A stretch of 64,000 bases of DNA, from the NCBI GenBank assembly GCA_963674745.2, contig CAXXDV010000001.1, positions 384,001 through 448,000 on the forward strand. The letters run 5' to 3'. Numbering within the stretch: position 1 is the stretch's first letter; each line of letters starts with the position of its first letter. Origin of the DNA: Desulfosudaceae bacterium. GTDB taxonomy: Bacteria > Desulfobacterota > Desulfobacteria > Desulfobacterales > Desulfosudaceae. The notes under the pieces are model-generated. The model did no database searches. It saw only the letters and a program-made list of their open reading frames with translations, and was not told the origin of the DNA. Positions 1 through 64,000 of the stretch are shown here, piece by piece. Position numbers and translations under genes: made by a program.

Positions 1-76
1 TATCAGGATCACTCCGCCTGGCCCTGCTGGCCGCGCTCATGCCGGCCGCGTCTCCACCGATAATAACAAATCGCAT
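1..76 (-). CDS. FAD-dependent pyridine nucleotide-disulfide oxidoreductase (CoA-disulfide reductase/NADH oxidase family), 5' part only; runs off the window edge
   Basis: Manual translation of the minus strand from ATG at 76 gives MRFVIIGGDAAGMSAASRARRSDPD, the family's N-terminal FAD-binding motif. AGGAG RBS upstream. Not in the ORF track. Confidence 0.8.
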   Translation of the reverse strand, partial: MRFVIIGGDAAGMSAASRARRSDPD

Positions 77-265
77 CAGCAAACTCCTGCGGGCGAAAGG
101 CCCCCTGTTTTCGTTTTTATTACAGACCATCATACAGACTCGGATTTTAAACCGCAAGCCATGTTCCAACACATCGCGGCAACTCAAAATCCCAAGGCTG
201 AAGCCCGTTTTCATTAAAGATTGTCTCATTGACTTTCCAAATATCCGTTGTTAGGGTGCCCTATT

Positions 266-2266
266 ATGGAAAAAGGAACCATCGTTGAATACATCGACCG
301 GCAGCGTATGATCTGCTCGGTTGTTCTGGAATCTGCCCCGGTCGGGGACAAACGGCTCCACCTGTATACCGAAAACAACCGGGCGGTCAATCTGCCCGGG
401 CGGCGCATTACCTATGCCGGCGGCCGGCTGGATATGGGCTTGACCCGACAGCAGATGGCCGATCAGTTGAAGGAGACGGCTGCCAGGCGAAACGCCCTGA
501 TGGAACAGATTGATGTTTCCGCCCTGTGGGACCTGGTCAATCCGGAAGCCGAATGGGTGTCTCTGGCCACCCTGAAGGAGTTGTGCTTTTCCGGTCAAGC
601 CTCGGCTGATCATGAATCGGCCGTGGTCAGGGCCATGTTTGAGGACAGCCTTTATTTCAAGTTCGATCATAACCGGTTTTTGCCGCATTCCCCGGAACAG
701 ATCAAAGCCATTACCATCCGCAAAGAAAGAGAAGAAAAAATCAAACGCATCATTAATGAAGGCTCCCAATGGTTGAAAAAAGTGATGTCCGGCGGATCGG
801 TGGAACTGTCCGACGATGAGCGGGAATACGTCAAAATCTTGAAAAACTATTATATATTCGAACAGGAGGCCGAGGAAAAAGCGCTGGCCAAAGAAATGCT
901 GGCCAGGGCAGGCGGCATCTCCCGGGACGCCATTTTTTCTTTGATGGTGCGTCTGGGCGTATGGGATTCCAATGAAAATAACGACTTATACAGATATGGC
1001 GTCTCCACCGCATGGCCTCCTGAAATCACTTCCCGGGCCGAGCATATCAGCACCGCCCGGGCCGGTTTTATCGCCGGAAAGGACCGGCTGGACCTCTCGG
1101 ACCTGTATGTTTTTACCATTGACGGCAGTACGACAGCTGATTTTGATGATGCCTTGAGTATCGAGATAGAAGATGACGGCGTCTGCCGGGTGGGTGTTCA
1201 CATCAGCGACGTCGCTCAATATATTAAAAAAGAAGATGCCATTGACCGGGAAGCGCTGAATCGTGGCAGTTCCATCTATACGGCGGACCAGAAAATCCCG
1301 ATGTTACCGCCGGTTTTGTCCGAAGACACCTGCAGCCTTATGGCGGGTGCGAAACGGCCGGCCATTTCAGTACTAATGCGTTTTTCCCTTTTCGCGGAAC
1401 TGCTGGACTATGACATTGTCCCTTCGGTCATACGGGTGGATCACCATTTATCATACAGTGAAGCCGACCGGAATCTGGAGCAGGACACAAGGCTGAAGAA
1501 GCTCAATGAACTGACAACCCGATTATGCCAGCGACGGATTCAGGCCGGTGCCATGCAGATCATAATTCCCGACCTGCTCATTCAGTTTATTGATAAAGGT
1601 CGGGTCAAGGTCAGTTGCGTGGAAGCCATCAGCCCGTCACGGATGCTGGTGGCGGAAATGATGATCACCGCCAACTGGCTTTTTGCCAGATTCCTGTCCG
1701 ACCACCACGTGCCGGGCGCATTCCGTGCCCAGGCAGAACCGAAACAGCGACTGGTAAAAAAGGCGGACGCCCCCGGAACGCTTGTCCAGAACTGGCTGCA
1801 ACGCAAGATGATCGCCCGGGTCGCCCTGGGCATTGAACCGGGCCCCCACGCCGGTCTGGGGCTGGAAGCCTACACCACAGCGACATCCCCCATACGCAAG
1901 TACCTTGACCTGATGACGCAACGCCAGGTGAGATCTGTCCTGGGGCTTGAGACCGCCTATACCCCTGAAGAAGTCCAGGGCATCCTCCAGGCCCTGGAAC
2001 CGCGGCTGAGCGGTGTGGCCAGAATACAGCAGGCGCGTCAGCGTTACTGGACTTTGAAATATCTGGAGACAAAAATCGGCGCCAAAGAAGAAGCCGTTGT
2101 GCTGGACCGATTCATGAACGATTATTCCGTGCTGCTCCCTGACTATCTGCTGGAGTGCCGCCTGCCGAAAACATCCGGCACCGATATCAAGTCCAAAGAC
2201 CTGATCCAGGTCACCATCCAGCATGTTAATGCCAGGAACAATACCATATCCATCTTCTTCGGCTAG
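266..2266 (+). CDS. RNase II/RNase R family exoribonuclease (RNB domain)
   Basis: TIDGSTTADFDDALS catalytic Asp motif; HAGLGLEAYTTATSPIRKYLDL motif. Start taken at ATG 266 (MEKGT). Confidence 0.9.
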   Translation: MEKGTIVEYIDRQRMICSVVLESAPVGDKRLHLYTENNRAVNLPGRRITYAGGRLDMGLTRQQMADQLKETAARRNALMEQIDVSALWDLVNPEAEWVSLATLKELCFSGQASADHESAVVRAMFEDSLYFKFDHNRFLPHSPEQIKAITIRKEREEKIKRIINEGSQWLKKVMSGGSVELSDDEREYVKILKNYYIFEQEAEEKALAKEMLARAGGISRDAIFSLMVRLGVWDSNENNDLYRYGVSTAWPPEITSRAEHISTARAGFIAGKDRLDLSDLYVFTIDGSTTADFDDALSIEIEDDGVCRVGVHISDVAQYIKKEDAIDREALNRGSSIYTADQKIPMLPPVLSEDTCSLMAGAKRPAISVLMRFSLFAELLDYDIVPSVIRVDHHLSYSEADRNLEQDTRLKKLNELTTRLCQRRIQAGAMQIIIPDLLIQFIDKGRVKVSCVEAISPSRMLVAEMMITANWLFARFLSDHHVPGAFRAQAEPKQRLVKKADAPGTLVQNWLQRKMIARVALGIEPGPHAGLGLEAYTTATSPIRKYLDLMTQRQVRSVLGLETAYTPEEVQGILQALEPRLSGVARIQQARQRYWTLKYLETKIGAKEEAVVLDRFMNDYSVLLPDYLLECRLPKTSGTDIKSKDLIQVTIQHVNARNNTISIFFG

Positions 2267-2409
2267 TTCCCGGCCACAAATGGTCTTTTTCCGCAATCTC
2301 TACGCCAAACTGCGTTGCTTTTTGTGCGGCGTACTTACATTTCGCATCCGCAAAGCGCCTTGTTTTCCTTCCCCTTGCTAAAAAATCCTCATTTTTGAAC
2401 TGGAAACTG
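2264..2409. repeat. MITE/REP-like inverted-repeat element, copy A
   Basis: Left end TAGTTCCCGGCCACAAATG versus reverse complement of right end CAGTTTCCAGTTCAAAAATG. Internal CGTAC and GCGCCTTG motifs resemble the elements at 21781 and 33006. Confidence 0.55.
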
Positions 2410-2521
2410 ACTTAAACAAAGCCGGATAACATGGATAGATCAATACCTGTTAAATTAAATACGACCTTCTAAATTACCTGGGCGCCTTGAGATCATTCTT
2501 GATTTGGAATCGCTACCGGAA

Positions 2522-4189
2522 TTATTGGGCGTGATTGGTAAATTCTGAATCGTCTTCCGGAACGATAAAGGGATTGAACCTGAATTCCGCGGTGGGCGGC
2601 AGTGTCCGGCGGAATTGCTTTATGGCCTTGACGACGTCTTCTAGATAGCGGGTATCGGTGACATAAAAATCGATATAATTAATGATGCTGCTGGCGAACG
2701 GTTCCATAAGGCGCGGATTCTTTCCCGGATAATAAGCGCCGATTTTCAACCACTCACCGGGAAGGCGGTTAAACCAGGAATTGGTCACCATCACCAAGTG
2801 GACTTCTTTGTGTCGGGCCAGTTCCGCCACACATTCCAGGCTGTTTTTTTCAAGGCCGCATTGCAGGGCGTCTTTTGATCCGGCACCCCATAAATCCAGT
2901 ACATAGCTTGCGTTTTGATAAGAGACCAGCCCGAAATCATTGACTGCCACAGGCTGCGGGTAATACTCCGTCACCAGGCGATGCATCTGGTAATGATGAC
3001 GATATATCCAGTTGGATATATAAGGAATCAGGCCTGTGGTAACCAGAGAGGACACCAGCAGGAGCAAAAGCGGTATGCCCAAAAAAGCGACCGGCCAGCG
3101 TTTTCGGCTCACGCGCCGATGTAAGAATGCCAACATATCAGACAGATAAAAATAAAGGGTGCCGACCGTTAGAGCAGCAAGGATATAGGCCTCGTAACGG
3201 AAGATGGGAAGCGGACTGACGTGCCCGAACACCATATATAGCAGTCCCCCGGAAACCAGCACCAGGGCCGGTCCATGAAAAGACCGGTAGCGCCTGACAA
3301 CAGCCGCCGGCAGAAGACTGAAAATAAGCAGGACCAGGGGCAGACAGAATGGATTGGTAAAATTTTCCACCAGGTTGACACCGATATTACTGGCGGGATT
3401 GATCGAGCCATTCTGGTGGACTGTTTTCGCCGCAATAGAGGTCGGCAGAAAGCCGATATCATGCGCATAAAGATAAAGGGAAAACACGCCCAGGGTCATG
3501 ACAACGCCCAGGCCGGCAAATAAAGCTTTGACCCGGTGTCCCCGGACAAACAGGTAAATTACAGCGGGGCAGACAATAGCCAAACACTCATAACGGATCA
3601 GGGGGGCAAACAGCAGGCCGATCATCAGCAACGGATGGATCCGCCCGGTTCGGGTTTCGTGTATCAGCCCGAAAAGGACCAGCAGCGTCAGCAGCATCTG
3701 TAACGGTGTTTCCATGCCGATGAACACCATGAGAATCAGACTGTTGATAAAAACAAGCAAAGCCAGGAGGGTATTGACAAACACCTTTCCCCGCCGGGTT
3801 TTAAGTGCCTTGGGAAGCCGAAAATAGGCAGCAAAAAGGATATTATGCTGGATACCGATGATGGCGATGACGATACCCAGGTTCAGACCCAGGACCGCCC
3901 ATTCAAAAAACGGCAGTGCCGTCAAAGGCGCCAGGATGAACGGCCATAATATACTCGAGCACGGTGCCGAAATTTCCCCGGGATTAAAACCATAAATACC
4001 CGACCATATATTCCTGGCCTGCTCAAAAAGGAGATAGGCGTCATCAAACAGAAAAACAAAAACCCCGTCGTTGAGGCGGAGAATAAGTACAAGTTCTAGG
4101 GCAAAAAAAACCACTACCGTCAATAACGGCCAGCGGAATGACAGGCCATCCATCCGGGGTTGGACTTCCCTTGAGTCGTCTTTTTGCAT
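2522..4189 (-). CDS. Polytopic membrane protein, probable GT-C fold (lipid-linked sugar) glycosyltransferase
   Basis: Many hydrophobic segments; DDAY acidic motif after TM1; GxGFNPGE, GMETPL and RYE motifs typical of arabinofuranosyl/mannosyl-transferase-like proteins. Confidence 0.6.
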   Translation of the reverse strand: MQKDDSREVQPRMDGLSFRWPLLTVVVFFALELVLILRLNDGVFVFLFDDAYLLFEQARNIWSGIYGFNPGEISAPCSSILWPFILAPLTALPFFEWAVLGLNLGIVIAIIGIQHNILFAAYFRLPKALKTRRGKVFVNTLLALLVFINSLILMVFIGMETPLQMLLTLLVLFGLIHETRTGRIHPLLMIGLLFAPLIRYECLAIVCPAVIYLFVRGHRVKALFAGLGVVMTLGVFSLYLYAHDIGFLPTSIAAKTVHQNGSINPASNIGVNLVENFTNPFCLPLVLLIFSLLPAAVVRRYRSFHGPALVLVSGGLLYMVFGHVSPLPIFRYEAYILAALTVGTLYFYLSDMLAFLHRRVSRKRWPVAFLGIPLLLLLVSSLVTTGLIPYISNWIYRHHYQMHRLVTEYYPQPVAVNDFGLVSYQNASYVLDLWGAGSKDALQCGLEKNSLECVAELARHKEVHLVMVTNSWFNRLPGEWLKIGAYYPGKNPRLMEPFASSIINYIDFYVTDTRYLEDVVKAIKQFRRTLPPTAEFRFNPFIVPEDDSEFTNHAQ

Positions 4190-4194
4190 ATTAA

Positions 4195-5445
4195 CTAATG
4201 TTTGAAGCTGCGCTGACCGGTGAACACCATCGTCGCCCCGGCCTGGTTGCAGGCTTCTATGGACTGGTAATCATTCAGGGAGCCGCCGGGATGGATGATT
4301 GCGGTGACACCTTCCTGAAGTCCTACGTCAACCCCGTCACGAAAAGGGAAAAAGGCGTCACTGACCATGGCCGCGCCGATGAGCCCCCCTTTTTCCGCGG
4401 CCACTTTCCGGTTGATGGCGTCAACTTTTTCCCGGCTGTCCAGCTCCTTATACGGAACGTCATACATTTCAACCGCATAACGATCAGCCAGTTTACGATA
4501 GGCCTTGTCCCGGGCGATTTCAGCCACACCCACCCGGTCCTGCTCGCCGGTCCCGATGCCGACAGTGGCCTCGTCCTTGACATAGATAACCGAATTGGAC
4601 GTAATACCGGCTTCAACCAGCCAGCCGAACAGCATGTCCCGATACTCATCCTCAGTGGGTTCGCGCTTGATACTGTATTTTTTGTCCTGATATGTACACT
4701 CGGCCGGCAAAAGGTCTTCTTTTGACAGTACCTGGGACACAAAGGACCACTGGGCGATGATACCACCGTCAATCAGGCTTTTAAAATCAACACAGCGTTT
4801 GTTGACAAACGACTGAAGCTGCTCGATGTTTTTGATCCGGATGACCCGCAGATTTTTTCGACCGGACAGGATATCCATGGCGCCCTCTTCATATTCGGGG
4901 GCCACAACCACCTCGGCGTATTGAGCGGCCACGGATTCAGCCGTGACTTTGTCTACCGCCCGGTTGAGCGCGATACAACCGCCGAAAGCAGCAATCCTGT
5001 CGGCCATGTACGCCCGGGCATAAGCGGTTTCCAGGGAGGCCGCCCTGGCCACCCCGCAGGGATTGTTGTGCTTGACGATCACAGCAGTCGCCTTATCATG
5101 AAAATATCTCAATATATTCAAAGCGTTATCAGCGTCTGTCAGGTTTGTTTTGCCGGGATGTTTGCCGGACTGAAGCAGTTCCACGTCCGAAGCCAGGTAT
5201 TGACCGGGCTGGATGGTTTCGGTTTCGCCCAGCATCAGGTTGCCGTTGACAAGCCGGTACAGGGCCGCTTCCTGACCGGGATTTTCACCATACCGGAGCC
5301 CTTTTTCCACACCTTCAATGCGCCAGGTGACCTTTTCAAAAAAAAGGGTTTGCCGCTTACTGCCGTCAACAAAGCTGACCTCCATCTGCGGCGGAAAATG
5401 GTCGTCCATAATCGTTCGATAGGCTTGTTTCATATCTTTTCCCAT
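4195..5445 (-). CDS. purH: PurH-family AICAR transformylase domain protein (short form, no N-terminal MGS-like domain)
   Basis: LRYGENPGQ, KHNNPCGVA, SNSV, GIGTGEQDRV, SDAFFPFRDG and C-terminal FTGQRSFKH motifs. Confidence 0.85.
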   Translation of the reverse strand: MGKDMKQAYRTIMDDHFPPQMEVSFVDGSKRQTLFFEKVTWRIEGVEKGLRYGENPGQEAALYRLVNGNLMLGETETIQPGQYLASDVELLQSGKHPGKTNLTDADNALNILRYFHDKATAVIVKHNNPCGVARAASLETAYARAYMADRIAAFGGCIALNRAVDKVTAESVAAQYAEVVVAPEYEEGAMDILSGRKNLRVIRIKNIEQLQSFVNKRCVDFKSLIDGGIIAQWSFVSQVLSKEDLLPAECTYQDKKYSIKREPTEDEYRDMLFGWLVEAGITSNSVIYVKDEATVGIGTGEQDRVGVAEIARDKAYRKLADRYAVEMYDVPYKELDSREKVDAINRKVAAEKGGLIGAAMVSDAFFPFRDGVDVGLQEGVTAIIHPGGSLNDYQSIEACNQAGATMVFTGQRSFKH

Positions 5446-5734
5446 GGTTTTCTCCCGTCAGTAGGTTTTCGTGTTCCAAGTGTGCCTTTGGCGCAGGGGG
5501 CATCATTCGGCAGCCCCATCCCGGCAGCGGCAACACATCGTCTGCCATGGTAAGTCATGGGGGCAGCTACAGTCAACTTCTCAACCCGAATTATTTACCG
5601 CCTCACCGGCCACCAAGTTTTTTATAAGACGGCCATATATTGCAAACAGAATATAGTCTATGTTATACAATTATTTATATCAATCTGTGCAAATTTTTAC
5701 TAACTATTTAATTATAATATAATATCAAAAAACC

Positions 5735-7357
5735 GTGCGTATTCTTTTATCATCCCCATTTAAACCGTTTGGCATTGACGGTAAGTACGGCCGGAAAGAG
5801 GCCCTGGCGGAAATTTTTCATAATCAATTAACGCTCAAACAGGGCGCGTTCTCAGTAAGGAATTTTACAACATCAAATGCATTACATGTAATCGCCAACA
5901 ATATCGATACGCCGACAACGGTACTGGACTGCCCTACATTAAAGCAATATATAAAAGAAATCCGAAATGATTATGATGTCATAGGAATAAGTGCGCAGTT
6001 ACCGAATTTTAACCAACTGAAAAAAATGCTACACGTCACCCGTCAGTATGCCCCTAAGTCTCGAATTGTCGTGGGTGGATTTGTAGCGGCGATCCCGGAC
6101 TTAAAAAATCAAATAGATGCGGATGACATCTGTAAAGGAGAGGGTATCGGCTTTATGCGCAACCTGCTGGGACTGCCCCCTGAATACAGATATCAAAACC
6201 CGCGCAGTATTTTTTCAGAAACAAAAGAAATCTTCGGGGTACCGGTCATCGGATTAAAAAGGCCGTTAATGGTAGTCGGCCTCGGGTGTACTTATGGTTG
6301 CGATTTTTGCAGTACCAGTCATTTTTTCGGAAAGAAGCATATTAACCTTTTAGATTCCGGAAAAGATATTTTTAACGAAATTTTATTTTTAAATGAAAAA
6401 TATCCGGATGCCACCATTGGCTGTGTAGGGGATGATAATTTTTTAGTTGACCTTGAACGGGCCGACGAGCTCAGGAAGTGCCTTGTAAAAAGCGGGCAGG
6501 CAGTCAAACTATATATATTCGCATCAGCAGACAAAATCGTTGATTTCGGTATTGAAAAACTGGCCGAAACCGGGGTGGATATCGTTTGGATCGGCCGAGA
6601 GAGCAAATTTTCCGCTTATAATAAAAATCGGAATATTAATTACAAAGCGCTTATCGCGGAAATGAAAAAATACGGCATCAAAACCATCATGAGTTCAATG
6701 TTGCTGGTTGATTCGCATTCAAAAGAAAATATCTACGATGATATTGATGCGCATATTGCCGCGGAACCGGTTTTCAGTCAGTTCCTGTTTTACACCCCCA
6801 CACCAGGAACGCCCCTTTATCAACGGTTTTTATTAGAGGGACGAATCAACACCGAACTGGCCTATGAGGATTATAACGGCCGAAATGCTTCATTAATTAT
6901 CCATCCGGCATTTTCCCCCCAGGAGGCAGAGAAAGTTCAAGATTTCGCATATCAAAGGGATTATGAAAGATTAGGGCCTTCACTGGTCCGCTATATTGAG
7001 ACGAATTTTACCGGATGGCTGCATATGAAGGATTCAAATAAACAGATATTACGTACCAGGGCCGAGACCTTTGCTAAAAAAATGTGGCAATACAGGGCGC
7101 TTTTGCATGCTATCGAACTTTTATCTTCCAGTAAACTGCACAAGGAAATGGCCAAGGATGTTCGCCGCCAGATAGAACTTTCTTTTGGGAAAACAACCAT
7201 TACCGAAAAAGCGATTGCCACGGGATTATGTATCAGCGGTAAAATCAGGGAAGCCCGGACATCGCTTTGGGGGGACAACATGCAGCCTTCATCTTATAAA
7301 TTTTATTTTAATCACACGCCATCGAAAAAAATTATCATGAAACGGATGGTGATTTAG
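5735..7357 (+). CDS. B12-binding-domain radical SAM protein
   Basis: N-terminal cobalamin-binding-like domain (DVIGIS, IVVGG, GEG); GCTYGCDFC; DDNF; TPTPGTPLY. Confidence 0.85.
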   Translation: MRILLSSPFKPFGIDGKYGRKEALAEIFHNQLTLKQGAFSVRNFTTSNALHVIANNIDTPTTVLDCPTLKQYIKEIRNDYDVIGISAQLPNFNQLKKMLHVTRQYAPKSRIVVGGFVAAIPDLKNQIDADDICKGEGIGFMRNLLGLPPEYRYQNPRSIFSETKEIFGVPVIGLKRPLMVVGLGCTYGCDFCSTSHFFGKKHINLLDSGKDIFNEILFLNEKYPDATIGCVGDDNFLVDLERADELRKCLVKSGQAVKLYIFASADKIVDFGIEKLAETGVDIVWIGRESKFSAYNKNRNINYKALIAEMKKYGIKTIMSSMLLVDSHSKENIYDDIDAHIAAEPVFSQFLFYTPTPGTPLYQRFLLEGRINTELAYEDYNGRNASLIIHPAFSPQEAEKVQDFAYQRDYERLGPSLVRYIETNFTGWLHMKDSNKQILRTRAETFAKKMWQYRALLHAIELLSSSKLHKEMAKDVRRQIELSFGKTTITEKAIATGLCISGKIREARTSLWGDNMQPSSYKFYFNHTPSKKIIMKRMVI

Positions 7358-7542
7358 TTGATTTTTTATTTATGATAATTTTCTCGATGCCTATGAGATA
7401 TCTCATAAATCGAAAAATCCGGAAGCGGTGTTAAACAAACAACTTTGTTCAGAGAAACAGGTGAGCAACTGCCGGTTGCAGATGTCGGTTCGACCTGCTC
7501 CCGGTTAAACAAAAAATAACAGAGGGAATCATACGAGCGGCT

Positions 7543-8841
7543 ATGCAAACCGATAATATCTGCAAAAAACGCATCACATGCAGAATCTGCGGATCGGAAA
7601 AACTGATACCGGTCATCGATCTGGGACAGCAGTGTCTGGCATCGGTTTTTGAATCCGGTACCCCTCCGGACTGGTTACGGCAGCCTTATCCGCTGGCACT
7701 CGTCCGTTGTGACGCCGAAGATGGCTGCGGACTGGTCCAACTGGGACACAGCATCGCCCCCGGGGTGCTTTACCGGCATTATGGATACCGCTCCGGCATC
7801 AACGAGCGGATGCGGCAGAACCTGGTCGACATCGCTCGAGTCGTGGAAAATATGGCCGGCCTGCAGCCGGGGGACACGGTTTGCGATATCGGCTGCAATG
7901 ACGGCACGTTTCTGGCGTCTTTATCCCCAGCGACAGACAGGTTGGGGATCGATCCGGCCGAAAACGTCATCAAATCCGCAAGAGATAAAGGGCTTGATGT
8001 GATCTGCGATTTTTTTTCCCGGCAAATCTATGAAAATGTCCGGCCTGGCGTCAAAGCCAAGATCGTTTCCACGATTGCCATGTTTTATGATCTGGACAAC
8101 CCGGCCGGATTTGTCAGCGACGTGGCCGGCGTCCTGGCAGATGAGGGGGTCTGGGTCATGGAAATGGCCTATTTCCCGTTTATGCTGAAAAACCACTCTT
8201 TCGACAACATCTGCCATGAACACCTGGCATATTACTGTCTGAAACAACTGGAGTGGCTTTTTGACCAGGAGGGCCTTAAGATCCATGGCGTGGAATTTAA
8301 TGATATCAACGGCGGCAGTATCCGCCTGTTTATCCGGAAAAGTGCTGCCGGCCCGGTGCCGGAGACCACCCTCGGCGAACTGGCACGGATCCGTCAGCAG
8401 GAGCAGGCGCTCGGCCTTGAAACAAGCGCGCCCTATACGGCTTTTTACGAATCGGCCCTGGTTGTTCGGGATGACTTAAAACAGTTATTAAACGATATCC
8501 GGAAAGAAGGGAAAACCGTTTATGCTTACGGCGCATCCACAAAAGGTAATATTATTCTTCAGTTCTGTGACATCGACAACCGGCTGATCCGCAAAGCGGC
8601 CGACCGGAACCCGGAAAAATGGTTTGCCAGGACGCCGGCGACGGATATTGAAATCATATCCGAGCAGCAGGCCCGGGATGAAAAACCGGACTTTTTCCTG
8701 GTCCTGCCATGGTCATTTGTAGATATTTTTAAGGAACGAGAGGCCGATTTCCTCAAAAACGGCGGGAAGTTCATACTGCCACTGCCCGACGTCCGACTGA
8801 TAGGAAACAATGGTGATGAAACAGCCATGCCCGTCATCTGA
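7543..8841 (+). CDS. NDP-hexose C-methyltransferase (C3-methyl branched-sugar type, Zn-binding N-terminus)
   Basis: CRICG...C..CGLVQL zinc motif; DIGCNDG SAM-binding motif; HEHLAYY; C-terminal YGASTKG, LVLPW and GGKFILPLP. Confidence 0.88.
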   Translation: MQTDNICKKRITCRICGSEKLIPVIDLGQQCLASVFESGTPPDWLRQPYPLALVRCDAEDGCGLVQLGHSIAPGVLYRHYGYRSGINERMRQNLVDIARVVENMAGLQPGDTVCDIGCNDGTFLASLSPATDRLGIDPAENVIKSARDKGLDVICDFFSRQIYENVRPGVKAKIVSTIAMFYDLDNPAGFVSDVAGVLADEGVWVMEMAYFPFMLKNHSFDNICHEHLAYYCLKQLEWLFDQEGLKIHGVEFNDINGGSIRLFIRKSAAGPVPETTLGELARIRQQEQALGLETSAPYTAFYESALVVRDDLKQLLNDIRKEGKTVYAYGASTKGNIILQFCDIDNRLIRKAADRNPEKWFARTPATDIEIISEQQARDEKPDFFLVLPWSFVDIFKEREADFLKNGGKFILPLPDVRLIGNNGDETAMPVI

Positions 8842-8842
8842 T

Positions 8843-9556
8843 ATGGTCATCTGCCTGCCGACCTACAATGAACGATGGAATGTCGCCGACCTGGTTGAAC
8901 GGATCCGAAGGCTCCCCCTGTCGGTGGACATCCTGTTTATTGATGACAACTCGCCGGACGGCACCGGTATGGCGCTTGACCGTATCGTCAACCGGGAAAC
9001 CGGCGTACATGTGATTCACCGGAATCGCCGAATGGGTGTGGGCAGCGCCCATCAGGCAGCGATCCGGTTCGGTTATCAGCAGGGATATCATACCCTGATC
9101 ACCATGGACGCCGATGGCACCCACGATCCCGAAGACATCCCCCGCCTGGTTGAAGCCGCCGACAAAGCCGACGTCGTCGTGGGTTCCCGTTTTCTGCCCG
9201 CGGCCGCCGATCACAGAAAACACCGGGAGGCGCTCCAAAGCCGGCTGGTTCACCGGCTGACCGCCTGGCTATTGAACCTGTCCGGCGATATGAGCAACGC
9301 TTTCCGATTGTATCGCCTGGGCAAGATTGCCCCTGAGATTTTTGACTACTGCAAGTCTGACAGCTATGCTTTTTTCCCCGAAAGCCTTTATTATCTTCAT
9401 CATAATGGACAAATCATCAAGGAGGTCCCGGTAAACCTCGCTCCTCGGAAGGCCGGAAAGTCAAAAAAAAGACCCCGGGATATTGGCGAATGGATTTTCA
9501 GGCTGGCGTTCCTACATGCCCGGAGGGAATTGAGATTAAATGGCTTTTTCCAATAA
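8843..9556 (+). CDS. GT2 polyprenol-monophospho-sugar synthase (Dpm1/Ppm1-like)
   Basis: PTYNE, IDDNSPDGT, MDADGTHDP, VVGSRF and RKAGKSK motifs. The ORF track extends the start to 8810. Confidence 0.88.
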   Translation: MVICLPTYNERWNVADLVERIRRLPLSVDILFIDDNSPDGTGMALDRIVNRETGVHVIHRNRRMGVGSAHQAAIRFGYQQGYHTLITMDADGTHDPEDIPRLVEAADKADVVVGSRFLPAAADHRKHREALQSRLVHRLTAWLLNLSGDMSNAFRLYRLGKIAPEIFDYCKSDSYAFFPESLYYLHHNGQIIKEVPVNLAPRKAGKSKKRPRDIGEWIFRLAFLHARRELRLNGFFQ

Positions 9557-11318
9557 AAAACTGTTCCTGCTCTGCCTGCTGCTTATAACAGCGGACTGGC
9601 TTATATACGGACAAGCCCTCTCCTTCGGCCTCATCACTCAAGATGATTTTATAACCATTAACTACCCAAAAATCCACCCCAACCTCTTATCCCGGCCAAT
9701 GACCATATTCACCACTCCAATGCCCGAAAGTGCCTTCTTCTGGATGCCCGTTAGCGGCCTCTCGTTTCTTACGGACATTCTGATCTGTCCGTCCAGTTAC
9801 CATGTTCTTCACCTGACGAATCTCATTCTACATGCCTGTAATGCCATCATTCTTTTTCTCCTTTTGCATTATACAACAAAAAAAACCTGGGCAGGTTTTC
9901 TGGTGGCACTCATTTTCACGGTACATCCTTTGAATGTTGAAACGGTCGTAGTGATTACCAACAGGGCAGCCCTGCTGTCCACGTTCTTCTGGATGATGAC
10001 TATCGTGGCTTACGTATATTACGCACAACACCCGTCAGCTTGTCGATACGGCCTGATGATCATGTTTTTCGTTCTCGGCCTGATGGCCAAACCGTCCATT
10101 GCCGGTTATGTTTTCTTCCTGCCACTGCTCGATCTCTGGCCACTATACCGATGGCAACTTTCCGAAAAAAACAGCACCACCACAAGAACCAAATTTGCCA
10201 TTTCATCAACAAAAAAACTGATCTTCGAAAAAATCCCGCTCTTTGTCCTGGCCATCGGATGGGGCATGATGACCTCATATTTTTTTACCCGCATACCGTA
10301 TTACCGGTCTCCGGTCTTCGCCGAAGCCAAAACCCATATTTTTTCCAGGATCTTCAACCTCCCGGTATCCTGGTGCGGATACCTTTATAAATTTTTAGCT
10401 CCCATAAGGCTGAATTATTTCACACCGGCCCCGCCTCTGGAAAATTTTTCCATCGGCCAAGGACTTGCCGCCGCGCTGATGATTGCTGTGATCACCCTTT
10501 TTCTGTTAATTTTTCTTCGTAGATACAAACCCCTTGTAACAGGGTGGTTGTGGTTTTTAATTTGCATTACACCAGCGGCCCTGACCAACGCGCTGATGCA
10601 GAATTTTATTACCGGCCGCTACGCCTATTTCCCTATGATCGGCCTGGCAATAACAGTGGTGTGGGGTCTGTCCAGACTTGCGAAAAGGCTATCGACGAAG
10701 AGAAAACGCCTTATCCAATGGGCCCTTATCGCGCTGACGCTGGTTTTCCTCGGTCTGGCCCGGGAGCAGACGGGAAACTGGGAGAGCCTGATCTCGCTTT
10801 ACAGGCACGCGATCAGCATCGATCCGGACAAAAGCATCCACCATCTGAACCTGGGCAAAGCGCTCTATCAGAATAGGGAACTTGAGCAGGCCGTTGTCCA
10901 GTTCCACATTGCGCAAAAGCTTTGCCCGCAATGTCCCGAGCCGCTTATCAATCTCGGTTTAACTTACCGGGCCCTGAATAAGTCACAACATGCACTGATG
11001 TACTTTGAAAAGGCCCGATCCATTCAGCCGAACGATATGATTATCAATCAAAACCTGGCGACACTTTACCTGCAACAAAACCGATCTGCCGAAGCGATCA
11101 CCCTCTTGAAGGGGCTGCTTGACTGCCGGCCCGAATACTCCGTCAGCATCACCTATCATCTGGCGATGATTTACGCCCGCCAGAATAATTCTGAAAAAGC
11201 CGTCTTCTGGCTTAAAAAAAGTGCTGAAAAAAATCCGGTCGTGCTGGCCATGGCTGAACAGGAACCGGTTTTTGACAGTATCAAAAAAACGGATCAATGG
11301 CGTGATCTGCGGCCCTGA
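9540..11318 (+). CDS. TMTC-like GT-C membrane protein with C-terminal TPR repeats (probable O-glycosyltransferase)
   Basis: DD motif after TM1; HLTNLILH; HPLNVETV..I..R; LMAKP; LIFEKIPLF; RYAYFP; TPR-like tail. Confidence 0.8.
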   Translation: MAFSNKKLFLLCLLLITADWLIYGQALSFGLITQDDFITINYPKIHPNLLSRPMTIFTTPMPESAFFWMPVSGLSFLTDILICPSSYHVLHLTNLILHACNAIILFLLLHYTTKKTWAGFLVALIFTVHPLNVETVVVITNRAALLSTFFWMMTIVAYVYYAQHPSACRYGLMIMFFVLGLMAKPSIAGYVFFLPLLDLWPLYRWQLSEKNSTTTRTKFAISSTKKLIFEKIPLFVLAIGWGMMTSYFFTRIPYYRSPVFAEAKTHIFSRIFNLPVSWCGYLYKFLAPIRLNYFTPAPPLENFSIGQGLAAALMIAVITLFLLIFLRRYKPLVTGWLWFLICITPAALTNALMQNFITGRYAYFPMIGLAITVVWGLSRLAKRLSTKRKRLIQWALIALTLVFLGLAREQTGNWESLISLYRHAISIDPDKSIHHLNLGKALYQNRELEQAVVQFHIAQKLCPQCPEPLINLGLTYRALNKSQHALMYFEKARSIQPNDMIINQNLATLYLQQNRSAEAITLLKGLLDCRPEYSVSITYHLAMIYARQNNSEKAVFWLKKSAEKNPVVLAMAEQEPVFDSIKKTDQWRDLRP

Positions 11319-12752
11319 TCAGCGATAGACAATCAACTTCATACCGGTGACACATTTGCCAATAATATCCGCCGGGCCGGTTAGGTTTAACAGGTACCGT
11401 TTCAGCCGCCGGGGATGAAAGTAGTATCGCCGGTAAAATGTTTTGATCATGGCACAGATCCGGGCTTCGTCGATCCCGGCGGTCCAGAGGGTTATCCTGG
11501 AATTGGCCTCCGGCGCCCGGACGAATCTCTGGAACCATTCACGGTCATAGTTCGGATCATCGCTGGCTTCTTCAAAAATTCTCGTCCCGGGAAAAGGAAT
11601 AAGCGGATTACAGAAGACATAATCCGCGTCAAGCTTGAAAACAAAACTGAAGGTGTTCTGAATGTTCTCTTCTGTCTCCCAGGGGAAACCTATGATAATA
11701 TTAGCGACTGACATCACCCCGCTATTCCGGCACATGGAAAACGCCTGATCAATCTGTTCTCGGGAGATGTGCTTGTTGATTCGCCTCAAGGTATAAGCAT
11801 TAGCGGATTCAATGCCGAACTGGATGCGCTCGCAACCGGCCGAGGCCATTTCCCTCAACAACTCCCGATCAATACAGTCCACGCGCGTCTGGCAGGACCA
11901 GGGCAAACAGACCCCGCTTTTTTTTATAAACCGGCAGAGATCAAATACATGGTCCCGGGAAAAGGTGAACACGTCGTCGCTGAACTGTATGGAGCGATAC
12001 CCCATATCTTTACAGACCAGCATTTCTTCGGTCACCAGAGAAGAATCGCGAGGCAGAAAATAGCGCTCCTGGTTGTTGCAGAAACTGCAGTTATAAGGAC
12101 AGCCGCGGCTGGCCACCATCAAGGCGCATGGATGATGACGATTTACAGAGAATCGATGTTGTTTTATGTCAAGCACGCTTCTATCCGGAAACGGCAACGC
12201 GTCGAGAGCGCTTTTATCGAGCCAGGTCGGCGGCGTTTGCACTATCCGGCCCATCACCCGGCAGGTCGTCCCTGGAATACCGTCCAACGACCGGGATTGC
12301 CGCACCCGTTCGACAATCTCCATCAGCGGAATTTCGCCCTGCCCCTGAACGGTAATGTCGAACCGTCCACGTTCCAGCGTGTCTTCGGGGTAAGTCCACA
12401 TGTGCGGTCCCCCTCCGACGATAATCGTATCCGGAAGATACTTACGGATGGTATCCGTCAGCAGGCAGGTACCGTACCAGAAAGGGGAAATCACGGAAAG
12501 GGCGATGATGTCCGGCTGAAACTGCTTCAAATGATCGATAAACCGCCCAATTTTAGGTTGGTTTGGTGTCTGAAAGTTGAAAAGGTCAACCTCTGCCCGG
12601 GTATTCTCCTCCAGATAACTCTTGATGTATAACAAGCCCAAAGGCGGGGCGAAATCATGCATACGAAATGCAATACGATCATTAATACTCGGGAATATCA
12701 TGCGGCCCGTTTGGGGGGGATTAATCAGCAGTATGCGAATATGTCCGGACAT
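11319..12752 (-). CDS. B12-binding-domain radical SAM protein
   Basis: LLINPP...PPLGLLYI; GGGPH; SRGCPYNCSFC; FGIES; IIGFPWE; PFPGT. Confidence 0.9.
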   Translation of the reverse strand: MSGHIRILLINPPQTGRMIFPSINDRIAFRMHDFAPPLGLLYIKSYLEENTRAEVDLFNFQTPNQPKIGRFIDHLKQFQPDIIALSVISPFWYGTCLLTDTIRKYLPDTIIVGGGPHMWTYPEDTLERGRFDITVQGQGEIPLMEIVERVRQSRSLDGIPGTTCRVMGRIVQTPPTWLDKSALDALPFPDRSVLDIKQHRFSVNRHHPCALMVASRGCPYNCSFCNNQERYFLPRDSSLVTEEMLVCKDMGYRSIQFSDDVFTFSRDHVFDLCRFIKKSGVCLPWSCQTRVDCIDRELLREMASAGCERIQFGIESANAYTLRRINKHISREQIDQAFSMCRNSGVMSVANIIIGFPWETEENIQNTFSFVFKLDADYVFCNPLIPFPGTRIFEEASDDPNYDREWFQRFVRAPEANSRITLWTAGIDEARICAMIKTFYRRYYFHPRRLKRYLLNLTGPADIIGKCVTGMKLIVYR

Positions 12753-12967
12753 AATTACCGTAATTTAGTGCACCGTTTTAAAAACATTAAAAAACTTCGG
12801 AGAGCAAGTCAAACCAAATATCTTTCTGCCTTGCCGTTCCCGGCGATGGATGGCGGTTGAAACGACAGGATTTCGATATAATCGGAACAGGGCACAGGTT
12901 GAAAAGTTACACCAGGTTTACCTCACGCGGCCGGCTTCGTCAAGCAGATCATATCGGCCGAAAATGG

Positions 12968-13865
12968 TTATCGGTTATAGAAATAAACCCGGGTCGGAGG
13001 TTGTAGCGTATCCCCCCAGAAACGGGTCCTGATTTTCCGAAAACGCCGAACAAACTCAGGCCGAATGCCGCCAAACGCTCAAAAGCCGTTGTCGGTCCGA
13101 AGTCGCTTTCAATATCGGCCAGAATCATCGCCGGCGTCCCCCGCATTTCCGGACTGGGGAGCAGGCGAGACATGACCCGGAGTAATATATGGATTCAACA
13201 CCCATTTCGGCCAGTTTCTCAGCGCCAAAAGCCACCCCTTTATCGGCCGACGCGAAAATAAACAGCCGATATTACTTTCCCGATCTGATGATACCTTTTC
13301 GCAATTCTTCGGCGCATTGCAGATCCAGCAGAAAGTTATCATCACCCAGAATGCTGACGGCGTCGGTCCGATGAAGTTTTGTGGCCCTTTCGATTTCTTT
13401 AAAAAGTACTTTACCGGACTTAAAGAAACGGATATGTCGTTTACCGAAAAAGTGCCTCGGGCAGCAGAAATCACCCCCATACGAACACCCCAGTCCCACT
13501 GCGATATGGGGCGAGCCAAGACGTCGCAGGGGCACCCCCATGGCCTCCCGCACTTGACTTACGGTATCCGGATTTTTAAATTTAAAATGTTCCGGCAAGC
13601 CCAGCAAGTGACGCACAAATGTGATTCCCTCGCCCACGCAGACATGGTCCACTTCCAGTATTTTCTCGATGTCGGGTATGGCCGCACAGAAACCGCCAAT
13701 AACGACAAGTGATCGCGGGGACAACGTCCTGATCGTCTCGACCATTTTTTTGACTTTTAGAAAATTGGGCTTAATGGCGCTGATATCGACAATATCGTGC
13801 CACTTTCTAACCTCCTTCTGCCCCCCCCTGAAGAAGGGGAAGTCCAGCACAGTCACCGGCGTATC
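12968..13865 (-). pseudogene. Decayed paralog of the radical SAM gene at 5735-7357
   Basis: Collinear similarity (DTPVTVLD, GLGCSYGGDFC, HFFGK, GDDNFL). In-frame TAA at 13272-13274 is followed by continued homology (LFIFASADK..FGAEKLAEMGV). Then a large deletion and a frameshifted C-terminal piece (FGPTTAFE; RTRFWGDTLQP). N-terminus is missing. Confidence 0.85.
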
Positions 13866-14070
13866 ATCTTGATCTGGTGAACAAAAAAGGTTTTCAGTAT
13901 ATGATGATTTATCGAAAAATCCAATTATCGGGTCGTAATATTTTCCTTTAGCCCGTCGTCAAGGACAAATAACGGTCAAAAAAAACTTTTCTTTTGGCGA
14001 ACGCTTGTGTATCTTCTTCATATAAAAAACGCCTCCAAAGAGGCATCATGCTGAACAATAACAACTTCTG

Positions 14071-15489
14071 ATGAAACCTTATCGCGTACTTTTTATTAAA
14101 CCACCTGACAGCGACGTAAATGTTCTTGCACTGGATGTCCCGTTGGGAATATTATACCTGTCCGCCTGTTTAAAAAAAGATCTCGGCCAGAAGGTAGCAG
14201 TTGATTTTATTGACCTGCGCCTGGAAAAAACCGCCCCTCAGCCTCTGACCGCAAAGATAAAATCCTTTTCTCCGGACCTGATCGGCATCAGCCTGCTGGC
14301 TTTTAACCGGCTTTTTATTAAACGGTACATCTCACTGATCAAGGAGCTAGAGCCTTCGGCCGCCATTGTCATTGGCGGTCCCGGCGCCACCTATGGCTAT
14401 GATGAATTCCTCCAACAACACCCGGAAATTGACGCCGCAGTGCTTTGGGAGGGTGAGGCTTCCTTTCCGCGGCTGGTCAAAGCGTTTATGTCAGGCGGTG
14501 ATATTAAAACCGTCAGCGGTATCGCCTGCCGGGAAGGCGACCGGGTCGTTCTTACCGAAAAAGCCGATTACATCCAGAATCTGGACAGCCTGCCCTTTCC
14601 CGACTACGATTTGATTCCTTTTGAACGATACTGGGGAGAAGAACCGCAACCGCAAATGAACGGTGTACTTGCCGACAAAAAATACACGCACATCATCAGT
14701 TCCCGGGGCTGCCCGTTTAACTGCATCTACTGCCACAAGATATTCGGCCAAAAATTAAGAAGCCGCAGTCCGGAAAACTTTGTCAATGAAATCAGATGGC
14801 TCAATCAGGCCTACGGTGTCCGGGAATTTCACATTGTGGATGATAATTTCAACTTTGACCGGGAGCGGATGCACATTATTCTGAATATGATCATCGACAA
14901 TCAGCTGGACATCAAGATGGCCTTTCCCAATGGCTTGAGGGCAGACATGCTGGAACCCGAGGATCTGGACCTGTTGAAAAAAGCCGGTGCTTACATGGTC
15001 ACCTTCGCCGTCGAAACAGCTTCTCCACGGCTCCAGAAAATCATCCGGAAAAACCTGAATATTGATAAGGTGACTGAAAATATCAATTACGCCGCATCCA
15101 TCGGCCTGATTGTGAAAAGTTTTTTTATGCTTGGGTTTCCCGGTGAAACACCGGAAGAAATTCATCAGACCATCAATTATGCCGTAAAATCAAAACTTGA
15201 CCTGGCCCATTTCTTTACCGTTACCCCTTTTCCCGGTACTGCTTTAAGACAGTTGGCCGAGGAGACCTATCCGGACTGGCAGGATCAGGCGCTTTATCAC
15301 TACTGGCCGGACGAACCTTTTTACCAGCAGGCCACCGGCTACAACCTCAACCGCATGCAGAAAAAGGCATACCTGAGGTTCTATGGATCACCCCGGATGT
15401 TCAAAACATTCTACAAGTCCCCACTGAAACTGAAACGGCTGAAAAAATGGGCCCTGTTTGCTGCCCAAATTCTCTGGAAAAAGAACTAA
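14071..15489 (+). CDS. B12-binding-domain radical SAM protein
   Basis: FIKPP...PLGILYL; IGGP; EGE; SRGCPFNCIYC; DDNF; PNGLRAD; MLGFPGE; PFPGT. Confidence 0.9.
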   Translation: MKPYRVLFIKPPDSDVNVLALDVPLGILYLSACLKKDLGQKVAVDFIDLRLEKTAPQPLTAKIKSFSPDLIGISLLAFNRLFIKRYISLIKELEPSAAIVIGGPGATYGYDEFLQQHPEIDAAVLWEGEASFPRLVKAFMSGGDIKTVSGIACREGDRVVLTEKADYIQNLDSLPFPDYDLIPFERYWGEEPQPQMNGVLADKKYTHIISSRGCPFNCIYCHKIFGQKLRSRSPENFVNEIRWLNQAYGVREFHIVDDNFNFDRERMHIILNMIIDNQLDIKMAFPNGLRADMLEPEDLDLLKKAGAYMVTFAVETASPRLQKIIRKNLNIDKVTENINYAASIGLIVKSFFMLGFPGETPEEIHQTINYAVKSKLDLAHFFTVTPFPGTALRQLAEETYPDWQDQALYHYWPDEPFYQQATGYNLNRMQKKAYLRFYGSPRMFKTFYKSPLKLKRLKKWALFAAQILWKKN

Positions 15490-15499
15490 CCCGGATATA

Positions 15500-18151
15500 T
15501 CAACGTGTTCTGTCATCCGGCCCGTAGGCCTCTACCTCGTTCAACGACAGTACACACATGCCCGAAGCTTTTATATTGATATACCGCAGGGATTCTACCG
15601 GTTCAAAGACCAGTGCCTGGCAGTCTTTCCGGCTTAAAGTGCGGATCCGGGTTTCCCGCCACTGATTGCCATCCTCAGAAATTGACACGACCAGAGGCGG
15701 GCAATTGAGCTGATCATCGAAAAAGCCGGTACACAAGAAAATCCGCTCCACTAGAAATGAACGCCCCAGATCAACCTGCCACCAGGGTGTTTCCTGCCGA
15801 TCGGTAAAAAAACAAGAATCCATTCCCCGGCCGCCGTCAACCGCGTGACGGCTGTTGTAGAGATAAGGATAACCCGGTTTATGACTGCTCATCTGCGTCG
15901 CCTTGCCGAATGCCAGATTGATCGGCGCTGATGCCGGCCGAGACCGCCAACTGTAACGGGTACCGAGGTTGTCGCCGGTATAAAGGCTGGCATACCATAA
16001 CCAAAACAGACCGGCCCCCACGATAATGCCGGCGATGGCGATACCCGCCCCGTAAAACCCGGAGACACGCCGTATACCGACCAGGATGATCACCATACCC
16101 AGCGTCAGGCAGCTGATCACCATACCGTAAAAAGCGGCACTGCTCCAATATCGAAATTCTACTGTATGCTTACCGGGGGTAAGCCAAACAGCGTGGGCCA
16201 CACCGTTGGCCGGCCAGGTAACTGTTTTTCGGCCATCTACACGGGCCTGCCAGTGTCCGGAACGGGGGTATGAAAACACAAAAAATGACGGGCGGCAGGC
16301 TGTGGCGGAAAAAACCATTCGATTATAGGCGCTGTAGGTCAGATTGACCTGATCTTGTACAGATTCACAATTTTCATATTTCAAGGGTGAGACGGGTAAA
16401 GCTGAAAAGCCTTCAATAATAACCTCGTCCGCCTGCCGGTCGTCGTTCAACATCCGATATGCTTCATCAATATCAGAAGCAACGCTAAAGCGACGGTATA
16501 TTTTTGCCAGATCCGGCGCCATGAAATAGTTGTTTAACTGACGGACGATAATGCGGCTACCCGCGTGCTGGTTTAAAAAAAATACCGGTTGAAAATTAAT
16601 GGCTGCTTTTTTTTGCGCCAGGATCTGATCATATGTCAGTGTTTTCTCTTTTGGCACAATGGCATAAGGGCCAAAACGAAAGAAAACCAGCAACTGGACA
16701 ACCGTGAACACGGCCAGAAGAAGCCCAGCACCCCTGCGATGACCGGCAGGGAAAAAACAAACCGACACCAGGCACAGGATAACCAGGCTGATTGTCAGAG
16801 AAAACGGTCTGACCCATCCCGGAATGGATCGGATATGATACGGACAGCCATAGTTGACATTTTCAAAAAAATGGCCCGGCAGGCAGAGATAAACCACTAC
16901 CAGAATAAAAGCCACTATGGCCGTAACGGCCACCGGGTTGAACGGCGTGCCCCCGCCCGGCTCTGAAACAGTTGCCGCCAGCCATGTCAGAACCATCATA
17001 AACAGAAGGGGAAGCATGAGGGCGATCCGCCCCGGCCCGCGAAGGGCCGAAATCAGGGGAATATGTTCCCAGGCCCAGCGATGAACCGTTGTCAGGGGAC
17101 CCTGCATGTAAAAACAGACGATAACAATGACTCCGAGCAGGGCCCAGATCACCGGCGGCACTTTTATCCGGAAAAAGACCAACACCACCGGCGCGATCAC
17201 GGCGATCAGGAAAAGCGGCGATCCGCCGAACATGGAAAATCCCGACCCCAGGGGGAAAAAGAAATTATTCAGAAAACCCGGCAGGGTGTCGGTCCATTGA
17301 ACAGCCCATTGATAGGTCTGATCAACCCTGCCCGAGCTGTTGCGCATATAATCCCAGAAAAAAGGCAACAGGTAGGCGGATGAAAGCAGCATACCCGTGC
17401 CACAAAAAAGCCCGGTTTTCCCCCAGAAACGGACAATTTCTTTCAAACCGCTTTTTTTTGCACCCCTTGAAATCGAATTGTAAAGAAACGGCAAAGTCAA
17501 AGCGAATATCACCGTCCCAATCACACCATAAAACACCATGGGCGGAAAATCACTGGTAATCAGCCAGTAAGTGGTGCCGACAATCAGCAACGGGGGGCGC
17601 CAGCCGGTTTGTTTCAGGTAATAACAGCCGATGGCGCTACAGAGCAACAATGTACCGGTATATGCTTCCAGGGCGGTAGCGTTCCAGAAGATCGCCAGCA
17701 TGCGAAGGTTATAAACAGTAATCAGCGAAAAGATAAAAGCCGTGGTCGGCCCCAGCCGCATTTGCTTTAGAAACCGGAACAGGCAAAAATGGCAGAAGGC
17801 CAAGATGATCAACCTGAAAAGGGTAATCCATTCCAGCGAATACCCCTGCCAGAAACCCGGCATAAATGTGGCCAGGTAACCCATGGGATGATAGAGCTGG
17901 GCATGCGGATAAACCGAAGACTGGCCGTAATAACAGGCCGGGGCGTACAGCGGGAAAGAACCGCTTTTTACGGAAAACAACAGATCAAGCTGGTGATATA
18001 CATGATAATTGATATAATCGCTACCGAGCGACTGGCTGGAAACAAACGGCAACATCCAGTAAAACAGTACCAACGGCAGCAGAAATATTATCAGGTGAAC
18101 AAAACCGTTTTCTGAGAATCGTTTTTTCAATGTTAGATAAAATTGTCCCAT
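15500..18151 (-). CDS. YfhO-family membrane protein (GT-C-like) with C-terminal discoidin/F5/8-type (fucolectin-like) domain
   Basis: GSD motif and GSFPLY; many TM segments; WQARVDG...GKHTVEFRY (YfhO-type C-domain); NLAFGKATQMSS..AVDG..PWWQVDLG..RYI..LNEVEAY (discoidin). Confidence 0.75.
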   Translation of the reverse strand: MGQFYLTLKKRFSENGFVHLIIFLLPLVLFYWMLPFVSSQSLGSDYINYHVYHQLDLLFSVKSGSFPLYAPACYYGQSSVYPHAQLYHPMGYLATFMPGFWQGYSLEWITLFRLIILAFCHFCLFRFLKQMRLGPTTAFIFSLITVYNLRMLAIFWNATALEAYTGTLLLCSAIGCYYLKQTGWRPPLLIVGTTYWLITSDFPPMVFYGVIGTVIFALTLPFLYNSISRGAKKSGLKEIVRFWGKTGLFCGTGMLLSSAYLLPFFWDYMRNSSGRVDQTYQWAVQWTDTLPGFLNNFFFPLGSGFSMFGGSPLFLIAVIAPVVLVFFRIKVPPVIWALLGVIVIVCFYMQGPLTTVHRWAWEHIPLISALRGPGRIALMLPLLFMMVLTWLAATVSEPGGGTPFNPVAVTAIVAFILVVVYLCLPGHFFENVNYGCPYHIRSIPGWVRPFSLTISLVILCLVSVCFFPAGHRRGAGLLLAVFTVVQLLVFFRFGPYAIVPKEKTLTYDQILAQKKAAINFQPVFFLNQHAGSRIIVRQLNNYFMAPDLAKIYRRFSVASDIDEAYRMLNDDRQADEVIIEGFSALPVSPLKYENCESVQDQVNLTYSAYNRMVFSATACRPSFFVFSYPRSGHWQARVDGRKTVTWPANGVAHAVWLTPGKHTVEFRYWSSAAFYGMVISCLTLGMVIILVGIRRVSGFYGAGIAIAGIIVGAGLFWLWYASLYTGDNLGTRYSWRSRPASAPINLAFGKATQMSSHKPGYPYLYNSRHAVDGGRGMDSCFFTDRQETPWWQVDLGRSFLVERIFLCTGFFDDQLNCPPLVVSISEDGNQWRETRIRTLSRKDCQALVFEPVESLRYINIKASGMCVLSLNEVEAYGPDDRTR

Positions 18152-18781
18152 CTCAATTTTTATAAGGCAGCCACCTTCCCAAATTGTTTAATATATAACA
18201 CATTGTATGAAAATATAAAGTTTGGTCGGTTTTCAATGTTTGAACATATCAGCGCTGCGCAAATTATTGTGAGATATCACCGTCCGGATTTTCTCATTTA
18301 TTAGTTAGAAAGGGTATGCTATTCAATATTTAAATTGATATTCGGAATCCGGCATGCCTTGCCAGTATTAACCTGTTCAGCAACACAAACAGCCAGACGT
18401 TTTCCCATGTCATATATCACCGCCCCCCGGAGTGCAGGGTTTCATTTTACTGGATGCCGAATCCGAATTTTAATCAAATGCAAGAACAGGGCGCAGTATG
18501 ACTGGAACCGGGTCCATGTCACCTGTCTTCAGTCCCGAATGAAAAAAATGTTGGAAATTTTGTCCATACCTAGCCTATGTATTGATAAGAAATTCGACGA
18601 ATATCTTGTTCCAGGCTGGCTTCACCCGGCCATTAGCTGTTACCGGCCTCTGGCCCGGATAAGGAAGAAAACATTATGCCACAATTTTCCGGTGTAAACG
18701 GCAGGGGCCAAGGGCCTTCTGAAACGGATGGCTCAGTGCAGGGGCCGACCACAGCCCTGGACATTATAGAAACGAGTTGGT

Positions 18782-20178
18782 ATGCCCAGAATACTGCTTA
18801 TTAAGCCCTATTCTTACAGCGACGTCATCACCCCCCCCCCCTGGGACTGGGTTACTTGGCGGCGAATCTGGATCAGAACACCGAGGTAATGATTTTTGAC
18901 GGTGTCCGGGACCAGTTGACACCCTCAAAGCTGACGGAGACAATCAAATTGTTTCAACCGGACATGGTCGGGTTATCAATTGTGTCTGCAGCATCAAAGA
19001 CGGTCCTTGATGATATCCGGGTTGTCCGTCGCCTTCTGCCCGACGCCGTCATTGTCGCCGGCGGTCCGCACCCCAGCCTGTTGCCCCACGAATTCAACGC
19101 GGCCGCGGAGGACAGTATTGACTATATATTACGTGGCGATGCTGAAACGGCATTCAGGATGCTGGTGGCGCGATGCTGGAATCAACGCAGCCGGGATATT
19201 TCCAGCCGGGACATCGCGGATATCCCGGGAATCTGGTCAAAAACACGGGACGGTATGGTTTCTTCGGATATACCGCTCAACCAGGCCTGTGATGAACTCG
19301 GCATCCCGGCATGGGATTTAATGCCGCCGGCCGAATATCCCAGGGTTCCTCAGGGGGAATTTTTCAAAAATTTTCCTGTGGCCCCGGTAATTACCAGTCG
19401 TGGATGTCCCTTTGAATGCGGTTTCTGCAGCGTGGCGGCTTTGAAGGGAAAAACGGTTCGGTTTCGCAGCCCCGACCTGATCGCCGACGAAATTCAACTC
19501 CTGAAAAACAAATTCGGCGTAAAAGAAATCCAGTTTGTTGACGACAATCTTACGGTTTCCAAAGAACACGTGCTGAGCGTCTGCGAAGCCATGCTAAACA
19601 GGAATCTAGACATTCCCTGGTCTTGCCCCAACGGTGTTCGAGTCGATACCCTGGATGATGACATTGTCGAGGCCATGAAAGCTGCCGGATGTTATTCTGT
19701 TTCCGTTGGTCTGGAAACCGCCAATCCCGACGTTCTGGAACGAATGAACAAGCATCTTGATCCGGATAAAGCCATCGAAGCCGTTCACCGGGTTGCCCGC
19801 AAAAAGATAGAGGTCAACGGCTTTTTTATTTTAGGTTATCCAGGCGACAATGAGGCGAACATTAAAGACACGATCCGCCTGGCCAAACGACTGCCTTTGA
19901 CCCGGGCACACTTCATGCTTTTTACGCCTTTCCCGGGTAGCCGGGAATACGAACGGCTGTCCCGGGTTTCCGGGAATCGTGTACCACATGACGCCACTTT
20001 TGCCCAGGTCTCTTATGTGCCACACGGGATGACGAAAAAGGATCTTAAACGTCTTCACCGACGGGCATTTATCGAATTCTACGCCCGTCCTGCTGCCGCT
20101 TGGAAGCTGGTGAAGGCAGTAAATTCTCTGAACGGGCTTTACTATTTTCTGCGAAGAACGTTTCACTGGTTGGGATAA
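18782..20178 (+). CDS. B12-binding-domain radical SAM gene, frameshifted at a C11 tract near the 5' end
   Basis: ATG 18782 gives MPRILLIKPYSYSDVITPP; the expected LGLGYLAA continuation is in the 18856 frame. SRGCPFECGFC, PNGVRVD and PFPGS are intact downstream. Confidence 0.85.
18831..18841 (+). repeat. Poly-C homopolymer (C11)
   Basis: Sequence atca-ccccccccccc-tggg. C9 or C12 would restore the reading frame. Confidence 0.9.
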
Positions 20179-21426
20179 ATGGCCGGAACAGGCAACACCA
20201 TCATACTGCTCAATCCGCCTTATCGGAAAAAGATACTGCGGGATTACTACTGCTCCACATTTCCCAAAGCGCCATATTACTGGCAGCCCATTGATCTGCT
20301 GTCTGTGGCGGCCATTCTAAACGGCAAAGCGGATATCCAGGTAATCGATGCTGTTGCCCGGCGACTGACGGCAAGCCAGGTTGAAAGTATCATGGCCGAA
20401 CAGGCGCCTCGAGCCGTATTCATGCTGGTTTCCTCTTTAACGAAAGACGCCGATCTGACGCTGGCCAAAAGGATCAAGAAACCGGGACGACGAATCGTAA
20501 TCGGGGGAGAAATCGCACTTGCCCCTGATTTCGACTTTGCACAACATGATGCCGTTGACGGCCTGCTGCTGGACTTTACCGATGAGGGGGCGGTTGGATT
20601 CATTGCCGGTGAAAATCCAACCGGCAGGTTGAGAACCCCGTGGCATGCCCCCGCCACGCCACGAATCGGACACCGATATAACCTGGGCATAATGCCCCAT
20701 CACCTTCTGGATAATAGCCGATACCGTCTGCCGCTCTGGCAGGGCCGTTTTTATTCCCTGCTGACAGATTTCGGTTGCCCCTTTAACTGCCGTTTCTGTA
20801 ACTCAGGAAGACAATCCATCGGTTTCAAGTTAAGGGATTTGGCGGAAGTCGCAGAAGAAGCCAGGCAGCTAAAAAGACTCGGGGCAAAAAAAATCTTTAT
20901 CAAGGACATGACTTTTGGGGCAGACCGGTCTCATGCCGAATCGGTTTTATCCATACTGGCGCCCTATGGTTTCAGACTGAGGGGATACCTGCGGGCCGAC
21001 CTGATAACCCAGAAGTTTGCCGGTTTGTTGAAAGCGGCCGGGTTTGAACTGGCACAGATCGGTGTGGAGCGCCCCCTGGAAGACGTCAGACGCGGTTTAG
21101 GAAAAAATATTCCCGACGCAGTTATCGCCGACGCCTTTCAAATTCTACGCCGGATCGGAATTGATGCCGGCGCTCACTTTATCGTCGGTTTTGAGGGTGA
21201 CGGCACAGGAACAGCAGGCGCCTGTATCAAACAAGCCCGGGCCCTTGGAGCGGCTTATTGTTCCATCAATATTTATCAACATCGTCTGGGGGCATCCGCC
21301 CTGCCGGCATTATCCGGCTGGGGGAAACACGCACTCTCTCTTTGCGCCGGTTTTAACATGGCCAGATATAACGGCCGCCGTCAAATAAGCTGCCTATGGA
21401 AAAATATGAGGGCCGGGAACAGATAA
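20179..21426 (+). CDS. B12-binding-domain radical SAM protein
   Basis: LLNPP..RDYYCS..YYWQPIDL N-terminus; GCPFNCRFC; DMTF; IGVE; HFIVGF. Starts immediately after the upstream stop codon. Confidence 0.8.
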   Translation: MAGTGNTIILLNPPYRKKILRDYYCSTFPKAPYYWQPIDLLSVAAILNGKADIQVIDAVARRLTASQVESIMAEQAPRAVFMLVSSLTKDADLTLAKRIKKPGRRIVIGGEIALAPDFDFAQHDAVDGLLLDFTDEGAVGFIAGENPTGRLRTPWHAPATPRIGHRYNLGIMPHHLLDNSRYRLPLWQGRFYSLLTDFGCPFNCRFCNSGRQSIGFKLRDLAEVAEEARQLKRLGAKKIFIKDMTFGADRSHAESVLSILAPYGFRLRGYLRADLITQKFAGLLKAAGFELAQIGVERPLEDVRRGLGKNIPDAVIADAFQILRRIGIDAGAHFIVGFEGDGTGTAGACIKQARALGAAYCSINIYQHRLGASALPALSGWGKHALSLCAGFNMARYNGRRQISCLWKNMRAGNR

Positions 21427-21499
21427 TATTGTCTGGTTTCCCCGGACAGCGTCAAGATGGCCGAAAATTATAATTTTCTCGTTTAAAAAACCTGTTTCT

Positions 21500-21706
21500 T
21501 TTAACCTGTAACCCCGGACCGCATCCCTGCCTGTGAATAAAACGCATTGGGAAACCGCGGGAATAGAACAGGTTTTCCGGGACAAAACACTGACCGTTCG
21601 ACCGGAAAAACCGGTTGTAGCACGTTATATCCGTATCGCTGCTTCAGGAACATACCGCTTGTGTTTAAATGAAGTGGCGATTTACCCACTGCTTCCTGAA
21701 AACTGA
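21500..21706 (+). pseudogene. 3' remnant of a YfhO/discoidin-domain paralog
   Basis: Manual translation FNL*PRTASLPVNKTHWETAG...ARYIRIAASGTYRLCLNEVAIY aligns with LNCPPLVVSISEDGNQW...LRYINIKASGMCVLSLNEVEAY of the 15500-18151 protein. Confidence 0.7.
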
Positions 21707-21746
21707 CGGTTTTTTAACAATAATGAATTTAATCAGTGATTTTGGG

Positions 21747-21774
21747 TTGACAATCCGCCATTCAGCGTCACAAT
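21747..21774 (+). promoter_or_regulatory. Candidate sigma70 promoter upstream of iscU/nifU
   Basis: TTGACA, 16-bp spacer, CACAAT. Confidence 0.35.
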
Positions 21775-21780
21775 ATGCCA

Positions 21781-21929
21781 TATGGGCACCTCTAAAAATT
21801 GTCTTAGGGCCCGATGTCGGTGTTGTGCTCAAATTTTAATCCTCGAGATACTTCAATGTATTCCTCCGGTTAAAATTTTCACACGCCTTGACCTCGAACC
21901 AGAATGCTATTTTTTAAAAGTAGCCCATA
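21781..21929. repeat. MITE/REP-like inverted-repeat element, copy B
   Basis: Left end TATGGGCACCTCTAAAAA versus reverse complement of right end TATGGGCTACTTTTAAAAA. Internal palindromic AAATTTTAA/TTAAAATTT and ATAC/GTAT, plus CACGCCTTGA. Confidence 0.7.
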
Positions 21930-21960
21930 TAAATAAGACAATAACAGTCAGGAGAAACAG

Positions 21961-22482
21961 ATGCTTTATTCAAAAACAGTCATGGATCACTTCAGAAGCC
22001 CCAGAAATGTCGGCGAAATCGAAGACGCTGACGGTGTTGGCGAGGTCGGCAACCCCATTTGCGGGGACATGATGACCATCTACATCAAAGTCGTGGATGA
22101 ACATATAAAAGACATTAAATTCCAGACTTTCGGGTGCGGCTCCGCCATTGCGGTATCGAGCATGCTGACGGAAATCGCCATGGGTAAATCAATTGAAGAG
22201 GCCAAGAAAATCACCAACAAGGACGTGGCCGAAGCGTTGGACGGTCTGCCCAAAAACAAGCTGCACTGCTCCAACCTGGGCGCTGACGCCCTGCAGATGG
22301 CCATAAAAGACTACGAAGACAGGAAAGCGGGCATCGTCCGGCCGAGAGAAGAGCACCGGGAAAAACATGTCCATATCCATGAAGACGGTTCCTGCCATTG
22401 CCCCTACTGTGATTCGGAAGTGGATCAGGATGCCAAGTTCTGCAATGCCTGCCTGTCGGACATCGACGAAGATGAGCATTAA
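21961..22482 (+). CDS. iscU: Fe-S cluster scaffold IscU/NifU-N with His-rich linker and C-terminal zinc ribbon
   Basis: YSKTVMDHF..PRNVG; NPICGD; FGCGSAIA; LPKNKLHCSNL; tail HVHIHE and CPYC..CNAC. Confidence 0.92.
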   Translation: MLYSKTVMDHFRSPRNVGEIEDADGVGEVGNPICGDMMTIYIKVVDEHIKDIKFQTFGCGSAIAVSSMLTEIAMGKSIEEAKKITNKDVAEALDGLPKNKLHCSNLGADALQMAIKDYEDRKAGIVRPREEHREKHVHIHEDGSCHCPYCDSEVDQDAKFCNACLSDIDEDEH

Positions 22483-22541
22483 ACATGTGTGCTTAATTAA
22501 TAGCCGCCTTTAATTTGCACCAAGACTACACGGAGTCAGCC

Positions 22542-23709
22542 ATGAGCAAAATCAATCTGGACCATATATCCGCCAGCCATTTGTTACCGGAAGTGCAGGA
22601 GGCCATGATCAAGGCCATTCAAGGGACGCTGGGCAACCCCTCCAGCCAGAACATGGAAGGGGAACGCGCGTCCGCCATGCTGGGAAAAGCCCGGGAATCA
22701 GTCGCCGGCCTGATCAATGCCCAATACCCGACTGAAGTTGTTTTTAACTCCTGCGGCACCGAATCCATCAACCACGCCATCAAGGGCGTGGCCAGAGCCA
22801 ACACTAAAAAAGGCAACCATATTGTCACCTCCAATATTGAACATAACGCCGTCAACCGCAGCTTAAAACGACTGATGCAGCTGGGGTGCAAAAGTACCGC
22901 CGTCGCCGTTGACAACAAGGGGCTGGTTGATCCGGAAGAGGTGGCCCGGGCCATTACCGACGAAACGATACTTGTGTCGATCATGCACAGCAACAACGAA
23001 ATCGGCACCATCCAACCCCTCAAGGAAATCGCTCAAATTACCAGAGAAAAAAAGGTGATCCTGCACACCGATGCCGTGGATTCTGTTGGTATCGTGCCGA
23101 TTGATGTCGAGGACCTGGGCGTTGACCTGATGAGCTTTGCCTCAAACCCCTTTTACGGCCCGACCGGAGTGGGTGGACTGTACATCCGGCGCGGTACCAA
23201 CGTCTGGCCCATTATCGACGGCGGGGTCCAGGAAAAAAAACCGTCGGGCCGGCACGGAAAACCTGATCGGCATTATCGGCATGGGCGTGGCTTCAGACCT
23301 GGCCCGTCGCGACATGAATGACAGGCTGACCCATCTCAAAAAGCTGAAAAGCCTCCTGTTGAACGAGTTGCCCAATTATGTCGATGAATACATCATTAAC
23401 GGCGACGTGGAAAACGGCCTGCCCAACCTGGTGTCTGTCTCCCTCAAATATATCGAGGGCGAAAGCATCATGCTCATGCTGGATGATGAAGGCTTTACCG
23501 TATCCACCCGGTCTGCCTGCGCCACCGGTTCGCTGCGGGCATCCCATGTACTGATGGCCATCGGCCTGGACCATGCCGACGCCCAGGGTACCCTGGTCAT
23601 TACCCTGGGAGTGGAAAACACCGAGGACGACATCATCAACTTTTTAAAAGCCCTTAAAAGCATCGTGGATTCACTTCGGGCCATGTCCCCGCTGTACAAA
23701 AATCGATAA
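22542..23709 (+). CDS. iscS: IscS/NifS-like cysteine desulfurase homolog, split by a +1 frameshift at an A8 run and lacking the canonical PLP lysine
   Basis: GNPSS, GTES, IEH, HSNNEIGTIQP, HTDAV, GGVQE/RRAGTEN and SACATGS motifs. The two ORFs (22515-23321 and 23137-23709) join if A8 at 23233-23240 is A7. Confidence 0.85.
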
Positions 23710-24043
23710 TCCCAAAGATTACCCGTCCATCCGCAAAGGAACGCGTAATTTATACAGGAATCAATCCGTTGCCTGATTTTCATTGGTAAAGGAATAACTG
23801 GAAAAATATTGACATACATTGCCGGTCTTGCTAAGAAGAATGTCCATAAGCATTTTTTTTGACAACATCGCTGTGTGCGTTTCCCGGTTCAATAGAGTTA
23901 AACAAAGGTCTTCTGAACTCTTTTCCATGCCATTACAACGGTGTTATCAAAAACCCAACCGGCACTGAGGGTGAGCTACCATACTGATATCACATAAATT
24001 GACACCATAGCTGTTCTCTTAATGATTTTTTAATGGGGGGGCC

Positions 24044-25561
24044 ATGACAAAATATCGTACTGTCTTTCATTTCCTGTTGATCCTGCTGGGTTTGTCATTA
24101 CCCGTGGGGGCGGCGCAGGATGCCCGGCAAAACGGGCAGGCCATGTTCCGCATGGGGGTATTCGCCTATGAAAGCGGAGACTATAAAACCGCTGAAAGCT
24201 ATCTCAAGCAGGCGCTTGTATCCGATGAAAACAACGCCTATGTCAATTATTATCTGGGCAATGTCTATCTGCATACCGGAAACTATTCCCGGGCGGCGGT
24301 GTTTTTTGACAAAACCCGGAGCCTGGATAAAAGCCTGCCCGACCTGGCTTATAACTGGGCCTATGTCAATTTCAAGCTGAACAATTTCGACGCAGCCGGG
24401 CAATTGTTTGAAAAGCTGACGGCCTCGGAACCCGACAATGTCCTGGCCCATTACTACGCCGGCCTGTCTTTATTCAAGCAGGGCAAATATCAGCCGGCCC
24501 TACCGTTTTTAGACCGGGCCGTACGGATGAATACGCCTGTCAGCTGCCACGCCGATTATCATGCGGCCCTATGTGATCTGCAGCTCAAGAACACGGATTC
24601 AGCCAGAGATCGCCTGACACGCGTTCAGGAAAATACCGCCGAAGAAGACCTGCGCCGGGCCGCGACCGATCTTCTGGAAAGAATCAGGCGTGGTGAGCAA
24701 CCCGGAAAGCGCTATGCCCTGACGGCCAAGCTGGGCTGGGAGTATGACGATAATGAAGCCCTGGAGCCCATCGACGACAACGATCTTTTCGCGGATGACG
24801 CCGATTATATTTTCAGCGGCTTCCTGTCAGCATCCTATGACCTGATCCGGACAGACCGTTTTATCTTTGGGGCCGGTTACAGCCATTACCTGACGATCCA
24901 TAAAGAAATCGAAGAGTACGATCTGTCGGCCAGCCTGTTTGACGTTTACGCCCGGTATCGCCGCAATGCCTATACCTATTCCTTTCAATACAACCCCGAC
25001 TATTACTGGCTGGACTCCGAGAGTTACCTGTGCCGGCATGAGTTCAGGTTTATTGTCAGCCGGATGTTTGACAATGTTTTAACGGAATTCACCGGCATCC
25101 ACAGGCGGGACAACAACATGTATGACCCCGATAAAGACGGTTATGCCAACGAGGTTTTTTTCAGGTGCCGGTACAGCCTGCCGGAAGAAAAAGGGGAACT
25201 GCGGGCCGGTCTGGGTTATGAGGTAAATACCGCCGACCATCGGGACCATGATTACAAGACCATCGGCACCGAACTGGCGGCGGCCTTCAACCTCGGCTGG
25301 GAGGTTTGCCTGACGCTCAGCGGCGAATGCGACTTTCAGCAATACGATCACACGGATTCTTTTTACGGAAAAAAGCGGGACGACACCCGGTTTATCGGAA
25401 ACATCCTGCTGTCCCGGAACATTTTCAACGACATGATCGCGGCCCATATCGGCTATGAGTACACCCGGAACAGATCGAACATAGATGATTTCAGTCAGTA
25501 CAACGCCAATTTCGATTATGAAAGTAATGCCGTCAAAGTTTTCCTGACGCTCACCATTTAA
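24044..25561 (+). CDS. Signal-peptide TPR protein with probable C-terminal outer-membrane beta-barrel (Slam/DUF560-like)
   Basis: Signal peptide; Tyr/Ala/Gly-rich TPR repeats; GWEYDDN followed by aromatic alternating strands; KKRDD and RNRSNI..YE near the C-terminus. Confidence 0.65.
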   Translation: MTKYRTVFHFLLILLGLSLPVGAAQDARQNGQAMFRMGVFAYESGDYKTAESYLKQALVSDENNAYVNYYLGNVYLHTGNYSRAAVFFDKTRSLDKSLPDLAYNWAYVNFKLNNFDAAGQLFEKLTASEPDNVLAHYYAGLSLFKQGKYQPALPFLDRAVRMNTPVSCHADYHAALCDLQLKNTDSARDRLTRVQENTAEEDLRRAATDLLERIRRGEQPGKRYALTAKLGWEYDDNEALEPIDDNDLFADDADYIFSGFLSASYDLIRTDRFIFGAGYSHYLTIHKEIEEYDLSASLFDVYARYRRNAYTYSFQYNPDYYWLDSESYLCRHEFRFIVSRMFDNVLTEFTGIHRRDNNMYDPDKDGYANEVFFRCRYSLPEEKGELRAGLGYEVNTADHRDHDYKTIGTELAAAFNLGWEVCLTLSGECDFQQYDHTDSFYGKKRDDTRFIGNILLSRNIFNDMIAAHIGYEYTRNRSNIDDFSQYNANFDYESNAVKVFLTLTI

Positions 25562-25577
25562 TATTCAGGAGTCAACC

Positions 25578-26567
25578 ATGACAGAATTCAATAACAGTTT
25601 TTTGCGGGGCTGGTTACCGATCGTGCTGATCTTGACGACTGTCAGCCTTGTCTGGGGGATTAACAACGCTCAAGCCCGGGATGGAGTCATACCCGATGAT
25701 CTGCCCCTGGAATCAACCTTCTGGCCGGGGCCCGGTAGAAGCGTGGGGGTGGTCGATGTCATTCAGGGGAAAGCCGTTGTCCAGCATGAAAATGAAAAGC
25801 GGGGATACCTGGTCAGCAAAGGGATGAACCTGTACAACGGCGACACCCTTTACACATCCGGTGATTGTCACCTGGAAATGTCGCTCAACGACGGCAGCAA
25901 CATGGTGCTTTCTTCCGGCACGCAGATCGTCATTGATAAAAGCATTTACGATCCCGCCTCCGGAAGCCGGCTCTCCTTTTTCCAGATGCTGTCCGGCAAG
26001 GCCCGTTACATGGTCAAGAAACTGGCCGACTACAAACATTCCCAGTTCAACGTCAAGACAAAATCATCCGTCGTGGGCGTCCGGGGATCGGACTTTGTCA
26101 TTGAAATCAGCCAGGAGGGCGACAAAATCGTCATCACCGCCCTGGGCCACACCATTCTGGAGATATTTGATCCAGCCAACCCCCTGACGGAACCGGTCAT
26201 AGTCACCTCCTTTCAGCAGCTGATCACCGTACTGGGCCAGGTCCTGGGTGAGCCGGTGGACATCTCAAGTGAAGAAGTCATGAAACTGCTTCAGGAGCTG
26301 GGCCTGCTCTTATCCGGCGGCGGCGGCCAGGGCGGAGAAGGAACCGGCGGCGGCGGGGGCTTTATTCCCCACGGCGGAACCTGGCAGGGTCCGCCGGTTG
26401 GAGGAGGAATTCAATATTTACCCGGCTGGAATCCTTTCTTGCCCATACTGCCGCCACCGATCTTCGGCCCCGGCCCCAATGACCCTTTTTATAACGACCC
26501 GGGCGCCTGGATAAGGCCGCCCTTGACACTCCCCCTGCCGGACATGCCCGATATACCCATGGATTAG
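25578..26567 (+). CDS. FecR-domain periplasmic protein with Gly- and Pro-rich tail
   Basis: Signal peptide; LYNGDTLYT; LNDGS; FNVKTKSSVVGVRGSDF (FecR motif). Confidence 0.8.
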   Translation: MTEFNNSFLRGWLPIVLILTTVSLVWGINNAQARDGVIPDDLPLESTFWPGPGRSVGVVDVIQGKAVVQHENEKRGYLVSKGMNLYNGDTLYTSGDCHLEMSLNDGSNMVLSSGTQIVIDKSIYDPASGSRLSFFQMLSGKARYMVKKLADYKHSQFNVKTKSSVVGVRGSDFVIEISQEGDKIVITALGHTILEIFDPANPLTEPVIVTSFQQLITVLGQVLGEPVDISSEEVMKLLQELGLLLSGGGGQGGEGTGGGGGFIPHGGTWQGPPVGGGIQYLPGWNPFLPILPPPIFGPGPNDPFYNDPGAWIRPPLTLPLPDMPDIPMD

Positions 26568-26618
26568 GGGCTTTAGTATAATTAAATAAATTTTGACCCA
26601 AAGCAGGAGACAAGCGTC

Positions 26619-29609
26619 ATGAAAAATATCAGGCTCATTTTGTTAACCCTATTTATCGCCGTGCTGGCCGCCCTGCCGGCAACAGCGGCCGTCTACTATG
26701 TAGACATTGTAAACGGCACCGATGATCCCTTCAACGGTTTAACCCCGGGCACGGGCGCCTGGAAGACCATTCATTACGCGGTCGACGAGATTGTTGCCTC
26801 AACCGGTGGAAATGGTGATACCCTGAATATTGCGGCCGGTACGTACTCTGTATCTGCTTTAGTGCCCGGCGGCGAGTCTGACAGCCCACTGACGTTTAAC
26901 GGTTGGAGCAACTCCTCTATCCTCGGAGACCCGGCCGGCGGTACCATAATTGACCTGAACTCAGCTGTTTCATGGGCCAACGGGATTCAGCTGGACTTTT
27001 GCTCCAATGTCACCGCCAGTAACCTCGAAATTACAAATGCTTATAACAACGGCATTTATGCCGACGGATGCACGGGCACCGCCATCACCCGGTGCGACAT
27101 CCATAACAACAGCAATTTTGGTGTTTACCTCAACAACTGCAACAACACCAATACGGTCAGTCGTAACCGGGTTTATGACAACCCGAACGGCATTGGTGTT
27201 TATGCGCAAGAGGAAAACGATCCCTGCTCGCCTTTGATCGTTAACAACCTGATTGTCACGCCGGAAGAGAGCATGTTCCAGGGCATCATGGTAATATCAA
27301 CCGGTTACACTTACCCTGCCTTTGCCTCTCCCACGATATTTCACAACACCATTGACGGCGGCGGTAACGACGGCATTTATCTTTTTACATTCGGCCCTTT
27401 TGCTATAACCAACCCGAACATTCAATACAATATCATTACCGGTTTCGGTAACAACGGTATTAACGGTGGTACTGACGGCTACGGCGGCCAGCTCAACCCG
27501 ACCCTGAATTATAATGACCTTTTTGGAAATTCAACGGCTTATTCCGGCACCGGCATTGGGCCGGGGCCTAACAGCATTGCTGTTGATCCCGTTTATTCCG
27601 GCGGTGGTTTTGAGTTAGATCCTTCCTCGCCCTGCATCGACGCGGCCACCACTTCCAACATCACCGAGGATATCGACGGCACGGTCCGCCCCCAGGGGAC
27701 AGCCCCGGATATGGGCTGTTATGAATATCCCAGCGGCGTTATCACTCCGGAGCCGGTGGCCTATCCCGGCATAACGGTTCTGCCCTATGAAGGACTGGAG
27801 ACCAGTGAAGACGGCAACAGGGCCACGTTCACGGTAAAACTCGACACCCTCCCCTCGGCCCCGGTAGTGATCCCCATTACCAGTTCCGATACGGGTGAAG
27901 GCGCGGTTTTGCCGGCATCTCTGACGTTTACCGCCAACAACTGGTTTACCCCCCAGACCGTGGTTGTCAGGGGGGTTGATGACAGCCTGGTCGACGGCGA
28001 TATCCCTTATACCGTCGGTGTCGGTCCGGCCGTCTGCAACACCTTTGATTACAACGGGCGGAGCGGACATGATGTCAATGTAACCAACCTCGATAACGAC
28101 AGTGCCGATATCATTGTCGACCCGACCTCGGGTTTGAGGACCTCCAAGTTCGGCGGCAGTGATACCTTCACGGTGGTGCTGAACAGCCAGCCCATCGCAC
28201 CGGTGGCGGTTTCGCTGTCCAGTTCCGACACAAGCCTCGGCATTCCCTCTCCAGAGGCGCTTACCTTCACCCCGGACAACTGGAGCCGGCCGCAGACCGT
28301 CACGGTTACCGGCCAGGACAACGGGATCGAAGAAGACGCCCCGTATACGATTATTACCGCACCTGCGGTAAGCCAGGACCCGATTTACAACGATCTTGAT
28401 GCTGACGATGTCGAGGTTGTCAATGTCTACAACATGCCCCCGGATCAACCCGGCTATGTTTTCCCGCAGCCTTTTCAGATGTTCCCGCCGGGAACATCGA
28501 TTACCCTGAGAGGCAGCACCTTTTATGATCCCGAGGGTGATAGGCATGATCAAAGCTGGTGGCGGATCGCGCCGCTCAACCGGGGCGCTTTCGGGTGCGA
28601 AGAATACCCGGGATTTTTTGAACATATCTCAGGCACTGATTTGACATCATACACCATCCCCACCCAGAACCTGAAACCGGGCGTGGTTTATGTCTGGATC
28701 GTCGGTTACAAAGACGAGGGAAGCGGGGCTTTCACCTGGTCGGACCTGGATGAGAGAGTGAAGAACACGTTTATGATCGGGGTAGAAGAAACGATTGACC
28801 TGCCGCCGGTCCCACCGGGCACAACTGCGGCCTATTTTGTCATGCTCTCCTGCCATCACTATATTCCCGACAATTCCAGCGCCCTGGCCGTTATTGGGGA
28901 TGATTTAACCGGTGGTTATGACAGCCGTTATTACCGCATCGGCACATATGACCCCTTACAGAATGACGGCGGCTATAAGGAGTATCCCGGGTTCAGCCTC
29001 CTTCCCGGTACCGCTTTCTGGGTGTTGGCCAGAAACGGCCTGGCCATCGACCTGACCGGTATTGCCATGACCACTGCCGAAGACGTGGATCTTCCGCTGA
29101 TGTTCAACAGCAATAATAATAACGGCTGGAACATGATCGGCCCGCCGAACAACCAGAATTATCCCTGGGGCAATGTTCAAGTCGTTGTGTTTTCTCAATC
29201 CAATCTCTGCGAACCCGAATTCGGTCCGGTCACAATCGGTGAGCTTGATCCCAACAACCCTTATATCGACACCCGACTGCTGGAATGGGACGGACAGGGC
29301 TATAATGAAGTATCCATGATGATGGCGGGTTATGGTTACTGGGTAAAAGTCAGGCAGCCGAGAATAAACCTGCGGTTTCCGGTCAGCGCCCAGGCATCTC
29401 TGAAAAACCCGGATGTTCTGATGGCCGTCGGCATGAATAAAATCAAAGAAACCGCCGGGGAGCTCTTTTCACCGAATGAAGCCCTGGCGGACGATCAGAA
29501 CGATATGCCGCCGGCTCCCATGGCGACAATCGACAGTGACGGAGTCAACGCTTCTTTCGGTTCGTCATCCGGTGGTAACTGCTTTATCGAAAGCTTGAGG
29601 GATAAATAG
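26619..29609 (+). CDS. Large secreted/surface protein: right-handed beta-helix, two Calx-beta-like Ig repeats, C-terminal GGxCFI motif
   Basis: Signal peptide; YYVD..G.D...WKTI; Asn/Gly-rich helix repeats; SPCIDA..DIDG..RPQG.APDMGCYE; two LTFT..NW..PQTV repeats; ends SSSGGNCFIESLRDK. Confidence 0.75.
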   Translation: MKNIRLILLTLFIAVLAALPATAAVYYVDIVNGTDDPFNGLTPGTGAWKTIHYAVDEIVASTGGNGDTLNIAAGTYSVSALVPGGESDSPLTFNGWSNSSILGDPAGGTIIDLNSAVSWANGIQLDFCSNVTASNLEITNAYNNGIYADGCTGTAITRCDIHNNSNFGVYLNNCNNTNTVSRNRVYDNPNGIGVYAQEENDPCSPLIVNNLIVTPEESMFQGIMVISTGYTYPAFASPTIFHNTIDGGGNDGIYLFTFGPFAITNPNIQYNIITGFGNNGINGGTDGYGGQLNPTLNYNDLFGNSTAYSGTGIGPGPNSIAVDPVYSGGGFELDPSSPCIDAATTSNITEDIDGTVRPQGTAPDMGCYEYPSGVITPEPVAYPGITVLPYEGLETSEDGNRATFTVKLDTLPSAPVVIPITSSDTGEGAVLPASLTFTANNWFTPQTVVVRGVDDSLVDGDIPYTVGVGPAVCNTFDYNGRSGHDVNVTNLDNDSADIIVDPTSGLRTSKFGGSDTFTVVLNSQPIAPVAVSLSSSDTSLGIPSPEALTFTPDNWSRPQTVTVTGQDNGIEEDAPYTIITAPAVSQDPIYNDLDADDVEVVNVYNMPPDQPGYVFPQPFQMFPPGTSITLRGSTFYDPEGDRHDQSWWRIAPLNRGAFGCEEYPGFFEHISGTDLTSYTIPTQNLKPGVVYVWIVGYKDEGSGAFTWSDLDERVKNTFMIGVEETIDLPPVPPGTTAAYFVMLSCHHYIPDNSSALAVIGDDLTGGYDSRYYRIGTYDPLQNDGGYKEYPGFSLLPGTAFWVLARNGLAIDLTGIAMTTAEDVDLPLMFNSNNNNGWNMIGPPNNQNYPWGNVQVVVFSQSNLCEPEFGPVTIGELDPNNPYIDTRLLEWDGQGYNEVSMMMAGYGYWVKVRQPRINLRFPVSAQASLKNPDVLMAVGMNKIKETAGELFSPNEALADDQNDMPPAPMATIDSDGVNASFGSSSGGNCFIESLRDK

Positions 29610-29619
29610 CGGGGCTGTG

Positions 29620-31128
29620 ATGAAAATCAACATCGGTGATTTTCTTTCCCGGCGGGCGCGGCTCAGCCCGAATAAGGAAGGACTGGTTCTGGGTGATGTA
29701 CGCCTGACCTATGACCAGATGAATCGGCGTTGCAACCGGCTTGCCCAGGCCATGAGAAAACTGGGCATCGGGCAAGGCGACCGGGTGGCCATACTGGCTT
29801 TAAATGACCCGGAATATTTTGATCTTTACTTCGGGCTGGGAAAAATCGGGGCCATCATGGTTCCGCTCAATCACCGGCTGGCCGGCCCCGAGATCGAATA
29901 CATCATCAACGACTGCCAGGCGAAAGTGCTGATTTTCAGCGAGGCCTTTGAATCGGTAGTCGATTCCGTACGCGCGGACACTCCCTGCGAACACATGGTC
30001 GGCACCATGGAAAATCCGCCGGATTATGCCAAAAGCTATGCCGACCTGACCGGGGAAGCATCCGAGGATGAGCCGGAAATCGTTTGTGGTGACGATGATA
30101 CCCTGACCATCCTTTATACCTCGGGCACCACCGGACGGCCCAAAGGCGCACAACTGACCCACAACGGTTATTTCGGTACATCGGTCACCCTGCGGTCCAC
30201 CTTCGGAGAAATCGGCGATGTCATTCTCATGCCCCTGCCCCTGTTTCATATCGGCGCCCTGGCGCCGGTTCCCATGTGTGTTCATTTCGGCATGAAAATG
30301 GTCTTTCAGCAATCATTCGATCCCCATAACTTCCTGGAATTGCTGGGGCGGGAAAAGGTGTCCTGGTTCGGTTCGGTCCCCCAGATTCTCATGTTTCTGC
30401 GCCAGATTCCGGGATATGAAAAATATGACTGGTCCTCGGTAAAAATGGCCCTGGTTTATGCCGCACCGGTGCCGGTGACCCTGATCAAGGCTTATGCCGA
30501 GGCCGGTATCGAAATCCGCCAGCTTTACGGCCTGACCGAATGCACCGGCCCGGCCACGGTGATTGACGGTAAGAATGCCCTTAATAAAGCCGGGTCCTGC
30601 GGCCCGCCCTTTTTCCACAACGACATACGCCTGGTAGACATGAATGGGAAAATTGTTGCCCCAGGTGAAAAAGGGGAAGTACTTATCGCCGGCACCAACC
30701 TGATGAAGGGTTACTGGAACCGTCCCGAGGCCACCGCCGAAACCCTCAAGGACGGGTGGCTCTACACCGGCGACATCGGCATGATGGACGAAGACGGGTT
30801 TTTATACATCCTGGACCGGAAAAAAGACCTGATCATTTCCGGCGGCGAAAACATCTACCCGGCGGAAATCGAAGACATGCTGCTGGGGCATCCGGCTGTC
30901 GCGGACGCGGCCGTGATCGGTTTTGCCGATGAGAAATGGGGTGAATCCATCAAAGCCGTGGTGGTGTTAAAACCGGAAGAATCGCTCACGGAAAATGAAC
31001 TGATCGACTGGTGCCAGGGGAAAATCGGCCGCTTTAAAATCCCCAAAAATGTGGTTTTCACCGACCAGATTCCCCGGACCCCCACCGGCAAAATCCTCAA
31101 GCGAGTGCTCAGGGACCAGTATAATTAA
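29620..31128 (+). CDS. Long-chain fatty-acid--CoA ligase (ANL family)
   Basis: YTSGTTGRPKG; YGLTE; GWLYTGD; DRKKDLIISGGENIYP; PRTPTGK. Confidence 0.9.
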   Translation: MKINIGDFLSRRARLSPNKEGLVLGDVRLTYDQMNRRCNRLAQAMRKLGIGQGDRVAILALNDPEYFDLYFGLGKIGAIMVPLNHRLAGPEIEYIINDCQAKVLIFSEAFESVVDSVRADTPCEHMVGTMENPPDYAKSYADLTGEASEDEPEIVCGDDDTLTILYTSGTTGRPKGAQLTHNGYFGTSVTLRSTFGEIGDVILMPLPLFHIGALAPVPMCVHFGMKMVFQQSFDPHNFLELLGREKVSWFGSVPQILMFLRQIPGYEKYDWSSVKMALVYAAPVPVTLIKAYAEAGIEIRQLYGLTECTGPATVIDGKNALNKAGSCGPPFFHNDIRLVDMNGKIVAPGEKGEVLIAGTNLMKGYWNRPEATAETLKDGWLYTGDIGMMDEDGFLYILDRKKDLIISGGENIYPAEIEDMLLGHPAVADAAVIGFADEKWGESIKAVVVLKPEESLTENELIDWCQGKIGRFKIPKNVVFTDQIPRTPTGKILKRVLRDQYN

Positions 31129-32805
31129 TTATCCGTTCTTCCAGTCCACCAGTTCGGTCAGCACCATCATGCCGTCGTGGCTCTGGCCCGAAAAAATGGT
31201 GCCGCTCTGCCCGACGTCGAGCACATTGCTGACACCGGCAGTGGCCACGGCATCACGGAGCTGCTCTTTGCGATCGGGCGGGAAAATGCTGACCGTGGAC
31301 ACCCCGTGATGCAGGTATGGCAGGGCGTCGGACAGGGATTGGACCTGGCGGACAATCACCATGCGCTGCATGGTCAGACAGGACAGGGGAAACTCCCGTT
31401 TGACCACGATGACGCCGGATGCGAATTTCCCGTCCCGTTTGTTGACATACCAGTCGGCATCGATGAGCATGCCCCGCATCAAACGTTTGATCTCACCTTC
31501 AAAAAACGGTTCGATATAATTTGGCGCATAATCATCAAAAAGGGCCAGGGCCTGCTGCAGGGCTTCGGCATAGGCCTGAAGCTGATCGTCATCCCCTTCC
31601 ACATAATGAATCTGTGAGGCAATACAGGCTTTCTGGTTGGCCACCAGCGAGTCGGCCACGGTTTTGGCGGCCAGAACGTTCAGGTCATTCCCGAAGGCTT
31701 CTTTGCCGATCATGGTAAGGCCGTAACGGGGGTTGAAGGTCAGGACCTTGGTGAACACGGCCCGTTTCTTGACTGACTCCACGGCGTCGGGCGCGCCCCA
31801 GACAACAATCCGGTCAAAACTTTCAGGCATGAAAAAAGCCGATTCAATGGCTTCATCCCCTCCAGGCCAATACACGATGGACAGGTTTTTTGTAACGGGG
31901 TGGTCCGGCCGGGCGGCGACCAGGGCCAGGGCCAGCAGGGCGCCCGGCATGGTGGCGCCGTATGGGGATTTGATTACGGCCGGTGATTTGGTCAATACCG
32001 CCCGCAAGGCCGAAAAAAAGGGGATTTGCGGGGCGTTGCCGGCGGTGATGTGAAGCTGGCGGGTGGGCATGGCCCGCATGACCGGCACACGGGGCTGCCA
32101 GACCTTGTCAGGGTCCTTGAATATTTCAGTGGCCATAAGATTGACCGGCGCGGGAAGCACAGACGCGTCTTCAAGGGGGACCCAACCGTCCAGAAAACGG
32201 GATCCAGGGATATCCCAGGTGCACAGGTCCCGGTCCACCATCTGGCGGGCAACGGTTTCATCAAGCAGCAGTTCAATGGTATCAAATCCTGCCTGGTGCC
32301 ATTTGTCGGGCAAAATGGCTGTCCGAACGGTTACGTCCTTAACATAATCTAAAAGAGACCGGCTTTCAGCAAACACCTCGCGGATGCCGCGCATCAGATC
32401 GATGACGCCGTCAAACGGCATGTTATAAAGGTCACGACAAAGCATACCCAGATCTTTTTCAATCACTTCGGCCGCTTCAAACACCGGCATGACCGAATAG
32501 ACATAATCACCGGTATTGGTCATGGTGACACGATCGATGACCGGTTCCCGGGTCACCTGGACATTGCCTGTCCTGACATGAGTGACGGCGGCGGAGACAG
32601 AACGGTTTGCTTCCTTGGCCGCAAAAACCTGTTTAATCGTGTCGATATTAATCCGCTCAGGCACCCGGATATCGCCCTTGATCAGAAAAGGGATGCGCTG
32701 GATATTGTTTGCGTCGGGCTGCAACAGGTTGTGTTCCCGGCAGATTTCCCCCATACGGCCGGTCAGAAAATCCTGAGTGTTCTGTTTTTCCTTTAAATCG
32801 TCCAT
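31129..32805 (-). CDS. LuxC-like acyl-CoA/acyl-protein reductase (ALDH fold)
   Basis: HITAGNAP; IKSP; IVYWPGG; IVVWGA; FNPRYG; NQKACIASQ (catalytic Cys); HDGMMVLTELVDW. GGAGG RBS precedes ATG 32805. Confidence 0.8.
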   Translation of the reverse strand: MDDLKEKQNTQDFLTGRMGEICREHNLLQPDANNIQRIPFLIKGDIRVPERINIDTIKQVFAAKEANRSVSAAVTHVRTGNVQVTREPVIDRVTMTNTGDYVYSVMPVFEAAEVIEKDLGMLCRDLYNMPFDGVIDLMRGIREVFAESRSLLDYVKDVTVRTAILPDKWHQAGFDTIELLLDETVARQMVDRDLCTWDIPGSRFLDGWVPLEDASVLPAPVNLMATEIFKDPDKVWQPRVPVMRAMPTRQLHITAGNAPQIPFFSALRAVLTKSPAVIKSPYGATMPGALLALALVAARPDHPVTKNLSIVYWPGGDEAIESAFFMPESFDRIVVWGAPDAVESVKKRAVFTKVLTFNPRYGLTMIGKEAFGNDLNVLAAKTVADSLVANQKACIASQIHYVEGDDDQLQAYAEALQQALALFDDYAPNYIEPFFEGEIKRLMRGMLIDADWYVNKRDGKFASGVIVVKREFPLSCLTMQRMVIVRQVQSLSDALPYLHHGVSTVSIFPPDRKEQLRDAVATAGVSNVLDVGQSGTIFSGQSHDGMMVLTELVDWKNG

Positions 32806-32865
32806 ACTTTCCTCCGAAAACATTAACTTATTTTTTTATGCTCTTTTTCAGCTTCGTTGGTTTAA

Positions 32866-32958
32866 AGGGTTCAAGGATTCGAGGTTTCGAGGGGTCAAGG
32901 GGTGTTGATGCCCTAATCTGTTTTGCTGTTCCCTCGACCCCTTGGCCCCTTGAATCCT
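32866..32958. repeat. Inverted array of degenerate 8-mers (AGGATTCA-like) forming a long hairpin
   Basis: Left arm agggttca-aggattcg-aggtttcg-aggggtca; right arm ccctcgacc-ccttggcc-ccttgaatcct has the reverse-complement pattern. Confidence 0.65.
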
Positions 32959-33005
32959 GACAATCGCATCGGCTTAATTAACGAATTGGTTAAAGTCGTA
33001 ATTGG

Positions 33006-33127
33006 GATGGCAAAGTAAGAGGCTCAAAATCAAGGCGTGCAAATCTCGAGGAATGCAGCGTACAAAAAGTACGTGAACGACGAGAGATGAAGCGCAACGC
33101 AGAGTTTGAGCTTCTTTCGAAGCCATC
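33006..33127. repeat. MITE/REP-like inverted-repeat element, copy C
   Basis: 23-bp imperfect terminal inverted repeat GATGGCAAAGTAAGAGGCTCAAA / GATGGCTTCGAAAGAAGCTCAAA; central CGTAC-aaaaa-GTACG hairpin; CACGCCTTGA on the minus strand. Confidence 0.75.
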
Positions 33128-34553
33128 AGGCATTTATCTTAGCCATAATCCCCCCACACCCCTTAACCTCGCGGCCGGCACTCCTTTCAATGGACAGAAT
33201 CATCGGTCCGGAACGGCCGCAGGGACAGGGTTGATTGACCCGCCGCACGGTATCACCGGTGATCAGAAACCCGGGATAACTTTCCGCAAAAGGGTCGATA
33301 ATGCCGAGGGTTCCCGTGACGTCATCTCCCTCAATGGGCTTGAGTGTTTCATCCAGAATGACCGTTTCAAAATGCGGCGGCACATGATAGCGTTTGTGGC
33401 TGCAGCGCAGCATCAGCCCGTGTATTTCCGTCATGGAATAGCCTTCGGCCACATACCTGGGCTCAAGGCCGAAGGTGTCGCTCAGCAACCCGATCAGTTC
33501 CTCTTCCGGAATCCGTTTACCGTCAAACGATTTCCAGCCTCCGCCGAAAATCACCCCGCTGCCTTTTTTCACTTTCAAGGTAATGTTTCTGGCCTTGATT
33601 TTCTGGCAGATCTCCAGCAGCAGGTAGGGGGTTCCGAAGATAATCACCCGGCGCCTCCGTCTGACGGATTTCTCCAGGGCATGGATCATGCGGTCGTAAT
33701 TTTCTTCCTTGTTTAAAACCGTTGCCTTCAGGAATTCATCAGCCAGGGCCTGCTCTTCAGGTGATCCGGCACCCCGGATAATGCCCCGCACCGCGGCCGG
33801 CGACAGATCCATGTCATACAGAAAAAAAGAAGAACCGCAGTATTTTCCGATTTCCTGGCCCACCAGCTGGATGCCCTGGTTGCCACCGGAAAAATTGCAG
33901 AAATACCCGTCAAAATCCTTTAAGAAAAAACGCCCGAAACGATCGGCCATATTCAAAAAGGTGTCCGGCGAAATCCGCTTGACCAGCAGTTTCAGCAGAG
34001 CATGCTTCCAGGCCGGAACCATGCCCTGCTCGGCGATCACCAGGGGAAGATAGATCAGCGGTGTTTTTAAAAAATGGTCCCAGGTGGGATTGTCCCGGGG
34101 AACAAAAGACATGTTGCCGGACGTTCCCGAAGAGAAGACCAGATTCATACCGTCTTCGGCCAGGCCATCGATCCACTGGTCAAGATTATTGATGTCCGGG
34201 GAGGGGTGGTTCAAATTCGCGGTACTGATTTGTGACAGCCAGGCGGTCATACCGGCAAAGTCCCGGGTGTCGATCAGGGCCTGTGGGTATGATTTAAAAA
34301 TATCGTCGGTCACCATGAGATTTGAAAGAATGTTATCAAACCCGGGATCTTCGACATCCATGTCGGCCATGTGGCAGACCTTTTGATAATAGGGAATCTT
34401 TTTCCGGTATCGCCGGTGATTGAGTTCAGCGGCCCGCCGTCTCAATTGCCGGGCCTTGTCTTCATCATGCGTTTTGTCCGCGGCCCAGTTCATTACCAGC
34501 CGTTTCAACCCGTCATGTACGGCCTTGAGTTCATGATCAATGGTTGTGTTCAT
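33126..34553 (-). CDS. LuxE-like acyl-protein synthetase (LuxE/PaaK family)
   Basis: DIFKSYP; FSSGTSG; FGTPY; GGGWKSF; YSMTE; YPGFLITGD; CPCGR; C-terminal GREVKGCG (acylated Cys position in LuxE). Confidence 0.82.
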   Translation of the reverse strand: MNTTIDHELKAVHDGLKRLVMNWAADKTHDEDKARQLRRRAAELNHRRYRKKIPYYQKVCHMADMDVEDPGFDNILSNLMVTDDIFKSYPQALIDTRDFAGMTAWLSQISTANLNHPSPDINNLDQWIDGLAEDGMNLVFSSGTSGNMSFVPRDNPTWDHFLKTPLIYLPLVIAEQGMVPAWKHALLKLLVKRISPDTFLNMADRFGRFFLKDFDGYFCNFSGGNQGIQLVGQEIGKYCGSSFFLYDMDLSPAAVRGIIRGAGSPEEQALADEFLKATVLNKEENYDRMIHALEKSVRRRRRVIIFGTPYLLLEICQKIKARNITLKVKKGSGVIFGGGWKSFDGKRIPEEELIGLLSDTFGLEPRYVAEGYSMTEIHGLMLRCSHKRYHVPPHFETVILDETLKPIEGDDVTGTLGIIDPFAESYPGFLITGDTVRRVNQPCPCGRSGPMILSIERSAGREVKGCGGIMAKINA

Positions 34554-34627
34554 ATCTCCCCTCCGCTATATTTTCAGACTGGAAACAATATTTTTGTTGA
34601 CAAAATTCATAATTTTGAATATGAGTA

Positions 34628-34656
34628 AGAATAATGAACACGGTTCATAATGTCAA
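34628..34656 (-). promoter_or_regulatory. Sigma70 promoter for the luxE/luxC-like genes with a palindromic operator in the spacer
   Basis: Minus strand TTGACA, 17 bp, TATTCT. The spacer contains ATGAAC-acg-GTTCAT (34634-34648). A second TTGACA at 34597 on the plus strand faces tetR. Confidence 0.6.
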
Positions 34657-34674
34657 GAAAAAAATGGGGGACAG

Positions 34675-35298
34675 GTGAAAACAACTGTTTTTAATCAGAT
34701 TCGGGCGCAGGAAAAAGAGAGCCGGCGACAGGTGATCTCCGCCCTGGCCGAGGAGATACTGGCCCAAAAGGGTATTACCGGCGTTACCATCCGCGATGTG
34801 GCTGAAGCCGCCGGCCTTTCTACCGGCGCCATTTATATGTATTTTAAAAACAAGGAAGAAATTTTTGTGCACATCCTGGCCAACGGCTTGCAGAAGCTGG
34901 AGCAGGACCTTAAAAAAAGCATGGTCCATGAAAACCTGCCGGATATCCTCAGGTCCATGGCCGAACATTACAAAACCTATTACCTTAAAATCGGTAAATA
35001 CATCGACCTGGTTGAACTCCTGACCGAAGACGGCGAGGGGACGACTAAAGTTGAGGCCGACCTCATGCAGACCCTCCGGGATCAACTGGCGTCCATTTTC
35101 GAATGGCTGGAAAAACAGATGGCACAACCGGAAATCGCCAGACAATTAAAAGGGGTCCCGCCCAAACGGGTGGTGCCGGTGTTGTGGAGCATGGTCACGG
35201 GTTTAAGCCATATCACCCTGCCCTCACCCCGCTCCCGGGAAGGTGGCTTTGATTTTGATCAGACCCTGGAAGACATGATGACAATCATAATGAAATAA
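34675..35298 (+). CDS. TetR/AcrR family transcriptional regulator
   Basis: TIRDVAEAAGLSTGAIYMYFKNKEEIF helix-turn-helix. Confidence 0.93.
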   Translation: MKTTVFNQIRAQEKESRRQVISALAEEILAQKGITGVTIRDVAEAAGLSTGAIYMYFKNKEEIFVHILANGLQKLEQDLKKSMVHENLPDILRSMAEHYKTYYLKIGKYIDLVELLTEDGEGTTKVEADLMQTLRDQLASIFEWLEKQMAQPEIARQLKGVPPKRVVPVLWSMVTGLSHITLPSPRSREGGFDFDQTLEDMMTIIMK

Positions 35299-35889
35299 TT
35301 ACGACTGCACCATTCCCAACGCCCACTTTGCTTTATCTACTTCAGGCGCTTGGTATGCTTTCATCTTTTGAATCAATATTTCCGGATCATGGTCCATGAG
35401 CACCAATGAACGGCAATCTTTTCCGATGAACCGCTGACTTACCGCATGGTCTAAAAAGTCTGTCAGTCTGTCAAAATAGCCATTGACGTTTAAAATTCCG
35501 CACGGCTTCTGGTGAATGCCCAGTTGTGCCCAGGTTAACACTTCAAAAAACTCCTCTATGGTGCCGAGGCCGCCCGGCATCGCGATAAAGCCGTCAGACA
35601 GTTCAGCCATCAGCGATTTTCTTTCGTGCATGGTATCGACAACACGCAAATCCGTCAGGTAGGTACAGGCCACTTCTTTGTCAAAAAGCGCTTTGGGTAT
35701 GACGCCGACGACTTCCCCGTTGTTTTCCATAAAGGTATTGGCGATAACGCCCATCAATCCCACACCGGCACCACCGTAAACCAGAGAAAGATTATGGCCG
35801 AGCAGCGCCAGGCCCAGCTTTCCGGCCGCATCCATGTATTGATCGCCTGTTCCTGGACTCGATCCACAAAAAACACATATCCGTTTCAT
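35299..35889 (-). CDS. LOG family nucleotide 5'-monophosphate phosphoribohydrolase
   Basis: ICVFCGSS; LVYGG..GLMG; MHERK; PGGLGTIEE. Confidence 0.92.
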   Translation of the reverse strand: MKRICVFCGSSPGTGDQYMDAAGKLGLALLGHNLSLVYGGAGVGLMGVIANTFMENNGEVVGVIPKALFDKEVACTYLTDLRVVDTMHERKSLMAELSDGFIAMPGGLGTIEEFFEVLTWAQLGIHQKPCGILNVNGYFDRLTDFLDHAVSQRFIGKDCRSLVLMDHDPEILIQKMKAYQAPEVDKAKWALGMVQS

Positions 35890-35905
35890 ATCAATCCTTT
35901 GAATT

Positions 35906-36256
35906 TTATTTCAGCTTGGGATTGTTTCGCTGACGATCTTTATCCCGCCCGGTCTTTTTCTCAAAATTCTTTTCAATGGCCCGGGTCAGGTCTACCCCGG
36001 TCTGGTTGGCCAGGCAGCACACCACAAACAGAACATCCGCCAGTTCATCGGCCAGGTCGGAAGGCTCGTCGCCGGGTTTGGCGCACTGGTCCCCATAAGT
36101 CCGGGTCAGGATCCGGGCCAACTCCCCGACTTCTTCCATGAGAATGCCGAGGTTGGTCAACTCGCTGAAATAACGAACACCCAACGTCCGAATCCATTGA
36201 TCCACCTGCGCCTGATAATCGTTTATGGTCAATTCACCCGGTCGATCTTTTTTCAA
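35906..36256 (-). CDS. MazG-like nucleotide pyrophosphohydrolase (YpjD type)
   Basis: YFSELTN..LMEEVGELAR; DELADV; LANQTGVDL. Confidence 0.88.
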   Translation of the reverse strand: MKKDRPGELTINDYQAQVDQWIRTLGVRYFSELTNLGILMEEVGELARILTRTYGDQCAKPGDEPSDLADELADVLFVVCCLANQTGVDLTRAIEKNFEKKTGRDKDRQRNNPKLK

Positions 36257-36353
36257 ATCAAACCTCCTGCCTGAAGATTAACCGCCAACACGTCTGCCAA
36301 AAAAAATGAACACAACGCCGACAGGGAGTAAAAAGCAATTTTCTAAGCGGTTC

Positions 36354-37400
36354 TTAAGGTTCGCACGCCTGTATCGCCTGAATCCGCTCGGCCAGGACCT
36401 CTTCCAGGCTGCGCTCTCCCATCAGCATCAACTCTACGATCTGACCGTCTTTTAAAAGCTTTTGCCCCAGATCGGGGCGGGCGGCCAGCATGCGGGCCAG
36501 TTCCGGGTCGTTGAGCCATTTTTCCGGATCCGGACTTTCGAACATGATTTTAAAGCCATTCTTGATTTCGGCCAGGACACGGGCATAAGTCACCCCGCCG
36601 GTGCAGATGCGTTCGATCGCCTGCGGATCTGAAAAAATCAGCCCCGCTACTCTGGCGTTATCAAAATATCCGGCCAGGCGTTTTTTGAGAATACGCTCGA
36701 CAGCCGCCCGGTCCTTGATCATTCTTTCCACTTTTCTGAAGTCGGCCGTAGTCCGGGCCCGTTTTTCATAAACAGGATCCGTCACCATTTCCCGTATGCC
36801 TTCCAGGTTCTGCAAAGGATGCCAGCGGGCCCGCCAGTTGGCCAGCCCTTTGGGAAGGTCCCCGCCTGAATCCACCCGCTGGGAATAGCTGACCCGCGTC
36901 TTATCACGGCCGATGTATTCCAGAAGATAGCTGCCGTTTAAAAACGGCACGCGCACCAGATCCCTGTCTTCCGGCCGATTCGGCTCGTTTATGCCTTTAA
37001 AGCGGATCATGCAGCGGGCGTTTTCATCATCGAATTCCATATCATTGCGCACATACACCACCCTGTCTTTAATCGGCCAGGGGGTACAGGTGACAATCCG
37101 GACCACCATCCGATAATAATCGAGATCACGTATGACTCCGGCCTCTTTGCAGTCAGCCAACCACATGGGATAACTTGGGATATCACGCAACACCTGGCCG
37201 ACGACTTCGATTTTGGCATCAACCAGGGCCACGGCCTTAAATTCGCGGATAGGGGAATCCGGATAGGTTCGCTGAAAGCCGTAGACACCGTCTTTCTCGT
37301 AAATGGGAATCCATTCGGAGGGATTGTCCGCCCGGGAAGGACCCGTTAAAAAAAATAATACACATAACGCGACAACCGTCATTTTTATTTTCTCAAACAT
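36354..37400 (-). CDS. Exported START/SRPBCC lipid-binding domain protein
   Basis: Signal peptide from ATG 37400; W..IYEKDGV; SPIREFKA; PWPIKDR; DSGGDLP..LAN. Confidence 0.7.
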   Translation of the reverse strand: MFEKIKMTVVALCVLFFLTGPSRADNPSEWIPIYEKDGVYGFQRTYPDSPIREFKAVALVDAKIEVVGQVLRDIPSYPMWLADCKEAGVIRDLDYYRMVVRIVTCTPWPIKDRVVYVRNDMEFDDENARCMIRFKGINEPNRPEDRDLVRVPFLNGSYLLEYIGRDKTRVSYSQRVDSGGDLPKGLANWRARWHPLQNLEGIREMVTDPVYEKRARTTADFRKVERMIKDRAAVERILKKRLAGYFDNARVAGLIFSDPQAIERICTGGVTYARVLAEIKNGFKIMFESPDPEKWLNDPELARMLAARPDLGQKLLKDGQIVELMLMGERSLEEVLAERIQAIQACEP

Positions 37401-37592
37401 GTGCACATCCTGAAAAATACAACGTGTTAAACCGGAACAAAACAGTGAATATAAAGCTGACTGTTTAGCATATAAATATTTTGCATGCAAGGATCGGTTC
37501 TGGGGGGATATTATGGTAGAATTATCAATCACGAACCGTTTATTTTTTCAGATAAGGAATGAACCTCAGCAACAATCGACAAAGGGGGCGCC

Positions 37593-38237
37593 ATGAATTA
37601 TTTTAAAAATCTGGCCGGAAACGGCATAAACGTCGAACCGCCGGAGACAAAGGTCCTGGGGGTCGGCGGAAGCCCCAGGAAAGGCGGTAATTCCGATGTC
37701 CTCCTGGATGGCGTGCTAAAGGGGGTCACCGCCCGTGACATCAGCGCCGTTACGGTTCATCTCCGGGATCATCAGTTTACAGGCTGCATCGGGTGTGAAA
37801 AATGCCGAAAAGATAAAATCTGTACCGGCTTGAAAGACGGCATGTCCCTTGTTTACCCGGACCTGATTGAATCCCGGGGCCTGGTGCTGGCCTGCCCCAC
37901 CCACAACTACAATATCACGGCCTGGATGAAAGCCTTTATCGACCGGATGTATTGTTTTTATCATTTTGATAAAAACCGGCCCCGTGGATGGTCGAGCCGC
38001 CTGGCCGATCAGGGTCGCAAGGCGGTGCTGGTGGCCGTCTGCGAGCAGGTCAATAAAGCAGACATGGGTTTCACCCTTGAGGCCATGCGGGTTCCCCTGA
38101 CCGCCCTGGGATATAAAATCATCGGTGAGCTGCCGGTGTTCGGCATTTTCGACAAAGGAAAAGTCAAAAAACACGACGACATCCTGGCAAAAGCCGGGAA
38201 GCTTGGCGCTGATCTGGCGGAATCGCTTGCGGCGTAA
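37593..38237 (+). CDS. Iron-sulfur flavoprotein / NADPH-dependent FMN reductase family
   Basis: GSPRKGGNS; CIGCEKC..C; PTH..MKAFIDR. Confidence 0.88.
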   Translation: MNYFKNLAGNGINVEPPETKVLGVGGSPRKGGNSDVLLDGVLKGVTARDISAVTVHLRDHQFTGCIGCEKCRKDKICTGLKDGMSLVYPDLIESRGLVLACPTHNYNITAWMKAFIDRMYCFYHFDKNRPRGWSSRLADQGRKAVLVAVCEQVNKADMGFTLEAMRVPLTALGYKIIGELPVFGIFDKGKVKKHDDILAKAGKLGADLAESLAA

Positions 38238-38263
38238 TCTTATTAAAAAAGAAAGGAAAGCCC

Positions 38264-38866
38264 ATGAAAATCATCGGCATCAATGCCAGCCCGAGAAAAA
38301 ACGCCAATACAGAGACCCTGGTGAATACGATGTTGGCGGGCGCCGCGGAAAAAGGCGCCGAAACCCGGCTGGTTAACCTGCGGGACCTGACAATCAACGG
38401 CTGCCGTGGCTGCGAAGGCTGCAAAAAGCAGTTGGGCAAGTGCGTCCAGAAAGATGATTTAACCACCCTGATGCAGGACATGGCCGGTTATGACGCCATT
38501 ATTCTGGGAACGCCGGTATACTGGTACCATGTATCCGCGCAGTTCAAAATGCTGGCCGACCGGCTGTACAGTTTTATCGAGATCAGCGAAGACCCGGAAA
38601 CCGGCGAGCAGTCTTTCAAATCCGCATTTCCGGCCGGCAGAAAAATGGTCCTGGTCATTTCCCGCGGCGATCCGGAACCGCCGGCGGCCTTTTCTCAGTT
38701 TTACGACCACCTCAATGAATGGCTGAACGTTATTCCGTTGTCATTGGGGGCCGGGCACTATGAAATTTTTCATCAATACGGGGCCCACCTGGACCGGAAA
38801 GCGGCCAAAAACGACTCAGACTTGCTTGAAAAAGCCCGGGCCACCGGCGCCGGCCTGGTGGATTAA
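38264..38866 (+). CDS. Iron-sulfur flavoprotein / NADPH-dependent FMN reductase family
   Basis: ASPRKNANT; CRGCEGC..C; GTPVYW..FKMLADR. Confidence 0.88.
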   Translation: MKIIGINASPRKNANTETLVNTMLAGAAEKGAETRLVNLRDLTINGCRGCEGCKKQLGKCVQKDDLTTLMQDMAGYDAIILGTPVYWYHVSAQFKMLADRLYSFIEISEDPETGEQSFKSAFPAGRKMVLVISRGDPEPPAAFSQFYDHLNEWLNVIPLSLGAGHYEIFHQYGAHLDRKAAKNDSDLLEKARATGAGLVD

Positions 38867-38990
38867 GGATAATCCCCCCCATTTGACCCGGATATTTCAC
38901 GAGTCGTTTTAGGCCTTGGCCGCTTGGGCATACCTGCACGGCGCAGGTCGAACATTACATTATCTACCGCGAGCGGCCTGTCTCACAACT

Positions 38991-39127
38991 CGTCATCCCG
39001 CCAGTGGAACAAAGTGGAACGCTGACCGGCGCCACTCCTCGTCATCCCGGCCAGTGAAGCAACGGAACGCCCTCTCTTCGTCATCCCGGCCAGTGGAGCG
39101 AAGCGGAACGTGAGCCGGGATCCAGTA
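38991..39127 (+). repeat. Three tandem REP-like units (CGTCATCCCGGCCAGTGGAGCGAAGCGGAACG...)
   Basis: Units start at 38991, 39040 and 39079. Only the third keeps the closing CCGGGAT arm. Confidence 0.8.
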
Positions 39128-39331
39128 TAAAATTGATATGATACATTCACTTTACAAATGTTCTTTCAAGTGCCTTCCGGACTCCCCTTCAATATATGGT
39201 GGCTTCAAAAATATTGACCCACAAGACCGACCTTGCTATAAATATTGAGGGCTTATAAGGGGTTGGAACGCCACCGGATCATTCCTTGAAACAGATTAAA
39301 AGCGCCTACCGCACAGGGAATTGAATATTTT

Positions 39332-39979
39332 ATGGAATCGCAGGTCATATCAAAGAAACGGGTTGCTGATCATGGCGAAGTATTGACCGGAAACCGTGAG
39401 GTCAACGCCATGCTCGATCTGGTCAAGCAGGAAACAGAACGGATCGAATCGCGGTTTCTTGAACCGGCTTGCGGCACCGGGAATTTTCTGGCCGTGATCC
39501 TGGAAAGAAAGCTGGCGGTGGTCGAAAAGCGATACGGCAAGTCCCAACTGGACTTCGAACGTTACGCCGTCCTCGCTGTTTCATCCATCTACGGCGTTGA
39601 TATTCAGAAAGATAATGTCGAGCACTGCCGGCAACGGCTCTTCGGAATATTTGACCTGGCCTATCTGCGGTTGTTCAAGCACAAGACCAACGACGATTGC
39701 CGGGAGGCGGTGCGTTTTATTCTGGAAAAAAACATCGTCTGGGGCGATGCCCTTGATTTTAAGACCAAAGACAAGCCCCGGATGCCGATTCGCTTTTCCG
39801 AGTGGTCGCCGGTAAACGGCAGCATGCTCAAACGGCGGGACTTCATGTTGTCGTTTCTGGTGGAAAAACAGCATCAAATGCTGCTGTTCAGCGACGAAGG
39901 CGACGTTGCCGACTTAAACGAGCCTGTCAGGGAATACCCCCCGGTCCACTTCCTGGAGATCGCCCATGCTCAACAATAG
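39332..39979 (+). CDS. Small SAM-binding DNA methyltransferase-like subunit (motif I present, no NPPY)
   Basis: SKKRVADHGEVLT; FLEPACGTGNFL; IYGVDI; NIVWGDAL. Confidence 0.75.
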   Translation: MESQVISKKRVADHGEVLTGNREVNAMLDLVKQETERIESRFLEPACGTGNFLAVILERKLAVVEKRYGKSQLDFERYAVLAVSSIYGVDIQKDNVEHCRQRLFGIFDLAYLRLFKHKTNDDCREAVRFILEKNIVWGDALDFKTKDKPRMPIRFSEWSPVNGSMLKRRDFMLSFLVEKQHQMLLFSDEGDVADLNEPVREYPPVHFLEIAHAQQ

Positions 39980-41510
39980 CGGCTACAATCCCGACGTGCT
40001 GTCCTGCATTGCCAACCTCTCCAGTGACGAGGTATTCACGCCGCCGCAACTGGCCAACCGGATTTTAGACCTGCTACCGGCAAAGATCTGGTCCGACCAA
40101 AAAGCCACGTTTCTGGATCCCGGCTGCAAGTCCGGCGTATTTCTGCGGGAGATCGCCAAGCGCCTGGACAAAGGACTGGAGAAAAAAATCCCCGCTCGGC
40201 AGAAACGGATCGACCACATCTTCAAAAACCAGCTTTACGGGCTTGCCATCACCGAACTGACCGCCCTGCTCTCGCGCCGGTCCGTCTATTGCTCCAAGAC
40301 AGCCAACGGCCGCTATTCCGTGTGCGACGCTTTTGACCGCCCGGAAGGCAACATCCATTTTGCGCGGGTGGAACATGCCTGGAAAAACGATCGTTGTCTA
40401 TACTGCCGAGCCGGCAAGAAGACCTACGAGCGGGGCGGTGATCTGGAAAGCCACGCCTATGCCTTTATCCATACAGAAAACCCGGAGGAACTTTTTCATA
40501 TGAAATTTGATGTCATTATCGGAAATCCCCCATACCAGTTGAGCGACGGAGGTTACGGAGAAAGCGCGCGACCGATCTACCACCTGTTCGTTGAGCAGGC
40601 AATGAAACTCAAGCCTCGCTACCTGACGATGATCATTCCCTCCCGATGGTTTGCCGGTGGCAAGGGCTTGGACGAATTCCGCCGCAAGATGCTCCATGAT
40701 CATCGCATTTCCCACCTGGTCGACTATCCCAAACTCTATGACGGATTTCCCGGCGTAAAGATCCGTGGCGGTGTCTCCTACTTCCTCTGGGAACGCGACT
40801 ACGATGGCCCCTGCTCGGTGCAAACCATGTGGGACGGCCAACCGCTCGGCCCACCTATGAAACGGCGCCTGGACACCTACGATGTTCTGGTCCGTCGGAA
40901 CGAGGCGGTCTCCATTCTGGACAAGGTCCGCGCCTACCGTGTCAAAGGAAAGCCTGAGACGACACTGGATGCGCGAGTGTCCTCAATGAAACCATTTGGC
41001 CTACGCACCTTTTTCCATGGCGCTGATTCACCTAAAGGCTTAAAAACTCCGGTGAAGTTATATGGATCACAACGTATTTCTTGGATCGACCGCTCGGACA
41101 TCCCACAAAATCCGGAATGGATTGACGAATGGAAGGTCTTGATGTCACGTGTTCAAGGTACCAGCTCTGCGGTTGAGACTATGTTTCTGAGTAAACCCAT
41201 CATTTCTGGGCCTGGAGAAGCCTGCACGGAGACTTATTTGGTCGCCGGCAGGTTTAAAAGCAAATTGAAGGCCGAACGATATGCGGCATATCTGCGGACG
41301 CGCTTTGTCCGGTTTCTTGTGTCGTTGCGCAAGTCAACACAGGATGCCGCAAAGCATGTCTATGCATTTGTCCCAGACATTCCCCTTGACCGCGAATGGA
41401 CCGACGAAAAACTCTATAAGCGGTATGGCCTGACCAAGGATGAAATCGCATTCATCGAAAAGATCGTCCGCCCGATGCCGGCCGACAGCGACGAGGCAGG
41501 CGATGCCTAA
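39966..41510 (+). CDS. N6-adenine DNA methyltransferase, Eco57I-domain type, with C-terminal target-recognition region
   Basis: DEVFTP; FLDPGCKSGVF; FDVIIGNPPY; IPSRWFAGGKGL; C-terminal LYKRYGLT..EI.FIE. Confidence 0.88.
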   Translation: MLNNSGYNPDVLSCIANLSSDEVFTPPQLANRILDLLPAKIWSDQKATFLDPGCKSGVFLREIAKRLDKGLEKKIPARQKRIDHIFKNQLYGLAITELTALLSRRSVYCSKTANGRYSVCDAFDRPEGNIHFARVEHAWKNDRCLYCRAGKKTYERGGDLESHAYAFIHTENPEELFHMKFDVIIGNPPYQLSDGGYGESARPIYHLFVEQAMKLKPRYLTMIIPSRWFAGGKGLDEFRRKMLHDHRISHLVDYPKLYDGFPGVKIRGGVSYFLWERDYDGPCSVQTMWDGQPLGPPMKRRLDTYDVLVRRNEAVSILDKVRAYRVKGKPETTLDARVSSMKPFGLRTFFHGADSPKGLKTPVKLYGSQRISWIDRSDIPQNPEWIDEWKVLMSRVQGTSSAVETMFLSKPIISGPGEACTETYLVAGRFKSKLKAERYAAYLRTRFVRFLVSLRKSTQDAAKHVYAFVPDIPLDREWTDEKLYKRYGLTKDEIAFIEKIVRPMPADSDEAGDA

Positions 41511-41612
41511 GCCAAAAAACAAAATTCCGGCGGACAAACCGGAGGCGCTTTTCCGGTCGCATTACCGCCCGCGTCAATCTCCAACACCTATGGATAGAAC
41601 AGGAGGTCATGG

Positions 41613-41879
41613 ATGACAAACGACAAGGCCCTGGCCGTATTCGAGAACTTCAAGATCCGGCGACGTTATGACGAAAAATCGGACGTCTGGTATTTTTCCG
41701 TGGTGGACATTATCGCGGCCCTGATCCAGCAGCCGGATCACCAGACCGCACGGAAGTATTGGAATAAACTCAAAGAACGGCTCAAGAAAGAAGGCAGTCA
41801 GTCGGTGACAAATTGTCACCAACTGAAACTGCCGGCCGCCGACGGGAAGATGCGGCTGAAAGGAAGCGAAGATGAGTAA
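41613..41879 (+). pseudogene. Truncated Bro-N/antirepressor-like gene
   Basis: KIRR..WYFSVVDII..ARKYWNKLKERL..EGSQSVTNCHQLKL.A.DGKMRL, then an abrupt stop overlapping the next start. Confidence 0.7.
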
Positions 41880-44430
41880 CGCCTTCTTCCCTCCCCGGCC
41901 TGAATCGCGGCCCACGATTTACGCTTACGAGGATACCCATCCGCAGTACGCGGGTTTGCTCAAGGTCGGGTATACGACCGTGGACGCGCAGACACGCGTT
42001 GCCCAGCAGTATCCGACCCTGCGTCCCGGCGCACCACCCTACCGAATTGTCCTGGAAGAAGCCGCCATGCGCGGCGACGGTACGGTCTTCACCGATCACG
42101 ACGTTCACCGCATGCTGCGGATCAACGGCATCAAGAACCCGCAAGGCGAGTGGTTTTGCTGCACGGTCGCCCAGGTCAAGGCGGCCATCATCGCCGTGCG
42201 CACCGGTCAATTGAACGAGGAAAACCGGTCCCTGGATTTTACCATGCGGCCCGAGCAGGAAGCAGCGGTAGAGAAAACAGCCGCCTACTTCGCCGGCTGG
42301 CGCAAGGATAAGGGCAACCGGAATAAACCGCCGCATTTCTTGTGGAACTGCAAGATGCGTTTCGGCAAGACCTTTGCCGCCTACCAGTTGGCCAAAAAGA
42401 TGGGCTGGCGCAAGGTGCTGGTGCTCACCTTCAAACCGGCGGTGCAAAGCGCCTGGGAAGAGGATTTGAAATGCCACGTAAATTTTGCGGGCTGGCAGTT
42501 TATCAAGCCCGGCGGCCTAACCTATGAACAGGCGAATAAGAAACGGCCGTTTGTCTGTTTTGGTTCGTTCCAGGACTATCTGGGCCGCAACCCCGACACG
42601 GGCGGCATCAAATCAAAGAACGAATGGGTTCATACGACCCACTGGGATTGCGTTATTCTGGACGAATACCACTACGGCGCCTGGCGGGAGACCGCCCGGG
42701 AGCTGTTTGAGGCCGAGGATAAGAAAGAAGTTGCCTTTGGTGTGGGGCAAGGCCTTGAGTTCTTAAAAGAGCGGGACGATAAAATAGCGGACATCATGCC
42801 GATCACCACAAACGGTTATCTCTACCTGTCCGGCACGCCGTTTCGGGCCATTGCTTCCGGCGAATTCATCGAAGAACAGATTTTCAACTGGACTTACTCC
42901 GATGAACAGCGGGCCAAAAACGACTGGAAAGGTTCCGGCAACCCCTACGCGGCGTTGCCAAGGATGGTGTTGCTGACCTACCAGCTGCCGGACGCGATTC
43001 GGGAAATCGCCATGCAGGGTGAATTTAACGAGTTCGACCTGAATATCTTTTTTTCCGCCGAGGGGATCGGCAATAAGGCCAAATTCAAGTACGCGAGCGA
43101 GGTTCAGAAATGGCTTGACCTGATCCGGGGCGCGTTCCTGCCGACCAGCGTCGACAGCCTGAAACTCGGCGCGCGCAAGCCGCCCATGCCGTTCTCGGAT
43201 GTGCGGCTGCTGGGCGTGCTTTCCCATTCCTTCTGGTTTTTACCGAGCGTGGCGGCCTGCTACGCCATGCGCAATCTGCTGGCCAAACGGCAGAACCGGT
43301 TCTACCACGACTACGAGGTCATTGTAGCGGCCGGGAACGCCGCCGGAATCGGCGTGGCGGCCCTGGCCCCGGTCCAGGAGGCCATGGACGATCCCCTGAC
43401 CACCAAAACCATCACCCTTTCCTGCGGCAAGCTGACCACCGGCGTAACGGTCAAGCCGTGGACGGGGATTTTGATGCTGCGCAACTCATCTGTTCCGGAG
43501 ACATATTTCCAGGCGGCTTTCCGGGTACAATCGCCATGGACGGTCCGTAATCCGGGCGGCGCCTCTCCCAATTCCGAGCAGATTATCAAGGAGGAATGTT
43601 ATGTTTTTGACTTTGCGCCGGACCGGGCCTTGCGCCAGATTGCGGATTACAGTTGCCGGTTGAACGTCAATGAAGAGAACCAGGAAAAAAAGGTCGAGGA
43701 ATTTATCAGCTTCCTGCCGGTTCTGGCGTATGACGGCAGTTCCATGAAACAGATCGACGCCGCCGGGATTCTCGACATGGCCATGAGCGGCACGACGGCC
43801 ACCCTGCTGGCCCGGCGCTGGGAAAGCGCCTTGCTGGTGAATGTGGACAACGACACCCTGCATCGCCTGATGGATAACAAAAAGGCCATGGATGCCCTCA
43901 TGAGCATCGAAGGGTTCCGCACCCTGAATCAGGACATCGAGACCATCATCAACAAGTCCGAAGCCGTGAAAAAGGCCCGCAAAGAGGCCAACGACCAGGA
44001 ACTGTCCGCACAACAGAAGAAGGAACTTTCCCAGGAGGAAAAGGAGTACAAGAGCCGCAGAAAACAGATCCAGGAAAAGATCATCAAGTTCGCCACTCGC
44101 ATTCCCATCTTCATGTACCTGACCGACTTTCGCGAGCGGACCCTGAAGGACGTGATTACCCAACTGGAACCGGGCCTGTTCAAGAAGGTGACGGGCCTGA
44201 CCGTGACCGACTTCGAGCTACTGGTCAGCCTGGGGCTGTTCAACAGCGCCTTGATGAATGACGCCATTTACAAGTTCAAGCGATATGAAGACGCCAGCCT
44301 GAGTTACACCGGAATTTACAAACACGAAGGCGAGGACATCGGCCTTTACGATACGGTCATCACCCGAAATGACGCGGCCGGCATATTCGAGAACATTTCA
44401 GCCAACCCCCTCGCCCCACCAAACTCTTGA
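41872..44430 (+). CDS. GIY-YIG (T5orf172-like) nuclease fused to an SF2 helicase; putative restriction subunit
   Basis: IYAY..LLKVGYT..RV..GEWF nuclease motifs; Walker A-like KMRFGKT; DEYH; LSGTP; YFQAAFRVQ; VFDFAPDR. Confidence 0.82.
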   Translation: MSNAFFPPRPESRPTIYAYEDTHPQYAGLLKVGYTTVDAQTRVAQQYPTLRPGAPPYRIVLEEAAMRGDGTVFTDHDVHRMLRINGIKNPQGEWFCCTVAQVKAAIIAVRTGQLNEENRSLDFTMRPEQEAAVEKTAAYFAGWRKDKGNRNKPPHFLWNCKMRFGKTFAAYQLAKKMGWRKVLVLTFKPAVQSAWEEDLKCHVNFAGWQFIKPGGLTYEQANKKRPFVCFGSFQDYLGRNPDTGGIKSKNEWVHTTHWDCVILDEYHYGAWRETARELFEAEDKKEVAFGVGQGLEFLKERDDKIADIMPITTNGYLYLSGTPFRAIASGEFIEEQIFNWTYSDEQRAKNDWKGSGNPYAALPRMVLLTYQLPDAIREIAMQGEFNEFDLNIFFSAEGIGNKAKFKYASEVQKWLDLIRGAFLPTSVDSLKLGARKPPMPFSDVRLLGVLSHSFWFLPSVAACYAMRNLLAKRQNRFYHDYEVIVAAGNAAGIGVAALAPVQEAMDDPLTTKTITLSCGKLTTGVTVKPWTGILMLRNSSVPETYFQAAFRVQSPWTVRNPGGASPNSEQIIKEECYVFDFAPDRALRQIADYSCRLNVNEENQEKKVEEFISFLPVLAYDGSSMKQIDAAGILDMAMSGTTATLLARRWESALLVNVDNDTLHRLMDNKKAMDALMSIEGFRTLNQDIETIINKSEAVKKARKEANDQELSAQQKKELSQEEKEYKSRRKQIQEKIIKFATRIPIFMYLTDFRERTLKDVITQLEPGLFKKVTGLTVTDFELLVSLGLFNSALMNDAIYKFKRYEDASLSYTGIYKHEGEDIGLYDTVITRNDAAGIFENISANPLAPPNS

Positions 44431-44455
44431 CATCATTCCCTTGGTTCACTAATCT
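44427..44455 (+). promoter_or_regulatory. Candidate promoter upstream of the cassette array
   Basis: TTGACA, 17 bp, TAATCT, overlapping the stop codon of the upstream gene. Confidence 0.4.
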
Positions 44456-44600
44456 TTTTAATATTATTTTCGCATAATATCGGGGAGGGAGTGTTTTCAT
44501 GCCGATAAATACGGCCTTATTTCCAATAGCAAGGGATTTTCGCGTTTTGGGCGGTTTTCCATGTTTGCTTCTTAATAATGGTAATAAATGAAAAATGTTC

Positions 44601-44620
44601 TACCTATTACGCTGTTGGGC
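44601..44620 (+). mobile_element. attI-like integron recombination site
   Basis: TACCTATTACGCTGTTGGGC has the same spacing as the attI1 core CCCTAAAACAAAGTTRRRY. Its GTTGGGC is the exact reverse complement of GCCCAAC at the end of the first cassette. Confidence 0.55.
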
Positions 44621-44641
44621 TGCTCATATACACATTTGGAA

Positions 44642-45343
44642 ATGAAAATGGGAAATAAGAAACCAAGGAGTTATACGCAAGAAGATCTGTTAAAACTTTA
44701 TTTGCGCCTTAATGGCTTTTTCATCACTGGTTTTATCGTACATTCACCTGATTTTGGAAAGAATCGAACCGAAATTGATGCTCTCGCCATTCGCTTACCA
44801 CATAATGCAGAACCTGAAAGAGTCTTAGAACCCTCACCTTATTTAGAACCATCCATTGACCTTGTTGATTTTTTAATATGCGAGGTGAAAAGTAAGGGAC
44901 AAAAATTACGGTTCAATGATTCTCTCTGTAACTCTCTATCAGCTATTGAAAGTGTTTTGCGTTGGGGAGGCCTTTTTTGTGAAAAAGAAGTTATAGCGTT
45001 AGCCCCTGAGGTTCAAAATATTATCCAGCAAGCTAACCCATCTAAACAAGAAATACCCATGCTTCTTGGTCCACGAAAAACCCGTATTCGAGCAATTCTT
45101 TGTTCACCGGAAAGATGGAACAAGCGAAGCAATCAACCTTGGTTTATCAACGGTCAAGAAATTTTTGGCTATCTCTGGAAATGCTTTTGTCCAGATGAGC
45201 CGCGCAGCACTTGTTCAACAGTTTATGATTTTACAGCGTGGGGCAAAAGCTATGATCAACTGGTTAGATACTTCAAAGATAGAAAGCGGAAAAATCAATC
45301 ACAAGGCACGATTAATGATCTATATAAAGATCTTGGCATATAG
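44642..45343 (+). CDS. Cassette 1: hypothetical protein with PD-(D/E)XK nuclease-like motif
   Basis: E..LYLRLNGF..EIDALAI..FLICEVKS; AT-rich; bounded by GTTGGGC and an attC. The ORF can extend to ATG 44588. Confidence 0.65.
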   Translation: MKMGNKKPRSYTQEDLLKLYLRLNGFFITGFIVHSPDFGKNRTEIDALAIRLPHNAEPERVLEPSPYLEPSIDLVDFLICEVKSKGQKLRFNDSLCNSLSAIESVLRWGGLFCEKEVIALAPEVQNIIQQANPSKQEIPMLLGPRKTRIRAILCSPERWNKRSNQPWFINGQEIFGYLWKCFCPDEPRSTCSTVYDFTAWGKSYDQLVRYFKDRKRKNQSQGTINDLYKDLGI

Positions 45344-45351
45344 TTACGGCG

Positions 45352-45413
45352 GCCCAACCTTTGCTCTCACGGCGACGGCAAAAAGACGCCGCTCGTGAAG
45401 CTGAGCGTTGGGC
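45352..45413 (+). mobile_element. attC site 1
   Basis: R'' GCCCAAC; L'' GCT(C)TCAC pairs with L' GTGAAGC leaving one extra base; GC-rich inner stem around AAAAA; R' GTTGGGC; 62 bp long, 8 bp after a stop codon. Confidence 0.85.
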
Positions 45414-45447
45414 TGATACTCTGCCCAATAACAAATGAGGAGTCATT

Positions 45448-47955
45448 GTGGTTGATTTCGAAAAATTAAGAACCAAGAAGAAAAAAATGAAGGTTATAGA
45501 ACCCTCTGAAATTTTCCGTCGTTTACCTAAGCCACTTGGAATCAATGATCTCTACACAAGTCAAGCTGAGGTGCTCCATGCTTGGTTTGAAAATCGACAA
45601 GAACGTGACACGGTCATAAAGCTGCATACTGGTGGAGGTAAAACATTGGTTGGCCTTCTTATGGCTCAATCAACATTGAATGAAACTTCAGAACCTGTTC
45701 TTTATTTATCTTCGACAGTCCAACTTGTCAACCAGACTATAGAGAAAGCTATGGCTATTGGCATAAATGCCGTTGCATACGAACGGGGGCAGCCGTTGAG
45801 CGACGATTTCGTAAACGCAAATGCAGTAATGGTCGGCACATATAAGGCTTTATTTAATGGTCGGAGCAAATTTGGTCTTCGGGGTGACCCATTACCTCAG
45901 AGAGTATCAGCAGTCATCCTTGATGATGCCCATGCTGCTTTTTCGGTTGTGCGAGAATCTTTTACACTTGATGTCAAAGCCGAGCTGGATAGGGACAGAT
46001 ATGAATGTTTAGCTGGTTTGTTCCGAAAGGCATTTAAGGAAATAGATAAAATTGGGACATTTGATGATATTCTTGCGGGTTCTGAATATTCTGTTTTGGA
46101 AGTTCCTTATTGGGATTGGCATAAACAAATTGACGCTGTCCGTGAGCAAATAAGATCGGATGCAGACAAATATTCTTTAGTTTGGCCACTTTTAAGAGAT
46201 CAATTGCACCTTTGTCATGCGCTTATAAGCCGTAGTGCTTTCACTGTTACACCGGTACTTCCCCTTGTGAATGCATTTCCAACCTTCTTTGATGCATCAC
46301 GTCGCATTTACATGTCTGCAACAATAGCAGATGATAGCGATATCGTCCGTACATTTGATGCTACACCAGAAGCAGTGCAGAAGCCACTGACTTCTCGATC
46401 GTTGGCCGGTGTAAGTGAACGTATGATTTTGATTCCTGATCTGATGCCTTTCAAATTTAACGTGCCCGATGCGATTAAAAAACTTGTAAGATGGACTTCA
46501 AAGAAAAACCTTGGGGCAATAATTCTTGTCTCATCAGGTAAAGCTGCTGAAAAATGGGTAGAGTGTGCGACTGTTGCAAAGGGCTCTACTGAAGTCGAAA
46601 AACTTGTAGCCGACCTGCAAGAAAGGACAACATCGGGACCTGCTGTATTTGCAAACCGATACGACGGTATCGATTTGCCAGGGGACTCGTGTCGGTTGCT
46701 TGTCATGAGCGGCCTGCCTGCTGGAACATCAAATTACGAACTTTTTCGAGCAGCTGCACTTTTTGGGGGTGCAACAATTACTAGGATGCTCGCCCAACGA
46801 ATTGAGCAAGGCATTGGAAGGGGAGCCCGAGGATCTGGTGATCATTGTGTAGTCCTGCTTGCTGGGGCAGATATCGCAGGCTGGATAGCAAAAGACGCAA
46901 ATTTTAAGCTTTTAACCAACGCCACAAGAGCTCAGCTTGAAATGGGTGCTGAGATCAGCAAGGAAGTGAGCGATCTTAAGGATCTTGCACAAACAATCAA
47001 ACGGAGTTTCGATCGCGATAAAGGATGGGTTGAATATCACGCAGAAACACTCGCTGAACTGGTTGAGGAAGAAGCGCCAGACCAATTGCGTTTTATACAA
47101 GCCGCTGGGGAAAGAAAAGCAATTAATTTATGGATCGACGGCTATCATGGGCAGGCAATATCGAAAATTGAGAAAACGCTGCTTAAAATAAATACTTTGG
47201 ATTTACAAATTTGCGGTTGGATGGAACAATTAGCTGGTCGTATAGCCGATCATTGGGGACACCCTGAACGGGCGGATGATTTCCAGCGACAAGCATTCGC
47301 ACATAATCGTTGCCTAATTCGCCCGAAAGTTATTCCCCCTTATCGCCCGCTATCAACGCCCGGTGCTCAAACGCAGGCAATTGTAAGTCAACTTACTGAT
47401 TATCGATTAAGACGAGGGTTTTTACAGTCTTTTGAGGAGGTTGTCGCGCGTTTACACCATTGCTCATCCGCAAATCAATTTGAACAGGCTTTGGCTGATC
47501 TTGCAATCATGATTGGGTTTTCCTCCGAGCGACATGATGTAAATGGCCAAGGGCCAGATGTATTATGGCTTTTGCCAGAAAAAATTGGATTTGTCATTGA
47601 AGCAAAAAGCCGAAAAAAGGAAAAAAAGGCACTTACTAAAGAGGAGCATGGACAACTCTTAGTCGCTGCCGAATGGTTTAATGCCAACTATAAAGGATAT
47701 GAATGTGTACGTGTGAGTGTGCATCCTAAAAATCAAGCGACCAAAGCTGCCGTTGCAGGTGCATCACACGCCTTAACCTATGAAAAATTAGCGCTCCTTG
47801 TTTCAGATTCTCGTTCTCTTCTTTCTGCTCTTTGCGAGTCCCAACTTCCGGCAGAGAATCTCGTGGCAGAGTGTCAAAGACTTTTATCATGTTCATCAAT
47901 AAAATCAGGAAAAATTATAGAGAATTATTTACTTCCTTTTAAAGAAACTGAATGA
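45448..47955 (+). CDS. Cassette 2: SF2 (DinG-like) helicase with C-terminal PD-(D/E)XK nuclease, Hna-like architecture
   Basis: LHTGGGKT; DDAH; MSAT; RYDGIDLPG; QGIGRGAR; C-terminal GPDVLW..VIEAKS. Confidence 0.78.
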   Translation: MVDFEKLRTKKKKMKVIEPSEIFRRLPKPLGINDLYTSQAEVLHAWFENRQERDTVIKLHTGGGKTLVGLLMAQSTLNETSEPVLYLSSTVQLVNQTIEKAMAIGINAVAYERGQPLSDDFVNANAVMVGTYKALFNGRSKFGLRGDPLPQRVSAVILDDAHAAFSVVRESFTLDVKAELDRDRYECLAGLFRKAFKEIDKIGTFDDILAGSEYSVLEVPYWDWHKQIDAVREQIRSDADKYSLVWPLLRDQLHLCHALISRSAFTVTPVLPLVNAFPTFFDASRRIYMSATIADDSDIVRTFDATPEAVQKPLTSRSLAGVSERMILIPDLMPFKFNVPDAIKKLVRWTSKKNLGAIILVSSGKAAEKWVECATVAKGSTEVEKLVADLQERTTSGPAVFANRYDGIDLPGDSCRLLVMSGLPAGTSNYELFRAAALFGGATITRMLAQRIEQGIGRGARGSGDHCVVLLAGADIAGWIAKDANFKLLTNATRAQLEMGAEISKEVSDLKDLAQTIKRSFDRDKGWVEYHAETLAELVEEEAPDQLRFIQAAGERKAINLWIDGYHGQAISKIEKTLLKINTLDLQICGWMEQLAGRIADHWGHPERADDFQRQAFAHNRCLIRPKVIPPYRPLSTPGAQTQAIVSQLTDYRLRRGFLQSFEEVVARLHHCSSANQFEQALADLAIMIGFSSERHDVNGQGPDVLWLLPEKIGFVIEAKSRKKEKKALTKEEHGQLLVAAEWFNANYKGYECVRVSVHPKNQATKAAVAGASHALTYEKLALLVSDSRSLLSALCESQLPAENLVAECQRLLSCSSIKSGKIIENYLLPFKETE

Positions 47956-47961
47956 ATGAGA

Positions 47962-48021
47962 ACTCAACAATTTGCTGCAAGGGATCGCAAAAAGCCGCTC
48001 CCCGTGAGCAACACGTCCGGC
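47962..48021 (+). mobile_element. attC site 2 (R' degenerate)
   Basis: R'' ACTCAAC; L'' TTGCT(G)CA pairs with L' TGAGCAA leaving an extra G; inner stem around AAAAA; R' GTCCGGC; 60 bp long, 6 bp after a stop codon. Confidence 0.75.
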
Positions 48022-48036
48022 ATAAAGGAGTAGTTC

Positions 48037-49821
48037 ATGAATGATTCCCCACTTATTACTTTGTTTAAAGAACAATTAGAGAATGAATCTTTATCGATAG
48101 CTCAAACCTTAGGATTATCAAAACGTGGGGACCATCTAATATGGTGGTATTTTAGGAAATTATTTGGATTATCTGATGCAGAAATTTCTGAAATAATCTG
48201 CGATGGTGGCAATGATTTGGGCATTGACGCTGTATATATAGATCCTGACAATTATGTCCATTTTTTTCAATTTAAAAATCCAGAATCTGTTGATAATATC
48301 ATGGCTGCAGGGGACATAGACAAAATGTTATCCGGTTTGCATCTTATTTTAGAAAGGAACCATGATAAAATTGCCAATGAAGAATTAAGGGGAAGGGTCG
48401 AAGAAATCTATCAAATCATACCAAATGGGTATCGTATCCATATAATAACATCTGGAAATGAAATTCCTAAAGAATCTAAGATAAAAATAGAATCTTTTAT
48501 TGATAGCCTTCAAGGACCATCAGAGGATTTCATTTCATGGATTGTTGAGAATATAAAATACCTTCAGGATACATTTTACAGGAAATCCCTACCTGTAATC
48601 GAAGACAACATTGTTTTTTCGATCGAAAGGGGAATCCCCTATCAAGTTCGATCGGCAAACCATGATTGTTATATTCTGCATTCTACTGGAAAATTTTTGG
48701 CTGAACTATATGACAAATACGGCGAACAACTTTTGCAACAAAATATAAGGGTTTATCGTGGCGACAGATCAACAAATGCAGCTATAAGACAAACCTGCAT
48801 TGGGGAAGAATCTGCTAATTTTTTTCACTTTAATAATGGCATAACTTTTTTATGTGAAGAGGCCAAATGGGATCAGTTTACGGGTGTTTTAACTCTTAAA
48901 AAGGCGCAAATAGTAAATGGTGGCCAAACAGCACGTGTTATATACCGCTCGTATAATGATGGTAATTTGAAGGGAGATGTTTTAATCCCTATCCGGGTAA
49001 TCACCTCTCAAGGTGATAAGGATTTCGCAAATAACGTCGCTGTGAATCTAAACAATCAAAATACAGTTGAAAGCAGTTTCTTAAGATCGAACCACCCAAG
49101 TATAATCCAGCTTTCGAACTCAATGGCGACACTTGGGTGGTATTTGGAGAGAAGGGAAGATGAACTTAAGTATTTGACGGATGGAGAAAGGCAAGAAATA
49201 GAACAAAAAATTGGCCAATCTTTAGACGGGCATGTTATCCCCATCAAAGCAGGAACCCAAGCCTATGCTGCAACTTTCTATAGACAGCCGGAGTTAGCGA
49301 AAAAAAATCTTAAATTACTATTTATGAATAGAAGTGACAATGGGCATTTTGATAGAATATTTAACGCTAATTTAACTGCTGAAAACTTTTTAAACTCTTT
49401 CAGGATAAAACAACATATTGATGATTATGTCAAAAGATTTGGTACAATGAAAAGAAGAAAAGCAAGAATTGATGGATGGAAAGATGAATACAAAGATTTT
49501 TTAGGTGAATCAATTTACGATAATTATATTGATATCATTGATCAAGTTATCCCTCAATCTGCTGTTTTTGTCACGGCTGTTATTTTTGAAAAAAATGTAA
49601 AAATAAAAGGAGTAAGTGTTGATAATCTATTAGATGTATTAAATGAAAATTCGGATTCTTTAATTAACGGAATCATTTCAAAAATTTTAAATTTTGCAAA
49701 GAATAATCCAGAAGTTGCCAATAAAAGTTGGCCAACTTTATTAAAGAGCCAGACTTTTTTTAATCATATTTGTGCTTATCTAAGTGGCCTTGAAGAAAGA
49801 AGTGCTGAACAAGCGGATTAA
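48037..49821 (+). CDS. Cassette 3: AIPR family (abortive infection phage resistance) protein
   Basis: DGGNDLGIDAV..FQFK N-terminal nuclease-like motif; LLQQNIR; FFHFNNGIT; QIVNGGQT; NNQN. Confidence 0.88.
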   Translation: MNDSPLITLFKEQLENESLSIAQTLGLSKRGDHLIWWYFRKLFGLSDAEISEIICDGGNDLGIDAVYIDPDNYVHFFQFKNPESVDNIMAAGDIDKMLSGLHLILERNHDKIANEELRGRVEEIYQIIPNGYRIHIITSGNEIPKESKIKIESFIDSLQGPSEDFISWIVENIKYLQDTFYRKSLPVIEDNIVFSIERGIPYQVRSANHDCYILHSTGKFLAELYDKYGEQLLQQNIRVYRGDRSTNAAIRQTCIGEESANFFHFNNGITFLCEEAKWDQFTGVLTLKKAQIVNGGQTARVIYRSYNDGNLKGDVLIPIRVITSQGDKDFANNVAVNLNNQNTVESSFLRSNHPSIIQLSNSMATLGWYLERREDELKYLTDGERQEIEQKIGQSLDGHVIPIKAGTQAYAATFYRQPELAKKNLKLLFMNRSDNGHFDRIFNANLTAENFLNSFRIKQHIDDYVKRFGTMKRRKARIDGWKDEYKDFLGESIYDNYIDIIDQVIPQSAVFVTAVIFEKNVKIKGVSVDNLLDVLNENSDSLINGIISKILNFAKNNPEVANKSWPTLLKSQTFFNHICAYLSGLEERSAEQAD

Positions 49822-49879
49822 CTTTGATCCAAAAAACCTGGCGCTTTTTGTGGGTAAGACCAAACGCTACAAATTAGGT
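49804..49879 (+). mobile_element. Degenerate or truncated attC site 3
   Basis: GCTGAAC-aag-CGGATTAAC left half contains the AIPR stop codon; a short hairpin follows. No matching L'; possible decayed R' ATTAGGT at 49873-49879. Confidence 0.45.
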
Positions 49880-49888
49880 GGAAATTCG

Positions 49889-50765
49889 ATGAAAAAGAAT
49901 AGCCAGATGCCGAAATACCATGAGCTCATGAACCCACTTCTTAAAGCGCTTCATGAATTGGGCGGCTCAGGTTCCATTGAAGAGATTGCGCAAAAAGTTT
50001 CAGAATTATCCGGCTTACCGGAAGAGATATTGAATATTCCGCATAACCCGGAAAAGAGCAGTCAGACTGAAATTGAATATCGTTTGGCCTGGGCACGCTC
50101 CTATCTGAAAAAATATGGTTTATTGGACAATTCAGATAGAGGTGTCTGGCTGATTGTTCCTGAAAAACGCGATGTAAAAACGGTTGATCCCCAAGTTGTT
50201 GTAAAAACAGTACGAGACGAACACAAAAAACAAAAAGCGGCCAGCGAAAAGGCAAAAACAGAAGAAGATGTGGAAGACGATATTGAAATTCCGGATGAGG
50301 CTGAGTCCTGGCGTGGCGCCCTCCATCATGTCCTCATAAACGAAATATCGCCGGATGCTTTTGAAAGATTAACAAAAAGAATTCTAAGGGAATCCGGGTT
50401 TGTGCAGGTTGAAGTAACGGGCCGTTCCGGGGATGGTGGAATCGACGGTAAAGGCATCATGCGATTAAGTGGTCTGCTGAGTTTTCACGTAATTTTTCAG
50501 TGCAAGAAATACAAGGGTACCGTTACGCCTCGGATATTCGTGATTTCAGAGGGGCAATGATAGGGCGGGCCGACAAGGGCCTTTTATCACAACAGGCACT
50601 TTTACTCGCGATGCTGTCCGCGAGGCAACAAGGGATGGGGCGCCACCGATCGATCTTGTTGATGGGGACCAGCTCGCGGACAAGTTAAAGGAATTGGGGC
50701 TTGGAATAAAAAAAGAAATGGTCGAAAAAATTTCAATCGATACGGAGTGGTTCAAATCAATATAG
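49889..50765 (+). pseudogene. mrr: Mrr-family type IV restriction endonuclease with two single-base deletions
   Basis: Mrr_N region (EYRLAWARSYLKK.GL); FERL..GRSGDGGIDG..FQCKKY. The continuation ASDIRDFRGAMIGRADKG and then ITTGTFT..PPIDLVDG..WFKSI* needs frameshifts at about 50526 and 50585. Confidence 0.85.
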
Positions 50766-50809
50766 GATGTATCAAGGAAAAAGATAAAGATCGTAGAGGG
50801 AAAAACAGA

Positions 50810-51838
50810 ATGACCCGACCATCCGACACATCCGAAATTGTCCTTTATCAAACCGAAGACGGCAAGATAAAGATTGACACGGTCTTTCAGGACGAAACTA
50901 TCTGGCTGACCCAGGCGAGAATGGCGGAGCTGTTTGACGTCAATGTTCCGGCCATATCCAAACATCTAAACAACATATTTGAAGAGGGAGAACTGCAAAA
51001 AGAGGCAACTGTTTCCAAAATGGAAACAGTTCAACAGGAAGGCAACCGGCAGGTGACCCGGACCAGGGACTTTTATAATCTCGACGCCATCATTGCCGTG
51101 GGTTACCGGGTCAATTCCAAAAGAGCCACCCAGTTCAGAATCTGGGCGACCCATATCCTGAAAGAGTACATTATCAAAGGCTTTGCCATGGATGATGACC
51201 GCCTGAAACAGGCGGACCGATGGGACTATTTTGATGAGTGGCTGGAACGTATTCGGGATATCCGGGCATCGGAAAAACGCTTTTATCAGAAAATTCGGGA
51301 TATTTACGCTACGGCCATAGATTACGATAAAAACTCGGAACAGGCGCAAGTTTTTTTTAAGAAGGTTCAGAATAAAATGCTCTGGGCCATCACCGGCAAA
51401 ACCGCAGCCGAAATTATCGAATCACGAAGCAATCCGGACAAACCCAATATGGGCCTTACCTCATGGCGTGGTTCCATAGTCAGAAAATATGATGTAGGTA
51501 TTGCCAAGAATTACCTGAAGGCAGATGAGATAAAGGACTTGAATGAGATCGTGACCATGTATCTGGATTATGCCGAAAGGCAGGCCCGGCAGAGAAAAAC
51601 CGTGACCATGGAACATTGGTCGGATAAACTCGATGCCTTTCTGAAATTCAATGAGCAGGAATTGTTGACCCATGCGGGAAAAGTGAAGGCGGAAGTCGCT
51701 AAAAAAATCGCTGAAGACCGATACGGAGCGTTTGATAAAAAACGAAAAACAGCCGAGGCCCGAGCGGCTGATGAGGAAGATTTAAAAGCGCTTGAAGAAA
51801 TCGAAAAAATGCTTCTTGAAAAGCGAGATGAGAACTAA
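50810..51838 (+). CDS. RhuM-family (virulence RhuM) protein
   Basis: IVLYQTEDG; ETIWLTQ..MAELF; YNLDAIIAVGYRVNSKRATQFR.WAT; IRDIRASEKRFYQK; AKNYL. Confidence 0.9.
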   Translation: MTRPSDTSEIVLYQTEDGKIKIDTVFQDETIWLTQARMAELFDVNVPAISKHLNNIFEEGELQKEATVSKMETVQQEGNRQVTRTRDFYNLDAIIAVGYRVNSKRATQFRIWATHILKEYIIKGFAMDDDRLKQADRWDYFDEWLERIRDIRASEKRFYQKIRDIYATAIDYDKNSEQAQVFFKKVQNKMLWAITGKTAAEIIESRSNPDKPNMGLTSWRGSIVRKYDVGIAKNYLKADEIKDLNEIVTMYLDYAERQARQRKTVTMEHWSDKLDAFLKFNEQELLTHAGKVKAEVAKKIAEDRYGAFDKKRKTAEARAADEEDLKALEEIEKMLLEKRDEN

Positions 51839-54800
51839 CCCATCAACGATTCCACAATACCCGGCAGCAGTTCCGGGAGCATGGCAATGTCTTTGATGAT
51901 CAGGTACTCTTCCGGGGCGCACATTTTTTTCAGGTAATCGTTGCCGGCCTGGTCGATGGTAATGCAGAACGGTTTGATGTCCAGCCGTTTGGCCTCGATA
52001 AAGGCCATCATGGTGTCGTTCAGCCCGTATTCCCGCGACTTTCTGTCTTCACCATAATCAAGGTCCTGGGGAAAACCGTCACTGAGCAGAATCAACAGGC
52101 GATGGTCGGCCTCAAGGTTGCTTAATTTTGCGGCGGCATGGCGGATGGCCGTGCCCATGCGCGTGCTCTGCTTGGGCTCGATACCGCAGATCCGCATTTT
52201 AACCTTCTCGGAGTTGGTCTCCTCAAAGGATTTGATGACATAATAATCCACGTTTTTTCGACCGCGTCCGGAAAACCCGTACATGGCATACTGGTCACCG
52301 AGCGCGTCCAGGGCTTCGGACATGACGATCAGGCTCTCCTTTTCAATATCGATCACCCGCTTGTCATCCTCGTCCGGGGCGCTGTCCGGCCGGTCGCTAT
52401 CCGTTTGATCCGGGGCGGATATGTCAGACGCCCGGTCTTCGGTGGAAGCGCTCATATCAATCAGCAAAAGGGTCGACATGTGCCGCACTTTTTTGTCTTT
52501 GCGGCAGAACACCCGATCCGAAGGGATTGCCCCGGCCTTTTTGTCGACCACGCTCCGGATCAGGGCCGTCAGGTCGATTTCATCTCCCTGGTCGACATTA
52601 TGGATAATATCCAGTGATGCCGGCCGGATACGCTGAAACTGGAAGCGGACTTTGCGAATCAGGTCGCCGTATTCCGTGTATATCCGGTGATATTGGTCCG
52701 GATCACTCTGGGGCGTCCGCCTTTCTTTGAGGCAACACCACCTGGTCCGGTATTCTTCAGCCAGGTAATCCCACTCATCATAAAAAAACGTTTTCTTTTC
52801 GCTGCGGCCTTTAACCACCGCTTTTCCGGCTTTTATCCGCTGTTTGTTGTCCTTTTTTTCACGGTTGTCTGACTGATCTCCGACATCCCCCTTGACCGTA
52901 AAGTCCTCCAGATCGGAAAGATAAAGCCCTTTTGCGGACGGCGTGAAGTCAAGAGAACTTAACAGGGTCATATCCTGGGTCATATCAAGCAGCCGTTCCA
53001 GCTCTTCCGGCGTCAGGGTGATATCATCGCCCTGACCGGGTTCATCAGCCTCAACGACCCTGTCCGGCACGACATCTTCCAGCCCCTCTCCTGCCGGGCC
53101 GTCCGGCATCCCGTCCATGCGAAGCGATACGGGTAAAATTGTCTTTTGGGTTCTGCGCCGTCCGAGAGCACTCAGGGCGTCATAGATCAGGGCCGTTTTT
53201 TTATATGAATCAAGCACATTTTCCGAATTTAAATGAAAATCAGACACCTGCTCTTTTAAAAAGGCACCGGCGGAAACGAGGGGTTCGGTTGTTTCGATGT
53301 CAACCGGGTAATCAAGGCAAAGCCGCAAAAGCCACTCAAGGGCCGTGCCCAGGAGATTGTTGTAGGGGACCGGCCGCTTTAACATCGATTTTCCGATAAC
53401 GCGCCCGATATCCGGGGCCAGCCCGGGATAATGTTTTCTGAGGTTGCGAAAAACCCTGCCGTCTTCAAGGATATGAAAGATCTCAAGGGCCAGCTCCCTG
53501 TCCGGAAAAGATTCCAGAAGGGACCATATGCCGGCAAATTCGGGGTTCAATGTTCCGAACTCCAGATACCCGGCCTTTAACGCGGCGGCCACCTTATAAA
53601 AACTTAAATTGGCCTCGGCATTGTTCTCTTCGGCAACATATGGCGCCAGATAAAACGTGAACCCGTTTTCATCGGCCTTAAGGCCAAGCCGATTTTTATC
53701 GACAAGGTCCATTTCTTCTCTGCTGCGGATGCGGATTTTTTCTCCGCAGAGCGCCCGGCAGAACAAGCCCAGCATTTCCCGGTTTTGTTCCAGAAAGGCG
53801 GCGTTTCCCCATTTGTCCAGTTCGGCGGCTGAGGCCGGCGAGTTCAGGCGAAAATAAGCCAGGCCATCTTCCGGATTATCTTTGAAAATCGCCACGCCTT
53901 TGCTGACCCAGTACGCCAGAAAAAGAACCGGTATTTGCCCCAAAACCGCTTTAATATTCTGATAATAGGCCAGGCCGACGGCCGCCGAAGCCTCTTCCAG
54001 GCGGCTGTCCATCTTGACAATCATTTCCTGGACCGGATTTGAAAAAAGGGTCAGTGACTGCACCATATCATTAAAAACAGAAAGGATATCTTCAGGCCGG
54101 CCGGATGACAGGTCCATGATTTTTTCCAGAACCACATCGCGCAGGTTGGGGTTTATCCGCCGGACAAGGCCGGGACCGGTTTGGTAAAATTCAACGGCCT
54201 TGTCGGCAAAGGCGGTTGAGGCAATACCGGTAATCCTGAAAATTTTCGTTATTTCAGAAAGGTAAAGCTGATCAAGGCCCTCGGGCGTCAGAGAGAAATA
54301 ACGGGTGGCGGCCTGACCGCTTTGCCTTAACAGAAGGCAGCCGGTTTCCCGCCAGATTTTATAAACCCGTGGGGTGAGAAAGCGCAGCACCCGGCCCGAT
54401 GTGGTTAAAAAAGCGGAAACCGTCTCTTCTTCGGCATGTTCAAGGCCGAAAATCCGGATCGCGTCTGAAGCCAGCTGGTTGATCTGGGGAAACCGCGCGC
54501 TTTCCAGAAATTCCGGGGTGGCGGCAAAATAATCCCCGGCACAGGGAATCGATATTTTTCCGATCCTGATGCCGGCATTGCCCCAGTCTTTAAGGTGATC
54601 AAACCCTTCGTTGCAGAAAAACGGACCGCTTGATTCAAAATAGTGTCGCACCAGGCCGTCGTTTTCCGGAAAGGCCCGGCTGATTTTTTTCCCGGTTGAT
54701 ACCCAGCGGCCATAGTCTTTTTTTGAAAGAACCGCCCGGGCATGCCCGGCGGCCGTTAAAAACGATTTTCCGCAGGCTTCGGATATATCTGTAAAAAAAG

Positions 54801-54852
54801 CAACATCAATGTCCGGAATCATATCGCGGGTAGGGTTGTCCGGGCTGGTCAT
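51835..54852 (-). CDS. NorD/CbbO-like von Willebrand factor A protein
   Basis: YDEWDY; GDEIDL; MIDAS DMSAST; STRMGTAIRHA; LSDGFPQD; PFCITID. Confidence 0.88.
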   Translation of the reverse strand: MTSPDNPTRDMIPDIDVAFFTDISEACGKSFLTAAGHARAVLSKKDYGRWVSTGKKISRAFPENDGLVRHYFESSGPFFCNEGFDHLKDWGNAGIRIGKISIPCAGDYFAATPEFLESARFPQINQLASDAIRIFGLEHAEEETVSAFLTTSGRVLRFLTPRVYKIWRETGCLLLRQSGQAATRYFSLTPEGLDQLYLSEITKIFRITGIASTAFADKAVEFYQTGPGLVRRINPNLRDVVLEKIMDLSSGRPEDILSVFNDMVQSLTLFSNPVQEMIVKMDSRLEEASAAVGLAYYQNIKAVLGQIPVLFLAYWVSKGVAIFKDNPEDGLAYFRLNSPASAAELDKWGNAAFLEQNREMLGLFCRALCGEKIRIRSREEMDLVDKNRLGLKADENGFTFYLAPYVAEENNAEANLSFYKVAAALKAGYLEFGTLNPEFAGIWSLLESFPDRELALEIFHILEDGRVFRNLRKHYPGLAPDIGRVIGKSMLKRPVPYNNLLGTALEWLLRLCLDYPVDIETTEPLVSAGAFLKEQVSDFHLNSENVLDSYKKTALIYDALSALGRRRTQKTILPVSLRMDGMPDGPAGEGLEDVVPDRVVEADEPGQGDDITLTPEELERLLDMTQDMTLLSSLDFTPSAKGLYLSDLEDFTVKGDVGDQSDNREKKDNKQRIKAGKAVVKGRSEKKTFFYDEWDYLAEEYRTRWCCLKERRTPQSDPDQYHRIYTEYGDLIRKVRFQFQRIRPASLDIIHNVDQGDEIDLTALIRSVVDKKAGAIPSDRVFCRKDKKVRHMSTLLLIDMSASTEDRASDISAPDQTDSDRPDSAPDEDDKRVIDIEKESLIVMSEALDALGDQYAMYGFSGRGRKNVDYYVIKSFEETNSEKVKMRICGIEPKQSTRMGTAIRHAAAKLSNLEADHRLLILLSDGFPQDLDYGEDRKSREYGLNDTMMAFIEAKRLDIKPFCITIDQAGNDYLKKMCAPEEYLIIKDIAMLPELLPGIVESLMG

Positions 54853-54857
54853 GGCGA

Positions 54858-55700
54858 TTATTCCGGGAAAATGGCGAAGATCACTTCGTTGATGGCCCGG
54901 CGGACCTCTTTTTCTTCCGTCAGCAGCGATGTGATGGAAACATCGCAGGCCCGCCGGGGGGAGATCCCCTTTGTTATCAGGTGTCCGGCATACACCAAAA
55001 CCCGGGTACTGGCACCTTCGGTCAGGGCATGCCCTTCAATATGCCTGATTTTTTCGCCCACCCGTGCCAGATCCAGGGCGGTCTTTTTATCGACACCGCT
55101 TTCATGATGGATGATCTCGGCCTCGTTTTCTTTGTCCGGGTAGTTAAAATCAATGGCGATGAATCGCTGTTTGGTGCTCTGTTTCAGCTCTTTGATAATA
55201 CTCTGATAGCCCGGGTTGTAAGAGATCACCAGGAAAAAAGTATCGTCCGCTTCGATAACCGTCCCTTTTTTGTCCACCGGCAGAATCCGCCGGTGGTCGG
55301 CCAGGGGATGAATAATGACGGTGGTGTCCTTTCTGGCTTCGACAATTTCATCCAGGTAACAGATCCCGCCGCTTTTTACCGCCGTTGCCAGCGGACCGTC
55401 CATCCAGACCGTCTCATCGCCTTTAAGCAGGTATTTACCCACCAGGTCGGTCGTGGTCAGGTCCTCATGGCAGGCCACGGTTATCACGGGCAGGCCGTTT
55501 TTCCGCTTTATTTTTTTCCCCAGGGTATAGGCCATAAATTCAACAAACCGGGTTTTTCCGGTCCCGGTCGGGCCTTTTAAAAGTACCGGTATCTTGGATT
55601 CATAGGCGGCCGTAAACAACTCCACCTCATCGCCAAACGGCAGGTAATAAGGCTTCTCGGTAATGGTATGGTGCTTTATCTGGATCTCGCGTGCTTTCAT
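54858..55700 (-). CDS. CbbQ/NirQ/NorQ MoxR-type AAA+ ATPase
   Basis: GPTGTGKT; ACHEDL; WMDGPL; YLDEIVEARKDT; SYNPGYQ; STKQRF; STRVL. Start taken at ATG 55700 after AGGAG. Confidence 0.92.
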   Translation of the reverse strand: MKAREIQIKHHTITEKPYYLPFGDEVELFTAAYESKIPVLLKGPTGTGKTRFVEFMAYTLGKKIKRKNGLPVITVACHEDLTTTDLVGKYLLKGDETVWMDGPLATAVKSGGICYLDEIVEARKDTTVIIHPLADHRRILPVDKKGTVIEADDTFFLVISYNPGYQSIIKELKQSTKQRFIAIDFNYPDKENEAEIIHHESGVDKKTALDLARVGEKIRHIEGHALTEGASTRVLVYAGHLITKGISPRRACDVSITSLLTEEKEVRRAINEVIFAIFPE

Positions 55701-55827
55701 TGTCGTGCTCCTGGCTTTATCAACGTCCCCATTATTCACATCAAGTCCTTATACAGTCGTACAAATTTATATCTTTGTAAGCATTACCACAAAAACGAAT
55801 GATTACCAAGAAGCCTTTTGCCTAATT

Positions 55828-56937
55828 TCATCTTCTTTTTTTTATGGCTTTCACTTTCAAAGCCACCGCTTTCCAGCGTTCCTTTTCCACCCGGTCGGCA
55901 CTTTTATGCTGCCTGTCGGACAGGTATGCCAGTTCCCGTTCCATTTTCCGGAAATTTTCAAGCCGGTCCGGTGAAAGATCCCCTTCTGCCAGCGCCTGAA
56001 GAACCCGGCAACCGGGTTCATGGGTATGACTGCAATCGGGGAACCGGCAATCTCCGGCAAAGCGTTCAATTTCCGGAAAAGCCGCCCTGATCCCGCCGTC
56101 ATCGTCCCAGAAGGCGATTTCACGGATACCGGGATTGTCGATCACCATCCCGCCCCGGGGCATTACGATCAGGTCCCGGGTGGTGGTGGTGTGCACCCCT
56201 TTCCCCACGCTTTTACTGATCGTCCGGGTTGCCTGGACGTCCTGGCCATAGAGCCGGTTGACCAGGGTGGATTTTCCCGCTCCGGAAGAACCGACCATGG
56301 TCGTGGTTTGTCCCGGAGACAGACAGGCCTCCAGGTGAGCCAGCCCGCTGCCGTCCAGTGCCGAGACCGAATATACCGGCACCCCGAAGGCAATGGATTC
56401 CACCTGGCCGGTAAAATGTTCGGGATGTTGATGCAGATCGGCTTTTGTCAGAACGATGACGGGAGCCAGACCGTTGTTGTAAACCAGGGTCAGGTATCGC
56501 TCAATTCGACGCAGGTTAAAATCCCGATCCAGCCCGCAGACGATAAACACGGTATCGAGATTGGCCGCGATAACCTGTTCTTTTTGGGGCAGTCCGTTCT
56601 GTTTACCGTGTGTTCCCGCGGCTCCCCGGGACAGGGCGTTTCTTCGGGCCAGCACCTCAACGATAACGGTATCGGTCAAAAGAACCCAATCCCCTGTGAC
56701 CGGATACAGGCCACCGGTTTGGTGCATAAGCCTTCCGGCTACGGTGGCCAGCCATTCTTTTTCTCCGTTGCTGACCCAAAAGGCGTTTTTCCGAACCCCG
56801 ACCACCCTGGCCGGAATAAATCCATCCGCTCCGAAATCCTTCAGCTGTGCCTCAAAATAAGGTGTCCATCCCAGCTGTAAAAGGTGCCGGGTACGGTCAT
56901 TATTATTTATTCCATTCATATTTAATATTCTGGTCAT
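55828..56937 (-). CDS. rsgA: Ribosome small subunit-dependent GTPase A
   Basis: VTGDWV; AANLD; TKADL; GSSGAGKS; GVHTTT; DNPGIRE; CRFPDCSHTHEPGC. Confidence 0.92.
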   Translation of the reverse strand: MTRILNMNGINNNDRTRHLLQLGWTPYFEAQLKDFGADGFIPARVVGVRKNAFWVSNGEKEWLATVAGRLMHQTGGLYPVTGDWVLLTDTVIVEVLARRNALSRGAAGTHGKQNGLPQKEQVIAANLDTVFIVCGLDRDFNLRRIERYLTLVYNNGLAPVIVLTKADLHQHPEHFTGQVESIAFGVPVYSVSALDGSGLAHLEACLSPGQTTTMVGSSGAGKSTLVNRLYGQDVQATRTISKSVGKGVHTTTTRDLIVMPRGGMVIDNPGIREIAFWDDDGGIRAAFPEIERFAGDCRFPDCSHTHEPGCRVLQALAEGDLSPDRLENFRKMERELAYLSDRQHKSADRVEKERWKAVALKVKAIKKRR

Positions 56938-57410
56938 TTCTGAACTCCGTTGCTTATTGCGTCTTCCCATACCGGCATTTAATGATACCGGGGACCTGAA
57001 CGGGCCCCGCAAACTGCCGGTAGTCATAATAACTTATTGATATCTAATCGAATGAATTGTTGCAGACAGAAGGAACAGCTGTATTGGCAGGCACTCGGGC
57101 AGGAATCCGCAGCAAAACAGACCGGGATAAACAGGTCAGTTCTGAAAAACAAAAACCGTCTAGTCTGTGTATTGCCGTGTTACGACCAATCCGCCGCCAA
57201 TGGGGTATTCCCCCTGTCGGCAACGATCAGCACAATATCCGGTAATGGTTTGAACAAAAAAACCTCTTTGTCATGGTTTTAAAAATATTATTAATATGCC
57301 ATGCCTCAAGGGCCGTCAAGTTTTTTCAACCCCTGTTATATTCTGTCTTCAAGCCTCCCGCCGCCATCCTTCTTGACGAAAAAACCGTGCCGGTGTTATT
57401 AAGATACGAT

Positions 57411-58097
57411 ATGGTGCAAGATTCCCCCCAAAGAAACGCAGATACAGTAGTCGTTCTCGACTTTGAGACCTCCGGATTGTCACCGAACCGGGGCGACCGG
57501 GCAATCGAAATAGGGGCCGTACGAATTGAAAACGGTAAAATCACAGAGCGTTTTCAGCAACTGATGAATCCGGGTATCCGTATATCACCCTTCTTGGAAG
57601 AGTTTACCGGAATCACCAACAAAATGCTGGGCCAGGCCCCTCCCTGCGATGAGGTGATGAATAAATTTGCCGATTTTGTTGATGGCCACAACCTGGTAGC
57701 GCATAACGCATCTTTTGACAAACGTTTTCTTGATGCCGAACTGAATCGCATAAGTCGAAACTACTCCGGCAGTTTTGCCTGTTCGATGCTTGTTTCCAGA
57801 AGAGTTTATCCAGAGATCAGCAGGCACACACTCGGCAATTTGGTACGGTTTAAAGGCATTCCCCAAAACGGCACCTTTCACAGGGCCTTGTCCGATTCTG
57901 AAATGACCGCAAAACTATGGCTTATCATGTTATCAGAGATCAGTGAAAAATATAAAATATCGCCTTTGTCCTTTGTTCTTATGCAGCAACTGGCAAAACA
58001 GAACAAGCGGGCGGTGCATGATTTCCTGCAGCGCCAAAGGGCTTCTGCTGATCAGGGGTGTCCCCGGAAATATTCCTCGAACGGAAGCGGACGGTGA
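57411..58097 (+). CDS. DEDDh 3'-5' exonuclease (DnaQ-like)
   Basis: [22 protein letters not shown]. Confidence 0.9.
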
Positions 58098-58324
58098 ACA
58101 AATGTTTTGATAACCCATTAATTTAATACAGCTTATGTAAAGCTGATCGAATCAATTACTGTATTAACATTGGAAGATCGCAATACCACGGATGTTTTAC
58201 AACGGTGGTTTGAAGACCGCCGTCACACACAACCGCAAATGCCCTGCAATCAACCGCACCTAACCAGCAGAAAGATTCCGGGTCGGCTAATTTTGAGGAC
58301 CGACGCTATTTTTATAAATGCCGG

Positions 58325-60127
58325 TTATTCGTTATACAGCGCTTCGAGTTGTTCCAGGTATTTGTCATACACATTGCGGCGCTTGAGCTTCATGGTCTGG
58401 GTCAGCATGCCGTTTTCAAGCGAGAAATCCTCGGGCAGGAATATGAATTTTTTGGGGATCTCATACCCGCCGTAGGTTTTTTTAAGCTGCCGGACAACTT
58501 CGTCTTTAATAAAATCCTGGAGTTTCGCTTCCTTGATCAAATCTTCCGGCCGCTTGCCCCCCAGCCCCATTTCATCAACAACCGATTTTAAGGCTTCAAA
58601 ATCCGGCACAATCATGGACACGTTGTAGGGTTTGCCATCTCCGTAAAGCATGGCGTTAAGCACATAGGGGTTTAATTTAATATCTTCTTCCAGGGACGCG
58701 GGATGGACATACTTGCCGTTTTCCAGTTTATATTCCTCTTTGAACCGGCCGGTAATATGGAGAAAACCGTCCTCATCCAGCCGGCCCCGGTCACCGGTAC
58801 GAAAGCCGGTGCCCAGTTCGGGATCCTGCAACAGGACTTCGGCGGTTTTTTCCGGCTTGTTGTGATAACCCTGCATGACATTGGGGCCGAAGCAAACGAT
58901 CTCGCCGTCTTCACTGTCTTCACCGACATAGGTTTTGTCAATCACCACCGTCACCTTGTCTATGGCCCGGCCCACCGTTCCAAGCCGGTTGGCCGCAGGG
59001 GAATTCATGGTCATGGCCGGCGTGGTTTCGGTCAACCCGTAGCAGTCATAGGTGGGAATGCCGATATCGATAAAAAACTGGGCGATTTCCGGGTTCATGG
59101 CGGCACTGCCGGTAACCGCTTCTTTCAAACGGCCGCCGAACCGCTCCCTGATTTTACCGAACACCAGTTTGTCTAAAACCTTGAATTTCAGCCCGGCTTT
59201 TCCGGTCTTTCGCTTTTCCTCGGCGGCTTTTTTAGCGGCATTAAAGAGTTTTTCAGCCAGCCCGCCTTTTTCCGCCATCATGGTATGAATACCGCTGTAT
59301 ACCTTGTTAAACACCCGGGGGACGGCAATCAGCATGGTCGGCCGGACCTTGCCCATATCATCCACCACCGTTGCCACGGACTCCATAATGCCGGTAGACC
59401 CGCCCACGTAAATGCCCAGGTAAAGCTCGCCGGTCTGGCCGAAACTGTGCGCCCAGGGCAGAATGGACAGGGTCACCACGCTTTCATCAATATGGGGAAA
59501 CATTTTGACGGCGGCCTGGACATTGGTGGTAAAATTGCCGTGGCTGAGCAGCACGCCCTTGGGTTCGCCGGTCGTGCCCGAGGTATAAATCAGGGTCGCA
59601 ATTTCGCTGTAATGGGGTTTTACCGAGGGAACGGGGTTTTGCCGCCCCATTTCTTCCACGGCGGCCATGCTGTTTTCACCACTGCCGTATATAATGAATA
59701 CCTTCTCCAGGGTGTCGATTTCATCCACCCAGCCCTTGACCTGGTCGTATACAGCCTCATTGACCACGAACAGGACCTTGAGTCCGCTGTCTTTAATAAT
59801 ATACCGCCAGGTGTTGACCAGTTCTTTTTCATACATGGGAACCAGTCGGGCGCTTCTTCCATAAGTGGCAAAAGCGATAACGCCCCAGGCTTCGGAATTG
59901 TTGATAATCAATCCGACCCCGTCACCTTTTTCAACGCCCAGCTGCGCCAGCCCGCCCCGGAGGTTGTCCACCCGCTCGGCAACCTGCCCGTAGGTTTTAT
60001 ATTCATATTCACCGGCGGCATTTTTCATGCCTACCAGGGGGCGGTGAGAGAATTTTTTCACGCTGTCTTCGAACATATCCACCAGGTTGGTGGGATACTC
60101 GTACCAGGCATCATTGTTTTTAGTCAT
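58325..60127 (-). CDS. Long-chain fatty-acid--CoA ligase (AMP-dependent synthetase)
   Basis: YTSGTTGEPKG; LPWAH; AVPRVF; YGLTET; FRTGD; LENGKYV; LTQTMKLKR. Confidence 0.9.
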   Translation of the reverse strand: MTKNNDAWYEYPTNLVDMFEDSVKKFSHRPLVGMKNAAGEYEYKTYGQVAERVDNLRGGLAQLGVEKGDGVGLIINNSEAWGVIAFATYGRSARLVPMYEKELVNTWRYIIKDSGLKVLFVVNEAVYDQVKGWVDEIDTLEKVFIIYGSGENSMAAVEEMGRQNPVPSVKPHYSEIATLIYTSGTTGEPKGVLLSHGNFTTNVQAAVKMFPHIDESVVTLSILPWAHSFGQTGELYLGIYVGGSTGIMESVATVVDDMGKVRPTMLIAVPRVFNKVYSGIHTMMAEKGGLAEKLFNAAKKAAEEKRKTGKAGLKFKVLDKLVFGKIRERFGGRLKEAVTGSAAMNPEIAQFFIDIGIPTYDCYGLTETTPAMTMNSPAANRLGTVGRAIDKVTVVIDKTYVGEDSEDGEIVCFGPNVMQGYHNKPEKTAEVLLQDPELGTGFRTGDRGRLDEDGFLHITGRFKEEYKLENGKYVHPASLEEDIKLNPYVLNAMLYGDGKPYNVSMIVPDFEALKSVVDEMGLGGKRPEDLIKEAKLQDFIKDEVVRQLKKTYGGYEIPKKFIFLPEDFSLENGMLTQTMKLKRRNVYDKYLEQLEALYNE

Positions 60128-60328
60128 TTTTAAAACCTCATCCCTTTTTGTCTTTGATAAAAAACCGGTTTGCGACTAATAATCTGTTTTTAATACAGTA
60201 TTACCTTTATATCAAATCTTTTCGAAAATGTCTGCTCCATAACGTTTTGTGGTTTATCATTTTTGTCTTCAAATTTCATGGATTTTCTGAAATTATCAAA
60301 AAAAAAATCAGCATCAGGATGAAAATCA

Positions 60329-61384
60329 ATGAACACTTATCAGAGAAACGTTGAAGCCGCTCCTGAAAAACTGGTCACCAACGGCCGCTTTCGGTTCGGC
60401 ACCTACAACACGCCTTTTAAAATCGTCAACCCGCTTGACGCCACAAAGCCGCTCCCTGTCAGGGTGCCCAAATTCATAAAAAACATGCGGCTCAAGGAGT
60501 GGGAAGCCTTTCAGATCGGTAACCAAAATTTTTTCATTCTGGCGGCCGTTTACAACTCAAAAGGACTGGGGGTTGTTCAGTTTATTGTTATTGACCGGCA
60601 GAAACATAAAAAATACATGTTTCAACGTTTTCTGCCATACTGGGAAACCCGGGTGGCCAACTCCCTGATCAACACGGTCACCTGCAGCCATGGAAAAACT
60701 TTTTCGTTTTACATTCACAACGATCTGAAACATGACCGTATTTTTTTCAATTTCTGGTCTGTCGGCAAAAAAGGAAGCCCGGATATGCACTGCCGGTTTA
60801 AAGCCGACCACAGCCGGAATGTCTGCACGCCGATCGTTATCTGCCAGCCCTTTGATGACAATCGCGCCCTTTATTCCCACAAGGCCCTTATGCCCCTGTC
60901 CGGTCAGTTATCTATCGATGATGCTGTTTATGAATTCAACCGGGACGAAAGCTTTATGATCGTCGACGATCATAAAGGCTACTACCCCTTTGAAATGATA
61001 TATGACTGGGTCACCACAGCCGGTTATGACAACCAGGACCGGCTGATCGGCTTTAATTTAACCGACAACCAGGTCCGGGACCATCACCGATATAATGAAA
61101 ACTGTCTCTGGCTGGATGGTGATATGCAGCCGCTTCCCCCGATCAAAATCGACCGGCCGGAAGGGGTCATGGGCCCGTGGATGATCACCGACACCCATGA
61201 TCGGGTAAACCTGAAGTTCACGCCGGCCTTTGACGGACGGATCGACATCAACCTGATTGTTTTTAAAACAGACTACCGGGCGCCTTACGGGACGTTTACC
61301 GGCCACGTCCTAGATAAGAATAACAACAAGATCATATTTGACGACTTTTTCGGTGTGGGTGAGAAAAAATACATAAAAGCATAG
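60329..61384 (+). CDS. DUF2804 family protein
   Basis: RLKEWE; YSHK; DDHKGYYP; IGFNL; NENCLW; YGTFTG motif pattern recognised from memory. Confidence 0.65.
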   Translation: MNTYQRNVEAAPEKLVTNGRFRFGTYNTPFKIVNPLDATKPLPVRVPKFIKNMRLKEWEAFQIGNQNFFILAAVYNSKGLGVVQFIVIDRQKHKKYMFQRFLPYWETRVANSLINTVTCSHGKTFSFYIHNDLKHDRIFFNFWSVGKKGSPDMHCRFKADHSRNVCTPIVICQPFDDNRALYSHKALMPLSGQLSIDDAVYEFNRDESFMIVDDHKGYYPFEMIYDWVTTAGYDNQDRLIGFNLTDNQVRDHHRYNENCLWLDGDMQPLPPIKIDRPEGVMGPWMITDTHDRVNLKFTPAFDGRIDINLIVFKTDYRAPYGTFTGHVLDKNNNKIIFDDFFGVGEKKYIKA

Positions 61385-61393
61385 GGTAAGACA

Positions 61394-63901
61394 ATGGGCA
61401 CCTGGCATAAAACAGGGTGCGTGCTTTGCGCGCAGAACTGCGGACTTGAAATTCTGGTTGAAGACAACCGCATGATCAAAGTCCGCCCGGACAAGGACAA
61501 CCCCAGAAGCCGCGGATATGCCTGTCGTAAAGGCATGAACGTGGCCCACTACCACCATCATGCCGACCGCCTGACCCACCCCCTGAAGCGGAATGGCGAC
61601 CAATTTGAAAAAATATCCTGGGACCAGGCCATCGGTGAAATTTCCGACAAGCTCAAGGGTATCATCGATCAACACGGCCCCCGTTCCTTTGCCTACATGG
61701 GCGGCGGCGGCCAGGGCTGCCATTTTGACGCCCTGTTCGGCACCCAGTTTTCCCGTTCCCTGGGTTCCAGGTATCATTACAACCCCCTGGCCCAGGAACT
61801 GACCGGGTATTTCTGGGTGAACGGCCGGGTGCTCGGCCGCCAGAACCGGTTTCCCGTTCCCCATGAAGACGATGCGGACATGCTCATCGCCTGGGGCTGG
61901 AACGGCATGCAGAGCCACCAGATGCCCCGGGCGCCGATTGTGTTAAAAGAATTTGCCTCAAACCCGGATAAGCTTCTGATTTGCATTGACCCCAGGCGGT
62001 CCGAAACCGCTCAGGTCGCCGACATGCACATCCCGATCAGGCCGGGCGCCGACGCCCTTCTGCTCCGGGCCATCATTGCCCTCATTCTTGAAAAAGGGTG
62101 GCCGGACAACACTTATATTCAGCAACATGTCACCGGATGGGAAACCATCAAACCCTGGTTCGAAAAATTTGACATCCATAAAGCAATTGATGTCTGCGAA
62201 CTGGAATATGTTCAAGTCGAGAAGCTGTGCCGGCTTCTGGTAACCCAAAAATGGTGCATGCACGCGGACCTGGGGGTGCTGATGAACCGGCACAGCACAC
62301 TCACTTCCTACCTGCAGGCCATACTCCTGGCCGTCTGCGGCAGGTATTGCGTGCCCGGCGGCAATATCATTCCGGGCACCATGATGCCGCTGGGATTTAA
62401 CTCGGACGAACGGGACCCGAAAACCTGGCGCACCCGGGCGACTGATTTTCCGCCCATCACCGGTCTGTACCCGCCCAATGTCCTGCCCGAAGAGATATTG
62501 TCCGACCACCCGGAACGAACCCGGGCCGTGATCACCAGCAGCAGCAACCCCCTGCGCTCCTATGCCGACACAACCGCCTATGAAGCGGCGTTCGCAAAAC
62601 TGGACCTGCTGGTCACCATCGAAATGTCCATGACGGAAACCGCCCGCATGGCCCACTATGTGCTGCCGGCCCGATCTGGCTATGAATCCTACGACGGCAC
62701 ATTTTTCGCCTGGAACTATCCGGAAGTATTTTTCCAGATGCGGCGCCCGGTTGTGGAAACCGAAGGCGAGCGGCTGGAGTGCGGCGAAATATTTACCCGC
62801 CTGGCTGACGGGATGGGGCTGATCCCGCCGATCCCGGATGCGCTTTACGAATCAGCCCAAAAAGGGCCCCTGGCTTTCGGCATGGATGTGGCGGTCTATG
62901 CCCAGAAAAACCCTCTGGCCCTGCGGTGTCTGCCGTTTATCATGGCGAAAACCATGGGTAAACAAACGGGGTCGGCCCATCTGGCCATGCTCCAGGGATT
63001 ACTGCAGCAGGTAATGGTTAACTATAAAAGCCCTCAAGGAAAAATCCTGGAGCCCCTGGACATCTTTGAACGCATCGTTGAAGGAGAAGGGCTTGTTCCC
63101 GAGTCACCCGTAACCTTTACGACCGGAATCGGTAAATCCCTGGCAAAACATTTGATTACCCTTTACGGATTTTCCCGGGTACGTCCGTCAACTTTTCTGT
63201 TTGAAGCAAACCGGCAGGGGTTTACAGTGGCATCGGCAGCGCTAAAAGCGCTTTCACCGGGCAGGCTGGCAACTGTTCTGGCCAACGCCGTAAAAAAGTT
63301 CAGCTACCTGCCTTTTATGCAGATAACGCCCACCGCCACCCTGTCCGAAACACTTTTTGAAGAAATTATGGATCATCCCGAGGGGCTGTGGATCGGAAAA
63401 AGCCATGCCGATAATTTTAGAGAAATAAAGACATCAGACAAAAAGATTCAGGTGTTTATCCCGGAACTGGCGACCTGGATGCAGGACATCACACCCGAGT
63501 CGGAAGAAAAGGCTCTGGCACCCGACCCGCAGTTTCCGCTGTTGCTGATCGCCGGCAGGCACATGAAAACCAACGCCAACACCCTGATGCGAAATCCGGA
63601 ATGGAACAAAAGGTTAAGGGCCTGCACCCTGCTGATGCACCCGGCCGATGCAAAAGGCCTTGGCCTGGAAGACGGGCAGCAGGTCCTGATTACAACTGAA
63701 GCCGGTCAGGAGACCCTGGAACTGGAAGTGTCTAAAACGGCCCGCAAAGGTCAGGTTGTCATGCCCCACGGCTTCGGGTTGGTTTATGACGGCGAAGTAT
63801 TCGGCGCCAATGTCAACCGGCTGACCAAAAACACCCACCGGGACCGACTTGCGGCAACCCCACTGCATCGTTACGTGCCCTGCCGGGTGGAGGCGCTATA
63901 A
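61394..63901 (+). CDS. Molybdopterin-dependent oxidoreductase (DMSO reductase superfamily) with N-terminal 4Fe-4S site
   Basis: CVLCAQNCG..CRKG; RLTHPLKR; ISWDQA; IDPRRSETA; NPLRS; TETA..A.YVLP; MHPADA; PHGFG. Confidence 0.88.
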   Translation: MGTWHKTGCVLCAQNCGLEILVEDNRMIKVRPDKDNPRSRGYACRKGMNVAHYHHHADRLTHPLKRNGDQFEKISWDQAIGEISDKLKGIIDQHGPRSFAYMGGGGQGCHFDALFGTQFSRSLGSRYHYNPLAQELTGYFWVNGRVLGRQNRFPVPHEDDADMLIAWGWNGMQSHQMPRAPIVLKEFASNPDKLLICIDPRRSETAQVADMHIPIRPGADALLLRAIIALILEKGWPDNTYIQQHVTGWETIKPWFEKFDIHKAIDVCELEYVQVEKLCRLLVTQKWCMHADLGVLMNRHSTLTSYLQAILLAVCGRYCVPGGNIIPGTMMPLGFNSDERDPKTWRTRATDFPPITGLYPPNVLPEEILSDHPERTRAVITSSSNPLRSYADTTAYEAAFAKLDLLVTIEMSMTETARMAHYVLPARSGYESYDGTFFAWNYPEVFFQMRRPVVETEGERLECGEIFTRLADGMGLIPPIPDALYESAQKGPLAFGMDVAVYAQKNPLALRCLPFIMAKTMGKQTGSAHLAMLQGLLQQVMVNYKSPQGKILEPLDIFERIVEGEGLVPESPVTFTTGIGKSLAKHLITLYGFSRVRPSTFLFEANRQGFTVASAALKALSPGRLATVLANAVKKFSYLPFMQITPTATLSETLFEEIMDHPEGLWIGKSHADNFREIKTSDKKIQVFIPELATWMQDITPESEEKALAPDPQFPLLLIAGRHMKTNANTLMRNPEWNKRLRACTLLMHPADAKGLGLEDGQQVLITTEAGQETLELEVSKTARKGQVVMPHGFGLVYDGEVFGANVNRLTKNTHRDRLAATPLHRYVPCRVEAL

Positions 63902-63942
63902 TGATTGGCAACAGCCGATCCGGATAAGAGAGAGGATAAACA

Positions 63943-64000
63943 ATGCAATCAACCGACACACCCACCAACCTGGTGGAACTGTTTGAAAGTGCCGTCAAAC
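63943..64000 (+). CDS. Long-chain fatty-acid--CoA ligase paralog, 5' end only
   Basis: MQSTDTPTNLVELFESAVK resembles YPTNLVDMFEDSVKK of the 58325-60127 protein; GAGGA RBS upstream. Confidence 0.6.
   Translation, partial: MQSTDTPTNLVELFESAVK

Follow-up and report, generated by a model that had tools for sequence, protein, structure and literature searches.

Cysteine desulfurases possess a pocket in which, in the numbering of E. coli IscS, Lys206 forms the Schiff base, Gln183 is the O3' ligand, His205 the phosphate ligand and Arg354 the partner of the substrate carboxylate, and in which His104 and Asp180 hold the pyridoxal ring. The E. coli IscS variants H104Q, D180G, Q183E, K206A and C328S are given as inactive in PMC9978102. 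For IscS of the archaeon Archaeoglobus fulgidus, which carries Asp in place of the Lys, it is reported that the protein holds PMP, lacks desulfurase activity and provides with its Cys the fourth ligand of a [2Fe-2S] cluster on IscU (PMC7585200, PMC8918507, PMC13066941). A further protein reported to be without the catalytic lysine, IscS1 (MisS1) of M. acetivorans, has been suggested to work in the same way as the A. fulgidus protein (PMC7585200), and the MIS system is described as able to use sulfide in the review PMC13066941. In the literature consulted, we found no description of a bacterial lysine-less NifS/IscS; the MIS paper (Garcia et al. 2022) may bear on this point. Likewise, a 2021 review of bacterial desulfurases addresses neither Archaeoglobus nor an inactive desulfurase.

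Here we analyzed a stretch of 64,000 nucleotides from a Desulfosudaceae bacterium (the window), which contains on its forward strand, at 22542..23709, a NifS/IscS-like gene whose product lacks the PLP lysine (hereafter NifS*). The first-pass annotation had treated this span as one gene with a set of active-site substitutions. While the substitutions were confirmed, the single-frame span was not: 22542-23709 comprises 1168 bases, which is no multiple of 3, and as deposited it holds no single open frame. Instead, the ORF list gives two ORFs, 22515..23321 and 23137..23709, which overlap and do not share a frame, so that the motifs SACATGS and ASNPFYGPTG sit in different frames of the deposited sequence. 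The frame is broken at a homopolymer of 8 A (23233..23240, forward strand), a frameshift overlooked before, where 7 A are probably correct and the eighth is due to the assembly. Read with 7 A, the sequence gives GGVQEKNRRAGTEN, matching the orthologs, and in longer context ...IDGGVQEKNRRAGTENLIG..., exactly as in the intact orthologs. The closest congener (L009) reads CAGGAAAAAAACCGG, with 7 A at the same place. In addition, two public runs of one sample (X1 and X2), possibly the source of the deposited assembly, share most of the sampled words (0.97 and 0.95), and runs X4-X10 only small portions. Contigs of both runs, which as contigs can hide minority variants, were inspected; they span 21900-23800 and 21946-23800 (1901 and 1855 bases) and show 0 substitutions each, the single difference being one letter fewer at 23233. 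Since these contigs, otherwise identical, and the congener have 7 A, the break very probably stems from the assembly; in the organism itself, the gene is most likely unbroken and encodes 388 aa.

One could alternatively regard the window copy as a real recent pseudogene, or as a phase-variable gene that switches at the A-run. This idea draws on the 8 A and the two ORFs of the deposited assembly and on the source's own gene call at the locus, which is a truncated protein of 259 aa (P0003). However, the 7 A of the X1 and X2 contigs speak against it, as do the selection analysis and the intact orthologs described below, and we judge it to be very improbable. As a separate observation, a genome-wide screen for homopolymer frameshifts returned 311 candidates, with a rate of about 1% at runs of 6 and of at least 8 alike; this screen picks up mostly ordinary gene junctions and is uninformative on assembly quality.

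Both pieces of NifS* match PF00266 (Pfam; 178.5 and 46.1 bits), and this match together with the type-I fold places the protein, by its fold, among the class-V aminotransferases and type-I (NifS/IscS) cysteine desulfurases. If compared against the NCBIfam NifS profile TIGR03402, the N-terminal piece covers profile positions 1-228 and the C-terminal piece 223-379. The pieces reach 255.6 + 157 bits with this profile (cut-off 530.75) and 217 + 109 bits with the IscS profile TIGR02006 (cut-off 643.2), in both cases below the cut-off, whereby the pieces were scored apart and the sums are rough.

To assign equivalent residues, NifS* was aligned with IscS of E. coli K-12, and E. coli numbering is used below, with the position in the 388-aa NifS* in brackets. 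The canonical S-G-H-K-x-Y-G-P-K-G is replaced by ASNPFYGPTG (23139..23168, forward strand, as all features named here). Thus S203-G204-H205-K206 became A-S-N-P (A200-S201-N202-P203) and K211 became T (T208). The Asn-Pro codons AAC CCC at 23145-23150, within ...MSFASNPFYGPTGVGGLYIRRG, stand in place of His205-Lys206. In the sequence HTDAVD (23064-23081), the D-A-V-D at 23070..23081 keeps the Asp180 equivalent (D177; 23070-23072) and has Asp instead of Gln183 (D180; 23079-23081). The N-terminus reads DHISAS, by which A11-T12-T13 became S-A-S (S10-A11-S12). Among the retained residues are T76 (T73), T243 (T238), His104 (H101; His codon at 22842..22844) and the mobile-loop residue Cys328 (C326), encoded by the TGC codon at 23518..23520 within STRSACATGS. 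Every substitution listed in the first-pass annotation, namely ASNPFYGPTG, DAVD and SAS, was found in the sequence, as was the retained SACATGS. The substrate-binding Arg354, absent from that list of changes, is replaced as well, by Val (V352; GTC codon at 23596..23598 within GTLVITLG). Because the Schiff-base lysine, Gln183, His205 and Arg354 are all missing, PLP chemistry on cysteine is not to be expected from NifS*, and we infer that it has lost desulfurase activity.

The pattern extends well beyond the window copy. Among the matches listed, none of the 120 closest database proteins (67-100% identity, mostly 387-400 aa) holds the Lys206 equivalent, and each of these 120 listed proteins shows the pattern of the window copy, which is therefore no chance event. 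A regular expression for the motif matched 119 of the 120 listed proteins, and the remaining one (P0070) reads SFASNPFNGPTG, also without His-Lys. The listed proteins include those of the cultured Desulfosudis oleivorans (P0058) and of Candidatus Adiutricales (P0121). Within 40 related genomes, we found orthologs in 13 (66-84% identity) next to paralogs of about 35-44% identity. The intact orthologs comprise 387-395 aa, and all 13 lack both the Lys and any internal stop, with one of them (L020) ending at a contig end. A partial match of 69% (residues 208-386) in a 14th genome (G020) was left out of the ortholog counts.

A scan of one genome per species gave 256 relatives, and the best 80 of these 256 loci (60-84% identity) were examined position by position. 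At 206, Lys occurs in 0 of the 80, and the site is occupied by Q (31), P (20), T (14), S (8), A (5), N (1) or I (1). Position 183 never holds Q and reads D in 63, T in 10, A in 6 and S in 1. Likewise, His is absent from position 205 (N 78, S 1, G 1) and Arg from position 354 (V 77/80) in all 80. Free variation at 206 beside fixed Asn205 and Val354 would fit a site that has lost its job in a protein that still works. The loop Cys328 is present in 79 of these best 80 loci, the one exception being a truncated locus. In the family alignment it is preceded by an invariant Arg that is specific to the family (T322 R323 S324 A325 C326). The titles of the records among the loci name Desulfobacterales, Desulfosudaceae, Desulfococcus, Desulfatiglandales, Syntrophobacterales, Syntrophaceae and Candidatus Abyssobacteria.

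Other parts of the pocket are retained in the same best 80 of 256 loci: H104 and D180 in all 80, T76 in 78 and T243 in 69. The invariance of H104 and D180 makes it possible that NifS* binds a cofactor non-covalently and performs residual or different chemistry. In its strongest form, this would mean that NifS* holds a pyridoxal cofactor without the covalent bond and catalyzes another reaction, for which the PMP held by A. fulgidus IscS offers a parallel (PMC8918507). On the other hand, the Schiff-base Lys, Q183, H205 and R354 are all gone, the K206A variant of IscS is given as inactive (PMC9978102), and the free variation at position 206 among Q, P, T, S and A argues against a replacement catalytic residue. 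We therefore regard a different catalytic activity as improbable.

Selection on the gene was estimated from pairwise NG86 dN/dS ratios among 14 sequences. The 59 pairs with dS < 3 have a median of 0.13 and a maximum of 0.25, and NifS* is under strong purifying selection. The window copy does not stand apart: its dN/dS is 0.121 against each of the congeners L009 and L010 and thus equals that between these two intact congeners (0.122), which is a further point against a recent pseudogene. On these ratios and the 7-A contigs of X1 and X2, we reject a decay of the gene. As no close ortholog in any of the three samples keeps SxHK, the loss of the Lys is clade-wide, and it goes along with purifying selection rather than with the decay of one copy.

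With regard to phylogeny, Lys206 is present in 130 of the 150 nearest 50%-identity cluster representatives; if all 155 aligned rows are counted, which also comprise E. coli IscS and the canonical NifS of the genome itself, the number is 132. Nearly all of the 20 Lys-less representatives are also without Q183 and R354 and possess H104, D180 and C328. The trait columns were left out of the alignment for tree building. In the resulting trees, the NifS* family forms a fully supported group within a mostly lysine-less set of 17-18 rows, which includes one protein (P0128) that keeps the Lys and has lost Q183 and R354. The three rows of the A. fulgidus type (P0155, P0200, P0218) fall, in the free trees, outside the 21-row starred clade that contains the NifS* family. 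One of them, the cluster representative P0155, reads T-S-A at 11-13, Q183A, S-S-N-D at 203-206 and R354L if aligned to 4eb5, with the Cys kept. Since the free tree places this group apart, the resemblance between NifS* and A. fulgidus IscS may be convergent, in which case the mechanism need not be shared. An AU test of a topology with all degenerate forms in one clade did not reject it (p = 0.245). In addition, there is a second large lysine-less family with A-G-N-Q at 203-206 in 120 of the 120 rows listed, which includes a protein from Dehalococcoidia.

The AlphaFold model of the NifS* ortholog from a congener has a pLDDT of 87.6 and a pTM of 0.87, with low confidence in the Cys loop at 325-332 (pLDDT < 50) and at residues 225-236. 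It superimposes on NFS1, A. fulgidus IscS and E. coli IscS with TM values of 0.90-0.95. Of the chains that the fold search listed, A. fulgidus IscS reaches the highest identity to the model (44%, TM 0.92-0.95); over its structures, the values are 42-44% at TM 0.90-0.95. Judged by this model, the type-I desulfurase fold is preserved in NifS*. In E. coli IscS, helix 309-316 and the C-terminal helix 379-391 are reported to contact IscU (PMC2854127). The equivalents of these contacts are invariant in the family alignment of NifS* (E305, G306, E307, L378, R379, S382, P383, L384), and binding of IscU by NifS* is what we would expect from such a surface.

A candidate for this partner lies next to the gene. 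At 21961..22482 on the forward strand, the window encodes an IscU-type Fe-S scaffold of 173 aa, which matches NCBIfam TIGR03419 (NifU_clost) with 196.3 bits (cut-off 187.9) and Pfam NifU_N with 168.8 bits. Its cluster cysteines lie in GNPICGD, FGCGS and LHCSN, with the Asp and His also present, and C34, C59 and C103 are invariant in the IscU family alignment. The best solved match of the protein is A. fulgidus IscU in the IscS-IscU complex (4eb5_C, E 7.5e-55). A spacer of 59 bases separates the IscU gene from NifS*. The same arrangement, with IscU directly upstream, was found in 13 of 13 relatives, although the contig end leaves only the C-terminal part in L009. Among the best 80 of 256 species loci, 75 have at least 600 nt upstream, and IscU is found there in 73 of them. 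At its C-terminus, the window IscU carries a His-rich stretch and a CxCPYC...CxxC tail, as do 70 of the 73 upstream-IscU loci. The invariance of the tail cysteines in the IscU alignment is partly by construction, since its rows were chosen by that motif. Against Pfam Zn_Ribbon_1 the tail scores 22.9 bits, below the cut-off of 25. A complex prediction with the IscU tail (residues 118-171), the NifS* dimer and Zn returned scores of 0.32, 0.29 and 0.16, run without controls.

The pair is preceded by two B12/radical-SAM genes and followed by a gene for a TPR protein. Neither the ORF list nor the family scans contain genes for a chaperone, a ferredoxin or an A-type carrier beside the NifS*/IscU pair, and Rfam at gathering thresholds gave no match within the window. 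A scan for promoters and terminators marked 7 promoter-like sites against 3.2 expected, all of them consensus-level matches only.

The first-pass annotation had raised the possibility that NifS* assembles Fe-S clusters from free sulfide, and a canonical desulfurase elsewhere in the genome bears on this point. Such an enzyme was found in the assembly, which is 99.96% complete: a canonical NifS (L001 1489-2628) holds Q183, H205, K206, C328 and R354, lies about 510 kb from NifS* on the same contig (C1) and has no scaffold gene at its locus. In addition, the genome encodes a second, divergent IscU-like ORF (L041) and a stand-alone Nfu domain, as well as a dsrA above the curated cut-off with a dsrB-like neighbor. 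For SufB/D, no SUFBD_core match was obtained in this genome, and the same search matched 14 of 14 control genomes. The presence of dsrA and the absence of SufB/D would be in favor of cluster assembly from free sulfide. However, with a canonical NifS present, cysteine-derived sulfur could come in trans and the sulfide route is not required; the canonical enzyme weakens the necessity of this route, not its plausibility.

The relatives show a similar equipment. A canonical desulfurase with the full catalytic pattern is also encoded by 12 of the 13 relatives that carry NifS*, whereby the copy of G001 ends before the C-terminal positions; in G012, none was found at the threshold used. A three-domain NifU stands directly beside canonical NifS in 5 of these 13. 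In order-level relatives without NifS*, the best match is typically a canonical NifS after a three-domain NifU (11 of 16 loci, by a simple motif search).

These data also bear on the idea that NifS* is a sulfur relay, in which its loop Cys takes over a persulfide, either from canonical NifS or from sulfide/polysulfide, and delivers it to IscU as a SufE- or SufU-like carrier. In favor of a relay, this genome has a canonical NifS that stands without an adjoining scaffold gene. This stand-alone type, recognized by the GTTTHDQAGHKKTCR pattern, has orthologs in 9 of the 13 relatives, and ATTT...AGHK, a pattern very close to it, is present in 2 others. The conservation of the loop Cys and of the family-specific Arg before it points in the same direction. 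Yet about 510 kb lie between the two genes and contact between their products is unsupported, and the structural evidence from A. fulgidus favors a ligand role of the Cys (PMC7585200, PMC8918507). Thus, we consider a relay rather unlikely.

Taken together, we read NifS* as the bacterial counterpart of the inactive A. fulgidus IscS. The first-pass proposal of a pseudo-desulfurase has good support from the residue pattern, the clade-wide loss of the Lys, the purifying selection and the pairing with IscU. By analogy with the archaeal protein, NifS* is probably a dead desulfurase that is kept as a partner of IscU and acts as A. fulgidus IscS does. In such a mechanism, the NifS* dimer would dock two IscU via the conserved EGES helix and the C-terminal LR..SPLY helix. 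The loop residue Cys326 would then serve as fourth ligand, or as handling arm, for a cluster on the three IscU cysteines. We further infer from the analogy that the sulfur would originate from a source other than NifS* catalysis, which might be free sulfide in this dsr-carrying organism or the persulfide of the separate canonical NifS.

Fe-S assembly in anaerobes without cysteine as sulfur donor has been argued mostly from methanogens and from one Archaeoglobus structure. The NifS* family offers a large bacterial test set for this question, with at least 80 species-level genomes from several orders of Thermodesulfobacteriota including Desulfosudis oleivorans. Judged by its sequence, the desulfurase that accompanies IscU in this family has lost its catalytic function, yet it is strongly conserved. 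A broader reading, which we put forward tentatively and hold to be less likely than its negation, is that pairs of NifS*-type proteins and IscU represent a widespread, undescribed bacterial Fe-S route that does not take its sulfur from cysteine. In sulfidic anaerobes, comprising the Thermodesulfobacteriota and, through the separate family, a member of the Dehalococcoidia, the role of the dead desulfurase might then be limited to docking IscU and providing the fourth ligand. In the NifS* family, iron or rubredoxin-like electrons might be supplied by the His-rich tail of IscU with its five cysteines (CxCPYC..CxxC), and the pair might be the main cluster factory of this SufB/D-free genome. Annotation is affected as well: public records name proteins of the NifS* type 'cysteine desulfurase', and the homopolymer error turns the copy of this assembly into a called truncated protein.

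Compared with known systems, NifS* is closest in character to A. fulgidus IscS2-IscU (PDB 4eb5, 4eb7, 4hvk; D199K variant 4r5f), with which it has the type-I fold in common. Both proteins have lost Lys206, His205, Gln183 and Arg354 and kept the loop Cys, and both are encoded with an IscU; the first-pass annotation had named this precedent correctly (PMC7585200, PMC8918507), and the alignment to 4eb5 shows the same four losses. Nevertheless, there are differences. A. fulgidus IscS is archaeal, whereas NifS* is bacterial. The Lys position is Asp in the former, Pro in the NifS* of the window and Q, P, T, S or A across the NifS* family, and position 183 is Ala in A. fulgidus and Asp in the window. 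The Arg before the loop Cys is found in the NifS* family and not in A. fulgidus IscS, and A. fulgidus IscU, although extended at its C-terminus, lacks the CxCPYC..CxxC motif of the window IscU. IscS1 of M. acetivorans, which can be likened to NifS* by its description, is again archaeal, follows the gene order iscS-iscU and is described as insoluble when expressed alone. The MIS system (MisS-MisU) resembles the NifS*/IscU pair in being a self-contained two-gene unit made up of a desulfurase homolog and an IscU-type scaffold. However, MisS is described as a cysteine desulfurase, while NifS* is without the catalytic residues, and the passages of PMC13066941 that deal with the system mention no lysine-less bacterial forms. 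Canonical NifS/IscS, such as E. coli IscS and the genome's own NifS, finally, have fold, mobile Cys loop and IscU-docking helices in common with NifS* at 38-44% identity; in contrast, they keep Q183, H205, K206 and R354, of which NifS* has none.

The Fe-S assembly parts detected in the source genome are the pair formed by IscU (window 21961..22482) and the lysine-less NifS/IscS-like gene (22542..23709), a single, stand-alone canonical NifS (contig C1:917994-919133), a divergent IscU-like ORF (locus L041, 1492-1929) and a stand-alone Nfu (locus L123, 1489-1710), while no SufB/D-type scaffold was found in the whole genome, which is 99.96% complete.

In the IscU of the pair, the C-terminal 50 or so residues (window 22330-22479) are rich in His over one stretch and include a CxCPYC...CxxC tail, whose five cysteines are conserved. 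Of the 73 IscU genes located upstream of a lysine-less gene among the best 80 of 256 species relatives, 70 encode this tail. Pfam Zn_Ribbon_1 matches it with 22.9 bits, below the cut-off of 25 bits, and CPYC is at the same time the motif of glutaredoxin type.

Directly upstream, the pair is preceded by two tandem B12-binding radical SAM genes (window 18856-20178 and 20179-21426), both with Pfam B12-binding and Radical_SAM domains, while no NCBIfam model matched either of them at its own cut-off. Their products are Fe-S enzymes. Downstream follow a protein that has TPR repeats and a signal-like N-terminus, recognized by profile matches (24044-25561), and two proteins known from the ORF list only, one of 329 aa with a Gly/Pro-rich tail (25578-26567) and one of 996 aa that looks secreted (26619-29609). 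These three genes appear to have no relation to the Fe-S pair.

In order-level relatives without the lysine-less gene, a motif screen revealed a NifU with three domains, about 280-316 aa long and directly followed by the best NifS match, at 11 of 16 loci (L023, L025-L029, L031 and L034-L037). NifU plus canonical NifS and IscU plus the lysine-less gene look like alternative arrangements, although five genomes contain both.

A second large NifS-like family without the lysine is formed by protein P0130 and 119 relatives. All 120 matches listed share A-G-N-Q at positions 203-206 (E. coli IscS numbering), Q183A and R354L/V, while the Cys is retained. One member, P0341, is named Dehalococcoidia; therefore the lysine loss extends past Thermodesulfobacteriota.

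Among solved structures, the best sequence matches of the lysine-less family of the window are PDB 9wep, 9wew, 9wfe, 9wer, 9wf8, 9wfb and 9wfy, for which no source paper was found. All seven are variants of one canonical cysteine desulfurase of 406 aa. In the three of them whose alignments were compared, the variants differ from one another at positions that also set the lysine-less family apart: 9wfe, for example, carries Val at the equivalent of Arg354 and Pro at that of Gln183.

Follow-up and report, generated by a model that had tools for sequence, protein, structure and literature searches.

A probable stranded integron array of putative defence cassettes beside a restriction locus in a Desulfosudaceae genome

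Results

The window, a 64,000-nucleotide stretch of a Desulfosudaceae bacterium genome (C1:384001-448000), carries a restriction-modification module at 39332-44430 on the + strand, adjoined by a co-oriented array of low-GC genes (bare coordinates are window positions, and the genes and sites described lie on the + strand). The module has methyltransferase ORFs at 39332-39979 and 39966-41510 and a T5orf172/ResIII helicase-type ORF at 41872-44430; it matches the Pfam families Eco57I, N6_Mtase, MmeI_Mtase, T5orf172 and ResIII, and the PADLOC models for a type II methyltransferase and a type IIG restriction endonuclease-methyltransferase. Behind it lie an attI-like sequence and three cassettes of 0.8, 2.6 and 1.9 kb, each of whose genes is followed by a site with full or partial attC likeness. 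From 44.4 to 50 kb the GC content is 0.34-0.44, whereas the upstream restriction genes have 0.52-0.58; this bears out an earlier note on this DNA that had placed each site at the 3' end of a co-oriented AT-rich gene.

The first cassette (44615-45407) carries p251 (44645-45343; about 231 aa), a gene of an unnamed family with a predicted PD-(D/E)xK fold. It matches nothing in Pfam or NCBIfam and no model, defence families included, in PADLOC; those of its 78 homologues that are named by their source are all "hypothetical protein". D44, E79 and K81 are invariant in 32 sequences, the AF2 model has a pLDDT of 91.1, and its structural matches are almost all PD-(D/E)xK nucleases (Z 2.9-6.3), while a sequence profile search of the PDB with the family returned nothing and Foldseek gave no match at E<=0.001. 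At none of the five genome loci that hold p251 homologues was an array found (scans of L017 and L018 gave at best 11.5 bits), and one homologue copy is Tn7-like cargo. A site upstream of the copy in L017 that resembled an attC by eye was rejected, since it reached at most 11.5 bits.

The second cassette (45408 to about 48015) carries a PDC-S28 helicase gene (45448-47955; 835 aa) that matches its PADLOC model over the full length (E 2.2e-277), together with Pfam DEAD, ResIII and Helicase_C_2. The gene of the third (48037-49821; 594 aa) is AIPR/AbiU-like (Pfam AIPR, E 2.9e-32; PADLOC AbiU, E 3.1e-39). Most likely the cassette genes would act as independent single-gene anti-phage systems. Beyond them lies an Mrr-type restriction gene (49889-50560) that matches Pfam Mrr_N and only positions 1-63 of the 115 of Mrr_cat; it is apparently cut short, and may be an older cassette or a neighbour. 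A copy roughly 89% identical occurs in run X4, where the preceding sequence ends in an attC-like R'. No promoter-like site was seen on the + strand at 44300-46307, and counts in a promoter and terminator consensus scan were no different from shuffles. Generic repeat finding in the window returned nothing relevant. As a separate observation, the run contigs contain a single low-depth joint from 44995 to 49980 (depth 2.6, side 21), which we left out of account.

Behind p251 lies attC1 (45352-45413), an intact 62-nt site whose R'' box GCCCAAC (45352-45358) and R' box GTTGGGC (45407-45413) fit the patterns RYYYAAC and GTTRRRY and are perfectly complementary. Its predicted DNA fold has an energy of -20.9 kcal/mol on the + strand and -19.4 on the - strand (z about -4), and none of 200 shuffles folded as well. 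The hairpin is imperfect, in that a C stays unpaired behind three L-box pairs, as does an A deeper inside, and both match class-1 attCs folded side by side. In attCs generally, which measure about 57-141 nt, the R''-L'' arm contains unpaired bases and the spacer is asymmetric; the spacers of attC1 are shorter by one base than those of most class-1 sites, a trait in which arr-2 deviates too.

We scored sites with our own proxy covariance models, stand-ins for those of IntegronFinder; the E-values of our models are rough by the tool's own statement. R2 was trained on class-1 plasmid attCs only and R3 is broader; the training set of R3 includes one member (L043:451-512) of the short attC family to which attC1 belongs, and R2 alone owes nothing to that family. 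R3 works as an attC model: at E<=1 it gave 225 matches in 318 kb, of which 203 fell in 13 array loci of the genome, on one strand per locus, and 22 in plasmid loci, and it recovered the untrained arr-2 and arr-3 attCs at 33.0 and 33.5 bits. A precursor, R1, built from five near-identical 60-nt attCs, was discarded as too narrow, having missed aacA4, arr-2, nearly all native sites and attC1 itself. MAFFT alignment of attCs of mixed length was likewise set aside; it misplaced the 3' arms, and iterated model alignment served to widen the models instead. A strict scan for RYYYAAC...GTTRRRY ends with a hairpin found nothing beside the three intI genes of the genome, and a relaxed scan recovered native attC sites of about 125 nt.

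With R2, attC1 is the best match in the 64-kb window (20.0 bits, E 0.005; runner-up 13.5), and with R3 it scores 26.8 bits (E 2.3e-4) on the + strand against 13.7 bits on the - strand, the next unrelated match reaching 15.2; the R3 alignment puts both unpaired bases at the model's unpaired positions. Thus our proxy for the covariance search that the earlier note had proposed puts the site at the top of the window, on the strand of the genes, and its description as a hairpin attC with RYYYAAC/GTTRRRY ends and an unpaired L-box base fits both the fold and the two models. Other members of the short family, with apical GAC.GCAAAAAG, occur at three places inside the genome's bona fide arrays. On these grounds attC1 reads as a good attC.

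The same box also marks the other edge of the cassette. GTTGGGC recurs at 44614-44620, where TTGGGC, from 44615 on, complements GCCCAA of R'' exactly; on the same strand, in the 184-214 nt before p251, 0.008-0.0095 copies (about 0.009) would be expected by chance. Both boxes of a cassette said to open with GTTGGGC and close with its reverse complement GCCCAAC are thus in place. It is very improbable that this is an ordinary defence island in which the intergenic hairpin is a terminator or repeat element and the integron likeness arose by chance. Hairpins after genes are common, and false single attC calls occur at 0.03-0.72 per Mb with IntegronFinder according to PMC4889954; against this, no T-run follows the hairpin on the + strand, BLAST finds the hairpin in a single copy in the genome (self-hit only), and the model match, the 5' junction and, described below, the attI homology, the relatives and a homology boundary in a metagenome contig are separate lines that agree.

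The sequence before the junction supports an integron origin. The earlier note had seen an attI-like core at 44601-44620; the likeness proved larger, since 44555-44620, a repeat unit of about 45 nt (44555-44600) followed by a core ending G|TTGGGC, aligns to the attI beside the intI at C3:2348261 with a local alignment score of 56 (300 shuffles, 20.1 +/- 2.4). The crossover falls between 44614 and 44615. BLAST matches the segment to four other attIs of this type in the genome, at 78-86% identity. Compared with these the segment lacks the second repeat unit, as well as 34 nt flanked by two short repeats; the type also heads other arrays in the genome and one in a relative, G002. It thus shares with known attIs both a repeat unit and a GTT crossover core. 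It does not lie directly beside an intI start: the restriction gene ends at 44430, no intI match occurs in the window, and BLAST of the spacer 44431-44590 against the genome gave self-hits only. We read 44555-44620, from its homology, as a true but truncated attI remnant.

As the earlier note had stated, no tyrosine recombinase was found in the window, in that C1:384001-448000 holds no match to the integron-integrase model TIGR02249 at E<=0.001. "Integrase-less" is therefore right for the locus. It does not hold for the genome; the genome-wide search that the note had advised found three intI genes above the curated cut-off (C3:27977-28915, C1:2117407-2118342 and C3:2348261-2349205), all far from C1:428-434 kb, whose products could act in trans. 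The genome carries about 200 further attCs, mostly of about 125 nt.

The two distal sites are in a different state. At 47962-48021, the site after PDC-S28 keeps R'', spacer and L'', while R' has mutated to GTCCGGC and the stem is broken. The claim that it is a hairpin attC with a GTTRRRY end does not stand: the fold is no better than that of shuffles (z -0.45 and -0.84; 64 and 42 of 200 shuffles as good), the 3' end differs, and no model matches it. It nevertheless resembles attC1 (p 0.001) and is 90% identical over 51 nt to C1:1931881-1931931 of G007, another relative, a marginal attC-model match (13.7 bits, E 0.36) that retains R' GTTGGGC.

The site after the AIPR gene (49804-49874) has a conserved 5' half and has lost its 3' arm and R', the position of which reads GCTACAA rather than GTTRRRY. 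It matches a 71-nt attC of G007 (L028:1410-1480, 20.2 bits) at 38 of 42 positions (p<0.0005), so the half site noted at 49804 is real as a relic, while it folds no better than shuffles and matches no model. We tried GGATTAAC at 49812 as its R'' box; this was ruled out by the model alignment with the G007 site, which places it in the L'' region. Neither distal site gave an R3 match at E<=10 in a 6.4-kb local search (floor 5.5 bits), and neither has the hairpin, GTTRRRY core and model score of an attC; BLAST of the site after PDC-S28 and of 49800-49880 against the genome returned self-hits only. Site quality falls with distance from attI, as had been claimed, from 26.8 bits to two sites below that floor. 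In our reading the two are decayed relatives of attC-model matches and not attCs.

Two relatives share the restriction-modification module and differ in what adjoins it. Between the window and either relative, G007 or G002, the module shows 88-92% identity, and homology stops at its stop codon (44431). Its order in G007 is PDC-S45, attC, OLD-like and SduA genes, attC, module; in G002 it is AriAB-like genes, a weak attC, AbiU, attC, module. The attCs that precede the module differ between the two, and in each the module homology starts precisely at G|TTGGCC. Searches 3' of the module turned up no attC in this genome or in either relative. The comparison of cassette turnover that had been suggested thus came out as expected: the same restriction module keeps company with different attC-bounded defence genes. 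G007 has no integrase.

A contig from run X6, an oil-field metagenome, gives a boundary within the array. It aligns to the window over 45407-47970 with 194 differences, and directly before the position matching 45407, the G of the attC1 R' box, it carries a different attI-like sequence. As the homology breaks at the attC1 crossover, the helicase unit has a cassette boundary; as PDC-S28 occurs there by itself, after an attI-like sequence other than that of the window, cassettes move singly. Among seven metagenome contigs with PDC-S28 homologues, six had no attC at E<=2 and the seventh one weak match (15.5 bits). The sequencing-run data are contigs, in which rare excision events cannot show.

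This boundary bears on whether p251 is the sole cassette, inserted by IntI at a genomic GTT (attG-type, a SALIN), with the helicase and AIPR genes being ordinary defence-island genes. One site alone passes the attC models, and cassettes are known to insert at GWT sites away from integrons (10.1101/2022.09.11.507474). We nonetheless hold this improbable: the sequence before the junction is homologous to the resident attI and is not random GTT context, the X6 break at 45407 delimits the helicase unit, and both distal sites are homologous to attC-model matches of G007, one of them marginal (13.7 bits).

A stronger competitor, which we still think unlikely, is that the array was built in another organism and arrived as one foreign block, its attI likeness reflecting a shared integron lineage and no local platform. 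The drop in GC from 0.52-0.58 in the restriction genes to 0.34-0.44 over 44.4-50 kb would fit, as would the end of homology with relatives exactly at the module's stop codon and the absence of PDC-S28 from the 40 relatives searched. The 78-86% identity of the attI remnant to four attI copies of this very genome argues against such a block, as do the differing GC of the cassettes (about 0.43 and 0.35) and the X6 unit that stands alone behind another attI-like sequence.

Discussion

We consider the locus probably a degenerate integron platform, consisting of a shortened attI without an adjacent intI and three co-directional cassettes behind it. That it is a stranded integron cassette array of putative defence genes beside a restriction locus, as first proposed from the letters alone, is supported by the agreement of attC model, attI homology, turnover in relatives and the X6 boundary.

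Its class is another matter. CALINs and SALINs are clusters of attCs and single attCs, respectively, without an integron integrase, for which genome rearrangement, intI loss and secondary-site insertion have been proposed as origins (PMC4889954; 10.1101/2022.09.11.507474). By the definition of PMC4889954, a CALIN, the class that the earlier note had cited, needs two or more attCs on one strand, spaced under 4 kb, and no intI in the vicinity; here one site passes our own models, although IntegronFinder's more sensitive local search could differ. With all three intI genes far away, neither is it a complete integron, which has intI and at least one attC at one locus. Since the models detect a single attC, the locus is in formal terms a SALIN that has an attI: one attC and its gene, no integrase nearby, plus an attI remnant and two fossil sites that exceed the definition. 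It shares with CALINs and SALINs the attC-bearing cassettes, the lack of a nearby intI and the presence of complete integrons in the same genome; it differs in keeping an attI remnant at the array head and in its fossil sites, which those tools do not count.

The resident sedentary chromosomal integrons offer a second comparison. They share with the locus the attI type of the C3:2348261 integron and, inside their arrays, the short attC family, whereas their dominant attC families of about 125 nt exclude the window's sites (BLAST) and the locus has no adjacent intI. Spacing between attCs in those arrays is mostly 0.4-1.5 kb, and the cassettes of the window are several times longer than most there.

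The history may be pictured as follows. Each cassette would have come in when a folded attC recombined site-specifically with attI, the cut falling between G and TT; the catalyst would have been an integron integrase like those that other parts of the genome still encode, perhaps a resident IntI acting in trans. The PD-(D/E)xK-fold gene would be the newest arrival, being in first position, with a textbook attC whose R'' pairs perfectly with TTGGGC at the 5' edge. The attCs of the distal PDC-S28 and AbiU-like AIPR cassettes would have decayed, so that these two would now be fixed in place. Expression would probably come by read-through from the restriction operon or from the cassettes' own promoters, and the products may be active in defence.

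Reports of phage defence encoded in integron cassettes are recent and come chiefly from Vibrio and from mobile integrons of clinical origin. The cassettes termed bacteriophage resistance integron cassettes (BRiCs), which occur in mobile and chromosomal integrons, are reportedly the subject of work by Darracq and by Getz, both of 2025. The locus shares with BRiCs putative anti-phage genes stacked as cassettes in an array, here by family likeness (PDC-S28, AbiU), and differs in its large cassettes, lost integrase and adjoining restriction-modification module. Homologues of BRiCs are also placed outside integrons by 10.1101/2024.07.02.601719, which includes one defence island with a pseudo-attC site. 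The locus would thus be an environmental example of this recently described kind of element.

More tentatively, and with less than even confidence, we suggest that the short attC family with its AAAAAG loop could mark a pool of anti-phage cassettes of unusual size, with 0.8 kb at the small end and a restriction-modification module of 5 kb at the large end, that circulate in this bacterial family and in wider anaerobic communities; trans-acting integrases would deposit them at attI stumps and genomic sites, building defence islands even in integrase-free genomes such as G007.

The locus supplies candidates, namely the unnamed PD-(D/E)xK-fold family and PDC-S28, both of which occupy places where one would expect defence genes, as well as an attC/attI pair for a non-model integrase. 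It indicates that single-gene systems of up to 2.6 kb can be cassettes, and that a defence island can be an integron fossil in which attI is still readable. In three genomes, including one that is integrase-free, attC-bounded arrays pair the same restriction module with different defence genes; together with its counterparts in two relatives, the locus points to the same defence-cassette logic at work in an environmental lineage.

Genes and first attC of the array

Next to the restriction module, which consists of methyltransferase ORFs (39332-41510) and a T5orf172/ResIII ORF (41872-44430), lie three co-oriented genes of GC content 0.34-0.44, as against 0.52-0.58 in the module before them. The first, p251 (ORF end 45343), lacks a family match; the second encodes a helicase of 835 aa with a full-length match to PDC-S28, a candidate single-gene system in PADLOC (E 2.2e-277), and the third a 594-aa AIPR protein with an AbiU match (E 3.1e-39). 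No promoter-like site was found 5' of the first cassette. Just 5' of the module, an element of ~69 nt at 39079-39147 (also 39032-39099) sits beside two 29-nt direct repeats; it has 29 BLAST matches in the source genome, dozens at 85-97% identity in four relatives (G001, G002, G003, G009) and very high contig depth in the sequencing run X1, and may be a MITE-like repeat.

The earlier note had proposed attC hairpins behind the first two genes; the one at 45352-45413 (site 1) beats its shuffles, while that at 47962-48021 (site 2) does not fold. Site 1 has folding energies of -20.9 (+ strand) and -19.4 kcal/mol (- strand), with z about -4, which none of 200 shuffles equalled, and is single-copy in the source genome by BLAST. 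Folded side by side with class-1 sites, it has their attC plan: a seven-base R box, a spacer, three L-box pairs and an unpaired C, then inward more pairs, an unpaired A within a GAC motif and a short loop. Its spacers are unequal, the 3' arm's being longer, at 4 and 5 bases against 5 and 6 in most class-1 sites; arr-2 deviates too.

As stand-ins for IntegronFinder's attC model we built three covariance models, R1-R3, with site 1 absent from every training set, taking attCs from eight records of class-1 integrons on plasmids located with the source genome's IntI as query. R1, trained on five 60-nt sites, was too narrow; it aligned the ten class-1 sites that trained R2, which in turn aligned the 16 rows of R3 (eleven class-1, one reverse-strand, four native to the source genome). 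R2 is the fully independent test, because one R3 row (L043:451-512) shares site 1's short attC family. Run over the 64-kb window with filters off, R2 ranked site 1 first, on the + strand and over the full model length, at 20.0 bits (E 0.005), with a runner-up at 13.5 bits; untrained true sites scored 36.9 (aacA4), 28.2 (OXA-1 cassette) and 22.2 bits (dfrA5), and native sites 14-25.5 bits. Under R3, site 1 scored 26.8 bits on the + strand (E 2.3e-4) and 13.7 on the opposite one, and no unrelated match exceeded 15.2. Its 225 matches at E<=1 in 318 kb fell in 13 array loci of the source genome (203, on one strand per locus) and in plasmid loci (22), and it recovered untrained arr-2 at 33.0 and arr-3 at 33.5 bits; R3 is thus usable as a general attC model. 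By both proxies, site 1 is the window's top match.

Integration chemistry predicts that a cassette's 5' end is complementary to its own R''. Cassette 1 bears out the edges proposed for it: its 5' TTGGGC (in the GTTGGGC at 44614) is the exact complement of its R'' GCCCAA, and that 7-mer would be expected by chance about 0.009 times in the gap before the first gene. Homologues of p251 align from ~44645-44651, and its entry in the collection has 231 aa; the start codon most likely lies there and not at 44588, which places the junction ~30 nt 5' of it.

A retained attI without its integrase

The sequence described earlier as an attI-like core proved to be the end of a real attI. For each resident integron, the stretch from intI to the first cassette was compared with 44431-44640. 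The C3:2348261 integron alone matched strongly, scoring 56 where shuffles scored 20.1 +/- 2.4; p was 0.10 and 0.16 for the remaining two. The alignment covers a single repeat unit of ~45 nt (44555-44600) together with the core CTATTACGCTG/TTGGGC, and the window's attI lacks 34 nt present in the resident one, the gap falling between two short direct repeats.

This attI type occurs at four other places in the source genome: beside intI at C3:2347991-2348215; at C1:958607-958738; at C3:367218-367565, next to a piece of intI interrupted by stop codons; and at C1:2265472-2265669, directly after an unrelated gene's stop codon, where a full copy heads a ~24-kb attC array without intI, a second and larger case of attI kept and integrase lost. 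The locus with the intI piece (C3:367178-367565), in which that piece has two stop codons and scores 35.8 bits, has the look of a dead integron platform. The relative G002 also has this attI type, with one cassette and then an attC of 129 nt behind it. More than once in the source genome, intI has been lost and attI retained.

A genome-wide search, as the earlier note had proposed, found three IntI passing the curated TIGR02249 cut-off (C3:2348261-2349205, C1:2117407-2118342 and C3:27977-28915), all outside the window, and no intI within it. Arrays of ~125-nt attCs occupy eight regions of the assembly, and by BLAST the window's sites fall outside their sequence families. A 255-aa tyrosine-recombinase ORF is present in four near-identical copies (C1:1739981, C1:2102784, C1:2282749 and C3:2332314), in or adjoining cassette arrays; behind each copy lies a piece of 70 aa with a stop codon, TAA. 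The copies may represent a mobile element with arrays as its target.

Decayed sites and metagenomic boundaries

The other two sites are fossil attCs. Neither folds better than shuffles (47955-48030, z -0.45 and -0.84; 49795-49880, z +0.22 and -0.63), and R3 on 44300-50700 alone at E<=10 matched neither, the weakest listed match having 5.5 bits. Site 2 retains R'' ACTCAAC, a five-base spacer and the L-box start, with R' GTCCGGC; its likeness to site 1 has p 0.001 in local alignment, and over 51 nt it shares 90% identity with a sequence in the relative G007 (its C1:1931881-1931931; 13.7 bits) that has an intact R' GTTGGGC. A same-strand attC of 33.2 bits follows this G007 sequence 1.6 kb further on. 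Sites 1 and 2, one G007 site and three native-array sites of the source genome have an apical GAC.GCAAAAAG motif in common. The half site proposed at 49804 (site 3, 49804-49874) keeps its 5' likeness to a 71-nt, 20.2-bit G007 attC (38 of 42 positions), but has a diverged 3' arm and R' and neither fold nor model match.

Contigs of public runs aligned to 38000-52000 reveal presence and boundaries, not rare events. From an oil-field metagenome (X6), a 2949-nt contig aligns over 45407-47970 with 194 differences, that is, from the G of site 1's R' to the R'' of site 2, and the 30 letters 5' of this span resemble an attI core of the window's family (TTTTTCCA...TAATACT); it is an independent cassette boundary for the PDC-S28 unit. 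Digester contigs (X4) span 45433-47970, with the same right end, and in an X4 Mrr-like contig the preceding letters end ...CAACGTTATAC.., an attC-type 3' end near the window's decayed site 3 R'. Run X1, from the source sample, reaches a depth of 106 across 45005-45471, compared with a baseline of 6.5, and shows loose ends at 45356 and 45398-45403; the site 1 type is therefore repeated in the source community. PDC-S28 homologues stand on seven metagenome contigs at 66-86% identity; six carry no attC at E<=2 and the closest one 15.5-bit match, and the helicase is therefore mostly found outside integrons.

Beyond the third gene, the shortened Mrr gene (49889-50560) matches its catalytic-domain profile at positions 1-63 of 115 only, and other source-sample contigs carry single-base insertions at 50525 and 50581 in this region; the window's copy is probably frameshifted. 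The RhuM gene that follows (PDC-S05, 50747-51838), 91% identical to a copy elsewhere in G007 (C1:813077-814128) and with no adjoining attC in the R3 scan of the window, is another mobile defence-island gene.

Cassette turnover in relatives

Cassette variation around a shared restriction module was borne out in two relatives, G002 and G007 (another genus): the module is 88-92% identical in both, homology stops at its stop codon, and different defence genes with attC matches between them precede it. The G007 order, on one contig, is a PDC-S45 gene, a 27.6-bit attC, an OLD-like ATPase with SduA, a 20.2-bit attC, 20 nt and the module; that of G002 is an AriAB-like gene, a weak 12.6-bit attC match, an AbiU gene, a 23.2-bit attC, about 20 nt and the module. 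No intI was found in G007 at E<=1e-30; G002 has three, none on the module's contig. In both, the common sequence 5' of the module's ATG begins at G/TTGGCC behind two different attCs, making the 5' edge of the module cassette-like; 3' of the module, neither these two genomes nor the source genome showed an attC. PDC-S28 was not found among 40 relatives searched.

A second G007 locus holds an HNH/zinc-finger gene, an attC, a TIR-domain gene, a further ORF and an attC. It and the PDC-S45, OLD-like and SduA set (extracted loci L058:8388-11545 and L054:15127-19417, respectively) are attC-bounded defence-type sets in a genome without IntI at that cut-off.

The first cassette gene

All source-named homologues of p251, among 78, are hypothetical, and none has a Pfam domain; across 32 aligned sequences, D44, E79 and K81 do not vary. 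Its AlphaFold model is confident (pLDDT 91.1). Foldseek gave no match at E<=0.001; a wide structural search returned nearly all PD-(D/E)xK nucleases, including AF1548 (Z 6.3), the FokI cleavage domain (5.0), VRR-NUC (4.7), HamA (4.6) and MspJI (4.2). Each of these predicted-structure matches is weak, but as a set they are coherent; p251 is plausibly a nuclease effector, and we infer a defence role from its genomic context. None of the homologues inspected lies in a cassette array. One, 43% identical, in a Pyrinomonadaceae MAG (L018:7983-14515), has dnaN on one side and Tn7-like tnsD/TniB/transposase genes on the other, in the manner of transposon cargo.

Classification of the locus

In extracts of PMC4889954, a CALIN is defined as at least two attCs within 4 kb, with intI loss, rearrangement and secondary-site insertion as possible origins. 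The window holds one model-detectable attC, and the locus therefore fits SALIN (a single attC without intI), not CALIN. Part of 10.1101/2022.09.11.507474 deals with SALINs and with attG insertion at GWT; the excerpted text of 10.1101/2024.07.02.601719 covers bacteriophage resistance integron cassettes (BRiCs), their non-integron homologues and a pseudo-attC in a defence island, and Darracq 2025 and Getz 2025 are in the reference list of PMC12614218. Of the stranded integron-like array first proposed, what stands is a decayed integron platform without its own integrase, with three defence-type cassettes next to a restriction module; the CALIN label falls away. The locus adds an example to a known kind, and its well-kept first cassette suits a recombination test.
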